Of a DNA stretch of 64,000 bases, positions 1-64,000 are shown piece after piece (the first letter of the stretch is position 1; each line of letters starts with the position of its first letter). Where the stretch lies: assembly GCA_973895155.1 (NCBI GenBank), contig OZ316895.1:11368858-11432857 (forward strand), given 5' to 3'. This stretch comes from Marsupella aquatica. Lineage: Eukaryota > Plantae > Marchantiophyta. The notes beneath the pieces are model-generated. The model did no database searches and had not been told where the DNA came from. It worked only from the letters and a program-made list of their open reading frames with translations. The translations under genes and the position numbers were made by a program.

Positions 1-280
1 AGAAGGATTGCAGTAGATGTGGTGGGAAAATATCCAGGGACACGATCGAAGAGATCTTCTAAAATGTGTTTTCAAAAAACACATCCGCGACCAACGTCGA
101 GAATGCAGTTAATTGTTTTAAGATTAGGGAGAACTTTAGAAATAATATATGAAATCCAATTGATATTGGTCAAGATAGATCTGTTCGTAATTTGCAGCAC
201 TATTAATCCTATCAAATCACTATAATACAGTCTTGATCACAGAAAGCAAGCTTCATCTCTGTAATACATGAGCCACTTAC

Positions 281-511
281 CTTCCCGGGTTGAAAGGGTG
301 GGATGTAGGAATCAGTTGAATCCTTCATACGCCCACGCATGTAAGGGTCACAAGAAAGATACAAAACTTTGAGAAGAACGTCTTTGCTCCCCTCCGTCAA
401 CTCCAACTTCTTGGTTGTTGTGACCACTTCCATGTCTTCTTCTGTTGGCCATCCCACAACATACTTCTTGAAGATTACTTGCTTGTTGCCGACTTCCTTT
501 GCGCTAGGCAT
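281..511 (-). CDS. NADP-dependent alkenal double-bond reductase (MDR/PTGR family), exon 1; gene continues off the left end
   Basis: MPSAKEVGNKQVIFKKYVVGWPTEEDM...VLLKVLYLSCDPYMRGRM...YIPPFQPGK matches the plant 2-alkenal reductase N-terminus; GTAAGT donor immediately after ...PGK at 280. Confidence 0.9.
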
Positions 512-820
512 CTTTCAAAAATTTACCTTGCACAATTGATGATCGCCTTATGCAGATATAATTTCTCTTGTCCTGTCGCCCAAACCGACAACCTGTCAAG
601 TCCAACCAGACATGCAACCTATCGAGAATTGAGGCAAAATTTAGCTCTTCGTAGACATCATCCGGACATGCTCCGAATGGAACACCCAGCGAGTACTGTG
701 TGAAACGCTATTCTTGCCCTTTCCTACCCACAATCCAGCGAATCTCATACACTTGGGTAGCGGAAATTTGGGTGGTGGGTGGGGTTCCATAAAACGACTT
801 ACCAGCAACGATGGGCGGGG

Positions 821-825
<5 letters not shown>

Positions 826-862
<37 letters not shown>
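826..862. repeat. (GA)n microsatellite
   Basis: Uninterrupted run of about 18 GA units. Confidence 0.95.
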
Positions 863-863
<1 letters not shown>

Positions 864-3095
864 AGCGAAATCTCATGGACTCTGTAGCGGAGATTGAGGT
901 GGTGGGTGGGGTTGGATAATGCGACTTATTACCCAGGACCGACGGTCGACGAGGAGAGGAGGCAATTCTGACTGAGAAAAGAAGTGGAGGGGGAAGAAGA
1001 GACAGCGAGAGAGAGATCGTGGAGTTGCGGAGTTTCTCGAGAGAGCGTTTTTCAACGCTCTGCTTATCCTCTGGCCGTCAGATCGGGTCGAGGTGGCGAA
1101 ATCGAGTGCGGGATCTGGTGCGTGAATTATTGGGCGGGGGGGGGGGCGAGGGAGTATTATGGGCCCAGGCAATAATAATAACTAGTACTACCCCGACTAC
1201 CTCTTCTTTGAATGTGAATAGCTAAGAGTAGTATACAAGTATTATGAAAATACATTCTCTATTCATATTCTTTGAAGGTTACTGAAATGATAAAAAAACT
1301 CATCATTTTAATAGTCATATATAATATACCATTCTCCTTTCTGTGCACATTAGTCTTTTTGTATGCACATCCATCTTCTATGCACTATGTTGTGGTGGGA
1401 CCATAGTGCCATATTTTTAGAATGTAAATACTTGAAAATCATCACAAAATTTTTGCATGTATCGGTTGACATACATCATAGTCATGTCAACAATTTTTCC
1501 CATGCACATGATGGCCACGGGGATGGCCATAGAGTTGCGGTCTAGAGGCTTCATGCTAGACCTAGGCTCTTAAAAGTAGACCTCAGTTGGCTTTTTTATA
1601 GTAAGATGTGGGTCCAGCTCAATTCTTTTGGGTGGATGAGATTGCCAAAGTGCATTCAATAGAGTGTTGTCAAAGTGCATTCAAAGGAGTGTTCTATGTA
1701 GGAGGAGTGTTCTATGTAGGCTAGATCAGATTGCCAAAGTGCATTGAAAGGAGTGTTATAAGTTTGTATTTTTAAATTCATGTGGATAAAATTTAATTTT
1801 GTAGAATTGACATCTAAAGCTCATCTACAATAATAAGAGGATGTGACAAGAATAATGAACCACTAGTTGGAAATATCTATGATATTATCTTGGGCAACTT
1901 AGTTTGAAGATTCAATTTGTTAATATATGCTAATAAAACAAAATTCTCATCATTGTCCTAATGATCATGGCAAGTGGAAATAAAGACAAAAACCATAAGT
2001 GTAGAATCATCATAGATGATCATAGGTGATCATAGGTGTTGGAGAGAGAGGTCATATAGACCAACTTTCATGGGAGTATGAGCACTTAGTTTCGTGCATG
2101 ATTTGGATTATGTAATCAATTGTATTTTATGATGTTATTTTGTCTTATTATTGAACGTAGCTTTCTCCATTATGTAGAGATTATAACTCTAATAAACTGA
2201 ACAAAATAGGTTGGATAGGAGATTTAGTGATGTTGTGTTCAATGTTTAGGGACTACTTTGTTGTGCTTGTGCAGGTTGATTGGAGTATGAACTCATGACT
2301 CTTTTGGTGTGCCTAGGGAGATCATAGTGGGAGTTTATAGCATACTTCAAGCTAGGTGGGAGTATGGTTTATAGGAGACATTCAAGTTTGGAGGCTGACA
2401 TCAAGTGGCAGAGTATTTTTTGTATGGCTCTCATCATGTGACCCAGGTAAGTTTGTAGAATTGCATGTTTTGTTTAATAATTACAGTTTGTATGGATTTT
2501 ATTAGTTGTGAAGTGGCCCAATGTCCTTTCAATTCAATGGTTGAGCCCCCGTCTTCACCCTTTCTTGAGATGAACATTTTACTCTTGGTTGCTAGACAAA
2601 CTTGGGAGAATTTACAAACTATTTGACAATCAACAGCAAGCTCAACTCTCCCGCCAACTCTTTGACAACACTTGAAATACAGGTTTGCCTTCTTTTTCTT
2701 CTCTCCTTATGGTCAAGAAGTGTGATTGCTAATATATTTTGTGATAAACCTATATCAAACATTTGTTCAGTTCCAAGATTACCTTAATCTATTGATTTCT
2801 GATCATTATTTCTAGATAAAAGAAATTGAAAAGCCCTAATTTATAACATTCAGATCTAAACTTAGTGCAAGTGTTTGACCTGAAAATTGGAGTTTCATAT
2901 TTTACTTGTAAATACTTTTTCAAATCTTGACAACTGGAAAAATGTAAATATTGATACTCTATCTAAGGAACTTTGCTACAAAGAAAGGCATAAGAAGACT
3001 TTAGATTGAGAGTTATTTCCTTTTGAAATTCATTTTCCAAAAGAAATAGCAAAAGCAAGACAACATTTGATACTCCTCTTAACATAACATGTCTT

Positions 3096-3439
3096 TGTTG
3101 AGCATAGATGACATTCGCAACGGCAAGCCCATGAACCATCCAACGCACAATAGTCGACACAGAGCGATACGTGGTTCACCTCCACATGAGGCTACGTCCA
3201 CGGGAACACACAAGAGCTTTACTGCACTCTAGGCCGACCGGCCATACCAAGCATCCATAGCACAAGCTCTCCCTATCTCTCAACTAGCTCCGTAACAATG
3301 AGCCTAAGTTCCACCAGGGTCTGGCATCAGCCCTGGCTATATGCACAACAGCACTACCGCTAACCTTAGCTAGGTCCTAACCCGAGTTAGCCTAACTGTG
3401 GTTAGCACAAGAGTCACAAGACTAGAGCAATATCTAACA
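3096..3439 (-). repeat. Copia 3' LTR
   Basis: TGTTGAGCATAG...TATCTAACA; adjoins the PPT (AACTCCCCCTT on +, 3440-3450). Confidence 0.95.
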
Positions 3440-3646
3440 AACTCCCCCTTGACTCTTGTCTTGGGGACTGGACTAAATGCTACCATATGGAATCCTCAGC
3501 GGGAAGTTCTAGACAATCACCAAACCAGGTCTCCCCCTAAAAACCACAAGGGTTAACTAAGGGTTAACTAGAACTAAGCCGTAGCCTAACAGGAATGAGT
3601 AATCCATATACAAATAGTCACACATTGCTAAATAACTCTACTTGCA

Positions 3647-5474
3647 CTACAACTGCAAAACCTGCAAAGTAGCACGGTGTCTTGAGAAACTCTCCAAAGG
3701 AATCACTTTGGTAAAGGCATCAGCGGGATTGAGCTTTCCATCAATCTTGACTAGCTCAAAAGTTTTATCAGACACTGCTTGCCTGATAAAATGGTACCTG
3801 ATATCAATGTGCTTCACCCTACTATCCATCACCTGGTTAGCAGCCAAGTGAAGAGCACTCTGACTATCACAGTTTAGAGTCATTTTTCCATGCTCTAAGC
3901 CCATCTCCGCGATCAACTTATCCAACCAAATTGCTTCCTTTGCAGCTTCTGCTGCTGCAACATACTCTGCTTCTGTAGTAGACTGAGATATGCACTTTTG
4001 CAAGGTAGATTTCCAACTGATACATCCTCCTCCAAGAGTGTATAAAAACCCAGTTGTAGATCTCCTTGTATCCAGACAGCCTCCATAGTCAGAATCTACA
4101 TAGCCAACTAACGTTCTATTTGATCTGTTATCAAATAGTAATCCATAGTCCTGTGTTCCCTTCACATACCTGAGAATCCATTTCACAGCTTCCCAATGTA
4201 CCTTCCCTGGATTTGACATGAATCTGCTAACCTTGCCCATCGCTAGGGCCAAGTCAGACCTAGTACAAGTCATCAAATACATCAGACTGCCTACTACCTT
4301 CTCATAAGGAATCTTAGCCATCAGACCTTTCTCCACAGCATTCGTAGGAGAGAAAGCCGATGATAACTTGAAATGTGAAGCTAAAGGAATACTCACCGGC
4401 TTACAGTTCTCCATGTTGAATCGTGCAAGTACTTTCCTCGCATACTGGCCTTGACTCAAGCACAACTGTCCAGTCTCAGAGTTCCTAAAAATCTCCATCC
4501 CTAAGATCCTCTTGGCCTTACCAAGATCCTTCATCCTGAATTTAGCGCTCAATTTTGCCCTGAGACTGTCAACCTTAGATTGATCTTTAGCCACAATTAG
4601 CATGTCATCCACATAGATCACCAGAATGATGAAACCAAATACATCATTCTTGACTGATTTTGTATACACACAAGGATCATACACCATCCTTGTAAAACCT
4701 TGAGCAAACATGAAATCATCAAACCGCTTGTTCCACTGTCTGGGAGACTGCTTCAATCCATACAAGGATTTGAGCAATCTGCAAACTAAGTTCTCTTGGC
4801 CCTTCTTCATAAAGCCTAGTGGCTGTCTCATGAAGATCGTCTCTTCCAAGTTGTCATAGAGAAAATCAGTAACAACATCCATCTAATCCATCACCAGATT
4901 AAAAAACACAACAAGCTGACACAAGATCCGAATTGTGGAATACTTAGCCACCTGTGAAAAGACCTCATTGTAATCCACTCCTTTCTCCTGAGTAAACCCC
5001 TTGGCAACAAGCCTTGCCTTGTAGATCTTATCTCCACCCTCTGAAGGATTGTCCTTCAACTTGTAAATCCACTTGCTGTCCACCACTTGTTGACCTCTTG
5101 GAAGCTCCACCAGCTCCCATGTCTTGTTGTCACTCAAAGATTGCAACTCCCTCTGCATTGCTGCATTCCACTCATGCTTCTGCTCTGAAGCATAAGCCTC
5201 ACTATACGAAGAAGGCTCTCCTTCTTCCAAGATCAAAGCCATATCATCTTCATCAGGTGCAATGTCAATATCATCTAGCTTAGACGAGTCTGCCCATTGA
5301 CCATACCTGGTAGGAGCTCTAGTAGAACGACTGGAAGTTCTTCTAGTAGATGACTCAGGCTGATCTGCTGCTGCTGCTGGCTGAATTTGAGGTACCCTAG
5401 CAACAATCTGCTCCTCTTGTTCCATCAAAGGAACCAGCTCCAAGCTCGGAGCTTCTCCATCTCTCCTGTCATGA
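3647..5474 (-). pseudogene. Copia pol 3' part: RT and RNase H (one in-frame TAG at 4883-4885)
   Basis: KARLVAKGFTQ, LLKSLYGLKQSPRQW, YVDDML, GYVDSDYGG, STTEAEY, KHIDIRYHFIR motifs. Confidence 0.95.
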
Positions 5475-5478
5475 ACTG

Positions 5479-5805
5479 TGTCACACCATTCTAGGTAGTG
5501 TTAGAGTGTATCGTACTATCTAGATCCGTATGTTTGGTATGTGTGCTATATGAGCCGATAAGGTTCCGTTAGGTTTGTGTGAGAGGGTACTTCTCACTTG
5601 TGAGGCATTGAAAGGTCATCTTTCAATGTTGAGCCTTGGAGAGAGAGGAGCTTGAGTGGCTATGGTGGCTGTGAGCTCCGCTTGTGTAACGTGGATTTCT
5701 TGAGTAGTGCAAGGTGCGTTGGCTTGACATACGTGTGTGATCGGATCAGTGCGGGATCGATGGGGTATTGTTGACCAGGATCGTTGTGCCGATTGTATTG
5801 AGATT
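5479..5805 (+). repeat. Terminal repeat A1 (327 bp)
   Basis: Direct repeat of 15945-16271 with 5 mismatches, all C/T or G/A transitions. Confidence 0.95.
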
Positions 5806-5817
5806 ATATTGAAAGAT
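5806..5817 (+). promoter_or_regulatory. Putative self-priming primer-binding site (Tf1-like)
   Basis: ATATTGAAAGAT immediately after A1 pairs over 12 nt (one G:U) with ATCTTTCAATGT at 5618-5629 inside A1; no TGG-tRNA PBS at this position. Confidence 0.65.
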
Positions 5818-6698
5818 CGCTCGAACTCTACTGCTGTACGGACAGAGCTTCGATTGGAGGTTGTGTATTGGCGACGGTTTGTGGTAGTTTGAATCGATCG
5901 TGTTGTGTTGAAGAGGATTCGTGGTAGTTCAAATCTTATTGTTGATATTGTGTTGGAAGATCTATTCTGCCAGGGAGCTATTGTTTAAGCTTTCGATAGT
6001 TCCCGAAGGGCTTTGAGATGTGTTGATCGAAGGGCTGATCGACAACAGAGGGATCTATGCCCGTGTTTGTAGATCTGTTGGACAGGGTCCGGACGGTGTA
6101 GTCGACCTTGCTTCGATCTGTCCCGAGTTGCGATCTGTGACAGTAGCGATCGGATTTGATAAGGCCGGCTATGGCGCTGCTATTTTGATGAAGGAAATGG
6201 AGATCAAACTTTGAATGCTGCGTTTTGCGTCACTACTGTTTCCATTCGATCATGTGTATGTTGCCGTCGCCAAAGCTGCGATTTTGCGTGAAGGGAACCG
6301 GCAGCCACGAAGTCGATGTTTTGTGAGGGAAATTGAGTCTGGATGTTGTGAGATTGAACTACTGTGTTTCCATCGGACTGCTACTGCGATCTGTAATTCC
6401 GTGAAGGGAACCGAGAGGCAGAAGCTGGATGTTGCTGAATCTGATTGTGTGATCTGTGAAGGGAAACCGAACCTGAATGTTGCCGAATCCGAAACTCGAT
6501 CCGGCGTAGCGAAGCGTTGCGGGCGTGAAGGGCTCACTCTTTGGCTCATCTCGGCGATTTGAGGCTTCGAGGCAACTCGTGGTTACTCGGGACGAGGGGC
6601 GTGAGGGCGGAGCGGGCCAGCAAGCTTGCTGGTACGTGAGGAGTAGTTGCAAGTGCTGCCATTTTGGAGTGGCAAATTTGGTGCATAATGACAAGTGA

Positions 6699-6757
6699 GA
6701 GGTCACCCATCCCAAAGCTATTCCTCCTCTCATGCGCTTAACTAGCAAGTTTCTATG
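6699..6757 (-). promoter_or_regulatory. 5S rRNA-derived internal control region (A box/IE/C box) in the retroelement leader
   Basis: Minus strand reads AGTTAAGCG-N22-GGATGGGTGACCTC, the same two blocks and 22-nt spacing as plant 5S rRNA; not a full 5S gene. Confidence 0.7.
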
Positions 6758-7400
6758 TGGTGCATTGTACATGCTTCCTTCCACATTTGATGTCCAAGGA
6801 ATGAGGCCCTAGGGGTTTTATGCACTTTTGAATTCATCTAGATACTCTGTTTTAGCTAGTTTGCGATGGATTCTTGAATATTTGACGCAGGATTCTTGAG
6901 GCCTATTATGAAGGCCCTACATTGAACTATATGCATATTATTTACATGTATTTCTTATTGATTGGTGTGGAGAGTTGTGGTAAATCCTCTTCTTGTTGTT
7001 GGATCCTCTCCACACATGCTTCCTGTTTATGCGCCATGTTAGTTTGGCGTGGGCGCTTGATTCTATAGGAGTGATCCGGGTTTGCAACCGGACATTCTAG
7101 TTGTGCTACGTATTTCTCTCCTGGTGATGTTGGAGTGATGCCCAACACACCATGGTGAGTGCTTGTGTTGTTGACAGGGACAGATTGCCCTTAGGGTTAG
7201 CCTATAGATTAGGTTAGGTTGGTCACCACAGATTCTTCTGGCGCTGCTGGGTTACCCGATGGACGACGGACCAGTTTCACTCGGAGTGGGGTGCAGTTTC
7301 GGCCAGCAACAGTGGTAGCAGTCAGCAACACAGCTTCAGACAGCGATTCTGACGAGGACTCTATGAGCAGTTCTCCTCGTCATCAGGTGATTGCACCTTT

Positions 7401-8903
7401 GTGTGGGATATGGAAGAGATGTACAGGGCTACAAAGGGCCCACGACGATACTCTGGTGCAGTTGGCACGATTGATCTGGATGACTTCATCCAGGAGTTTG
7501 ATACGTGGTGCGATATGCAGACATTGCGTAACGCCACGTTGTTTACCCCTTTCATGGCATGGAAGGGATTATTTCAGCATTTGGAGGGGCCACCCATGGA
7601 TGACTACCATGAGTTTTGGAAGGCTCATTTGGTTGAGATTGAGGCATGGAGGCAGCATTGGTCGCCTAATTACGTGTCCATCACCTATGGCACTAGTGCG
7701 GCTGCCCAACCCATTGCCACAGCTGCTGCTGCTTCTTCTAGCAGCACTAGCCAGAGTGGCACACCATCCACCAGCAGCACTCCAGCAGCATCCACCGCTA
7801 CTTCTGCCGGTGTGATTGTGACAGGAACTGGAGTTGCGCCAGCATTTAACCCTGTGGTGGAATTCTTTGAGGTACTGAAGCAAAACTATCAGGGTGTGAG
7901 AACTGATAAGTTGAAGGGTCTCCAGGAGTTCTAGCGCAAGACTGGAGAGAGTCTACGTGAGGCATACACTCGTATGCGCAGATTGATCACTGTCACCAAG
8001 GAAGTGACAGAGGCTCAGGCAGTCCAATTTTGGTATGCAATTTTGGATAGAGAATTGCGACGCAGAGTGAGAGATGTTACTCTGCTTAGGGATGCAGATC
8101 CCACATTAGCAGTTGTTTTTACCCTTTCTGAGCGTATTGAGCTCAATATGGTGAATGAGAAGGTGGTGACTTCCGGATTTGCCAAGGAAGCACCAAAGGC
8201 TGCATCTACATCTACACCACATCCTACTGCACGGAAGAGCCAGAGGGAGAAGCCTACTGCACGAGAGTCTACCAGCCAGAGACCTGTGCCCTCTTATGCT
8301 GGACAGCAGTCAGGATGTTGGACCTATGGTGGGGATCATGCATAGAGATATTGCCCAGATCATAGAGGATCAGGAGGAGCAACAGCACCTGATCAGCGAC
8401 AGTGTGATCATTGTGGAGCTCCTGGACACACCAAGGATAGGTGTTTCTCACTCCATCCTGAGTTACAGAGAGGAGGATCCCATACACATGATCAAGGAAG
8501 AGGAGGAGGAGGTAGAGGTGGTGGACGTGGTCGTGGCATGCCACATGCAGGGAGACAGGGAGGTGACGCTGCCCCTGCTGTAACCATAGATCCAAAGGAT
8601 GCTAAGATTGCTCAATTGGAGCAACAGCTAGCTGCCATGGCTAGTTCCTAGGTGAGACCTACTTCTGGTGATGGGGCATCTACATCCTATGGACCTTCCA
8701 CATCCCATGGTCCTTCCACATCTTATGGAGCTGATGGAGATCTTGCCACCATGGGATTCATGTGTGGCACTGCACATATTGATGCATCAGCAGCTTTGAC
8801 ACGTGGGACAGCCAAAGCTCTTGAGCCCCGAGGAGCAGTAGTGGAGCTAGATCCATAGAGGGGGGATGCACGTCGGCAGATAAAGCTTCCTCAGTCTTTT
8901 ACA
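7401..8903 (+). pseudogene. Gag of the gypsy-type element (in-frame TAG stops)
   Basis: F*RKTGESLREAYTRMRRL capsid-like motif; zinc knuckles CWTYGGDHA*RYC (degenerate) and CDHCGAPGHTKDRC; RGG-rich stretch; same frame as pol. Confidence 0.85.
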
Positions 8904-9912
8904 TTGTCAGAGATAGTTCAGACTGCCTCTATGAACCCGGTTCGGACAAACCCTGGCGTGGATAAGTTGGCAGAATCAGGTAGTGATGCAGCAGGGATGA
9001 CAGGTACCCTGCTGGGGGCGGCTACTACCATGGTACGCACCCCATTATTTTCAGCGACAGAGATGCTGAACTTGGGAGTTGGTCCTGCAGAAGTGTTCAG
9101 ATTGGCAGCTACACTCTGTGAGGACACTCCACTGGTTGCTTCCCATGCAGAAGCAACTTGCAGTGTTGAAGCAGTGAAGACCATGCCATCTACTACTAGT
9201 GAGACATGGCATGCAACAGCAACGAGGTTGGTGGATTTACCAGCACGCCCTGCATTTGAGAGGACTAGGTTTAAACCTAGTGTTGTGTCATTGGATAATC
9301 GGAATGGTATCTTCCGATTAGTTGGGCCTTCTAGAGCAGTATACCAGCCAGAGAGAGTGTTACTAGATACTGGTGCTCAGCCCTTGATGTTGGGGAAGTC
9401 TGCCATACGTGGATTGGGATTGCGTCCAGAGGATTTGGAGGATTGTCCTTTTCCCATTCAGACTTCATTGGGGGGACCTACACCTACACAGCATATCACC
9501 AGAAGACCACTTGATTTGAGAATTCAGGAAGGTCATACCACAGATAGCTCACAGATACAGGCGCGAGCTATTCTGACTAAGGTAGAGTCATATGATGTGT
9601 TGGTGGGATGTACAGTGCTCTACCCCATGGGATTTATTCTTGATTTTTGGGAGGAATCAATGTCATATAGACCTGATTGGCAGTCAAGAGATGCTCGATT
9701 GAGCAAATTGCCAGTGAGATTTAGTGGACCTATGGGAGGCCCTAAATCCACACCATTGTCTTTGGCAGCATTCAGTGGTGTAATTGCTGGACCAGATGAT
9801 TTGATTGAGGGTAATGCGCATGCAGCCAATGTTCCACCATTGGAGGAGTCTCATGAGGAGCACATCATGCAAGGATTACCTGTTGGCAGTGTTGTGCCAC
9901 CAGTGTGGGGCA
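8904..9912 (+). pseudogene. Aspartic protease region of gypsy-type pol
   Basis: VLLDTGAQPLML (DTG at 9366-9374) and YDVLVG motif. Confidence 0.88.
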
Positions 9913-11192
9913 CCCTGGGCCCTCACTCTTACTATATTAAGTGAACCCCCCTGAGAACAGACACCCCCCGTGTACCCCTTCTTAATATTTTTGTTCACAA
10001 AAAAAAATCCCTTGTTAATGTAAAAACATTATTTTTTCCTATAAAAATTTATCCTTTTGTAAATTATAACAGAGTTTTTCAAGGAATTAAAAAAACCCTT
10101 GAATTTCTAAAAATTGTAAATATCATACTGAAATATAAAAGATTCTATTTTTCATAGGGGAATATTATGTTACGCTGATGTTCACGGTACATATTTTATA
10201 TAGATCATAACAAAACTAGTACTAAAGATTTATAGTTCTTCCTAGAGTATATGACTATAACTCAGGCAACTTGTAGACCTCATAGAGATAAACTGAACTA
10301 GTACAAATGCATTATTATGCTATGCTATATCCTTGGAGGAATAATTGCATATATACTACTTATGTAAACTTCAATTGCTAAATTATTCTATCTTGACTAA
10401 GAATGGTATGACATCAACCATTAACACCAAATGATAAGTAGAGTTTTTGGCAACTTCTTTCATGCAACCTGACACATCAAACCACACATTAATCATATAT
10501 ATTCTAGACACAAAGTACTAATAATACAAAAAATGACTACTGAAAATTGTGGAGAGTAATACCATCAAATCTCCTTTGGCTGAAATTGTTACTTAGACAT
10601 GGTGGGTAATTTTCCTGCCATCTCTGCAATCAAACAACTGTGAGCACCGGGTACCCCCCCCCAACCCAATGATCAAGGGAGTACACCACCCCACACACCT
10701 CATACCTGGCCATTTGATTCAAGGGAATTCAAAAGTAATCTTGTTTGTCTATGTGGGATTGATTCATGGGTCCCCATCAATCCCAGAACCCCAAACGAGT
10801 TGGGCCCCAAAATCCTGGCCCAACATTTACTTAACTCCCAACTTAACACATGCGGGTAAACAAGTCTACCATGCAAACCCATGAAACCAAACTTGCCTTA
10901 AGAGGATAAATAATTAAATGTCTGATTTACTATATGGACATGTGTGCCAATGAAGTGATGACATGTGTGCCAACCATATAGTGACACGTGTCCTTGGCAT
11001 TTTAGGTACCCTTGCATAAGATTAATGTGACATGTATTTGATAAGAGCCTTATTACTAATATTGTGATGAATGTATATACATGGATGTTGCATACTTTAA
11101 AAAATATTATAAAAATTAGTTTGCATTACATTAAAAATACCCTTGCGTTGTTCGCACGTCCTCCCTGCATTAGTAACGCTAAGGGCCCAGGG
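9913..11192. mobile_element. Non-autonomous TIR DNA element inserted in gypsy pol
   Basis: Perfect 11-bp TIR CCCTGGGCCCT/AGGGCCCAGGG (imperfect to 22 bp); 8-bp TSD GTGGGGCA at 9905-9912 and 11193-11200; AT-rich non-coding interior; removal rejoins PR and MTase in frame. Confidence 0.88.
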
Positions 11193-11211
11193 GTGGGGCA
11201 CTGCATAGGCC

Positions 11212-12456
11212 TTGCCACAGGCAGCAGCACGATTGGTACATGATGCATGGCGTCATGCTTTTACACCACAGTCAGGAGCAGAGCAGTCTCTTGCAGATGG
11301 ACCTATGACTCTTTCACCATTGGATACCACTCCTATTGCTTGGCAATATCCACCAGAGGGTATTTGTTTGTTGGATCTTTTTGGTGGGATTAGCACTGGA
11401 TTGGCTGCTGTTCTTCAGGCAGGAATTCCTGTGTGTCGTTATTTGTATGTGGAGATAGATGAGACAGCACGGAGGGTCTCATTGCGACATGTGGCTATGT
11501 TGGTGGATAGATATCCACAGTTGCTACCAGTGGATGTTGTTCGTGGTTATCAGCATGCACTACCTGTTGATATTTCATTGCTGGGGGCGGATCATCTGCA
11601 TCGTGTTGGCCCCATTGATTTGGTGATTGCTGGTTGGCCATGTCAGGGCCAATCTAGAGCTGGCGTTGGGCATGGACTTCATGATCCACGCTCTGCATTG
11701 TTTTGGGAGATGTTACGGGTGCTACGTCATCTCCAGCTACATCAGACACAGTCTCCAGCATACATTTTGGAGAATGTGCCATTGTTAGGTGATGATCGTA
11801 GTCGGATTGTTACCAGTGTTCACCAGGTGAGGTCTTGGATTGGACCTGCTATGTTATTGGATGCTGCACGTGTGGGTTCTCGTGCACATCGTCCACGCTT
11901 GTGGTGGACTAATTTGATCCCATGTGAGGTGCTGAAGCGTGCATTTGACAGCATTCCACGCTCACCAGCCTTAGTGGTGGATGATATTTTGGATTCAGGG
12001 CGTCGTGCACAGGGTGTGACCCAACCTGATAGACCTCCATTGGCAATGGTCAATGCAGTTGGGTGCCCACGTTGTGCATTACCCACTCTTGTAAGCCACT
12101 CTGCTTCATATGCATTCAGAGCAGGTGGCCCTGGACTTGTATGGGACACAGCTCTCCAGCAGTTAGTGGAGCCTACTGCTGATGAGAGAGAGCGTGCTAT
12201 GGGATTTTTGACAGGCACCACTGCAGTTGCCTCTGTGTCAGAGGGTTTGCGGCGCCAGGTTCTTGGTCAAGCAATGGATTTGAATTGTTTGACTTGGATT
12301 ATCAGCTTGGGAGTAGCTGAACAGTTGCGGATGCGCTCTGCTGGAATTACTGATTATCCCTTGGTGAGCTTGCGGTCCACTGAAACAGTATTGACCACAG
12401 CCGGGGGCGAGCAAACAGTCCATGGACCTATGGCAGGATTGGCCAAGGCTGGATAG
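11212..12456 (+). CDS. C5 cytosine DNA methyltransferase domain (DNMT3/DRM-like motifs) within the gypsy polyprotein
   Basis: Motif I LDLFGGIS, II VEIDE, IV AGWPCQG (catalytic PC), VI ILENV, VIII HRPRLWWTN, IX ERERAMGF, X RRQVLGQAMD; no stop inside the domain. Confidence 0.92.
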   Translation: MPQAAARLVHDAWRHAFTPQSGAEQSLADGPMTLSPLDTTPIAWQYPPEGICLLDLFGGISTGLAAVLQAGIPVCRYLYVEIDETARRVSLRHVAMLVDRYPQLLPVDVVRGYQHALPVDISLLGADHLHRVGPIDLVIAGWPCQGQSRAGVGHGLHDPRSALFWEMLRVLRHLQLHQTQSPAYILENVPLLGDDRSRIVTSVHQVRSWIGPAMLLDAARVGSRAHRPRLWWTNLIPCEVLKRAFDSIPRSPALVVDDILDSGRRAQGVTQPDRPPLAMVNAVGCPRCALPTLVSHSASYAFRAGGPGLVWDTALQQLVEPTADERERAMGFLTGTTAVASVSEGLRRQVLGQAMDLNCLTWIISLGVAEQLRMRSAGITDYPLVSLRSTETVLTTAGGEQTVHGPMAGLAKAG

Positions 12457-12543
12457 ATTGTTGAGCAGGAAGGGACTGCTCAATCTACTGCTAAATAGCA
12501 ATCATCGGCTATCTCTTCTACCCTACAAAGAGATATTAGGGAT

Positions 12544-14281
12544 TTGGTGGAGAGTTGGGAACCACAGCTTGGCCCTAAGTTAACAGGGGAGGAGAGACGT
12601 CGCATGCATCGATTCCTGAAGAGTTATTGGAATTGTTTTGCATTCAGCATGAAGGATTTGGGGACATTGAAGGGCCCTGGTATTCAGATTGAATTGGCTA
12701 GTGATGCGCCAATCTTTCGTAGACCATACCGTTATAGTGACATGGAGAGAGCTCTGATTCAAAGTAGAACTCAAGATTTGTTGAAGGTTGGATTGGTGGA
12801 GATTTCATATGGGGAGTATGCATCTGCCACAGTGATGCCAGCCAAGAAGGATGTGCATGGCAATTACACAGATAGGCGCATGTGTGGTGATTACAGACCT
12901 ATTAATCGCCAGACAAAATCTGATCGATATGCCATGCCCACACCTGAGGAGATCTTTGATGTTGTGGGGCATGCAAAGGTTTACAGTTCATTGGATTTGA
13001 GGGCAGGATACCATCAGCTTCCAATTAGACATGCTGACAGGTCCAAGACAACATTATGGGGGATTGATTCTTATGGCAAAGATCGTTTGTATCAATGGTT
13101 ATTCTTACCATTTGGGTTGAAGAATGCACCAGCTGAGTTCCAGAGAGTCATGGATCGAATCCTTGCAGGTTTGGATTTTGTCAGATGTTATATTGATGAT
13201 ATTTTGGTCTATTCTTCTACTGTGGAAGAACATCAGCAGCACTTGCAGATTGTGTTGGAGAGATTGAGAGCACATGGGTTGAAGCTCCATCCTGGCAAGT
13301 GTAAGTTCTTCCAAGACGAGATTGAGTATTTGGGCCACACTATATACCATATACCCAGGGGGATTGGGTGTACAACAGACTAAAGTGGAGGCCATTACAC
13401 AGATTCCTCATCCTACTGATGTGAGCAGAGTTCGTGCATTCTTGGGATTGGCGAGCTACTATAGGAGGTATGTTAAAGGATTTAGCCAGCCTGCTAAACC
13501 TTTAACCATACTCACTAAGTTGGATCAGGAATGGACTTGGGGTGATGACCAAGAGCATGCCTTTCAGGAGTTGAAGCAAAGGTTGGCATCATCCCCTATT
13601 TTGAGAAGACCCATTTCAGGCAGACCATTTCAACTACACACTGATTGGAGTGGAGTAGGACTTGGAGCAGTGCTGACTCAAAAGGATGATGAGGGGAATG
13701 AGTTTGTTGTGGGTTATGCCAGTAGATCAAACAATGCAGCAGAGGCTAAATATAGCTCTTATGAGGGAGAGTGTTTGGCAGCAGTGTGGGCTGTTGCACA
13801 CTTTCGTTGCTACTTGTTTGGTAACCCCTTTACCTTGATCATTGATCATCAGCCTCTTAAGTGGTTAATGGAGTCTGACAAGCTTACAGGGAAGCTTGCA
13901 CGATGGGCATTGTTGTTACAGGAGTATGATTTCCAGGTGGTGCATAGGCCTGGAAAAGTGAACTTGGATGCAGATGGATTAAGCCGCAATCCATGTACCA
14001 GTCAGCAAGATGAGACTGGAGCTAGATGGCATGATGAGTCAGATAAGGAGATGGTGCCAGGATGGCATGCATCTGCCTTTCTTTGTTGGGTGCCAGCATA
14101 CAGTGGATCTGTGGACTCTACCTCATTGGATGGAGTGGATGATGAGTCTTCAGATGTGGATGTTGGTGAGGTAACTTCTCGACAACAAGATATTCACAAT
14201 GATGTGAGAGTGTTGGAATATTTGCGCAGTGGTTCTATTGTTGGCAGTGTTGATGCCAAGGAACGTGACAGGGTTCTATAG
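12544..14281 (+). pseudogene. Gypsy-type RT and RNase H (frameshift from a 7-bp ATATACC duplication at 13342-13355)
   Basis: RMCGDYRPIN, SLDLRAGYHQ, LPFGLKNAP, YIDDIL; RNase H LHTDWSGVGLGAVL, EGECLA, IDHQPL, ADGLSR. Confidence 0.95.
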
Positions 14282-14317
14282 AGAGCCAAGAGATTTCGAT
14301 GGGAGGGAAACCATCTT

Positions 14318-15289
14318 TTGAGAGTACTGCATGATGGTAGGATGTTGGTGGTACCAAAACCATCACAACGAGTACATTTGGTGCGACATGCGCACGAGGA
14401 GTTGGGTCACTTTGGTGTGAAGCGCACTTACAGCTTGCTGCAGACACAGTATTGGTGGCGTGGTATGCACACTCATGTCCAGCAGTTGATAGCTAAGTGT
14501 GTGGTATGTGATAGAGTGAGAGCATCATTTAATGCTCCCACTTCCCAGTTGCACCCGTTGCCGATCATGGGTTTGGGATATCGTTGGAGTTTGGATTTTG
14601 CTGGTCCATTACCTCTTACCCAACGTCATAATCGGTATGTTTTGGTCATGGTGGAGCACTTCTCCAAGTGGATTGAGCTAGTGGCGTTGCCAGATAAAGC
14701 CAGTGGAGGAGTTGCTACTACATTTTTGGATCGTGTACTCAGTCATTTTGGAGCACCAGCTGAGGTGTTGACTGATCAGGGAACTGAGTTCCGTGGAGAG
14801 TTTGAGAGTTTGTGTGAACAAGCTCTGATTGATCATCGTACTACCTCTCGTGATCATCCTGAGGCAGATGGATTGGCTGAGAGAGTTGTGCAAACTGTGA
14901 AGAGAGGATTGCGTAAGTATGGCTTGCAGGTTGGTCATCTGGGAGATTGGGATCTCCAGCTACCTTGGTTAGCTATGGGCTACCGTTTCAGTCGGCAAGC
15001 ATCACTTGCATCCTTCTCACCTTACTTTTTGCTCTATGGTAGAGAGCCAGATTTGCCAGCAGCTATTCGTCGTGATGTTGCATCAGTTGTGAACTTGGAT
15101 GATCCTGATGTTTGGGTCAAGGTGTGTTCAGAGAGAGCACGGGTATTTCAACGAGTGATGCCCATGGCTTTTGACAACCTTGCCATTGCCCAACATCGTG
15201 ATACTTTGAGGTATGCCACTATTCGTGGAGGAGGTTACCGTGCAAGCATTCGACAATTTCATCCTGGTGATTATGTTTATTTGCAGTAG
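14318..15289 (+). pseudogene. DDE integrase of the gypsy-type element
   Basis: HHCC finger (HEELGH...CVVC), WSLDFAGP, LTDQGTEF, DGLAERVVQ; bounded by in-frame TAG stops. Confidence 0.95.
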
Positions 15290-15310
15290 ACAGCACCCAC
15301 CACACTTGAT

Positions 15311-15631
15311 GTGACCGCAGGCCGGACAATCTTACGTGTGCGTGAAGTGTTGCCTTCTGGTGTCCTGATGTTGGAGGGACGCGATGGTATGGTTTGGAAG
15401 GATCATGTGCGCAACTGTGCACCATGTCACCTTCCCAACATTGATGGTACAGTAGATCCAAGCTTGGCACATGTTCGTGCTGACTTGAAATGTATGTTGT
15501 GTGGATCTGCTCAGGGAGCAGCTACTATGTTGATTTGTGATCAGTGTTCTAGAGGATGGCACATGTCATGTTTGACACCACCATTGCAGGTGATTCCTAG
15601 TGGATCATGGTTGTGTCCTCAGTGTCGGTGA
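15311..15631 (+). pseudogene. Integrase C-terminal module plus PHD finger
   Basis: Same frame as the integrase; C4HC3 pattern CMLC...LICDQCSRGWHMSCLTPPL...GSWLCPQC at 15491-15628. Confidence 0.9.
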
Positions 15632-15795
15632 AGCCGACTAGTTATCATTTGTGTTCTCTTGGCAGATATGGATTGCAGGTAGGTGATCGATGGGGCTCAC
15701 TTGCACCCGGCCTCCTGGTCTTCACACCTAAAAAGGTGTATATCAACCTTGTAGAACTCATGGCTAGCTAGAGTTAGGGGACCTTACTCCCAGCT

Positions 15796-15802
15796 AGGGG
15801 GG
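15796..15802 (+). promoter_or_regulatory. Polypurine tract preceding repeat B1
   Basis: AGGGGGG one base upstream of the B1 start (15804). Confidence 0.6.
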
Positions 15803-15803
15803 C

Positions 15804-16410
15804 GATTGTGGGTTTTGGACATGTGTGGACATGAGTTCCACTTGTATTCCATTCTCTTGTGTTTGTGATGTGGCAGTGTGACTATGTCTGGATGTATGTG
15901 ACAAGCGATGTATGTTATGTAGCGATGTGTATGCGCACGACAGCTGTCACACCATTCTAGGTAGTGTTAGAGTGTATCGTACTATCTAGATCCGTATGTT
16001 TGGTATGTGTGCTATATGAGCCGATAAGGTTCCGTCAGGTTTGTGTGAGAGGGTACTTCTCACTTGTGAGGCATTGAAAGGTCATCTTTCAATGTTGAGC
16101 CTTGGAGAGAGAGGAGCTTGAGTGGCTATGGTGGCTGTGAGCTCCGCTTGTGTAACGTGGATTCCTTGAGTAGTGCAAGGTGCGTTGGCTTGACATACGT
16201 GTGTGATCGGATCGGTGCGGGATCGATGGGGTATTGTTGACCGGGATCGTTGTGTCGATTGTATTGAGATTGATTGTGGGTTTTGGACATGTGTGGACAT
16301 GAGTTCCACTTGTATTCCATTCTCTTGTGTTTGTGATGTGGCAGTGTGACTATGTCTGGATGTATGTGACAAGCGATGTATGTTGTGTAGCGATGTGTAT
16401 GCGCACGACA
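15804..16410 (+). repeat. 3' split-repeat block B1 (15804-15942) - GC - A2 (15945-16271) - B2 (16272-16410)
   Basis: B1 and B2 are 139 bp with 1 mismatch; A2 matches A1; the B1/A2 junction is the palindrome GACAGCTGTC. Confidence 0.95.
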
Positions 16411-16414
16411 ACTG

Positions 16415-17797
16415 CATCATGACTAATCTCCCCCTCAACCCGGTCCGGGATGAGAGATTTCCCCTTGTCAGTATGGGAGTCCTGAGAACTCTCCCCCTCT
16501 GATGATCTGGATTCATTAAATGACACATCTCTACTGACAATTAGTTTACAGGTTATTGGATCCCATAACCTATAACCCTTCACACCTTTCTGATAGCCAA
16601 GGAAAATGCACTTCTTTGACTTGGACTCCAGCTTGGATCGAAGCTGGGAAGGTGTAAGCACATAAGCATCACATCAAAAAATCCTCAGATGTGAGTAATC
16701 TGCTGGACGCCCGTACCTCATTTCAAATGGCGTCTTGAATCCAATAGAATTGGATGGAGAAAAATTTACCAAATAAGCTGCAGTGTTGACAGCTTCAGCC
16801 AAAACTCATGTGGTAAGCATGATTGACTCAACATACTCCTCGAGCGGTCCAATAGTGTTCGGTTGAGTCTCTCAGAAACACCATTCTGCTGAGGAGTATA
16901 GCTTGTTGTGAGATGGCGGGTAATCCCCTGCTCCTTACAATACGTTCCAAATTCACCAGAACTATATTCACCGCCGTTATCCGATCGAAGATATCTCACC
17001 TTATTACCAGTCTGATTTTCAACTTGGGTTTTCCACTCCTTTAAAGTGGCAAAAACATCAGACTTATTGTGTAGAAAGTATATCCACACATACCTTGAGT
17101 AATCGTCAATGAACGTGACATAGTATAACCGTCCAGAATGTGAGGGAGTAGGGGCGGGACCCCACACATCACTATGTACATACTCAAGTACCTCCTTGCT
17201 GGTATGAGTTCCAACTCCGAAGGGTTTCCTGTGCTGCTTCCCTAGCACACAGTGCTCACAAAATTCCAACTTACAAGATTGCAAATTAGAAAGTAATCCT
17301 TTCTTCTGAAGAATAACCAAACCTTTTTCACTCATGTGGCCCAAATGGAAGTGCCACAGCCGGGTCGTCTCCACATGAGATAAGGTTACATTGGCTTCAT
17401 CACAGACTACACTGCCCTCGAAAACGTATAGATTGCAATGTCTCTTTCCCTTCAATACAACTTTAGTACCAGTTGAAACCTGAAGGACACCATTAGCAGA
17501 ACTCCACTGATGGCCATTTGCCTCTAAAACTCCAAGTGAAATGAGATTTTTCATCATGCTGGGAATATGTCTCACATTCCTCAATGTTCTCACAGCACCA
17601 TCAAACATCTGAAATCTTACAGATCCAAGTCCAACAACTTGACATGGGATTCCATTTCCCATCAACACTAACCTGTTGGAAACCGTGTAAGAACTGAAAC
17701 AATCTCTTCTAGAGCAAATGTGAAAAGTACATGCACTATCTAGAATCTAGTCATCACTACCTGGATTTGACACTACGTTGAGAGCATAACCTTGACA
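16415..17797 (-). pseudogene. Copia protease, GAG-pre-integrase and integrase (frameshifted)
   Basis: *ILDSACTFH, LWHFHLGHMS, CEHC, VHSDVWGP, LRSDNGGEY, PQQNGVSERLNRTL, KCIFLGY...KGYRLWDP. Confidence 0.93.
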
Positions 17798-18849
17798 TCA
17801 CAATATGTCATCATCATTGAGTAAATCTACCTCATGCGAGCTCGATGCTGCGTTAGCAGAGGCAGTAGGGACCTTTACTCGACAATCCCTTTTCATGTGG
17901 CCTGGCTTGCCACAATTCCAACATGCAAGAGGCTTCCTCTCTTGCGATTTTCCTCTGGATTTAGATCTCCCTCGTGATGTAGATCTAAACCTGTTCTGCC
18001 CATTCGTGCGCTGCGTTGCTCTTCCCCTGTTCACATTGAGCACAGTGCCAGAAGAAGATGCTGTCTGTGATTGACCCAGCTTTTTTTGAGCATCATCACA
18101 CAGTAAAGAGCTTACCACCTCATTATACGAAATGGACTTCAAATCTCTGTACAAGAGCACCTGTTTCAAACCCTGATATGACGGCGGTAAGGAGCTTAGT
18201 AGAAGCAAGGCCTTATCCTCATCTTCAACTCCTTTTCCCAGGTTTGACAGATCAACCGCTAGACTGTCAAACTCATCTAGGTGATCCTGCATCTTGCTCC
18301 CTTCCTTGAGCTTGAGGTTCATCAAGAGAGACTTCTTGTACAGCCGGTCTGACGCATCTTCCCGGTAGTACTTCTCTCTTAGAGCCTTGAACAGTGACGC
18401 GCAATCCGCATAATCATCCAGCTGCTTGATGATGTGCGGCTTGAGAGCATCATTGCATTGACAGCAATCACCTGCTCCTGTCTCCATTGCCTCACTGAAA
18501 TCTCCTCCTCTCCATCATACTGCTCTCGCGATGAAAGCAGATGAGCTAAGCCCATGGCCTGTAGAACACCCTTCACTTGCTTCTCCCAAAGCAAGTAATC
18601 AGTACGACCATCGTACTTCTCCACCTCAAACTTCACTCCTCCAAATCTAGCCATCTCCCTCTTCTTCCCTACTACCGACAGCTCTGGTAGTAACACAGCT
18701 TCCTCCACTGCACGCCGCACCGGTGATCGTATCGGTGTTATAAGTTCCTCCTCAAACGGTAGCAGCTCCTCCTCAGACTTTCCGTCTGACCGTCGCGATC
18801 CTGAAGCTCCACCGCCGCCAATTCTTCCAGTATCCTCCGAGTCACTCAT
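17798..18849 (-). pseudogene. Copia gag (frameshifted)
   Basis: KFEVEKYDGRTDYLLW, DEDKALLLLSSLPPSY, zinc knuckle CWNCGKPGHMKRDC. Confidence 0.92.
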
Positions 18850-20323
18850 ATGAAATAATCACAAAAAAATGTCTTTTTTTGAAACTTCTCATAAAACTCA
18901 AAACTCAACTCCGCCGCGTAGCCCATGAAGCTAGGAGTCCAATACTAAAATCCGAAATCAAAATCAAAATTTGACGGAAAAGTTATTCAAATTTCGGTTG
19001 GGGTGGGTAAAACCTTGGGAAACTCCCCCGTTTTGACCACCTCAGAGAATAACCAAAATACCAAGTACAACCTGTCGTCGGAATCGTGATGTGATCGGTG
19101 CGCCGCGTTGCTAACTCCAGTGGCAACGTCCTCACCAAAAAAGAACCAAAAAAGTTACCGTGCGGCGGACAAAATCTTTGTGTGATGGCCAAAAAACAGC
19201 TCTTTGTTTTTCGGGAATATTCTCGCACAGTCCAACAGGGCTCACAGGGGGCCGTTCCCCCTGTCGGAGCGGTTAAAATGGAGGGTCACAGGGCCTGGGA
19301 TGAGGCACAACCAATGAGGAGGAGGAGAGAAAAAAAATTCAGAAAAACATACTCTAAAGGGGTCTTAAAGCCCCTGGCAAAGGCGCGCGTATTCGCGGCC
19401 AGAATCGCGTATAAACAACAGAAAACGTGAAAAAACGGGTTCAAAGGGGTCAAAACGCGCGTATTTTTGCATTTTTGGGCCGTATTTGGGCCCAAAAAAG
19501 CACGTTTTTGCGCTTAAAGGGGTGTGGGAGGCCGGTGTGCGCGCCGGGGCGTATGGCGAACCTGGTTTGTCGGGTATTGGGGCCGTATTGGGGCAAAAAA
19601 TGCCCTAAACTAACCTTAAAAATGTGCCCAAAATGATACAAAGGCCGTGTTACAAACCTTAGCCGCCTCCGCTTTGGTTTCCAATGAGAAAAGTGATGAC
19701 CGCCGACATGAAAATGTTTTCGAATTGCACCGGCACGTCAGAAGCTCCACCAGAGAAAGAACTTCTGTTGCATCGCCTTCACTCCGCGTCAAGTGCCAAT
19801 CCCAGACTCAAAATGACCGTCTCGCCACGAACTCTCCGTTGAGCCTCAGCACTTTGCGTTTCTTCCTCCGAGTCAAGCGTCACGATGAGTAATCCAGTTC
19901 AGGGAAAAACAAGCACCATAGCTTGTCAAAAAACCAGAACGCCTCCTTCACTCGTCACGACGCACTCGTTTCGCAAACGTCAGCAAACTAGATACCAAAA
20001 CGACCAGCACGCTCCAACCTTCAACTTGAACTATCACATGCGACGCCCCGCACACCGCACAGCTCACACCGTTGAAGAAACGATCTCTGGTTTCTCCCCC
20101 GAAATACCGTCGAACACGAATAAACCCTGAACGACGCAAACTTCAATTCCTCCGCACCACGAATACCGATCAGCGAGCTCTAACCACCGTTAGAATGCCC
20201 TCTCACTAACCTATCCGCTCAGCCACATACAATCGAGTTTCATGCGACGAAACTCTGAATGTACCATCGACAATGAACGCTGGAAAAACCTGTCACGAAA
20301 AAACCTTGTCACCTCCTAGGCAT

Positions 20324-20335
20324 GCTCTGATACCA
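20324..20335 (-). promoter_or_regulatory. Copia PBS, initiator tRNA-Met
   Basis: Minus strand TGGTATCAGAGC, 2 nt inside the 5' LTR. Confidence 0.93.
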
Positions 20336-20337
20336 CT

Positions 20338-20681
20338 TGTTGAGCATAGACGACATTCGCAACGGCAAGCCCATGAACCATCCAACGCACAATAGTTGAC
20401 ACAGAGAGATACGTGGTTCACCTCCACATGAGGCTACGTCCACGGGAACACACAAGAGCTTTACTGCACTCTAGGCCGACCGGCCATACCAAGCATCCAC
20501 AGCACAAGCTCTCCCTATCTCTCAACTAGCTCCGTAACAATGAGCCTAAGTTCCACCAGGGTCTGGCATCAGCCCTGGCTATATGCACAACAACACTACC
20601 GCTAACCTTAGCTAGGTCCTAACCCGAGTTAGCCTAACTGTGGTTAGCACAAGAGTCACAAGACTAGAGCAATATCTAACA
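20338..20681 (-). repeat. Copia 5' LTR
   Basis: Near-identical to 3096-3439; followed by TSD GTCTT. Confidence 0.95.
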
Positions 20682-22041
20682 GTCTTTAGGTTACAAATTA
20701 AGAAGATCACAAGTTAAGGCATCTTGGTGCCCACATCTACAAGGTTGGTGTACTTTTTGACCCCAATTATAACTGTAAAATTGATAAGGTTACAAGTTAA
20801 GGCATTCTGGTGCACACATCCGCAAGGGTAGTGCAAATCCCTCTGCATCTTCTAGGTGTTTAAGTGTATTAAGGTTCTATTAGCAAAGCATTGTGGCAAC
20901 AATAGCCCCTCAAAAGTAGAGTTACTTTCCCTAGGCATTAATTGTAGCGTAATATACACTTTACAATATACAAAACCCTTTCACTAGGTTAAGGCTGAAT
21001 TTTACTCCATAAATTCAATTTGTAAATATTTTTTACTGCGTGTTGTCATGAATGTAATTCCAGATATAACCAAGCAATTGCAATAGGTCGTCTCAATACT
21101 TGACTGTACCAGCTAGGATAATGTCTTATGGGAACTCCCCTAAAAGTTATGGAAGTCAATCCTCGGCCACCGTAAGGAAGCCCGTGAACACTTACCCTGT
21201 GAATTTGCCATAACTATATTTGCAAATCCGGAACTCCAGAACTGTGGAAAGTTGCGATTGAAGGGCACATGGGCTTTGCGCCTGACAATGGCTGCTATTT
21301 GAGGTCGCAGCTAACCAAGAATGAAGGGAAAATGATAGATGTGATGAGACAAAGTTGGGGCTCTAACTCCTGCCTTATGGGGCAGGTCAAAGCTACTCTC
21401 TATCTTATATATATAGCGCGAAGGTAAGCTAGAGTTGAGATCTAGGCTTCAAGAGTGAAGCCTTTAGATAGTGTCTCTAGAGCCCCACTAAAATATATGT
21501 ACATAGAAAGGAGTAAGTTATGATATGTATGAAGCCTTTGGACCTTGACTCTAGGCCCCACTATAATATATGTGCATAGAAAAGAGTATGTTTTGATATA
21601 TATGATTGTTAAAATGATGGGGGCAGGCATGATGTTTTTTTTTTATCATTTCATTGACCTACAAAGAATGTGAATAGTAACCATATTTTGTTGACACTTT
21701 TGTTGTCTTCACGTTCCAAGAATGTATGCGGGGCTACAATAGTTGTTGAAATTTCTTAACTGCTCCCATAAACAGAGTTACAAGATGTACCACAAGACCC
21801 ACCACAGGTCACTAATTTAGAGCCAACTTTGAGACACCTAAACTCAGTAACTTGGTAGTGTTCCAAAAGTCTTCCTTCGTTCCCGTTGCCTCTGATCATG
21901 TATTCCGGTGTTCCTGTATTTTTGGTAGTGTGATATACATAGAAGAGATTTTATTTTCATAATGAGATCTCACGATTATTTCCTTGCACTTGAAGTTCAC
22001 TGCGATGCTCCGATCAACCGCTACAGGAGCGAACCCCCTCC

Positions 22042-22048
22042 TATAAAT
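22042..22048 (+). promoter_or_regulatory. Candidate TATA box of GST copy 1
   Basis: CTATAAATA about 390 bp upstream of the ATG, with a possible 5'-UTR intron donor GTAAGC at about 22164. Confidence 0.4.
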
Positions 22049-22431
22049 ATGTCTAGCTGTTTTCATGCCAGTGCAGCAATCGCTTCAAAGGCTACAACGG
22101 AGAACTGCTAGCCCCGAATCGCCGAGACCAAGCATCAGTAGCTCAGGATCTCGATTTAGGTGGGTAAGCTGGAATGATTCCATCTCGGCATTTCCTTCCG
22201 TTCTCCCTTTCTGTTGCCGAATTAGATTTACGGGGTCAATCCCTTCATGGGTCTTCTCTGTTTCTCTGCTAGCGAGACTGGAGTGTAAACTCGAGTAGCT
22301 TACGAAAGAGGTCGGAGTATCTGATTCGTTTGTCAAAAGTGTCGTGTCATGTGTCTCCAATGCAGCTACTCACTGACGTTTTCAAATCCAGTTTTGCCTG
22401 TTGAAGGATTTGAGAAGGTAGCATCGGTGCC

Positions 22432-23121
22432 ATGGCGGAGATTACGCTATTCGCCAGCAGGTATTCTCCATTTGCACAACGAGCGCAAATAGCATTGAGG
22501 GAGAAGCAAATCCCATTCGAGCTCATCGACGTAGACTTCAAGAGCAAACCACAGGCCCTACTGGACGCCAATCCCATCCATAAGAAAGTCCCGACCATCG
22601 TCCACAAAGGCAAGCCGGTGGCGGAATCCCTCGTCATCCTGGAATACTTGGAAGATGCATTTCCGGAGCAGGTTCCATTGTTGCCGAAGGATGCCTACGA
22701 GAAATCTAAGGTCAGATTCTGGACTGACTACGTCCACCAGAGCTTCGTCAAAATCACGGCTGGCTTGAGCGCCCAGGCGGGAACTCCAGAGAAGCTTGCT
22801 TCAGTTGAAGCATCGATGACTTTGTTGAAGACATTAGATTCAGCCATGACCAGTTTCTCTGCAGATGGTCCTTTCTTTACTGGAGACAAATTCAGATATC
22901 TCGATGTGGTCCTGGCGCCGCTCTGCAGTGCTCTAGTAGTCATAAAAGGACTGGGAGGCGGTACGATGCCAGGCCCCGATGAGTTGCCTCGGTTCTACAA
23001 GTGGCTGGAGGTGGTTACGGCGCATCCAAGTGTGAGCTCTTCCCTGCCTTCAGAAGAAGAAACCTGGGAGTTCCTGAAGGCTAGGTTCTCACAAATGACC
23101 ATCAGCAAACCCATTTCTTAG
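22432..23121 (+). CDS. Tau-class glutathione S-transferase (copy 1, intronless CDS)
   Basis: SPFAQRAQIALREK, NPIHKKVPTIVH, ESLVILEYLED, RFWTDYV, GPFFTG..F.YLDVVL; 229 aa. Confidence 0.92.
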   Translation: MAEITLFASRYSPFAQRAQIALREKQIPFELIDVDFKSKPQALLDANPIHKKVPTIVHKGKPVAESLVILEYLEDAFPEQVPLLPKDAYEKSKVRFWTDYVHQSFVKITAGLSAQAGTPEKLASVEASMTLLKTLDSAMTSFSADGPFFTGDKFRYLDVVLAPLCSALVVIKGLGGGTMPGPDELPRFYKWLEVVTAHPSVSSSLPSEEETWEFLKARFSQMTISKPIS

Positions 23122-24435
23122 TTTTATGCATTGCAGTTGCCCCAAAGATGAGCTCAAGTTGGAGAGCCCGTAGGTAAAGTCCAAGAAGGTTTATCGCAAT
23201 GCCAATCGCCTGTACTCCTTTACGCTAAATGCTTACAGCTACAGTCGAGAGTCAACTCTTGTGTCGATGGCGTTCAAGGCAAATGTCTGGGAGTAAAGAG
23301 GATTTTGCCTGGAGCGTTATATTATGTCCATTTTCGGAGCTTTACTCCACAACGCTTTGGATGACTAGCTGGACAGTTAGTCGAATCACAGTCAAAAGTA
23401 TTGCATATCTCTCAAGACGCGTCGAGTTCTTATCGATCAGAGCTGATCTGTGAGAAAAATAGATTTTATAGAGGTGCGAAATCTATGATGCCAGTTATGC
23501 CATCGTAAAATTTGCAACCGTGACAACCATCCCACATACCCCAATAAGTAGCTGATTTACATCAACAAAACTTTGAAATTCATCAACACTTTCCACAGAC
23601 TGTCCCGACCGACACAACAATGTTAATGGACTGTATGACAAAATTGGTAGATCAACCGTCAATTTTTGTAGACTGCGTGATCTTGTTTCATAGCAGGCTA
23701 GTTATACAGTTTCACAAACATTGGCCATTGATATGAGGCATTTGGTACATAGTCTGTTGGACTAAACAAGTTCTTTGACGAGTTAACATAGTTTTATGGA
23801 AGTCGGGATATAGAGTTTCGGGAATCGGAATTCTGTAGTTGAAGAGACGGATGGTTCTTCTATCTGTTTTGTGGCGACTGCAATCCAGGAGTTCTGCTGC
23901 ATGTTATTGCTGCATTAGTACTGATGAGCACGCACGAAGAAGTGTTGGGGCATGGGCAAAGTAAGGTGCTCAATGATAGCATATAAGAAGAAGGTCTCGA
24001 GATGATCGATACAACGGATTGAAACATAGATAGCCTCAATTTCACATTATTTTTAAAGATCGTCATAAAAATGCTCTGAATCGGAGAACATGGGATTCAA
24101 CGCTTCCCTCAAGGGAGTTGAGATCTGCTTCTTGATGTTCAATTGCAGATTTACAGCGTCAGTTTGTCTGAGGGAAAAAATCTACGCATAACATTTGCTT
24201 TTGCTTTACGCACCATCCTTGGATGTCAAAAATGATTATTCATAGAAGTGACGTTGTGTAGGTTCTAGACAGTTTTCTATACTCAACGAGGACACGTGTT
24301 GAATGACATGGTCATACGCTGAGTAGGACACATTCAATCAAGCAAAAAAAATAGGAAATATTAACTCCGATCATTGGGAAGGCACAGTGACAGCAATTAG
24401 TTCCAAACAATTAGTCGAGAGCGCAAAACCCATAC

Positions 24436-24640
24436 ACTAAAGAGTATATATATATATATCACAGTGCCCAAAGGCAAAAAACTCCTTAAAGGGGAGACAT
24501 GATCCCAAAGGGGAAACAACCCAATGAAGGGGAGGAAAAGAGGAGCAAAAGAGGGAGACATGATCCCAAAGGCAAAGCAATCCAATGAAGGGGAGGAAAA
24601 GGGAAAAGAGGGGAAAAAAAGAAGGGAAAGGGAAAGGGAA
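24436..24640 (-). mobile_element. Short 3'-end fragment of a CRE-like non-LTR family
   Basis: Minus strand has GGGATCATGTCTCCC twice and ends GTGATATATATAT, as at 44100-44165; replaces sequence present in the paralogous block near 30130-30670. Confidence 0.45.
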
Positions 24641-24737
24641 CAGATGATTGTCTGCGAACTTGCTGCACCAAAGCGCCATCACCAAGAATTAAGAAACGTC
24701 CATCACTACTGCTGTCTTGACCATCTCTGGTCTCCAC

Positions 24738-25451
24738 TCATTTGGAAGCACCAGCCGCGGCTGCGGCAGCTGCAGCTTCTCTTCTCGCCCACAAAAATGC
24801 AAAAAACTCTTCTTTGGGTGGAACGGCCACTTTGTAACTTGGGCGAACGGAAATTGCCTCAATGCACTTGTGGAATCGAGGAATTTCATCAGGCCCGGGG
24901 ACGACAAGGCCACCAGCCTCCTCAGCCCACATTACAACATTCTTCAACGGACCAACCACAACATCTAGATATCCAAACGTCTCTCCCAAAAAGAACGGCC
25001 CCTCTTTGGAGAAACTGGTCATGGCCGCATCAAGCGTCTTCAAGAACTTTACGGATTCCTCGTGAGCGACCTTCTGCTCTGGAGATCCAGCCTTCGCTTT
25101 CGCGGATTCCATCAACTTCTCGGAACTTTTGTAGACGTAGTCGGCCCAGAACCTTACCTGGGACTTCTGATGAGCGCCCTTAGGCATCAGTGGAACTTGC
25201 TCAGGCCATTCATCTTCAAGGTACTCCAGAATAATCAGCGATTCTGCCACTGGTTTCCCATCGTGGATGATCGTAGGGATCTTCTTCCAGATGGGATTAG
25301 CCTCCAGCAAAAGCTTTGGTCTGTTGGCGAAGTCAATAGTGATGGGCGTGTATGGAATGCCTTTCTCTTCCAGAGCAAGTCGCACACGTTGTGCGAACCA
25401 ACTGATCGGGAACGTAAACAGAGTCACTGGTGCATCTGCGACGGCACCCAT
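24738..25451 (-). CDS. Tau-class glutathione S-transferase (copy 2, intronless CDS)
   Basis: SWFAQRVRLALEEK, NPIWKKIPTIIH, ESLIILEYLED; ATG at 25451 (the ORF-track start at 25466 is a GTG after a CAG acceptor); 237 aa. Confidence 0.92.
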   Translation of the reverse strand: MGAVADAPVTLFTFPISWFAQRVRLALEEKGIPYTPITIDFANRPKLLLEANPIWKKIPTIIHDGKPVAESLIILEYLEDEWPEQVPLMPKGAHQKSQVRFWADYVYKSSEKLMESAKAKAGSPEQKVAHEESVKFLKTLDAAMTSFSKEGPFFLGETFGYLDVVVGPLKNVVMWAEEAGGLVVPGPDEIPRFHKCIEAISVRPSYKVAVPPKEEFFAFLWARREAAAAAAAAGASK

Positions 25452-26685
25452 TGTCTTAACCGACACCTGATCCTCGCAGAATTTTGGGTCAACTTGAGCG
25501 ACTAAGGGGACAGCAACTTGAGGGAATATCTACCGGTTTGCACCTGCAACACAAATACCATAACAAATGTACAACACACACGGTGAGATACTGAGATGGG
25601 CATGCACTGCCAAAAGCAATTTGCTGTAAACGGGTTTCTTCTATCAACTCACTAGGAATTGCGGCACCACTTATGGCGCAGCTTTTAGAAATAACTGAAG
25701 CATGCTCCGGCACTCCAAACAAACGTAGTTCTCACACTGAAAAAAAAAATTGTAAAAGACAACGCCAATGCGACTTCAATAGCAGACGTTGTAAAAGCAA
25801 CGACCTGGAAACTGAAGCTCGCACTCTAGCATGACGTCAATTCTACTGAAACTCTGTGTTAGTTACCTGGGTGTTAATCTTTCTTAGAGTCCGGCAGGAT
25901 CTCTGGTGAGGCCTCGAGTCGTTGGTTGCTGCTCTGGCGCTCATCCAATGAAGGGGTACTGGAGCTATGGACAACTCTATGTTTTATACACTCAGGATCC
26001 CATGAATGGAACCATGACAGACGAGATGTGCCGCTTGTAGATCTGTTGTGGGGCCACCTTTCCACTTACACTCAGTTTTGCTTCAAAGGAGAAACTGACT
26101 TGGAAGGTTCCCCATCTCGAAAAGTCCGGTTACCAACGACTGGATTTTAGTGGGGAGGGCGATCATCCGTGTTCAGCGGTCAAATCAGGACTTCCAGTCA
26201 GTGGTGAGCTTCGTGGGGAAGACAGCCCCTCAAGAGAAACGAATAAACGATAGACACGAGGGATGAATGTGGGATGTAAGTTGGTAGTGGACCGTCCATA
26301 CATGCAAAACGTGCTTAAGTGCCTGGATAGACCTCTACGTTTCCCAAAACGTTAAGATGTAGGTTGAAATGTGCATCGAAACTCTCTTTCCTGCTCTGAT
26401 GGTATATAACCATGTCTACGTGCAAGGCTTCCAGGAAGACACCACCAGTAAGTGCAGGCTCCCGGGACTACTCCACTAGGCAGCACTTATCTACAGAATG
26501 CACTATGCCATAAATGCATGGGACTCCATTTATGCACTTTCTCCATATTTCCATGGTCTGCACTATCTGGTGAGTGCATGAGAAATCACTTATGCACTTC
26601 TTGGTTGTGTTTTAGGGTCACACACATTTGACTCCTCCTACCCTGAGTACTCACATTGCATATTTGAACTGGATAAGTGCATGAA

Positions 26686-26805
26686 ACTATTTTATGTAAT
26701 TGTTTGCTGTGCTTATCAATAAATGCTTATGTTTGCATTAATTCCAACTATTTTATGTAATTGTTTGCTGTGCTTATCAATAAATGCTTATGTTTGCATT
26801 AATTC
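26686..26805. repeat. 60-bp tandem duplication
   Basis: CTATTTTATGTAATTG...GCATTAATTCCA twice. Confidence 0.85.
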
Positions 26806-27378
26806 CAGGAACTGAGAAATGCATGTGTACACTAACAGACATAAATGCTCTTATGTATTTGTTGTTCAGTGCCTACATTTTGTCATTTAGTAAGAGTTTA
26901 CCTGCACTTATGCAAGACTGCATTTTTTGTTGCATTTACAAAGGAAATCTTTGTGATGTCTTTGTTAATTCTGAAATAAAAAATTATGCATCCAGAACAA
27001 TGTTCCCAAGAATTGAAAGATGGGCTGCATCACTTTTTAAGCCCTGAGCCTCACTTGGCAAAGCTCATAAGTTGAATTTAATTTTGATACTCGAATCTGT
27101 TAAGAAGCTCAATCATGCTCGATGTTTCCTAGATAATCCTTTGACCCTCCCTAACTTAATGTCAGCTTACATGTGACTGGCTTCCTGCCTGTAAGGGTTG
27201 CAAGGAGGATGAAAAAAATGGAGGCATGATTGAAGAACTTAAGGTAATATTAAGATTGACGTGACCACTAAAACTATACAAAACAAAAAAATCTCCTTGC
27301 ACATAACAACCAGATATATAGCATTTACTTAGCCTTAAAGGAGAATATGTTAGTAGAGGTCCCATACTCATATCACAA

Positions 27379-27744
27379 TGTTGAGCAAATAAGCATTGAC
27401 AACGGCAAGCCCATAATCATCTAACTCACAAGTAGTTGACATAGAGAGATACATGGTTCACCTCATCTGAGACTGCATTCATGGGAACACACAAGAGTTT
27501 TACTGTACTCTAGACCCCGTCGTCCATACCTAGTCTCTGCAATACATGATCTCCCTATCTCTCAACTGGCTCCATAACAATGAGATTGAGTTTCTCATAT
27601 CCAAGCAGCCAAACACCCTCATATCCAAGCAAACATCACTTGGTATACAGTGTGCAACCTACTTAACCTATCCTATCCGCGACTAAGGTCAGCCCTAGCT
27701 ACAATTACAGTCGTAACCTTAGACCTAAGAGTACATGCCCAACA
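27379..27744 (-). mobile_element. Old solo LTR related to the copia LTR
   Basis: TGTTGAGCA...CCCAACA; first ~210 bp align to the copia LTR; flanks CACAA/CATAA; absent from the paralog at about 37815. Confidence 0.75.
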
Positions 27745-28536
27745 CATAACTCAGTCGCTCAATTGTAATCCTCAAAGGAACTATCACACGTACTTCTTAT
27801 CCATAAGCATATGGATGGATGGATGGATGGATGGACCACAGCAATGTTAATAAGACTCTTGTTGTCTTGATTGATGCCGCACTCAGAAGAACCACAATTG
27901 AATTACATCTTCAATACTAATAAAATTAGTCAGCATTGGGTGTATAATTCCCATCATTCAACAGGACTGTCAATGAGTACTGGCGATACAACCTGATGAT
28001 TCACGTTCAGAGGAGCTGAATTAAATGTTTATATGGACTCTGCAGGTTGCAATCAAAAATAACCTACAGAGACTAGGCAAGATGCCCGGCCCTAGGTAAC
28101 CAGGGAGTTACAAGAGTTGCTTTAAGGGTGCTGATTCATTCAATGGTTATAGACTCAAGATTTTGTCAAAAGACAACCCCTAGGAAACGCACCTTCTTGG
28201 GGAGTGGGGAGGACAATTCCTTGCTTCTTTCAGCATCGAAAGCCACCCAATGCACAGGGGTCTTGGTAACTGCACATCAAAATATGACATATACTATGTA
28301 CGACGCCCCTGCATATAGTGATAATTCTAGTTTTTTCCTTTCAATCAATGAATGCAGCCACATTTTGATGTGTGATTACCAGCAGGGACTGCACAGCATA
28401 GAGCTCCCCGTTCTCCTATTGTTTCCAGGGTAACAACATACTTGACTGATCGCTTTAAATGCAAACTAAGGGGAGAATTAAACTGAGTGACCAGTATTCA
28501 GCTTGAGAACCCAAATACTACCCATCTTGTGCTTAA

Positions 28537-28808
28537 TGTGTTTGAGTCCTTTGTAAGATGTTCTCTTGTCACATTTAAACATACTTTAGCCAAGGAATAA
28601 GTGACATTCAGGTGGGTCCTCAATCTGTCTTTCAGCAATTAATCTAGCATCACTGGCTGCATTTCGCTTTACAAGACCTTGGAGGCCATAAAAGGATTCC
28701 AAGAATGCTTTTCTCCCCGGGACTCTATATTTAGTGTGTGCAATCGCCCTCCAGTTTGCTTTGGTGAAGAAACCTCCTAAGTGCCCCCAACGTCTTGTAA
28801 AGTCATCC
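28537..28808 (-). mobile_element. Partial Tourist-like MITE (same family as 42167-42725)
   Basis: Reverse complement of about 42167-42436; TAA on both sides; empty site GCTTAACGC at about 38440. Confidence 0.75.
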
Positions 28809-28968
28809 TAACACATACGAAGAGCTCGTTACCTATCTTGTATTCTGCCCTCACAACCCCACTCACAACATTGCATCGAGTATGTCTTGCCTTCGCCTCT
28901 GACTTGGACCTCTTTCAGGGCTACATCCGTTTGGAGCAGGGTTGACTTACCCTAGTCTCGCTCCTCAA

Positions 28969-29812
28969 AGTCTATGTTCATTCCAAGAAGAGATTTTCAG
29001 GATGAGATTTCACAATTTCCTTGCACTTGAAGTTACCTAGGAGCTCTGTAATTTTGTATTGTTCCAATAATCTATGTTGATTCCAAGAAGAAACTTTCAG
29101 GATGAGAGGTCACAATTCTTTCCTTGCACTTGAAGTTGTTGAGCATAGACGGCATTCGCAACGACAAGCCCATAAACCATCCAACGCACAATAGTCGACA
29201 CAGAGAGATACGTGATTCACCTCCACATGAGGCTATGTCCATGAGAACACACAAGAGCTTTACTGCACTCTAGGCCGACCGGCCATACCAAGCATCCACA
29301 ACACAAGCTCTCCCTATCTCTCAACTAGCTCCATACCAATGAGCCTAAGTTCCACCAGGGTCTGGCATCAACCCTAGCTATATGCACAACAGCATTACCG
29401 CTAACATTAGCTAAGTTTTAATTCGAGTTAGACTAACTGTGGTTAACTCATGAGTCACAAAACTAGAGCAGTATCTAACAGAAGTTACCCAATAATTTAG
29501 TATTGTTCCAATAGTCTATGTTCATTCCAAGAAGAGAATTTCAAGATAAAATCTCACAATTCTTTCCTTGCATTTGAAGTTACCTGGTAATTTGGTATTG
29601 TCCTCATAGTCTATGTTCATTCCAAGAAGAGATTTTCAGGATGAGATTTCACAATTTCTTCCTTGCACTTGAAGTTACCTGGTAATTTGGTATTGTTCCA
29701 ATAGTCTATGTTCATTCCAAGAAGAGACTTTCAGGATGAGAGCTCACAATTCTTTCCTTGCACTTGAAGTTACGTGGGATGCTCCCCATCAACCGCTACA
29801 AGAGTGAACCCC
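28969..29812 (+). repeat. Five-copy ~95-bp tandem array derived from GST copy-1 upstream sequence
   Basis: Units start at 28969, ~29069, 29513, 29608 and 29703; unit core and 3' run-out match 21940-22038. Confidence 0.85.
29137..29480 (-). mobile_element. Solo LTR of the same copia family
   Basis: 344 bp TGTTG...TAACA aligned to the copia LTR; 5-bp TSD GAAGT on both sides. Confidence 0.93.
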
Positions 29813-30767
29813 TTGTTAGAACATGATGATTAGTAGTTACTTACATGTTTAGAGTCTATTACTTAAGACACTTCAGGGATATAACTGATTCTAGACGCCA
29901 TACAAATCTGGGAGAAACTTTTGTGTGGATTCATTATTGAGAACAAGGTAATAGAAAGAAATACCGAGAGGGGCGCTCACCATTGAGGGCCACCAATGCA
30001 CCTCACACACTCTAGCATGAATGATTGTTTAAAGCAAAAGCCATAGGAAATATTATCTCCGATCATTGCGAAGGCACAGTGACTCACAGCAATTAGTTCC
30101 AAACAATTACTCGAGAGCGCAAAACTTTCCATATCTTTGACATCTAATCCATCGTCATTGCAGCTCAAATTGTACAGATGTCTGCACTTTTGCTGAATTT
30201 ATGAAACCAACTCAATTGCACTAGTAATGCAATTTGAGAGCCAAATGACAGTCAAAGTCATCACACGCGACGTTTGATCAATATTTAACTAGAGACCTTG
30301 AGGAAAGTTCTCTCCCCTCGAACGCACTCAAGTGCAGGTCGTCTCCAAACAAGACGCTTAGCCTCTAACCCGGGCTAGGCTGATAAGGTCCCGAATCTAA
30401 GTAAGCACTTTTTCTTTGCCTTGAAAACGTCCCGAATCTAAGTAAGCACTTTGTTTTTTTCCTTGAAAACCGAATGCAGGCCCATCCAACAGAGGATAGA
30501 TCGACGTCCTGCTTTGGAGCATGCATTTCTATGTAGGGCAGCCACAAGGGGACAATACCCACGGATCCCACAGATTGCGTTAAGATTTTTCCCGCTCTTG
30601 GCTTTGTGCAATTCAAACTTACTGTAGCAAATAAAAATGCCAAACCAAAGCTTAAGAAACCAGTCCACAACAGATGATTGTATGTGAACTTGCTGCACCC
30701 AAGGGCCATCACTAAGAATTTAGGAACGTCCATTACTACTACTGTCGTGACCATCTCTAGTCTCCAC

Positions 30768-31481
30768 TCATCTGGAAGCACCAGCCGCGGTTGCGGCAGC
30801 TGCAGCTTTTGTTCTCTCCCAAAAAAAGGCAAAAAGTTCTTCTTTGGGTGCAACGGCCACTTTGTAACTTGGGCGAACGGCAATTGCCTCAATGCACTTG
30901 TGGAATCGAGGAATTTCATCAGGCCCAGGGACAACGAGGCCACCAACCTCCTCAGCCAACATTACAATATTCTTCAACGGACCCACCATAACATCTAGAT
31001 ATCCGAAAGTCTCTCCCATAAAGAACGGCCCCTCGTTGGAGAAACTGGTCATGGCCGTATCTAGCGTCTTCAAGAACATTATGGATTCCTCGTGAGCGAC
31101 TTTCTGCTCTGGAGATCCAGCCTTCGCTCTCGCAGATCCCAGCAACTTCTCGGAACTTTTGTGGACGTAGTCGGCCCAGAACCTTACCTGGGACCTCTGA
31201 TGAGCGCCCTTAGGCATCAGTGGAACTTGCTCAGGCCATTCATCTTCAAGGTACTCCAGAATAATCAGTGATTCTGCCACTGGTTTCCCATCGTGGATGA
31301 TGGTAGGGATCTTTTTCCAGATGGGATTAGCCTCCAGCAAAAGCTTTGGTTTGTTGGCGAAGTCAATAGTGATGGGCGTGTATGGAATGCCTTTCTCTTC
31401 CAGAGCAAGTCGTACGCGTTGTGCGAACCAACTGATCGGGAACGTAAACAAAGTCACTGGTGCATCTGCGACGGCACCCAT
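30768..31481 (-). CDS. Tau-class glutathione S-transferase (copy 3, recent paralog of copy 2)
   Basis: 237 aa, highly similar to copy 2; flanks also duplicated (about 24340-26955 vs 30030-33377). Confidence 0.92.
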   Translation of the reverse strand: MGAVADAPVTLFTFPISWFAQRVRLALEEKGIPYTPITIDFANKPKLLLEANPIWKKIPTIIHDGKPVAESLIILEYLEDEWPEQVPLMPKGAHQRSQVRFWADYVHKSSEKLLGSARAKAGSPEQKVAHEESIMFLKTLDTAMTSFSNEGPFFMGETFGYLDVMVGPLKNIVMLAEEVGGLVVPGPDEIPRFHKCIEAIAVRPSYKVAVAPKEELFAFFWERTKAAAAATAAGASR

Positions 31482-32156
31482 TGTCTTAACCGATACCTAA
31501 TCCTCAAAGAATTTCGGTCACCTTGAGTGATGAAGAGGACAGCAACTTGAGGGAATAGCTACCGGTTGCACCTGCAACACACATACCACAACAAATGTAC
31601 AACACGGTGAGATGGGCATGCACTGCCAAAGCACTTTGCCATAAACGAGTTTCCATTATCAACTCACTAGGACTTGCGGGCACCACTTATCGCGCAGCAT
31701 TAGACATAACTGAAGACTACTCCGATACTCCAAACAACCGTAACTGAAAACATTGCAAAAGACAACGCCAATACGACTTCGCCCAATAGAAGACATTGAA
31801 AAAACAACGACCTGGAAAGTGAACTCTAGCATGACATCAATCTACCGGGCAACTACTGAACTCTCTGTTTGCTACCTGGGCATTTGTCCAACGTAGAGCT
31901 AGGCAGGACTCTGGTGAGGTCTCGCGTCGTTGATTGCTGCTCTGGCGTTCGACCAATGAAGGGTTACTTATACACTCAGGATCCCATGAATCGAAGCATG
32001 ACTGACGAGATATGCGGTTTGTAGCCCGTTTGTAGATCTGCTGTGGGACCACTAGTCCACTGACACTCAATTATGCCTCAGAGGAGAGCTGCATCGGAAG
32101 GTTCTCCATCTTGAAAAGTCCAGTCACCAAAGTGGATTTTAATGGGGAGGGGTGAT

Positions 32157-32588
32157 TATATATCACACTGCAAGGCGGGAAACAGGGTCCCACAGGCAAA
32201 AAGGCCCAATGAACCCAGCAAAAAACCAACAAACGAAAACTCCCATGGGACCTTATCAATGCAAAAGGCCCAACGCAGGGGAGGCCAGCAAAAAGCAACA
32301 AAGAAGAAAGAAGAAAGGCCATGGGACCCTATCAATTGGCAAACTGCTCCAGAGCCTCGTAGAGTTATGGAGTGAAGTGTATAAGGGGGTCTAACAATGG
32401 CACCTGACTAGCCACCCTAACACTAACTGTCTCACCCTTACAAAAAATAGTGAATGCCTGAGCCCACTGGAGTGCGACTGACATCCACTGTCAAAAAAAG
32501 GCGGTGCTGATGGACACTGGTGGATATGGCCTCCACTCAACATAAAGAACCACACAAGATTGTAGGGGTGATTCCTTTCATGAAACAA
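32157..32588 (-). mobile_element. 5'-truncated CRE-like non-LTR fragment
   Basis: Minus strand aligns with 43880-44165 and ends GTGTGATATAT; absent from the paralogous site at about 26160. Confidence 0.6.
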
Positions 32589-33689
32589 TCATCCCTATTC
32601 AACTGTCAATCAGTACATCATACCAGTCAATGGTGAGCTTCGTGGGCAAGACAATCCCTCAAGAGAAATGTTGAATGTAGAGTGAACCATGGGTACTTTG
32701 GTAGTGTACTGTCCATAAGTGCAAAACATGCTCTAGTGCATGGATTGACCTTGATGTTTGCCAAACATTAACATGTAGGTTGAAATGTGCAGCAAAACTC
32801 TCTTTTCTGCTCTGATGATATATACAATGAACCATGTCTAAGTGCAGGCTCCTGGGAAGACACCACTCAGTTAACCGTGTCCAAAGGCAAGCTCCCAGGC
32901 ACACACCACCGGGCAGCACTTATCTACGGAATAAGCTATGCCATAAATGCACGAGACACCATTTATGCACTTCTCCATATGTGCATGGTCTGCACTATCT
33001 AGTTGGTGCATGGGAAATCACTTGTGCATTTCCTGGTTGTGTTGTTGGGTCACACACATTGGACTCCTCATACCCCGAGCATTGCACATTCAAACTGGAT
33101 AGGTGCATGCAACTACTTTATGCAATTGTGTGCTGTACTTATCAATACATGCTTGGTATGTCTGCATTCTAGGAACTGAACTCAGAAGTGCATGTGTAAA
33201 CTAATAGACATAAATGCTCTTATGTGTTTGTCGTTTACTAATGCAGGAACTGAGAAATGCTTGTGTACACTAATAGACTTAAATGCTCTTATGTCTTTGT
33301 TGTTTAGTGCCGACATTTGTGTCATTTAGTAAAAGTTTACCTGCATTTCTTGTTGCATTTACAAAGAAAATCTTTGTAATATTAACGGATGACATGGTTG
33401 GCCTGCACTTATCCATGGCACTAATCCATGGAATGCACTAATACACATCCACCATATTACACTAGAAAGTGAAATGCAACTGAAAACAGAGATAGTCATC
33501 TTTGGATATTGATAGCTCTTTGAATTCTCAATGAAAGTCTGAGATATTCCACTAATTGTTAACATCTTTCCAAAAAGCTTCTAGCAAACCCAAGAACAGC
33601 TGATTTCCCTGTTACCGAAATTGAAGGTAGAAGTTTGCTGATCAAAACCTTTAGGAAACTAGAAGAGTGCAGTGGCCTGTATCATGGCA

Positions 33690-33810
33690 TCACTCCCGAT
33701 AGTCTTCCTGATGTTGAATTTAGAATTTACACCGTCAGTTTAGCTCCGGACACTCCAGACAGTCTTGCTGATGTTGAATTTAGAATTTACACCATCAGCT
33801 TAGCTCCAGA
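33690..33810. repeat. 60-bp tandem duplication
   Basis: CACTCC..AGTCTT.CTGATGTTGAATTTAGAATTTACACC.TCAG.TTAGCTCC twice. Confidence 0.8.
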
Positions 33811-35173
33811 TAAACGCTAAGTACGTGCAAGATATTTTACTCATTGCTCGTGCTCATGCTAAGAAGTGGATAATCATTAACCTAGAAGTCGGATACAATT
33901 GAGTTTTTTTTTAAGCATCGTGAGCCTGATAGACAATCATCCAGAAAATTGTAAAAGCGAAGCAGTAATGTAAGAGGTCTAACAAGCGCTACAAGTACTC
34001 CGCGGCATGCACACTGAGCTTGTTTTAGATTGTTGATGGACAAGTTAGATTAGAACTCAGCTTCCTCATCTCTAGTGTGATGACCACTAAGCTTCTTCTT
34101 TAGAACATTCATAGACAGGATGATATAGATCTCAGCTTTCTCGTATCTCTGGTTACATACAGCATACATGTGCCTTGCAATTACTCTGCCTCACACTATC
34201 CGGGACTGTGAAGCTAGTTTTTCAGGAAAATCTCAAATCTCAGTAAAACTTTTCGGGTTGAGCTGTGGGCCTGAAGTTATGTAAAAGGGCCTTTGGTGAA
34301 GACACAAGACAGGGGACTAATTCAAGTACTCCCACTGGTGCAACTGACATTTTGGGTTCGACTGCAGAAGTAACACCCACTGACTAGTATCACGCAATCA
34401 AGTACATCCTTGAACGTACTGGACTGGAGATTGTCTGACATCTTTTGTATCACCTGCTGCCCCTTGCACTCTAGACTACATCCCAGCACTACGGTAGTAG
34501 GTAGTGTGGAAGGCCACAATCATTCCAGCAATCGCCACGGTTCTGTACGTAGTAGGCTTTCTCAGCAGCTATGCTGCCCAAATCGTAATGTGACCTGCTC
34601 CTCTTGCCCCCTAGACTACATCCTAGCACCAGTGGAGTTGTGGAAGGCCGCCATCGTCATATTAGTTACATAGTAGACAACTATGTTCCCCACACCAAAG
34701 CCGACGGCGCCTGGACAGGGACACTCAAACTTGGAGTAATTTTCTAAAGGTGTCAGATGGGCTATGGTTCTTCAAAGACGCCTCGTGATAGCTTTCCACA
34801 TAATTACCACGAGCCTACACGTCTTTTTCTTCCTTTTTGTACAATGTCGCCAATTTGATAGTCTCCTGCTGTAGGATTTCTGCCAACGAAGTCGTCTGTC
34901 CGACCTCGTCCTTCCTTTTCTCGTCAGCACCTACACTATCATAAACATTCAGGAAAGCTACGTGGCAGAACTGTCCCATTCATGAGATCTGGACGTTGCA
35001 GAGCAGAGAACATGTTTTTGATTATTCACTTTAGAGTTACGATTTTATTAGCAGTTTCTGGGTTAGGAGAGAAGAGTGCTACATAGCAAGTTAGTTTTAG
35101 CTTTCAATTTGGGCAGATCGATCAGCAGTTCATGATCGCAGTTCTGAACCTTTGCAGCTCCAAGGTTTCGACA

Positions 35174-35850
35174 ATGCGTCCCGTGTTAGATGCAGCGTTA
35201 ACTTTGTTTACCATCAAATACAATTGTTATGCACAACGTGTGCGAATTGCTCTACAAGAGAAAAGCATTCCATACAACTGCATCGATGTAAACCCTCGAA
35301 ACAAACTACAGCTTCTGCTACACTCCAATCCAATTCACCAGAAGGTCACTACGATCATCCACAACCACAACCAGTCGCAAAATCCCTGGTCATGCTGGAA
35401 CATCTGGATGATGCATTGATGCAGCAAATTCCATTGATTCCTTAAGACGCTTTCGAGAAGTCGAAGGTTAGATTCTGGTCCGATGTCATCTACAAGAACA
35501 TCGTCAGTATCAGGGACACCCGCATGGCGAGGTCGAGATGTCCGGAGCAGCAAGCTGCCCCAAAAGAAGCTGTCAAGAACTTGAAGACATTGGACCTGGC
35601 CATGGCCAGTTACTCCACTGAGAGCCCGATTTTTGCCGGAGAGACATTCGGATTTTGCGATGTTGTGTTGGCTCCGCTTGAGAATACGTTAGCCGGTGCG
35701 AAAGAAGCTGGTGGCCTTGTCGTCCCTGGGCCTGATGAAACTCCTCGAATACACAACTGGCCCGCCCAAGTTTACGTGGTTTCATTCCAAGCAGAGAAGA
35801 AACTCTTTCGTTCCTGCAGTCCAGAAAAGAGACGCAGAGGCAGCTGTTGC
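35174..35850 (+). pseudogene. Tau-class GST pseudogene (copy 4)
   Basis: YAQRVRIALQEK, NPIHQKV, PVAKSLVMLEHLDD, KVRFWSD, GETFGFCDVVLAPL, GGLVVPGPDE spread over several frames, with a stop at 35443-35445. Confidence 0.88.
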
Positions 35851-35997
35851 TCACTAAATGTACAGAGAACAATCTTAAATCTGAAAATTGCTTACAAACA
35901 TGTCGGTTGCCTCAAACTTCGGGCGATAGCTTGGCGCTGCAGTGGATTACGTTTACCGGTATTCGTCACAGCCATGGTTCTCCCACACGCAGAGTCC

Positions 35998-36175
35998 GAC
36001 GATTCACTCTGGAAGGGCTCTGCTGAGCTGATTTAATTAAACAGGACAAGCAGTAGAACAACGATTCACTCTGGAAGGGTTTTGCTTAGAGAATTTAATT
36101 AAACAGGACAAGGAGTAGAACAACGATTCACTCTGGAAGGGTTTTGCTTAGAGAATTTAGTTAAACAGGACAAGC
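35998..36175. repeat. ~62-bp tandem repeat x3
   Basis: ACGATTCACTCTGGAAGGG...TTAAACAGGACAAG three times. Confidence 0.85.
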
Positions 36176-38461
36176 GGTACATCCTCAAATAGACTTTGCA
36201 GACCCGGCACCAATCTCCGAGGCACAGATCGACTCGTATCCGACATGGAATGTAGCAGATTAAATGCTTCATCATTAATCTGACATTCGGAGTTTCTTAC
36301 TATTACAGAAGCATCAGTAAAAACCAAAGGTAGTGAACTGAAGATGGAAAGGTCCGTCTCTGTTGTAATTCATGTAGTCAAATTTACGCTAGTGGACACT
36401 GAATCACAGATACTTCCATCCGGACGTTTTCAGATTATTACCAAGCGGTTGAACAAGTTAATTGGTCTGCGGCCATTCTCGTTTTCTTTTTTGGGCTTCA
36501 AAAACCAGAGGAAACATTCGTACGAAGTTCAGAAGGTGCTCTTGGTATACCCCCTGGCAGCAGCCATCACTTCATGGGCACTGAGTGGCATTTTACTGTA
36601 CCACCTGTGTACACTGCCAAGATACCAAGATTTTCCCTGGCAGATTCGGTCCAGACCGCTATTCGTTACACGGCGCGCACCATCATGGACACTGCTACTC
36701 TTGCGGAAAACCACTCTGCCACTGACAGATGGCTGATAGAATCTAGAAGAAAACTTTAGAGAACCTGTAAGTATACCAAGGTCATCTCAAACTGGCTCAA
36801 ATTCACTACACTCTACCCAAACGTCACAACAAAGGCTCGAGTCCACAGTTGCGATTAACTAGGAATGTTTCAGACAGATAATCGAGTGTTCAGTAACTTT
36901 AGTATAACGACTGTTCGGAGGTAGGCATGAATCAAAACTACTATTAGGTCCACATGACTAGCTTATTCAGAAGGTATGTCTTTCACCAGCATCAACAGGC
37001 TAGCAATGGTACCTGAAACTTAGCATTGACATCCCACGTTGCAGATGATTTGAGGAAAAGTTTAGCCCGATCCTGAACCAATGCGCGATCCAACTTGAAA
37101 ACTCTTTGATCGAAGTCATGACAAACTTTTACAGGGCATCACATTCTGCCGATGTGGGCTTTGAATGGGAAGAGCAGACGACAACATCAAGAACACACTG
37201 ACAACAGAAAGTGAGAGCCCCATCATCAGACATTGTACAATCCCATCGTGTGGGGAGGTTGCCTTCGTCGATAGTCATCCTTGCCGTTTACCAAGAAATC
37301 CTTACAACTGAGTTGACGTTTACTTCCAGAAAAAAATAGGATTATCTCAGCTCGATGACTTGCATTAGCGAAGTGTTTCACCAATAACTGTGACCACGGA
37401 GACAATTGATGCCGACAATTCTGAAATAAAAAAGAACGCATCCAGAAGGTTGATCTCGAGAATTCAAAGATGCGCTGCAGCAATTTTAGAAGACCTGTTC
37501 CTCACTTGACAAAGCTCATAAGTTTAACTTAATTTTGATACTCGAATCTGTTAAGAAGCTCAATCATGCTCGCTGTTTCCTCGATAATCCTTCGACGGCC
37601 TAACTTAATGTCAGCATACATGTGACGGGCTTCCTGCCTCCAAGGAGATGGAAGCAGGATGCAAAGGATGAAGGGCATGATTGAAGTTGCTTAAGGTAAT
37701 AATTCAATCCACAGGACGACTAGAACTATATAAAACCAAAAACCCTCCTTGCATATAACAACGAGATAGCATTGAGCCGTAAAGGAGAATATGTTCAAGG
37801 AGGTCCCCTGCTCATCTCAATTGTACTCCTCAAAGGAACCGTCACATGTACTTCTTATCCATAAACATATGGATGGATGGATGGACCACGGTACTGTTAA
37901 TAAGACTCCTGTTGTCTTGATCGATGTCGCGCTGAGAAGAACCACAATCGAATTACGTCTCCGGTACGGCTAAAATTATTCAGCGTTGGGTGTATAATTC
38001 CCGTCATTCAGCAGGACTTTCAATGAGTACTGGCAATACAACCCGACGATTCACGTTAAGAGGAGCCGAATCTAATATTTATATGGACTCTGCAGGTTGT
38101 GATCAAAAATAACCTCCAGAGACTAGGCGAGATGCCCGGCCCCAGGTAACCAGGGGGGGTTACAAGAGTTGCTTAAGGCGGCTGATACATTCAATGCTTA
38201 TAGGCTCCAAATTTTGTCGAAAGACACCCGCTCAGAAACCCACCTTCTCGGGGGGCGGGGAGGACAATTCCTTGCCTCTCGGCATCGAAAGCCACCCACT
38301 GCACAGCATAGAGCTCCCCGTTCTCCTGACGTTGCCAGGGTAACAACAGACTTGATTGACTGATCGCTTTAACTGCGAAGGAGAGATTTGAACTAACTGA
38401 CCAGTGAGCGGTGTGAGAATAAAAACTACCCATCTTGTGCTTAACGCGTACGAAGCGCTCG

Positions 38462-40051
38462 TCACCTATCCTGTATTCCCCCCCGCAGCATTGAATCGAG
38501 TCTTCCCTTCGCCTCTTTCAGGGCTACATCCTTTTGGAACGCGATTGACTCAGCCTGGTCTCGCTCCTCCTCAACATGTCTCTGATACTCCTGTATTCTC
38601 TTAAGAACACCCTCAATCGATATATCAAAAGCATCCTTCAAAGTCATGTCACTAGTAGGGTTACTGTACAAGATCCGGGGTATCAAGCTAATCACCACCT
38701 TCCTCATAGCTGCAATGTCTTGGGCAGAATAGCTCCGCAAGACTTCCTCAATGCTAACAGTTTTGTTCCTAATGAGATCTTCTGCAATGAAGACAGAGTA
38801 GGAGGAATTTTTCTCCGGAAAGAACCACCCATACTGCGTATATGCTGAGTACGGGTGGAAAAACACGGGGATGCACCCAGCCAGGATGGCATCGAAGAGA
38901 GATCGACGGGTGTACGAATCCCCCGACGGTTGCAAACAGAAGTGGGACTCCTTGAACAACCTCATCACGTTGGCAGGAGAGTGGCATTTTCCAGCATCCT
39001 TTCCGCACTCCAACAAGTTACAGTACTCCGATTCCTTACACTGTGCCATGATCTGACCTCGAATGGAGGTATCTTGCTTCGGCCTGGGAGCTCCGGCGAA
39101 ACAAAACAATGACTTTCTTTTAATCGTAGCTACACGATCTTGCCAATCAAAAACCTCTTGGTCCGTTGAAGGATGGAAATAAGTTGGGTAGGGAACTCCA
39201 ACATCCTCTACGTGCCAGGGGCTCGCCTCAATAGTGAGCGTGGTGATATTCTTCACAGGCTCGAGGAGGAGAAGCCTGTTACCCCAGTCCCTCTCCTCAT
39301 CGGTAACTCTTCGGAAGTCCCATGTGACTCTTCCACCAATCATGAAGTGATCATGCCCATACATACGTGACCACTCCGGTTGGCTCGTCAACCACTTCGC
39401 GACCTCATTGGGAACCGCATCTCTGTGGCTAATGTTTGCTCCGTCCCAAAGATGTGGCATGACTTCCATCCCCGAATAGAAGGGGACGAAAATTGCATCG
39501 GCCTTAGAGGAGTCCATCGTGCGGCACTCGTAGTGCTTCACTTTGTGCTGGAATATTACTTCCAACGAGAATTGATTGGTGGCGTACCATCCAGTCTTTG
39601 AGAACACTCCCTTCCAATCCTCCATGGGCTGCCCAAATCCCATATTTACAGTGTCTTTGCACATATCGGACCACTGACTCAGACTGTCACACTCCTCCAG
39701 TATCCCCGCGTGATATTTCCTCGGCAAATCATGCAGGTAAATGTACCTCCCTGCACAACCTTCAGCTCCAATACCATCCTCAACTTTCGACAGAGCATCT
39801 CTGGTGGCAAATTTCTCAGTTATCCTGTAGTGATTACTCTTTAACGTGTGGGTCTGCTCCCTCTTGAAGTATGCGGTACTGTCAACCAGACGTACTTCTG
39901 TGTCAGGTACCACAGCAGGGGTGGTGCCTCCACCATCTGAAACGAACCGATACACAAAAAAAAGCCACCAAACAGCGAAAGCCATAGCAATGAAGAGGCA
40001 GCGGTTGCGGATGCGGGTTATTATGCCCGCTTTCTCCATCTTAGCCTTCAT
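38462..40051 (-). CDS. GT47 (exostosin) xyloglucan glycosyltransferase, MUR3/KATAMARI1-like, single coding exon
   Basis: Type II membrane anchor; GRYIYLHDLP, GWYATNQFSLE, DHFMIGGRVTWDFRR, FCLQPSGDSYTRRSLFDAILAGCIPVFFHP; start placed at MKAKM (ORF track extends to 40084 across a likely acceptor). Confidence 0.9.
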   Translation of the reverse strand: MKAKMEKAGIITRIRNRCLFIAMAFAVWWLFFVYRFVSDGGGTTPAVVPDTEVRLVDSTAYFKREQTHTLKSNHYRITEKFATRDALSKVEDGIGAEGCAGRYIYLHDLPRKYHAGILEECDSLSQWSDMCKDTVNMGFGQPMEDWKGVFSKTGWYATNQFSLEVIFQHKVKHYECRTMDSSKADAIFVPFYSGMEVMPHLWDGANISHRDAVPNEVAKWLTSQPEWSRMYGHDHFMIGGRVTWDFRRVTDEERDWGNRLLLLEPVKNITTLTIEASPWHVEDVGVPYPTYFHPSTDQEVFDWQDRVATIKRKSLFCFAGAPRPKQDTSIRGQIMAQCKESEYCNLLECGKDAGKCHSPANVMRLFKESHFCLQPSGDSYTRRSLFDAILAGCIPVFFHPYSAYTQYGWFFPEKNSSYSVFIAEDLIRNKTVSIEEVLRSYSAQDIAAMRKVVISLIPRILYSNPTSDMTLKDAFDISIEGVLKRIQEYQRHVEEERDQAESIAFQKDVALKEAKGRLDSMLRGGIQDR

Positions 40052-41427
40052 CGACTTCTTCCCTACTGAATACTGCAGAAACATGAACGCAGTAACCGCA
40101 ATTACATATCAAATCCTGCAGATGTGTTGCAGAGAAAGAATTCTAAGGAACATGCTGCTACTCAATTCGCCGCTCACTTGTGGCTGAACCTGGTTGAAAC
40201 GAGAGTGACGTCGGTCAGGCTGATGACCCAAGCTAACTGTGAACCTAGCGATGGACCCCTTGGTATAGAATTACAGTGCATTCAATATCTAATCAGAAAT
40301 CATAAGGGATGTAGACAACCCCCCGACACATGAGACGAATGGGACGGAATGACAGGGGCACGACCGCTTCCTGAAACTGGATAGATTTTGAATTAAACAG
40401 GGCTGGTCCAAATTCCCACGGCATGAGCGGTATTGACGCGAACAATCTAGATCTGCTCACTACACCAGAATGGGAAGACCAAGTCAGTCGATTTTAACTG
40501 AACTGACAGGGACATGGAGAAGGGAAGCATACAGGCGTTGCACAGACAATCTCAGCTGACAGAACGAGATCGTGAACAAGTATGCGTCCGTCCCACGTCA
40601 AATAGGGGAAGTTAGGAAACGGCAAAAGTACGAGGTTCGGAGAAACCCCCCACGAAGCTTTGCAGTCATGCCCCGATCTGAGGAGAAGACCGAGAATGTC
40701 AAAGACCACCGGGACTGAATGGCCCTAGTCCTTCTTCGTCTTCTTCAGCTGCGTGCCGAGGTTTGTTCGATTTTCTTTCCACAAGCTTGAACGGCAGGCA
40801 CGCAGTGACGACAATACAGTGGCACAACCTTACATCTGTCGCTTAGTCCCCCACGCAAGCCGAGTCCCTCCAAGTGCATGTACTCCCACGATGAAACTTA
40901 GAGAGGCAGGCAACACCTACCCCAGAGGTGTTGTGGGGCCTTCGTGATGATGAGTGCAGCTAAAAGGGTGGACGGTAACCAAGAACGTCCACCGAATTCA
41001 AGAATCGATTCTACCCCAACTAGGAAACCGCAAGGCCTCCCGTGCTACAGGAGGGGTTCTCCTCTGCTAGAGAACCCACTGAGGGGCAGAAAAGTAGAGA
41101 GTTGAAGAAGAACGATCGACGCACCATGAGCTACTACCAGCCAAGAAAAGTTCGATCCAGGTACAGCCGCAACGAGTCACATGTCAAAACAATCTCCGGC
41201 AGCTGCTGCTGCTCCTGCTGATGCAGCTACACAGCACCTTGTGCTGCTCTACAATAGAAACGAACACGAGCACGACGACAAACACAGTCCCCTACGCCTA
41301 ACGCAAACTCCGGCGCACCGCATCAGCGCCGATGCACTGCTGCCCTCCTCTCCTGTGCCTCGGCCTCTATGTCCCCCGCCTTACCAGGAGTTGCTGTCGT
41401 CACACAAACCTTTGCTGCGTAGATTGA

Positions 41428-41467
41428 GTTGGACACCGATGTTGGACACCGATGTTGGACACCGATA
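41428..41467. repeat. 13-bp tandem repeat x3
   Basis: GTTGGACACCGAT x3. Confidence 0.85.
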
Positions 41468-41839
41468 AGCATGCGGGGACCCACTCCTCCCACGTCTCTC
41501 CTCTCCTACATTACCTCCACATAGGCAGATGCCTGAATTGAAATCGCTGCCACGAGCGGGAGCTTTATGACGAAAGCATAATATGCAGGGCTCACTGTCC
41601 CGTTCTGCATTGTGCCATTGAAATTGGCGAGATGGGAAGTTGGTAATTTAACGCAAGGCAGCTATTCCGATTCCACCGATCATTCATACTGACGAGTGAC
41701 GATACTTCCTGGCCTTGCCGGACAACGCGCAACTGGTAGCTCATTTATGGAGCAGCACCACTACCACTGCTACGGTAAACGGTCCTCTCTTTGTGCCATC
41801 TCTCTCTCTCTCTGCTGGCGGTAAATGGTCCTCTCCTTG

Positions 41840-41844
<5 letters not shown>

Positions 41845-41882
<38 letters not shown>
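41845..41882. repeat. (CT)n microsatellite
   Basis: Pure CT run, part of a short duplicated unit at 41774-41882. Confidence 0.92.
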
Positions 41883-41884
<2 letters not shown>

Positions 41885-42166
41885 AGCTGGCGTTCTCACC
41901 AGGCTGGAATGACCGAATGAGGCCTTTGCTCAATCATTTGGGGCTACGGTCCTGGAAGTGCCTTTATGTTTATGCTGACTTCTTGTTTGGAGTGCGTTGT
42001 GGGCCATAGTGCCCTGAAAATCCAGGCTTTAGATTGAATTTTGAGGGGCTATTAACTCTTCTCAAACTTGCAGCTTCCCGCTTTTCCAGGCAGCCCTTCT
42101 AAAGATATTCATTCTAAGTAATCTACTCTGGCGACTAGACCCAAACCCAACTTTTGGGCCAATTTA

Positions 42167-42725
42167 GGAGGACTTTACAAGACGTCGGGGGCACTTGGGA
42201 GTTTTTTTTTCCAAAGCAAACTGGAGGGCCATTGCACACACTAAATATAGTGTCCCGGGGCTAAAAGCAATTTTTGAATCCTTTTATTGCCCCCAAGGTC
42301 TTGTAAAGCCAAGTGCAGCCAATGGTGCCAGATTAATTGACTAAAAGACATATTGAGGACCCACTCCACCTGAACGTCACGTAATCTTTGGCTAAAGTCT
42401 TTGTAAATGTGAAAAAAGAATATATTATGAAGGACTTGTGGGTCACTTTTTATTACAAATGACTTAAAATAGAAATGGACCAAGCGGCCAGAAGAAGAGA
42501 CCACCAAAAGAGGTGGTCTAAAATCTAGGACAAAAGAGTGCTCCACATAAGCAAAAATTGGGCCCCACTGCATTCCATGTAGGATTGGTAACAGGTTCGG
42601 TTGAAAGTGCCCCCCCAAGGTTTTGTAAAGTGAACAACAACAATTTCTCTAAAATGGATGGCGTTGATCAGATCTTGGACACCAAAAAATGTGAAAACTG
42701 CCCCCAACGTCTTGTAAAGCCACCC
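42167..42725. mobile_element. Tourist-like (PIF/Harbinger) MITE
   Basis: ~27-bp TIRs GG.GG.CTTTACAAGACGT.GGGGGCA; TTA TSD at 42164-42166 and 42726-42728. Confidence 0.85.
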
Positions 42726-43789
42726 TTAGGTTAGAGTTGGGTTTCAACAGGCTCCCACTAGTCAACTGGGCAATAACAATTTTTGAATGAATGCTGACTA
42801 TTTATTCAACGGCACTAGCAATTCTTGAAGGGTGTCCATACACATTGCGCAAACCAACTTTTGGTGTAGATGGTGATGCACCAACTACCCAAGTTATCTA
42901 TGGTCACGTTTGCGAGAACTGCAGATTTCTGGTCTGTGACCAGGCAAGAAATATTTCTCACAGGTAAGCTCTGAGGATGAGTTGGTTTGAGATGCCCTAT
43001 TATTGCCAAGAATGTTGTGGTAACTGGACTTTTATTTCAGTAAAAATAAATAGAGGAGAACTTTCAAAATAACCTGATCCAATTCTTTGACTCCTGATTT
43101 TTCTCTATAAATACACTAAAAATTACAAAGAGAAAAATCATGGAGTGCATGTTGGCATGGTCAAGTTGTCCGCTGCTACTGCCCGGGGCTCAAAATATAT
43201 ATATAGTGACTACTGTAGTGATGGGAGATGAATTTCATCCACCAGGCTATCAGCCAGTGCCAGACCATCGGAGAGGACCCTGTCGCCCTGAAATCAATCA
43301 AGGTCCCATCCAATGAAGGCAGCACTAATGAAAGCTCCACCCCACCCCAGCAATGTAGTAAACCCAGTCATAGAGTCTTACTACCATAAAGGCACTTCCA
43401 CAGACTGTCTCCCTGACTTCTCACTCCAGGTCCCATCCAACTATCAGGTCCCATCTAATGAAGGCAGCACTAATGAAAGCACCCTGTCAAAATCTTGGCA
43501 AATGTGGCCAAACTCAGTACAGTAACTTCACTGCATATATCTCCAGTAGAGATGTGGAGGAAGAACTAGTGTAAGGATCAACAAAGTGGCCATCAACCCT
43601 TGTTGACATGCAAGCACTTTTATAATCTGCGTTATCATTTAGAATATCAACATTATTGCCCAGTTTTCCAGGTTAGATTCGTTAAATGTTAGAGGACTAG
43701 GCTTGGAGCCACAACTTTCATGTTGTGACCCTGGCTGAATTTGGCAGAACCATTTGGGATAGTATATATCTGATAGTATGACTAGAGGG

Positions 43790-44165
43790 TTCTTGCGCTG
43801 TTCAGTGGAGGCCTTATCCCCAGTGTCTCTCATCACAGGATTTTTAGGCAGAGGGTGTTTGTTGCGTTTCAGTGGGCACAGGCGTTCACTATTCTTTGTA
43901 GAGGTGAGGCTGTTGGTCTTAGAGCCTTTAGTAGGATTTCTTTGCTTGACCCCTCCTATGCAGTTCACATCGGAGCTCTACCAGCCTCTTCAGTTTGTCG
44001 ATCGGTAGGCTTTAGGTATCTCGCTTTAGTATGTTATTTTCCTTTGGTTTCCTTGTTTCCTGGCCCTTTGGTTGTACCCCCTTGATTGGATCTTGATTGG
44101 GTCCTTTGCCTGTGGGATCATGTCTCCCAGTTGGGTGCACTTTGTTTTTTGGTAGTGTGATAAAT
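43790..44165 (+). mobile_element. 5'-truncated CRE-like non-LTR fragment
   Basis: Encodes RVFVAFQWAQAFTI, resembling the RISVTL*RAQARAV C-terminus at about 56310; 3' tail ends GTAGTGTGATAAATA. Confidence 0.55.
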
Positions 44166-47100
44166 ACTAGAGGTGCATGGAGCCACACTATTCACTTTAT
44201 TTGGTCATTCCAAAAGCCCCAACCTGACACCCTTTTTTGTTTTTGGTCTTCGACTACTTCCCTTTATTTGGTCATTCCAAAAGTCCCAACCTGACAACCT
44301 TTTTTGTTTTTGGTCTTCGACTACTGTCTGACAAGATATTTCAATTGGAAGCGTTTCTTTAAAATCGAAAGTAAGTGTAGGGATATATATCACGCTGCTA
44401 CCAACAACAAAAAGTGCTAAACTAGGAGGCAGGATCCCAGAGAGCCTAGAGACCTAATAAAGGGGAGACAACAAGGGACAAACCAAGGAGGACCAAAGTC
44501 AGAGCTAAAACATTGCCTCTAACAATTGTTGTCAACATGCAAAGAAAGAGTCATATTTTTTGTCTAACACAAAGGACTTCACCAGGCCCCTCCTTATCTT
44601 GTGGACTTGACGCACACTAAAGATGGACTATAGACATTATGATGGTGAACATAGGCCTTCTCGAGGGTGAACAGTCAAAAGTTCTGAAAACTCAGTCATA
44701 CCATACACTTGAACAGAGTGAACATCGGGTCCTTCTCCGCTATAAAGGGCACCACTGCTAGACTTGGGCACAATGCAGGGCAGGATGTTAATTTCTGGTA
44801 AAACTCAATATTTATAGGATGACAGAATGAACACCGTTTGAGCTGAAAGTTTTTGGTGTGATCTATGAAGTTCAAGCTACTACTAAAACAGGGTGGGATT
44901 TTTGGGACATCTCCAACACTCAATCCTGCATAATCAACCATTACTTTTCACAAATTACAATCTACACCAGAGAATTTTTTTTTAGTCATGTGACATTTTA
45001 AAATGTACACAGTATCTAGTCCACCAGGCTTTGGAATAGGTCAACTCCATTCAAGAACAAAGTTCATGGCTTGCAAAACAAATGAGTAGTCCAAGTGTGT
45101 TCAAAAAATGATCCCACCTACGTAAAAAGTATCTGTACTTTTCAATCATCTGTACGTATTTTCTCTCTGTTTTTTATAAACAAAAAGGGGGAACAGAAAT
45201 TGAAGCCGAGATGTACCTCCATGCTTTTCAAAATGCTTAGATAGGCTTTTTGTAACCTTGATGGACTACAGCAAAGCCCTTATATATAACACCCATGAGT
45301 GAATGTGGCAAGCAATAGAGACGGTAGTCTTTGGAAGTTTGCTTCTCAATTCTCAGTGAAATTTGATAGCTTTAGGCTCATAGGAAATATTTTTCCAAGT
45401 AGATTCTAACAACCCCAACAAATCATATTCTATCCGATATGGATGAAGATTGTGAATGTCAGAGTTCATTGCTGAAAAACTTTTCAAAGTGCAAAGTGTG
45501 GACAGAGTGATAGAGTAGTCATAGAAGGTGCAGAGAAGAGGCTATCAAGCTTGATATCAAGGGAAATGATAAGGGTGTCAATGAGTGAAAGTGAAAAATG
45601 CATGTATCACAGACCATGGGGGTTGCATGGTTTATTGGCTCGGTCACGGGAGTATCATTTTCCTCCAAAACCCCTTCGACTTCAGAATTTGTCTGCTTTG
45701 ATATTTCCACACTAATTAGTAAACAATGTGCGTGTAGGGACAGGGCAAACTAATGGGGTATGAACAAACTTTGATAGAGTTTAGACTATGGAATGTTATT
45801 ACGTACCAGTTAGGATGGACACAAAGTCCTGGTCCTGGTTGCACAGGGTCTGGTTTACCTTCTCGGTTTTCCTTGGCTTTCTCAAAAACAAAACAAAACC
45901 TCGTAAGACAACTTCTGAGTTTAGATTGTTATTTTTAGAAAACAATCAATGATATTATCCGTAAACATGTTGTCAGCTTTAGAGATATTGCCGTTGCCGC
46001 ATACTCATCAAAGGAATATGCTGTCCTCCTCTATCTTTCATTTAAAAAAACAAAAAATGCTTGAGGGCATTATGTCCCTTTATGTCGAAAATACAAGTTA
46101 GCTCCCTTGTATCAGCCGTTGTTGTCCGCCGGCTGCAAATCAAAGAAGGGATGGAGTTTTGCTGATGCCGAAGAGGGCCGCATTGCCGTAATTGAATGCG
46201 CTTCTACTCAACTGAAATCTCCAATAACCAAGTTCACAACCCCTGGACCCCTGCCCATGAAGCTGCCCTACCAACAATCAATGCCTTTCCAACGATCCCC
46301 CACACAAAGGACTCAATACAACACCAGACATGAAGCGCAAGAGATTGCAAAAACATCGACGTCATCTCCAGGGCGATTTAGAGTGTAGTAGACCTCATTG
46401 TTTCTTACAAAACGTCTTACAATCCGTTCTGCACTGATGCCTACAGTAGAATCATTGTCCCCGGCCAATCCAAAACCATTAATAATTTCCATAAGCAATC
46501 ACAGGACCGGAAATACCCAAGATGCTAGGACTCACAGTTGCCGATCTTTCGTCACGACCTCATGACACCGCATCCACACCAAAATTTGTTCAATCCAATC
46601 GCTTACGCAATCTTACGAAAGCTCTATCAATGCAGAGCCCGAATGTTTCAGGCAATAGCTTGGCGAAAGCCCAGTCAGTCAACAAATCTCCCACCCTTGT
46701 CCTTAGCTGAGTCTCAATTCAACCATAATCGTGCGCAGTTGAGTGACCCTTCCGTCCGCAACACCTTTGCAATTCAAATCCTATTCCAAATCTTAGTCCA
46801 ACGCATTCTCCCGAGAGCCTGTCCACCCACAATTCCGATTCTGTTCTCAAAAAAGCCAACCGACAGGAAGTGCTCCTACGAAAGCCCGCAACATTCCCAA
46901 GACATTTCTGTCTAAGCTCCAGTCAGCTCACGCAGCTCCGCCAGCCCCCCAAGCCCCAGCCTCCCTCGTTGGACCCTTTCCTTGTGCCCTTTCACAATAC
47001 GAACATCCCAATCCGCGCATCCACAACACCAACATACCCACACTCTTGCCCTAGCTGTACCCCTTTATCACCATCAATTTTGGAGCTGGAAACCGAAGTA

Positions 47101-48162
47101 CGGAGGAGAGAGAGCTTTAGGGGATTTGATTGGCCTTCAGCGAAATGCTTGTTTTGGTGGTGGTGGTGGTCCTGCTCCTGCGCGGAACAACCTTCTTCAT
47201 CCCAGAGGTGGAGCGAGAGAATTCAATCCCTGCCATGAGAAGAATAATACGTTCGGTGGTAGCAAGGAGACCGATGAATAAGCATTGCAGGAAAGCTCCT
47301 CACTGCAGGAGGTCTGTTATCGTTTCGTGCATGCGGGCGATAAATTGGTCTAGGGAGAAGTTGAGTTTGGCAGTCCCACACCTGCCCCTATAAAGGGCTA
47401 CTATAACCCGTAGCTCTCATTGTAAACACCACAAGTTCATAAATGTGTTTTGAGTTCCACAAAAGATGCACTGCAAAAACTTTTTATTGGCAAGTATTCC
47501 ACAAAAAGTGCTAGTGTTCCACCTTTTATGATGAATAATGAGACATGGAATGAGGTTTTTATAGTGGCAAGTGTGATTTGGAGGCTGGGGACTCAATTTG
47601 GACCTTCCTAGTCACGAATTCATATACGTGTTTGTGTGCGAGCACTGTACATTCTTAAAAGCATTCTTATAAAATCTTTAACCCATACTGAGCCAATGAT
47701 TTCAATGCTCTAAGAACATATCTTCACAATGTCCCACCTTGCATCGATCATCCACGGTGCTTTCCATAACAACTCATCTCTTTGTTGGACCATAGCCTGA
47801 TTGCTTGACTGACTCTCTTCTACCTGATTGCTTGACTGACTCTCTTGGGCCATCCTCTGCTATAATTGAAGTTTGTGCTTAGCAATTGATCCAGTTCACA
47901 GTAGAATTGTGATCTTAGGACATAGGAAGGGTTAGGGCATCCTGAAGCACAAGGGTTCTAGGCAGAGTTGGGTGCAATGCGGCCTCTAGAAGAGGTGGAC
48001 AGGTCTGGAGGACATGCCCCAAGGCTACTGCTTAACTATTTTTAGACGGTTGCTTGTTTTAAGGGTAATTACTTAACTACCCTACCAGGACTACCCTTTC
48101 ATATTAAACACAGACTTATCTGGATACCAATATTTAGTTTGAAAATACATATTATAAGAATA

Positions 48163-49360
48163 CTAGCTCAATACCTGTGCGTTGCACAAAAGAAGTCGTG
48201 TCGGCTAAGATGTTGTTGAGAAAAAAAAGATGTCGTGTCGGCCAAGAGGTCGTTGAGAGAAAAGATGTCTTGTCGGCCAGGAGGTCGGGAGAGAAAAGAT
48301 GTCATGCCGGCCAAGAGGTCGTTGAGAGAAAAGAAATCGTTGAGAAAAAAAGATGTCATGTTGGCCAAGAGGTCGTTGAAAAAAAAGTTGTCATGTCGGC
48401 CAAGATGTCGTTGAAAAAAAGATATTGTCTCGGCAAAGACATCATTGAGGGAAAATATGTTGTGTCGGCCAAGACATTGTTGAGGGAAAATACCTGTGCA
48501 TTGCACAAAAAATGTCGTTAAGAAAAAGATGTTGTGTCGCCCAAAATGTCATTAAAATAAAGATATCGTGGCGCCCAAGATATTGTTAAGAAAGCAGATG
48601 TTGTGGCGTCCAAGATGTTGCTAAGAGGAAAGTGTTGTGGCGCCCAAAATACTCTTAAGAGAATTATATGTTGTGTTTCCCAAGAATGATGTTCTTATGT
48701 GAAAGATGTCATGAAATAAAAATATGTTGTTAAGAAAAAGAAGTCATTTTGCCAAAGATGGCATGTTGCCCAAAAGGTCATCAAGTTAAAAAATTGTGTC
48801 AAGTAAGTAGATGTAATGCCGGTAATGATGTCGTTAAGTATTAAGATGTTGTTAAGTACAAAATGGTCAATAGATAAAGTATGTCATTACTCAAAGATGT
48901 TGTGAAGTAAAAGATGTTGTTAAGTATATCTCGGGCCTGATACCTGTGCATTGCACAAATGATGCATGTTGAGGTGAGAAAATATATCAAGGTGAGAAAA
49001 GATGTCGATAAGAGAAAAACATTTTGAGAAGAGAAAAACATTTCGAGCTGAGAAAAATATGTCAAGGAGAGAAAAGATGGTAAGGTGAGAAAAAGATGTC
49101 ACATTAGAGAAGAACATTCTGAGGTGAGAAAAATATGTCAAGGAGAGAAAAGATGGCGAGATGAGAAAAAGATGACAGGATGAAAAAATATGTTGAGGGT
49201 GAAGAAAGATGGCCAGGTGAGAAAAATATGGCAAAATGAGACAAATATAATATATGTGTCGAGGTGAGAAAAGATCTCAAGGTGAGTAAAATATGTCAAG
49301 ATGAACAAAGATCTTGAGGTGAGAAGTTCTTAATATGAAGAAAAGATGTCAAGATGAGAA
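48163..49360 (-). mobile_element. Non-autonomous Helitron-like element (3' end) containing minisatellite arrays; 5' end not located
   Basis: Minus strand ends TGTGCAACGCACA hairpin-N9-CTAG|T at 48163; hairpin motif repeated at about 48490 and 48940; ~32-bp array at 48190-48660 and ~19-bp array at 48965-49360. Confidence 0.65.
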
Positions 49361-51554
49361 AATATTTTATCTCTATTTTATTTATATTTGAAATTATTTC
49401 AAAAAAATTAGAATTATTTATATATGAATAAATTTAATTTAATTTTGATTAAATTTTTTCATTGTGGCAGGTATGGGAAAGTTAAAGGGTAGCTTGGGCA
49501 GGAACTTATTTTTAGAAGGGGTGTATGGATAGATGTTACAGTGTGGAGAAAATTATGTTTTGATGAACATTCAAGATTGATTGTCACTTTTTCTAGTTTG
49601 TAAAGGGACAGGATCAGGATTATAGTGGTAAAGGGAGGGTCTCCTTGATACTCTTGCATTGCTAGAGACCCTACTTATTTTCTTTGTACTACTCAATTCA
49701 TTTTTTGCTTGGAAACATTCCTCTCCATTTTCATTCACAAAGGAAATTATTCTTTCATGTTTTTCATTTTTGGGATATTGCAAATTTGAATGACTACTAT
49801 TAAAAAAAAATTATATTATAGTTTTCACATTGTCCTTGTCATCTAACTTATTGTGTTTAATTAACCTATTTTAATTAAATTACTATCATTATTATATTTT
49901 GCAATATTGTAATACTTGCAATAATACATAATATCATATATATTATGTATTTTTGTATTTCATGTATATGTGTTAAGAACCTTCTTGATACTCATGTATG
50001 TACATTCCCTTTCTTGTTTTGTGTGCCCCATTGGCTCCCTCCTTTTGTGTCTTCCATTTGATTCCTTTCTTGTTTGGAATACATTCATTACTTTTTTGGT
50101 GCACACTAAATTTAATATAATTTTTATTCGTTCTCTTTCTCTTTGACATGATTAATATTTTTTGGACACTGCAAATTTGAATGATGACCACTTCATAAAA
50201 AGATGCAACCTTGTATTATAATTTAGGATTTTGAATTTAAAAAAAAATCAAAAGGTTCGTAAAATAGTTAGTGTTGAAAAATGTCTCATTTCTTCCTTTG
50301 TATTTTGGTTTTTTTTATGCTTACTGCTTACTACATGGCAACTTTGAATTTATACAAAAAATATCACAAACACTATGTAAGGGTTATTTCACTTCACAGC
50401 ATCATCATGTTGTGAATAAACCCAAATATTACTAACGGGGGCTTTACAAGATAGTGAGGGCTTCTCTAAATCCAAAGCAAAACTGATGACCATTTTCTTA
50501 TTAAAAGATTAAAATATATGAGCCAAAATGTGTCAGGTTTATAAATAATCAATACAATTCACTGAAAAAAAATTCCCTGAAAAAAATCACGCTGACATAG
50601 TGTCCCTACCCAACCTGCTGGACGAAGTTCGACCGTAAACGCATCTCACTTTCTTTGCTTTACTGTCGTTTGTACTACCAACTTCCTGTACTCCTGTGCA
50701 GTGTGTTACTACATGACTGTCATGACAGGCACTTCGACCAGAGTAAAAGGCAGATACGGTGCTCAGTACTCACCCTAACGCCGCTCGATTCCCGATCGGC
50801 GGATCGGGAGTTGCGATGACACTTTACTGTATCCGGTACCTGGACTGTCCCTGTACCGCCGAGGAAACGAGAAAGTGCGTTGCACTTCCTGCGGTCAGAC
50901 GGTGTCCCCAAACCTCTGGGAGTCTGCCAGTCTGGGACTGTGATTGTGTACCTACCGAGCAGAACCTACGCCAAGACGTAGGGATACTTTCTACCGTGGT
51001 GCCATGTAGTAGCCGGAATCGGCACTTTTTGACTGACCGCCGTTAAATGGTTCTGGCAAGCGGAAAGAGAAAAGCAATCAATTGCGGCGTCCCGGCTCCC
51101 GATTCCGACCATATCATGTCGACTACATTCAAATCAATCTTTTCAATTTTCTTTTGTTTCAATTTTTCGTTTTATTACCTACAGTACGCTTTCCCGGGCA
51201 TAGGGTTTAGGGTTTGTGCATAGGGTCGGTGGGGTTTTCTCTTGTTCGCAGAGAAGATACTAGTATTTCTCTAATTCCTGGAATGGCCCCATTAGCCATT
51301 CCTTGAAGGACAACAAAAATAGCCCTTGCCAAAAAAGATTCCATATCATGTCCTGTTCATCTTTGCCCCACCCTTGCTTTTTCGTCTACACGCTCCATTT
51401 AAGTTGTGCTCTCGACTAGAGTCTTCACTCTAAACAATAAACGCGGGGAGTATCTTTTCATTTCGTTTATTCATTAGAATACATTTTGATAGTCAGGCCT
51501 CCATATTCAAGGAGTTAGATTTTAGCTAATTGGTTGGCTACTGTAGATGGGGAC

Positions 51555-51705
51555 ATGGTTGAAGGAAGAAAGGAAACCTAACTTAATGTTTTCAAAAGTC
51601 TGGGATAATGGTTGAAGGAAGAAAGGAAATCTAACTTAACGTTTTCAAAAGTCTGGGACAGTGGTTGAAGGAAGACAGGAAACCTAACTTAATTTATTCA
51701 AAAGT
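51555..51705. repeat. ~52-bp tandem repeat x3
   Basis: TGGTTGAAGGAAGAAAGGAAACCTAACTTAA...TTCAAAAGT three times. Confidence 0.85.
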
Positions 51706-53079
51706 GGTGAAGACATTTGGAGAGTGGAATCTAGTCAACAATTGCCACTAATTTCCACCAGCCAGTTTTTGCCACTAATTTTTGCAGAGTACTGTACCTT
51801 TCCTGGCAAGGAATAAAGTCAAAAGTATTTTTCTGGCTATTACACGTCTTTGCAACTGTTCAAGTTTTCCTTTCCCTTTTCTCATATATGATAGGCCCCA
51901 TATATCACCCTTAAAGGCTATCATTCATCATTGCAATTGTGAGTTTTCCTTCCCTTTTTCGATATATGATAGGCCACATATGTCACCTCTAAAGGACAAC
52001 TTTAACATTGAGTGATAACAAGTCAAACCCGATCTGTCAGCTTTTTATTGCTTTTCAGCGGGTGCCCAAACAGACATTCTTAGGTCTTAGGTCTGTGAGC
52101 TCCTGGCTATGGAGTTCAGACTGTAGCACAGTATTTGCGCCACTTCAACTACCCTCCCGCACTCAGTTTTTCTCGGAATCCAGTTTTCTCAGTTGCATTA
52201 GTTTGCTCTTGCCTAGGCGCATCAAATCGATATAAAACACGTCCAAAACGGTGTCGTATCGACATACTTATGGTCACATTCATTTTCGCCGTTTTTCAGT
52301 CATTTTTCTGCGATTTTTGTCTTCCTTTCGACGGTCATATCTTGGTCAATCTTTCACGGATTTCAGATTTCTCAAGTGCTTTGTATAGCTCTTCTCTGGG
52401 AGAATCAGATTGATCCCAAGAGCGGTCCAATTGGTCTCCTATTGCCCCGATTGGACTTTGATTAGCTCTCACGTTTTTTCTTCAATTTCCACCGTTCTCA
52501 CTTCCAATTAGCTTTGGGGTCCTGTAGCAGTTCTTCGTTCACGGAATCCGACATTCTCATGTGATTTGGCCAGCTCTTGTCCGGGAGTGCAACATCTATC
52601 CCTACCGCGGTCCTTTTGGTGACATATCAACCACTTTCGGCTCCGATTACGATTCTGATTTACTCCTCCATTTTTGGTGACGGTTTCCCTTGATCAGCTT
52701 TGGAGCATTCCTGTATTGCCACGTTTCTCCTCCGATTGGTAGTTGCCTTTCTTCTTCAGTTCTGACAAGGTGGCTTTTGCCAAGTTTAGTGGACCAGCTT
52801 GCATTCCACCATCTTCGGAAGCTGTAGCAGCACGCTCAAATCAGCGGAGAGATATTCACTCGCACCGACTCCTCAACGGACACATCGACGAGTGCTCCAG
52901 CTTTGTTCCCGGCTGTGCCTGCACGTGCTCCACGGTTTTCTAGGCTAGCGGTGGCGCCGTTTCTCGGATTTTGACGCGGTGGGCTCTCTCCATAGCCTTC
53001 CCTTTCTTTTCACATGTCTTGGTTGGGCCTTTTGTTGCTTCTTGATGCGCTTTTGCTTTTATCGGGTTGCGACCTGTCA

Positions 53080-56000
53080 TGTCTACGTTGAGAGTGTTGG
53101 CGCGGGGCAAGCGCCCAGCCCCCCCACATAGTTCTCCCCCCTCCTCCCCCCCGCCTCGTGGTCGCCTTCGTGTTTGCTCTTCTTCATTGGATCTCTCTCA
53201 TCTTCGTGATGACCCCATGCCCGATGCTCTGCCAGTCCCCCCAGTCTACTGCCCACCCCATCGACGCCCTGGCTCCTCTCCCCACTCCATTCCCCCTCCA
53301 CCCCTCTAGCATCCCCCTCCGGCCTCTTCATCCACGTCGGTTCCCCCCCCCCCACCTCCTGTCCAGTCGTTCCCTGCTCCCTCCCCAGACGAGCGTCCCC
53401 TGCATACTTGTCCTGAGTGTGGCTGGGTTGGCCTCTCCCTTCCGCGGGCGGGGCCGGTGCCAACAGCGCCAGCAAGCACAATCCCAGCCCCAGCCCCCTC
53501 TTGACCCAGTTAGCTCTGCCCCTCCTTCCTTGGAGGCTTCCGAGCAGGCATGGAGTTGGGTTCGCTCTCTAGACCCCCTTCCAGCCTACCATCCAGGGTA
53601 CATTAGACCTCGCCTTTATAACCACATCCCACTAGCGTTGCGCCCATTAGTTTGGTCTTCCTTGTTGCAACTCATGTAGCTTATCTTGGCGCATCCTATC
53701 AAGGTCTCCTATTGGTCTTTACTCATGCTTTTTCCACAGTGGACTCTTACCCTCCCTAGTCACGATGGTCGCGTGGGTCATCGTGAGACAGCCTCTCGTA
53801 TCCATCGTTTTCTGCGGGGAGATTGGGAATAGCTTCAGGAAGAGTACTTTCTTCGAGCCCGTTCCTTTACTACCCGTGCTTTGTCTGACCCAGCTCGCCA
53901 CTCTCATCCTCCAGAGCATAGACGCCTTCGTCGCTCTTGTTGTTTAGCCCAGGCTGGTGAATATCGTCGTGCGGTCCAGGCCCTTTCTCCCACCACACCA
54001 GCCCCCCTGGCGAGGTCACCTTGACGGCCCTTCAGGATCTCCATCCACAGCCCTATGATCAGCTCCCTTTGTTCGTGGAGGATTTTGAGCCTGAGGAGGA
54101 TCTTCAGTTTAGTAGGGACCACTTCACCTATGCTTTCCTCCATGCTCCGCGTTGCGCGGCTGGTGGCCCCTCTGGCTATGTCTTTGAGCATTTTCGTGAT
54201 TTATTCCCCCATGAGGATCCTCAGTCTGGTTTTCCAATTTTCTTCTCCTTTTACCAGTGTATTGTTGTCGGCCGTTTGCCTCCTCCCGTCTCTCGGCTTT
54301 TGAGTGCTTCTCGTTTATTGGCCATGGCTAAGTCTTCACCGGGTGTTCGGCCCATAGCTATTGGAGAGGTTTTTCTTCGTCTGGTGTCTCACACACTTTC
54401 ATCGCAGTATCGCTCTGCACTATCGGATCATCTCTCTCCACATCAGTTTGCAGTGGGCGTTCCTGGCGGTTGTGAGACAGTTATTGCGGGTATTCGTACT
54501 ACCTTGGACCTCCACCCTGATTGGGTTGTCCTCCAGGTTGATGTCTCCAATGCTTTCAATACGGTTTCTCGGGCAGCAATTTTTTGTGCTTTGAGGGCAG
54601 CGGATCCAGACATCCAACCCCTTATCCCCTTTGTCCGTTGTTTTTATGGGTTCGAGGCCCCCCTCTTCCAAAGTCATCACACCTCTACAGGAGTGTATAC
54701 CACTCTTTCTTCTGCAGAAGGTACACGTCAGGGTGACCCTTTGGGTGGGCCTCTTTTTGCCATTGCCCATTTTACTGCTTTACGGGAAGCTTCCGCGGCC
54801 CACCCCCAGTGTATCTTCCCCTCCCTTTCAGATGACACCCACATCATTGGTCCACCTGTTGCTGTTACTTCTGCCCTCGCCACCCTTTCCACCCATTTGT
54901 TGGGCCTCGGTTTACGAGTTCAGCCGGTGAAGAGTCGTGCATGGAGTCCAGCTGGGTTACCCTCTGATCTTGCGCTTCCCCCTGGGTTCTTACGTCCAAC
55001 CGACGGTCTTCGGGTCCTTGGCTCCCCAGTCGGTACGGCCTCCTTTTGCTCATCTTTCATTGCTGACGCTCTCCAGGCTGCCTTAGCCCCTACTCCTATG
55101 CTCCCTAAGTTAGCAGACTCTCAGGCAGCATTTGGGTTGTTGTTGAGATGCATCCACCCTCGTGCGTCCTATTTGGCTTGGACACATCCCCCTACCGAGG
55201 ATCTTTATCTACACCTCCGAGCGTTTGATGTCTCCATTCGTGAGACTTTGGCCTCTCTTTTAGGGCCAGGTACTTTGCTCTCATCTCCGTGGCTTCATTG
55301 ACAGCTCAGTCTTCCTATTTCTCATGGTGGTTTTGGGCTTACTTCTATTGAGCGCCTTGCACCTTTGGCCTTCTTGGGCGCGTGGGTGGCCGCCTTCTCA
55401 TTGTTGGCAGATCGTTTCCTTACTGAGGATCGACCTTTTTTACTTTCGTCTCTGCTGGAGGTCGAGGAGGGTTCCCTCCCATTTCAGGTTCATTTGCGCA
55501 CGGCGCGGTCATCATTACCCGATCCTGTTCGAGCTGCATTACCTTCATTCCAGGAGTTTTTATCCTTGGACCCCGTCCGTCTTCAGGCAGACCTTGTTGG
55601 GCGTATGCACGCTTTCACCCTTTCCAGCATCCTCACCGAGGCACCTGACACGGACCGAGCTCGGATTCTTTCTTTCGAAGGGAAGGGCGCAGGAGGCTGG
55701 CTTCAGGCCAATCCAGTCATTCCTCACCTGCGGATGTCTTCAGCGGAGTTTGCGACAGCCATGCGTCTTTGTATGGGCTTGCCCCACCCACTTCTTGTTG
55801 GTTTACCTCCTACTTGCACTTGTGGGAAGCCTTGTGATGCCACAGGTGTCCATCTTCTTCGATGCAATTTGGGCGGCGAAACCATTTTTGTTCACGACGC
55901 TGTGAGAGATGCGACTGCTCAGGTTGTCTCTGGCTCTTTGGTCTGCACGCGGCGGGAGGTGGTGCTTGAGTTACCTGGTCCTCCATCACAGCGGTTACGG

Positions 56001-56693
56001 GTGGATCTTACCATGGTCCACGAAGGTCACCGTACTTTGGCAGATGTAGTGGTGGCAAACCCATTGCGCCAAGACATCATTGGGACAGCAGCAACAACGG
56101 CAGGGGCAGCAGCATCACGAGCAGCAACAATGAAGGAGGCCAAATATGTTGCACGAGCTTCATCTAATAGCTTCCTGCCCCTTGCTCTTGAGATATTTGG
56201 GCGTCTCCATCATCAGTTCGACGGGCTTCTTCGCCAAGCTGCTCAGGATGTTCACGGCCAGATGGGTCCCACCGGGCCCCTGCTATCTGTTTTGACCACG
56301 CACTTTTGCCAACGCATTTCAGTCACCTTATAGCGTGCTCAAGCTCGGGCCGTCTATCGTCGATCTCTGACAGTGGGTGCTAGTGTGCCTCCGCAGTGGC
56401 TAGCCCCCCTAGAGGACATTCCTGTCCCACTTGCCGATCTAGTTTCGACACTTGATGTAGACCACTAGCTTGTTACCACATTTGCTAGGTATGATGAGGA
56501 CCTCGGTCCATTTGCGGTAGTTTTAGTTCCTCTTTCTTGGTTTTTAGGGGTTTCCTTTTGCTCACTTCTTTTAGTTCCTCTTTCTTGGTTTTTAGGGTTT
56601 CCTTTTGCTCACTTCTTTTGTGTTTGGTTTTGTCCACTTGGGACCTCTCTTGTTTATTCTTTTGTACTCTATTTGGCCTTTTTCTGTAAAAAA
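53080..56693 (+). mobile_element. CRE-clade-like non-LTR retrotransposon with restriction-like endonuclease (degenerate; 5' boundary uncertain)
   Basis: RT: GVRPIAIGE, QFAVG, VDVSNAFN, GTRQGDPLG, LSDD; C-terminal CTC...HLLRC, HDAVRD, RVDL...ADV, KEAKY, FLPLALEIFG; T-rich 3' UTR ending TGTAAAAAA; stops at about 53677, 55299 and 56331. Confidence 0.88.
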
Positions 56694-57226
56694 GTATGTG
56701 TATACTCCTTTTCTGGAAGACTTTTTTTGTTTCTCTTCACTTAAAGATAGGCTCAATGTCACTGCCAAAAGGACAAGTTAGGTGTGAGTGAACAACAAGT
56801 TTTGCAATTCAAAAGTGCAATATTATCTTAGGCTTGGCCACAACGTTTCTTGACAGAAGTGTCTAGGGAATGGAAATCGCATTGCAGGAAGCCACGCAAT
56901 GTCGCATGTGGTTAACACTACGGGAGCAAATGGTTGCATGCCTTTGCTTTGCTTGAAATTTAAATTTATTTTAGGGGGAGGGGGGTCATTTCGATCATGA
57001 TTGCTCCCTTAATTGCACCATGTGCTTTCATGTCATGCCTTTGGCATGCCCTCAGGGCTTTATTTACTTATTATTGAAATTTGAAAACGAGGGTGAGGAG
57101 GAAAGACTTTTCCCTAATAGCACTGGGTTTGGTCGTCGGTTTGGTTTCCTTAGGTTACTTAAAAACAAAAATATATTGTAGGACTTGTTCATGCCTTGAC
57201 AATGACCCCTGCCTTTATGACTACAT

Positions 57227-57583
57227 CCCGGGTTGGACTTGTCGGACAAATAGGAGGATTTGGGATGACAAATGACATATGTCGTCCCGGTCGATCCCGG
57301 CCGGGTGATAGGGTCGGGCCGGGAGGATGTGAAGCCGGGCCGGGAGAAGGGTCAGGGGTTGGCCGGGAGGGGGGGGCGGTCGGGCCGGGAGGGTTAGGAG
57401 GAGTCTATGACCCGGCCAGGAGGGGTCGGGAGAGTTCGGGACCGGGCCGGGGATGGGTCAGGAATTTTTGGTCCCGGTCGGGGAATCTAAGGGAATATTG
57501 GACAAATATGCCATTTTTGGACAGACAAGTTGTCATTTGTCATGTCGGACAAGGACACATCTTGTCCGACAGTGAAAACCGGG
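57227..57583. mobile_element. MITE with CCC...GGG termini and 8-bp TSD
   Basis: GACTACAT at 57219-57226 and 57584-57591; imperfect TIRs CCCGG.TT...TGTCGGACAA...ATGACAAATGACA; GC-rich CCGGG-repeat core. Confidence 0.75.
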
Positions 57584-57982
57584 GACTACATTGCTTTTTC
57601 TTGACCTGCCTATATTACTTTTACTTTTAGGAGTCATTTTAGCCTTGATGGTGGCCAGGTTGGGCGCCGACATGCAGTAGTCTAATATCACCTTGGACTA
57701 TATTTGTGAACTGTCAGACCAGGCAATGATTTCTTATTTATATTGAAGCCCTGGCCAAATTGGTTGAAGGTTGAGCTTTGCTTCAACTGATCGGAATAGT
57801 TAGCAATTAGAAGGCAAATTGTTTTTCTCCCATTTCTAGTGTCAAATTTTGATCATCTGTGTTTTTCAAATTTGTGCATGTTTTTTCAGAAAAAAGTTGC
57901 ATGTGTAGTCTGTTTAGCCCAATTCACTTGCTAGGTTGACTATACTAGCTAAAGAGTCAACTAGAAGGTCTGGGTCTCATTA

Positions 57983-58147
57983 CTTTTTCTTGGTTTTTAG
58001 TGGTTTCTTTTTGTTCATTTCTTTTAGTTTCTCTTTCTTGGTTTTTAAGGGTTTCCTTTTGCTCACTTCTTTTGAGTTTGCTTTTGTCCACTTGGGACCT
58101 CTTTTGTTTATTCTTTTGTATTCTGTTTGACACTTTTCTGTAAAAAA
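57983..58147 (+). mobile_element. 3'-UTR-only copy of the CRE-like element
   Basis: Aligns with about 56530-56693, including the tandem T-rich unit and the TTTTCTGTAAAAAA end. Confidence 0.75.
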
Positions 58148-61100
58148 TTTGTATATTTCTCTGCATATTCCAGCTTTGATATGGTTGGGACTCTATGCTA
58201 AGCTACTATGCGGAATACAATGTAAGGGGCTTAAAGTTTTTAGGGGGCATAACCACACATTGAGGGGCATCAAGCTCCAATGGAGACAATGCAGCGTGAA
58301 GGAGGATGTCCTACCAGGTGACTGGGAAGAACAGATGAAAGAGTAATAGTTTCTTTGTGAGGATGAGAACCACGAAGGTCAGACCATGGAACCTGCCTTG
58401 TTGTGTTGTTGAACGAACAATTTGGGATAAATATTTGTGGGTAAGGTGAGCTCTGGCTACACTCTTAGAAAGAAGCCAACAACATGTAAGGTAGCGTTAC
58501 ACCCAAAACTTGGAATTTGCATTTATCTATAAGAGTGTATGGTCTAGCCATGCAATGGTGCCCCTGTCAAGATTCTCATGACTTTCTTCCTCAGTTATAG
58601 ATCCCTGCCCTAAACGTGATCCCCGGCAATAAGGGTAAGTTGAGGAAACTGTGCACGTATGATCAATAAGTGTCCATGAGCCTTTACATAGTGGTTGCAC
58701 ATATATACACATGTACATGTTTATTTATTTATCTCACTTACTGCAGCCTCTTTCCACTTACTAATAGCGCAAAATGGTCAAAATGAGGGAAGAACAGGAT
58801 GACTTGCAAGTACCCAGGGTTTGCACTTATGGATTGTGCACTTATCGAGAGCTCACGGTATTCTGTAGCAGTTACCTTTTGTGCTAGAAAAATGTAATGT
58901 AATCATTTTATTCCCGGCTTCTACAGGAGATGAACTAGTGTCCCCTCCCCTCTGTAGGGAGACATGTCACGAGCGGCGGTAATCCAAGCTTTGGTACAAG
59001 ACCTGGAAACTATGAAACGTTTGCCAACACTGGCCAAACTAGTGCGGTAGAATGTAGCCAAATTTGGATGCTAACAAATAAGCTGCTAACAATTCATGGA
59101 AGCCTAAAATTACCCTCATGCTTATTGACAATATGTATTATACACTGCCAAAGAACAAAACATCCCACCCGAAGACAAGGTCCCAAAGACAAGGGACCCA
59201 ATAAAGGGGTGGAAAGGGGGAGTTTATATGTGGGATTCAGTTTCTCAACAGATTTAAACTGTCAACTACCTAAAAAACATTCCGACAAAAAAGTGAGATT
59301 GCATTAAAGTTCATACTCCTCTACATTGCAGCATCATTTATCTACACATCTTACTTGGTCAAACCTTTTTTTTCTTCCCCTCCAGTGTGGATAGCTTAGA
59401 ATCTTTGCAAAATGCAACTTAAAAAGGACCTGATTTGCGTTGTTGTGATCTACCCTCGGATCTTACCAATGTGTCACCCACCACTATGGTAGTGCTAGGG
59501 TAATAACTTGTTCCTGATCCCCATGAAAACCATCCATTGAAAGAAGTGGCTTCAAAACCCCTATCAATATTTTTATTGGATGTTGCTAAAGGGACTAATT
59601 CCCCATTAATATAAATAGATTGGTCTTTTTGCATGTGATCTCACCCATGTCCTTTTTTTAACCCCTGATTTTTGAGATCCTTGGTCCAAATCTAGTGGAC
59701 ATGATAGCTAATCCAAGACTCCTTGGAGTGATCTTAATCCAAGACATGATTAGATGAGGATGGGAAAACGAAAAGGGTGGATGAGGGAGAGAGACAAAGG
59801 AGAGACCAAGGGTGAGTTGACATAAAGAGAGGTGCAACAATAAGGTTTCTTTAGGTGATCCAAGCAATCTAAACCTCTGTTTAGAGATGGCCAGACACAC
59901 TTCACTTTACACAAATAGAGGGGCTTTGTGTTTTCAACTTTCCCAATTCTACAGGAGCTGCCATGTGATATTTTATGCTCATGTGAAGAGTATCTTTGTC
60001 CTTGAATTGATATGACCTTAGTTCTCTGGCTCTCGTCTGGAGTTGGTATTAAAGCAATTCCCTGAATGGCGAGGCTGAATTTTTGGCAAAGTCACCAATC
60101 TTGAGATTTTATGGCATAGATTTTTGAACATTCTAATTCTAATCAGTGATTATTCATGTATGGAAAAGAGAAATGAGTCCTCCTTTGGTTGATAACAAAG
60201 AGGCAAGTTGGCTTCTTGTCACGTGAAGTTTCTCTAAGCTGTTGTTAATCCAAGACATGATTAGATGAATCTTACAATAAAAAAGCCAACTGAGACTACT
60301 CTTAAGGGCCTAGGTCTAGAGTGAAGCCTCTTTACCCTAACTCCCAATATAGACAAAAACTGATAATGAGGTTCAATAAGGTCAAAATTTATAAGTATGG
60401 ACAAAAGTGACATTAACTCTAAAATATACAAAACTCAAATGAGGATGGAGAAAAACTAGGATGGGGCAAAGACTAATCAAAATAGAATATAAAATTTTAG
60501 TGTGCAAGATTTTTCTTCATATCTATTTATGTTCAAGGAATGGGTCATGGGGCTAGTATGAACAAATCAACAATGTTTGGATGAGGGAAAGACTCTGGTA
60601 AGCTCTTGATGTTGGTAGGGGAGAGGTGGACAGTCCTCCCCAAGGATTGGTTAGTTACCTCTACTCTAGTTGTCAGTCCTCCTTACAAAATTGACTGGGC
60701 TATCCCCACAGCAGCTACTCTCCTAGTTTCTTTAGAAAAATGCCTGTCACTTGCATCTGCGCTTGTTTGTTTGAAACTGAAGCCCCCATGGACCTGGACG
60801 TTTGACAAAAACCCTAAATGGACAACAAAATTATTCTTGTGTGTACTCAGATAGCACCTTTTCTTTGTAAAACCAAGGATATTGTTTTGGGCAACATTAC
60901 CAGGTTCACCGGAGTGGTCCATCCAAACGTTAAGTAGGTATAGTTCATCACTACCGGCCATATATAAGAGAAAGTGTTCAATAACTCCCCCACATTCCAG
61001 CTCTGTCATGAAAAAGTTACTGTAAAAAAAATTAAAAACCAACTAGCTTAGGTCAATTTGCTAGGAGATTAGCAAACTCGAAGGTTTGAGGTTCAATCCC

Positions 61101-61807
61101 CACACACAGGGTGTGGAGAGCATATGTGTGTGGGTGGGATATTTTTTGTGGCTAGTGGATGGGGGTTTTGATTAACAAATTGGCCTCTGGTTGTCCATTT
61201 TGTGACCCTGCTTTAATCCTCTCTCCCTCTTGGTGCGGGTCTTGGTGCTCATCCTGAAATGTGTTTTCTACAATGAATGTATGTCACTACTGGGGGTGGG
61301 GAGAGTCTACTAAGTGTTCTTCCTCATTTTGGTTCAAGATAGAAAAACAAAAGCCAAGTGTTAATGTTAACTAAGGATAAGTTTAATGGCGCTACGTTAC
61401 AAGTTCCGTGGTGATTTAAGGGAATGGGGGGCTTGACACCCCCAGTCCCAGTGGGAGCCAGGTTCTATGGCGGTCCTGCCAAACGCTAATGCGCCAGAGT
61501 GGTGCCAATTTGTTATTACATGCAGTAAGCATTCCCGTGTTCTCTATCGGTGGGCCCCAAGAGGAATGTGCTCCCCAACGGTGTCTCCGTCTGTTGGCGG
61601 AGTCCCCAACAATTCGCTCCGCGCAAACAAAGCCCTCACTCCTCTTCGACCTTTTGCGCTCGTGCAGCAGATCAGCAACTCTCTCGAGCAGGCCACAGTA
61701 GCATTTCGTCGTCTGAGGAGAATTGATCGAGCCAGCCAGCAGAAATCGATTGTGGGAGTACCAGCGTGATATTGTTTTGCTTCGTGGGGTGGGTTGGGGC
61801 TTCGGTG

Positions 61808-63873
61808 ATGGCGTCTGTCACAATGGCAGCGGCTTCCAGCATGATCAAGCTGTCGTCGGTGGCCACCTCTGCGACAATCTCGTCTACGTGCAAACAGTCC
61901 GTTGTGGGAGCTGCAGCTGGCTCCCCGGTCGCATTTCCACCTCGCTCTGTGCTGCCCTATGCGAAGCTGTGCAATGGCCCCGGACCCAGCTGGGGAAGGC
62001 CAGCGAAGAATCGGAGCAGGAGAGCTGCTGCTGCTGCTCGTGGTGGAGTTGTGCGAATGAGCGTGAGCACTACGGAGATTGCTCCGAGTGACACTCTGTT
62101 TGCTGACTACAAGCCCTCCACCGCCTTCCTTTTCCCGGGCCAAGTAATCAATTGTTCTTTCCTGCTACCATTTGTTTCTGATTTATCTGAATTTTCTGGT
62201 CTTAGGTGTTGTTTCTTTACCTTCTTGTTTAGATTTGGCTTCAATCGCCTTGATCAATGAAACGTTTCCACGTTGCGTTTGGGACAAAATCGATTGTCAC
62301 TTCTTTTTCTCGCCTTGATCTCTCTGCATGCATAGTAAATGCCACTTTTGGGTTTTCCAGAACAGGGGATTCAGTAAATTTATTTTCTCTGCAAATCGTT
62401 TTCATGCTCGTTCTCTACCAATCATCTTGGTGGGCTACGAAATTCAAAGCCTCTAACCAGGATGAAAATTGCTCCACCCTTCACTGATGCAATAATTATT
62501 TACAAGCAAAGTACGATGCTAGGTGCTACAATTTTACCATCGTCAGGCTCTGATTCTATCTCTGCAAAGGTTCTACTATTCTTCTATTTACCAGGGGCCA
62601 AGGCAAAGCTTTCTGTGTAGGGCCATATAGTCGACTTGTGGACCTCGGACATTTGAATGGCACTGCAATCTTGAAGAATTCTTGCAGTGTAGTGGAAATT
62701 CTTCCCTAATTTCTCTGCCTCCTACGACAATTCATCAGCTTCATAAACAAACTGTCTCAGTTTATTTCTTGCCCTCTATTCCCCCTTGCGGTAACATGGT
62801 TCAAAAATTGATGAGCCCCTTCTTGCTCACACAGGGTGCACAAGCCGTAGGCATGGGCAAAGAAGTCGAGACTGTTCCAGCTGCTGCCGCTCTTTATGCC
62901 AAAGCGGCTGAAATATTAGGGTGAGCCTATATTTGATGAACCTTGTCTGTTCACCAGTTGTTTAGTACGGCTGTTCCCAGTAGATAAATTAACAAGTCCG
63001 CTCCTCTTTTTAACACTGGCTATTTGTGCTGAGCTTTAGTCTTAGACCTTGAAAGGCTTCTTGCTGAAGAGAATTATTGTATCCGTGATGATGGGGGCAG
63101 TTATGACCTTTTGGACGTATCGATAAATGGACCAAAGGAGAAGTTGGACTCAACAGTTATCAGCCAGGTATCTTTTTCTCTACTTTCTCTCGTATTAGAA
63201 GTATGTTTGAGAAGATGAAAAGAGCAAACTCAAATTTTCCTGCCAGTATGATATGTTTTGCTGTCTTAGATTCACTCGTCAACTCAGAGGCGTGTGCTGC
63301 CTTTCTTTCTCCTCATAGATATCTCAGTCGGAAAACTACTACCAGACATTAGAACTGGAGTTTTGTTCAGTCTGATGTTCGCTTCTAAAGAATTACTCGC
63401 AACGACCTGGAGACTTTAGCTTACACTCAAACTGCTGCAATTGCAGCCTGCTATATATGTCGCTAGCCTTGCCGCTGTAGAGGCCTTGAAAGCAAGAGAA
63501 GGAGGTCAAGCGATTATTGATTCTGTCAACGTTGCTGCGGGATTGAGTCTCGGAGAATACACTGCTCTTGCATTTGCTGGAGCCTTCAGGTTGGTCGTAC
63601 TGCGCCTTTCGTTTTTGGTTGAGGTCTTTACTGAGGGAGCGTCCAGAGGATGGGCACAATCTTACAGAGGGCAAATGGAATATGATGGCCTGCCGCAGAT
63701 TTTTTCTTTAAGTCTTATGCTTCAGCTGTCTCTTACTAGTTCTTCGCTAGAAGTCATTGTGGTGCCCAAAGCTGTTCAAATATGGAGTCTTTCCCATGCT
63801 GATACGTGTGTGGTGCTGTTTCAGTTTTGAGGATGGTTTGAAACTTGTGAAGATCCGAGGAGAAGCAATGCAG
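61808..63873 (+). CDS. MCAT: Plastid malonyl-CoA:ACP transacylase (FabD/MCAT), exons 61808-62143, 62835-62920, 63101-63167, 63447-63589, 63825-63873; continues off the window
   Basis: Ser/Ala-rich transit peptide; AFLFPGQ|GAQAVGMG; YDLLD..INGPKEKLDSTVISQ|PAIYV; catalytic GLSLGEYTAL; FEDGLKLVKIRGEAMQ; all introns GT-AG and in phase. Confidence 0.93.
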
Positions 63874-64000
63874 GTTAGTCACCTGCACATCATTATGGGC
63901 CCCTTGATAAAAGGCATACTAGATTCTGTTGGCATTGTCTTCGAGGCCAACAATTTAGCGTTGCTTCGCAGGTAATTTCGACATCGTGCGGGAGGCCTCG

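Follow-up and report, generated by a model that had tools for sequence, protein, structure and literature searches.

Organization of the locus

Within the window, by which we mean the whole 64,000-nt stretch of DNA that was analyzed, lies an element that runs on the forward strand from a TG at 5479 to a CA at 16410, and is flanked by a 4-bp target-site duplication (5475-5478 on the left, 16411-16414 on the right). Its repeats follow the order A1-coding region-B1-A2-B2. Repeat A1 (5479-5805), which starts with TG, is 98.5% identical to repeat A2 (15945-16271) over 327 nt, whilst repeat B1 (15807-15942), which starts with TG and ends with CA, is 99.3% identical to repeat B2 (16275-16410) over 136 nt, and the CA end of B2 is the right end of the element. 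We infer that B1 corresponds to the start of the U3 region of a long terminal repeat (LTR), and A1 to the end of U3 followed by R and U5. A candidate self-priming site (5808-5817) follows A1, in which 10 nt are complementary to positions 140-149 of repeat A. Directly 5′ of B1 is a polypurine tract (15796-15803), and the same motif is found in loci L004, L009, L013, L014, L018, L021, and L025. The B1|A2 junction forms a 10-bp palindrome (15939-15948), consisting of CA, two nucleotides and TG, with a CG adjoining it, which may serve as the attachment site of the integrase.

The coding region, likewise on the forward strand, opens with a Gag region (7259-8858) that contains zinc-knuckle-like motifs and resembles the N-terminus of the Marchantia protein P0001, with no match in Pfam. 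It is followed by an aspartic protease with an LLDTG motif (9270-9752), for which the match to Pfam Asp_protease_2 is weak and under the cut-off (E = 0.004). Next come a DNMT3-like C5 cytosine methyltransferase domain (11335-12330), a reverse transcriptase (RT) with RNase H (12538-13987), an integrase with an H2C2 zinc finger and an rve core (14282-15400; Pfam), and a C-terminal PHD finger (15479-15631; Pfam PHD, E = 8e-12). An earlier note on this DNA had placed the methyltransferase between the protease and RT, and that is where it lies. The order of protease, RT, RNase H, and DDE integrase, together with the TG...CA ends, the target duplication, and the polypurine tract, is that of a Ty3/Gypsy element. 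A further conserved stretch (8780-9270), located between the zinc knuckles and the protease, is kept in Marchantia and, as judged by eye, in Mesostigma proteins; it had no Pfam match, and its best score in the ESM Atlas was 0.77, which is under the useful level.

The copy in the window is a decayed, dead element. Besides a stop codon that is shared by the family, it carries eight premature TAG stops, including those in the Gag region (7932, 8343, 8649, and 8856), directly upstream of the methyltransferase domain (11206), and near the integrase (14279 and 15287). Seven extra nucleotides near 13342 shift the frame of RT in this copy, and a non-coding insertion with 11-bp terminal inverted repeats (9913-11192) is flanked by an 8-bp target duplication (9905-9912 and 11193-11200), on the basis of which we take it to be hAT-like. 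The claim that the methyltransferase is in frame with the protease once 9913-11192 is removed holds as far as the shared frame is concerned, but 1288 nt have to be discounted, namely the 1280-nt insertion plus one 8-bp duplicate. The empty-site joint (9904 to 11193) was found in contigs of three of the four public runs, and protease and methyltransferase share a frame in all 14 related loci tested. A conserved stop between these two domains was considered and rejected, as stops in that region are scattered and are absent from L018 and L021.

The Gypsy element is itself nested in another transposon. This is a Ty1/copia element on the minus strand (3095-20680), interrupted between its integrase and RT genes, with LTRs that are 98.6% identical over 345 nt.

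The methyltransferase domain

A stop-free frame (11209-12453) holds motifs I, II, IV, VI, VIII, IX, and X in the canonical order that the earlier note had read from the sequence. They lie between 11374 and 12279, and start at 11374 (I), 11446 (II), 11632 (IV, PC), 11767 (VI, ENV), 11881 (VIII), 12184 (IX), and 12262 (X). Motifs I-X are intact and unpermuted, with the catalytic PC, ENV, and RxR of a C5 methyltransferase. The profile search that the note had proposed, with Pfam DNA_methylase, gave a score of 42.1 bits vs. a cut-off of 22. Among sequences in the PDB, the best match was DNMT3A (phmmer, E = 3.6e-12), with DNMT3B and DNMT3C also among the best; HaeIII (E = 1.5e-4) and entry 4onj (E = 6.5e-4) were far behind. 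We also built an AlphaFold2 model of the domain on 27 sequences (pLDDT 89.5), which Foldseek aligned with the DNMT3A catalytic domain over the whole length (E = 7e-19, TM 0.71), and the top rows of that search were all DNMT3. Judged by its sequence and predicted fold, the domain is a DNMT3-like C5 cytosine methyltransferase (hereafter DNMT) that has more in common with DNMT3 than with DRM or bacterial enzymes.

In alignments whose cluster members are redundant, the catalytic Cys is kept in 160 of the 166 proteins aligned at that column and the Glu of ENV in 170 of 174, and the motif II column is E or D in 161 of 165 proteins. Pairwise dN/dS ratios, with saturated dS rows ignored, were 0.16-0.18 for the DNMT of the window compared with three relatives and 0.11-0.14 among L018, L019, and L021, where the L018-L019 pair is unsaturated (pS 0.21) and most other between-lineage dS values are near saturation. 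The same between-lineage pairs gave 0.11-0.17 for protease and 0.05-0.12 for RT. Decayed copies of one moss-like family had ratios of 0.40-0.67 (DNMT) and 0.32-0.68 (RT). The between-lineage ratios indicate that the DNMT is under purifying selection. Checks on sister copies and on neutral evolution had also been suggested beforehand, and both came out in favor of a maintained enzyme: the domain is present in the copies, its dN/dS is 0.11-0.18 between lineages, and the catalytic residues are kept. That the domain belongs to the element, and did not come along as a passenger gene, is borne out by the sister copies, by bryophyte and algal relatives, by the conserved catalytic residues, and by the low dN/dS.

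The ratio of observed to expected CG is 0.33-0.39 in the element and 0.23-0.45 in the neighboring copia element. Depletion of CG or CHG was considered as a mark of self-methylation and proved uninformative. Since the CG depletion falls within the copia range, there is no signature of self-methylation, and base composition backs none of the competing roles for the DNMT. Searches of viral contigs returned only distant methyltransferases (24-44% identity), mostly as partial-domain matches.

Distribution and phylogeny of the family

Protein searches returned 52 longer relatives and 127 of similar length, with named matches from Marchantia polymorpha, Calypogeia fissa, Riccia sorocarpa, four Sphagnum species, Closterium, and Mesostigma; a search with RT added Coleochaete and Haematococcus. 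In the contigs of the four runs, protease, DNMT, and RT are all fully covered, and each of the three domains has many variant contigs; depth in these contigs does not equate to copy number. Capture of the domain at a single locus was rejected, given its presence in sister copies and in bryophyte and algal relatives. The M. polymorpha cluster P0001 has 18 members. Four of the 15 listed Marchantia cluster members (P0336, P0337, P0338, and P0341) bear V-chromosome gene names.

In a quick, midpoint-rooted RT tree of 166 rows, the DNMT-associated elements form one clade (111 rows, SH-aLRT 98). That clade is separate from a 26-row clade of angiosperm Gypsy elements, several of which have chromodomains, in a tree that was built without host DNMT3, Klebsormidium, or REXdb references and without labelled Tcn1, Phygy, Selgy, or Tat references. 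The copy in the window shares a group of 14 rows (support 99) with Marchantia, Calypogeia, and the moss-like L004. Elements with the DNMT after RNase H make up a separate 45-row subclade (support 98), which includes the Haematococcus RTs. For the DNMT itself, the earlier note had called for a phylogeny, and our midpoint-rooted FastTree of 79 rows provides part of it: the element enzymes form a 59-row clade (support 99) apart from 14 prokaryote-type (metagenome or phage) enzymes, in a tree that lacks host DNMT3, Klebsormidium, and REXdb references.

The subgroups of the two trees broadly match, the exception being L043, which is placed differently in each. The algal-type relatives (L031-L044; P0033-P0046) have the DNMT between RNase H and integrase in a single ORF and form their own clade in both trees, again except for L043, which sits on a long branch. 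This clade structure fits, and suggests, one capture of the DNMT followed by a later move of the domain within the polyprotein. Three proteins of the element clade (P0079, P0291, and P0052) are labelled in public records as bacterial (Obscuribacterales, Synechococcales, and Spirochaetia); they likely derive from eukaryotic contigs in metagenome bins.

A conserved stop codon between DNMT and RT

Two in-frame TAG codons, at 12454 and 12496, separate DNMT from RT in the window. At 12454, a different letter makes up 99.7-100% of contig depth in three runs, and the stop is private to the window copy and is accepted as decay. For 12496-12504, the same three covering runs have no variant row at a threshold of 8%, although a missing row is not proof. 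Decay was rejected as an explanation of the 12496 stop, which is family-wide. It lies in the sequence UAG-CAA-UCA with an A at positions -1 and -2, a putative read-through site that matches the tobamovirus-type (Type I) consensus, UAG-CAR-YYA (PMC3159437), and is conserved and in frame. The DNMT had been described as in frame with RT in one gag-pol polyprotein. The two do share a frame, but not an ORF, as the stops at 12454 and 12496 intervene, and a single polyprotein open into RT is not supported as described: the conserved stop splits Gag-protease-DNMT from RT-RNase H-integrase-PHD.

We screened 45 loci for this junction and counted 28. The other 17 comprise L009 (internal deletion), L012, L020, L039, and L041 (no RT side), L031-L038, L040, L042, and L044 (DNMT located past RNase H or immediately ahead of integrase), and L045 (weak match). 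A stop followed by CAR occurs 15-22 codons upstream of RT in 25 of the 28 related loci, with linkers that look unalignable; the exceptions are L024, where another stop takes the place of CAR, L043, which lacks a stop, and L008, which was unscorable. The strict UAG-CAR-YYA is found in the window, L002, L018, L019, and L021, and the linkers of these four loci have no evident likeness to that of the window. The remaining 21 of the 25 loci, all from one redundant moss-like family, have CAA-CCC instead, and six of the 25, within this CAA-CCC family, use TAA as the stop.

The plan is unbroken in L018, in which a 1369-codon Gag-protease-DNMT frame is followed by UAG-CAG-UUA and a 1047-codon RT-RNase H-integrase-PHD frame. 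Nine Marchantia proteins terminate 73-75 residues past the DNMT. In some gene models from Marchantia and Sphagnum, by contrast, the stop is bypassed by splicing. From its conservation and context, the family stop is likely to be read through. DNMT and RT are in one ORF in the relatives P0334 (2811 residues), P0189, and P0185. Because deeper-branching relatives such as P0334 have a single ORF, the stop looks like a trait of the 35-row RT subclade (support 85) that contains the window.

Split repeats, putative circle junction, and priming

Ordinary LTRs, with two full identical copies at the ends, were rejected for this element, as its repeats are split (A...B-A-B), which equals a circular permutation of two B+A LTRs. 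L025 has the same repeat layout with its own 4-bp duplication, and L016 also has a 4-bp duplication. The palindrome at B1|A2 has the sequence of the element's right end, followed by two bases and then by its left end; it is identical in L004, L021, and L025 and has one change in L018. The A2|B2 join, on the other hand, differs from copy to copy against a constant B|A junction, a pattern that would follow if A2|B2 were the repaired junction of a circle. Taken together, the split repeats, TG...CA ends, 4-bp duplication, and palindrome point to a DDE integrase that cuts circular cDNA inside one LTR. There is a precedent for cleavage of a palindromic circle junction in the integrase of foamy virus (PMC1180852).

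The mirror permutation, A-B-A-coding-B, was not found at any of eight left ends, although a symmetric cut of the circle would predict some. A look for split repeats in the algal-type contigs L031-L044 was also negative, although these contigs may be collapsed. In L009 (9747-9859) and L013 (6945-7057), the polypurine tract and repeat B lead directly into flanking sequence, with no A2-B2; these ends could stem from a one-LTR circle that was inserted, or from B1 having recombined with B2.

No tRNA-type primer site is present directly after A1. The sequence there is instead complementary to the middle of repeat A. The complementary stretch measures 10 nt in the window and 16 nt in L018, whilst L025, L023, and L020 have 17 nt each, and these sequences all differ. 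None of 200 shuffles of the window sequence reached 10 nt. The complementarity beat 200 shuffles (p at most 0.005) in seven of nine copies, eight of the nine belonging to one family; it was non-significant in the other two and differently positioned in a third. Self-priming is therefore likely to replace tRNA priming, as judged from this complementarity.

Comparison with known elements

The closest described system is KnitGypsy-Dnmt3 of Klebsormidium nitens, in which Pol contains a Dnmt3 domain, the repeats are DIRS-like, and Ka/Ks is below 0.2 (PMC5890265). Both elements combine an unpermuted, intronless Dnmt3-like domain within a Gypsy element, DIRS-like split repeats, and purifying selection on the DNMT. 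Unlike KnitGypsy-Dnmt3, where the domain lies in the Pol ORF and which is known from one alga, the element described here is found in land plants and encodes its DNMT together with Gag and protease in an ORF1 that ends at a conserved stop. DNMT and RT are not in the same ORF here; they share a frame, and would form one polyprotein if the stop were read through. The passages on KnitGypsy-Dnmt3 in PMC5890265 make no mention of a PHD finger, stop, target duplication, junction palindrome, or self-priming, and Marchantia is not mentioned in the main text. Our protein matches included no named Klebsormidium sequence, whilst relatives from Coleochaete, Closterium, and Mesostigma were found. The element probably works like KnitGypsy-Dnmt3 and is probably its land-plant kin.

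The A-coding-B-A-B repeats and the methyltransferase domain are also shared with SymbioDIRS-Dnmt3 and other split-repeat DIRS elements (PMC5890265), and CG methylation has been demonstrated for the dinoflagellate SymbioDIRS-Dnmt3 enzyme (PMC5890265). DIRS elements use a tyrosine recombinase, however, whereas here the integrase is of the DDE type, the ends are TG...CA, and the target duplication measures 4 bp; an rve integrase is present and the frames scanned gave no match to a recombinase. The Tcn1 and Tf1-Sushi chromoviruses are Ty3/Gypsy elements of mosses and club-mosses that are predicted to self-prime (PMC6317226), which resembles the candidate self-priming seen here, but they have a chromodomain and not a PHD finger, ordinary LTRs, and no DNMT. 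Neither "PHD" nor "methyltransferase" appears in the text of that survey of plant LTR elements. With a PHD finger, no chromodomain, and an RT outside the angiosperm clade, the element does not belong with the plant chromoviruses (Tcn1, Tekay, Reina, CRM, and Galadriel).

Its in-frame stop is like the UAG-CAR-YYA of tobamoviruses and the stop-separated ORFs of SIRE1, MuLV, and Tca2 (PMC3159437; PMC2194720). In contrast to these systems, the putative read-through stop here follows protease and DNMT and precedes RT. EpiLTRs likewise combine a methyltransferase with a chromatin reader in an LTR element, although the DNMT family and the reader are different (DAM, DNMT4-like, and chromodomain; bioRxiv 10.64898/2026.05.21.726589). 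The same preprint treats the streptophyte Gypsy-DNMT3 as a separate acquisition that had been described earlier. A 2025 paper labels streptophyte DNMT3 elements as "LTR Copia" (PMC12344493); the account in PMC5890265 and the domain order found here are those of Gypsy. The literature that we searched describes no land-plant Gypsy-DNMT3, stop, junction, or self-priming of this kind, though subscription journals, repeat databases, figures, or bioRxiv supplements may do so. Three papers on Marchantia or liverworts and one on land-plant epigenetics contained no such element in the passages searched.

Possible roles of the DNMT

We consider it fairly probable that the window holds a dead copy of a Ty3/Gypsy-DNMT3 element whose DNMT, encoded upstream of a stop that ribosomes likely pass, would enter particles at capsid level and likely methylates the element's own cDNA, itself likely inserted from a circle. 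Under this reading, most ribosomes would halt after the DNMT and a minority would continue into RT-RNase H-integrase-PHD, after which the protease would free the DNMT within the particle. Self-primed reverse transcription would yield an ordinary cDNA with two B+A LTRs, the ends of which would be joined into a circle. The integrase would then cut the palindrome inside the upstream LTR, so that the circle is inserted as A-coding-B-A-B, and the PHD finger may steer insertion toward chromatin lacking H3K4 methylation. Before or during the integration stage, the DNMT would methylate the cDNA, probably at CG, and the new copy would thus arrive pre-marked.

Packaged methylation of cDNA has already been proposed (PMC5890265). 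The position of the stop makes that idea more plausible: because the conserved stop separates Gag-protease-DNMT from the downstream enzymes, Gag-protease-DNMT would be an abundant product, and a DNMT on the Gag side would be made and packaged far above RT and integrase. Such a placement predicts a need for the enzyme in bulk inside the particle, which favors a role on cDNA, and DNMT at capsid level would suit this role better than one at the target site. As for the PHD finger, its best PDB matches include CHD4, DPF3, KMT2D, KDM5B, PHF21A, and UHRF1. We take CHD4, KDM5 PHD1, PHF21A, UHRF1, and AIRE to be the readers of unmodified H3K4 among its best matches, and with several such readers, targeting of silent chromatin is plausible.

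A first alternative, which we regard as unlikely, is that the DNMT controls which attachment palindrome the integrase may cut, much like the pairing of a restriction enzyme with its modification enzyme. As the B|A palindrome stays intact in each integrated copy, methylation of it would block cutting of host chromosomes or of the second LTR of the circle. The palindrome and its adjacent CG are conserved among lineages whose DNMTs are ~51% identical, and just one of the two possible circle permutations is seen at the eight left ends; moreover, split-repeat DIRS elements also carry methyltransferases (PMC5890265). Yet the CG may be kept merely as part of the end that integrase recognizes, host methyltransferases could do the same job, and the algal-type L031-L044, possibly because they are collapsed, yielded no split repeats. 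A wider form of the idea, to which we give comparably little weight, is that of an LTR clade spanning the green lineage, in which a DDE integrase cuts the LTR palindrome of circular cDNA and capsid-level DNMT3 is the cognate modification switch, active in land plants.

Somewhat more doubtful is a role of the DNMT on host chromatin, either where the element inserts or, in trans, at other copies, by which it would seed local heterochromatin. The PHD finger of the integrase would then pair with the DNMT in place of the ADD reader of animal DNMT3. The presumed readers of unmodified H3K4 among the PHD matches, the nesting of the element within a copia element, and the location of the DNMT directly before integrase in algal-type relatives are all in keeping with it. 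In the element described here, however, RT-RNase H and a stop stand between DNMT and integrase, so most of the DNMT would not be tied to the PHD finger.

We think it improbable that splicing joins the two ORFs, as it does in Ogre elements, or that ORF2 is translated separately, with the CAR context being incidental. Gene models P0003, P0008, P0010, and P0032 do continue from DNMT into RT, but they are predictions, and they drop the start of RT. Furthermore, a single in-frame stop followed, with no spacer, by CAR recurs in lineages without evident linker similarity, whereas the Ogre spacer averages 274 bp. Least probable is that the domain persists because of a non-catalytic role (binding of nucleic acid in the particle) or one directed at RNA (its methylation). 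The lack of activity of the Klebsormidium enzyme in yeast (PMC5890265) and the lack of extra CG depletion might point to this, but the Cys, Glu, and Arg of the catalytic site hardly vary, nor do the SAM-binding motifs, and the closest structures are DNA-methylating DNMT3 enzymes.

The function of a retrotransposon-borne DNMT3 was left open in 2018 (PMC5890265), because the sole Gypsy example was algal and its enzyme gave no methylation in yeast, a result that the authors call inconclusive. The question becomes testable in Marchantia polymorpha, as it is a genetic model with methylation mutants, and elements of this kind are multi-copy in it. The split repeats and target duplication imply integration from circles, which is unexpected for Gypsy elements, and standard LTR finders would miss or truncate elements of this type. 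Their DNMT ORFs can also inflate the counts of host DNMT genes in bryophyte annotations.

Neighboring sequence

Elsewhere in the window is a cluster of glutathione S-transferase genes (22414-23121, 24738-25529, and 30768-31496), with a further GST-like stretch, identified by repeat match, near 35164-35759. A 548-codon open frame on the minus strand (38462-40108) encodes an exostosin GT47 domain. Both the GST and the exostosin genes would suit a land plant, and the nearest named relatives of the element are bryophytes. Degenerate tandem repeats, whose units measure about 17-19 and 35 nt, occupy 48171-49362, and another RT-bearing element, which has a weak RVT_1 match and is probably of the non-LTR type, lies at 53961-56333.
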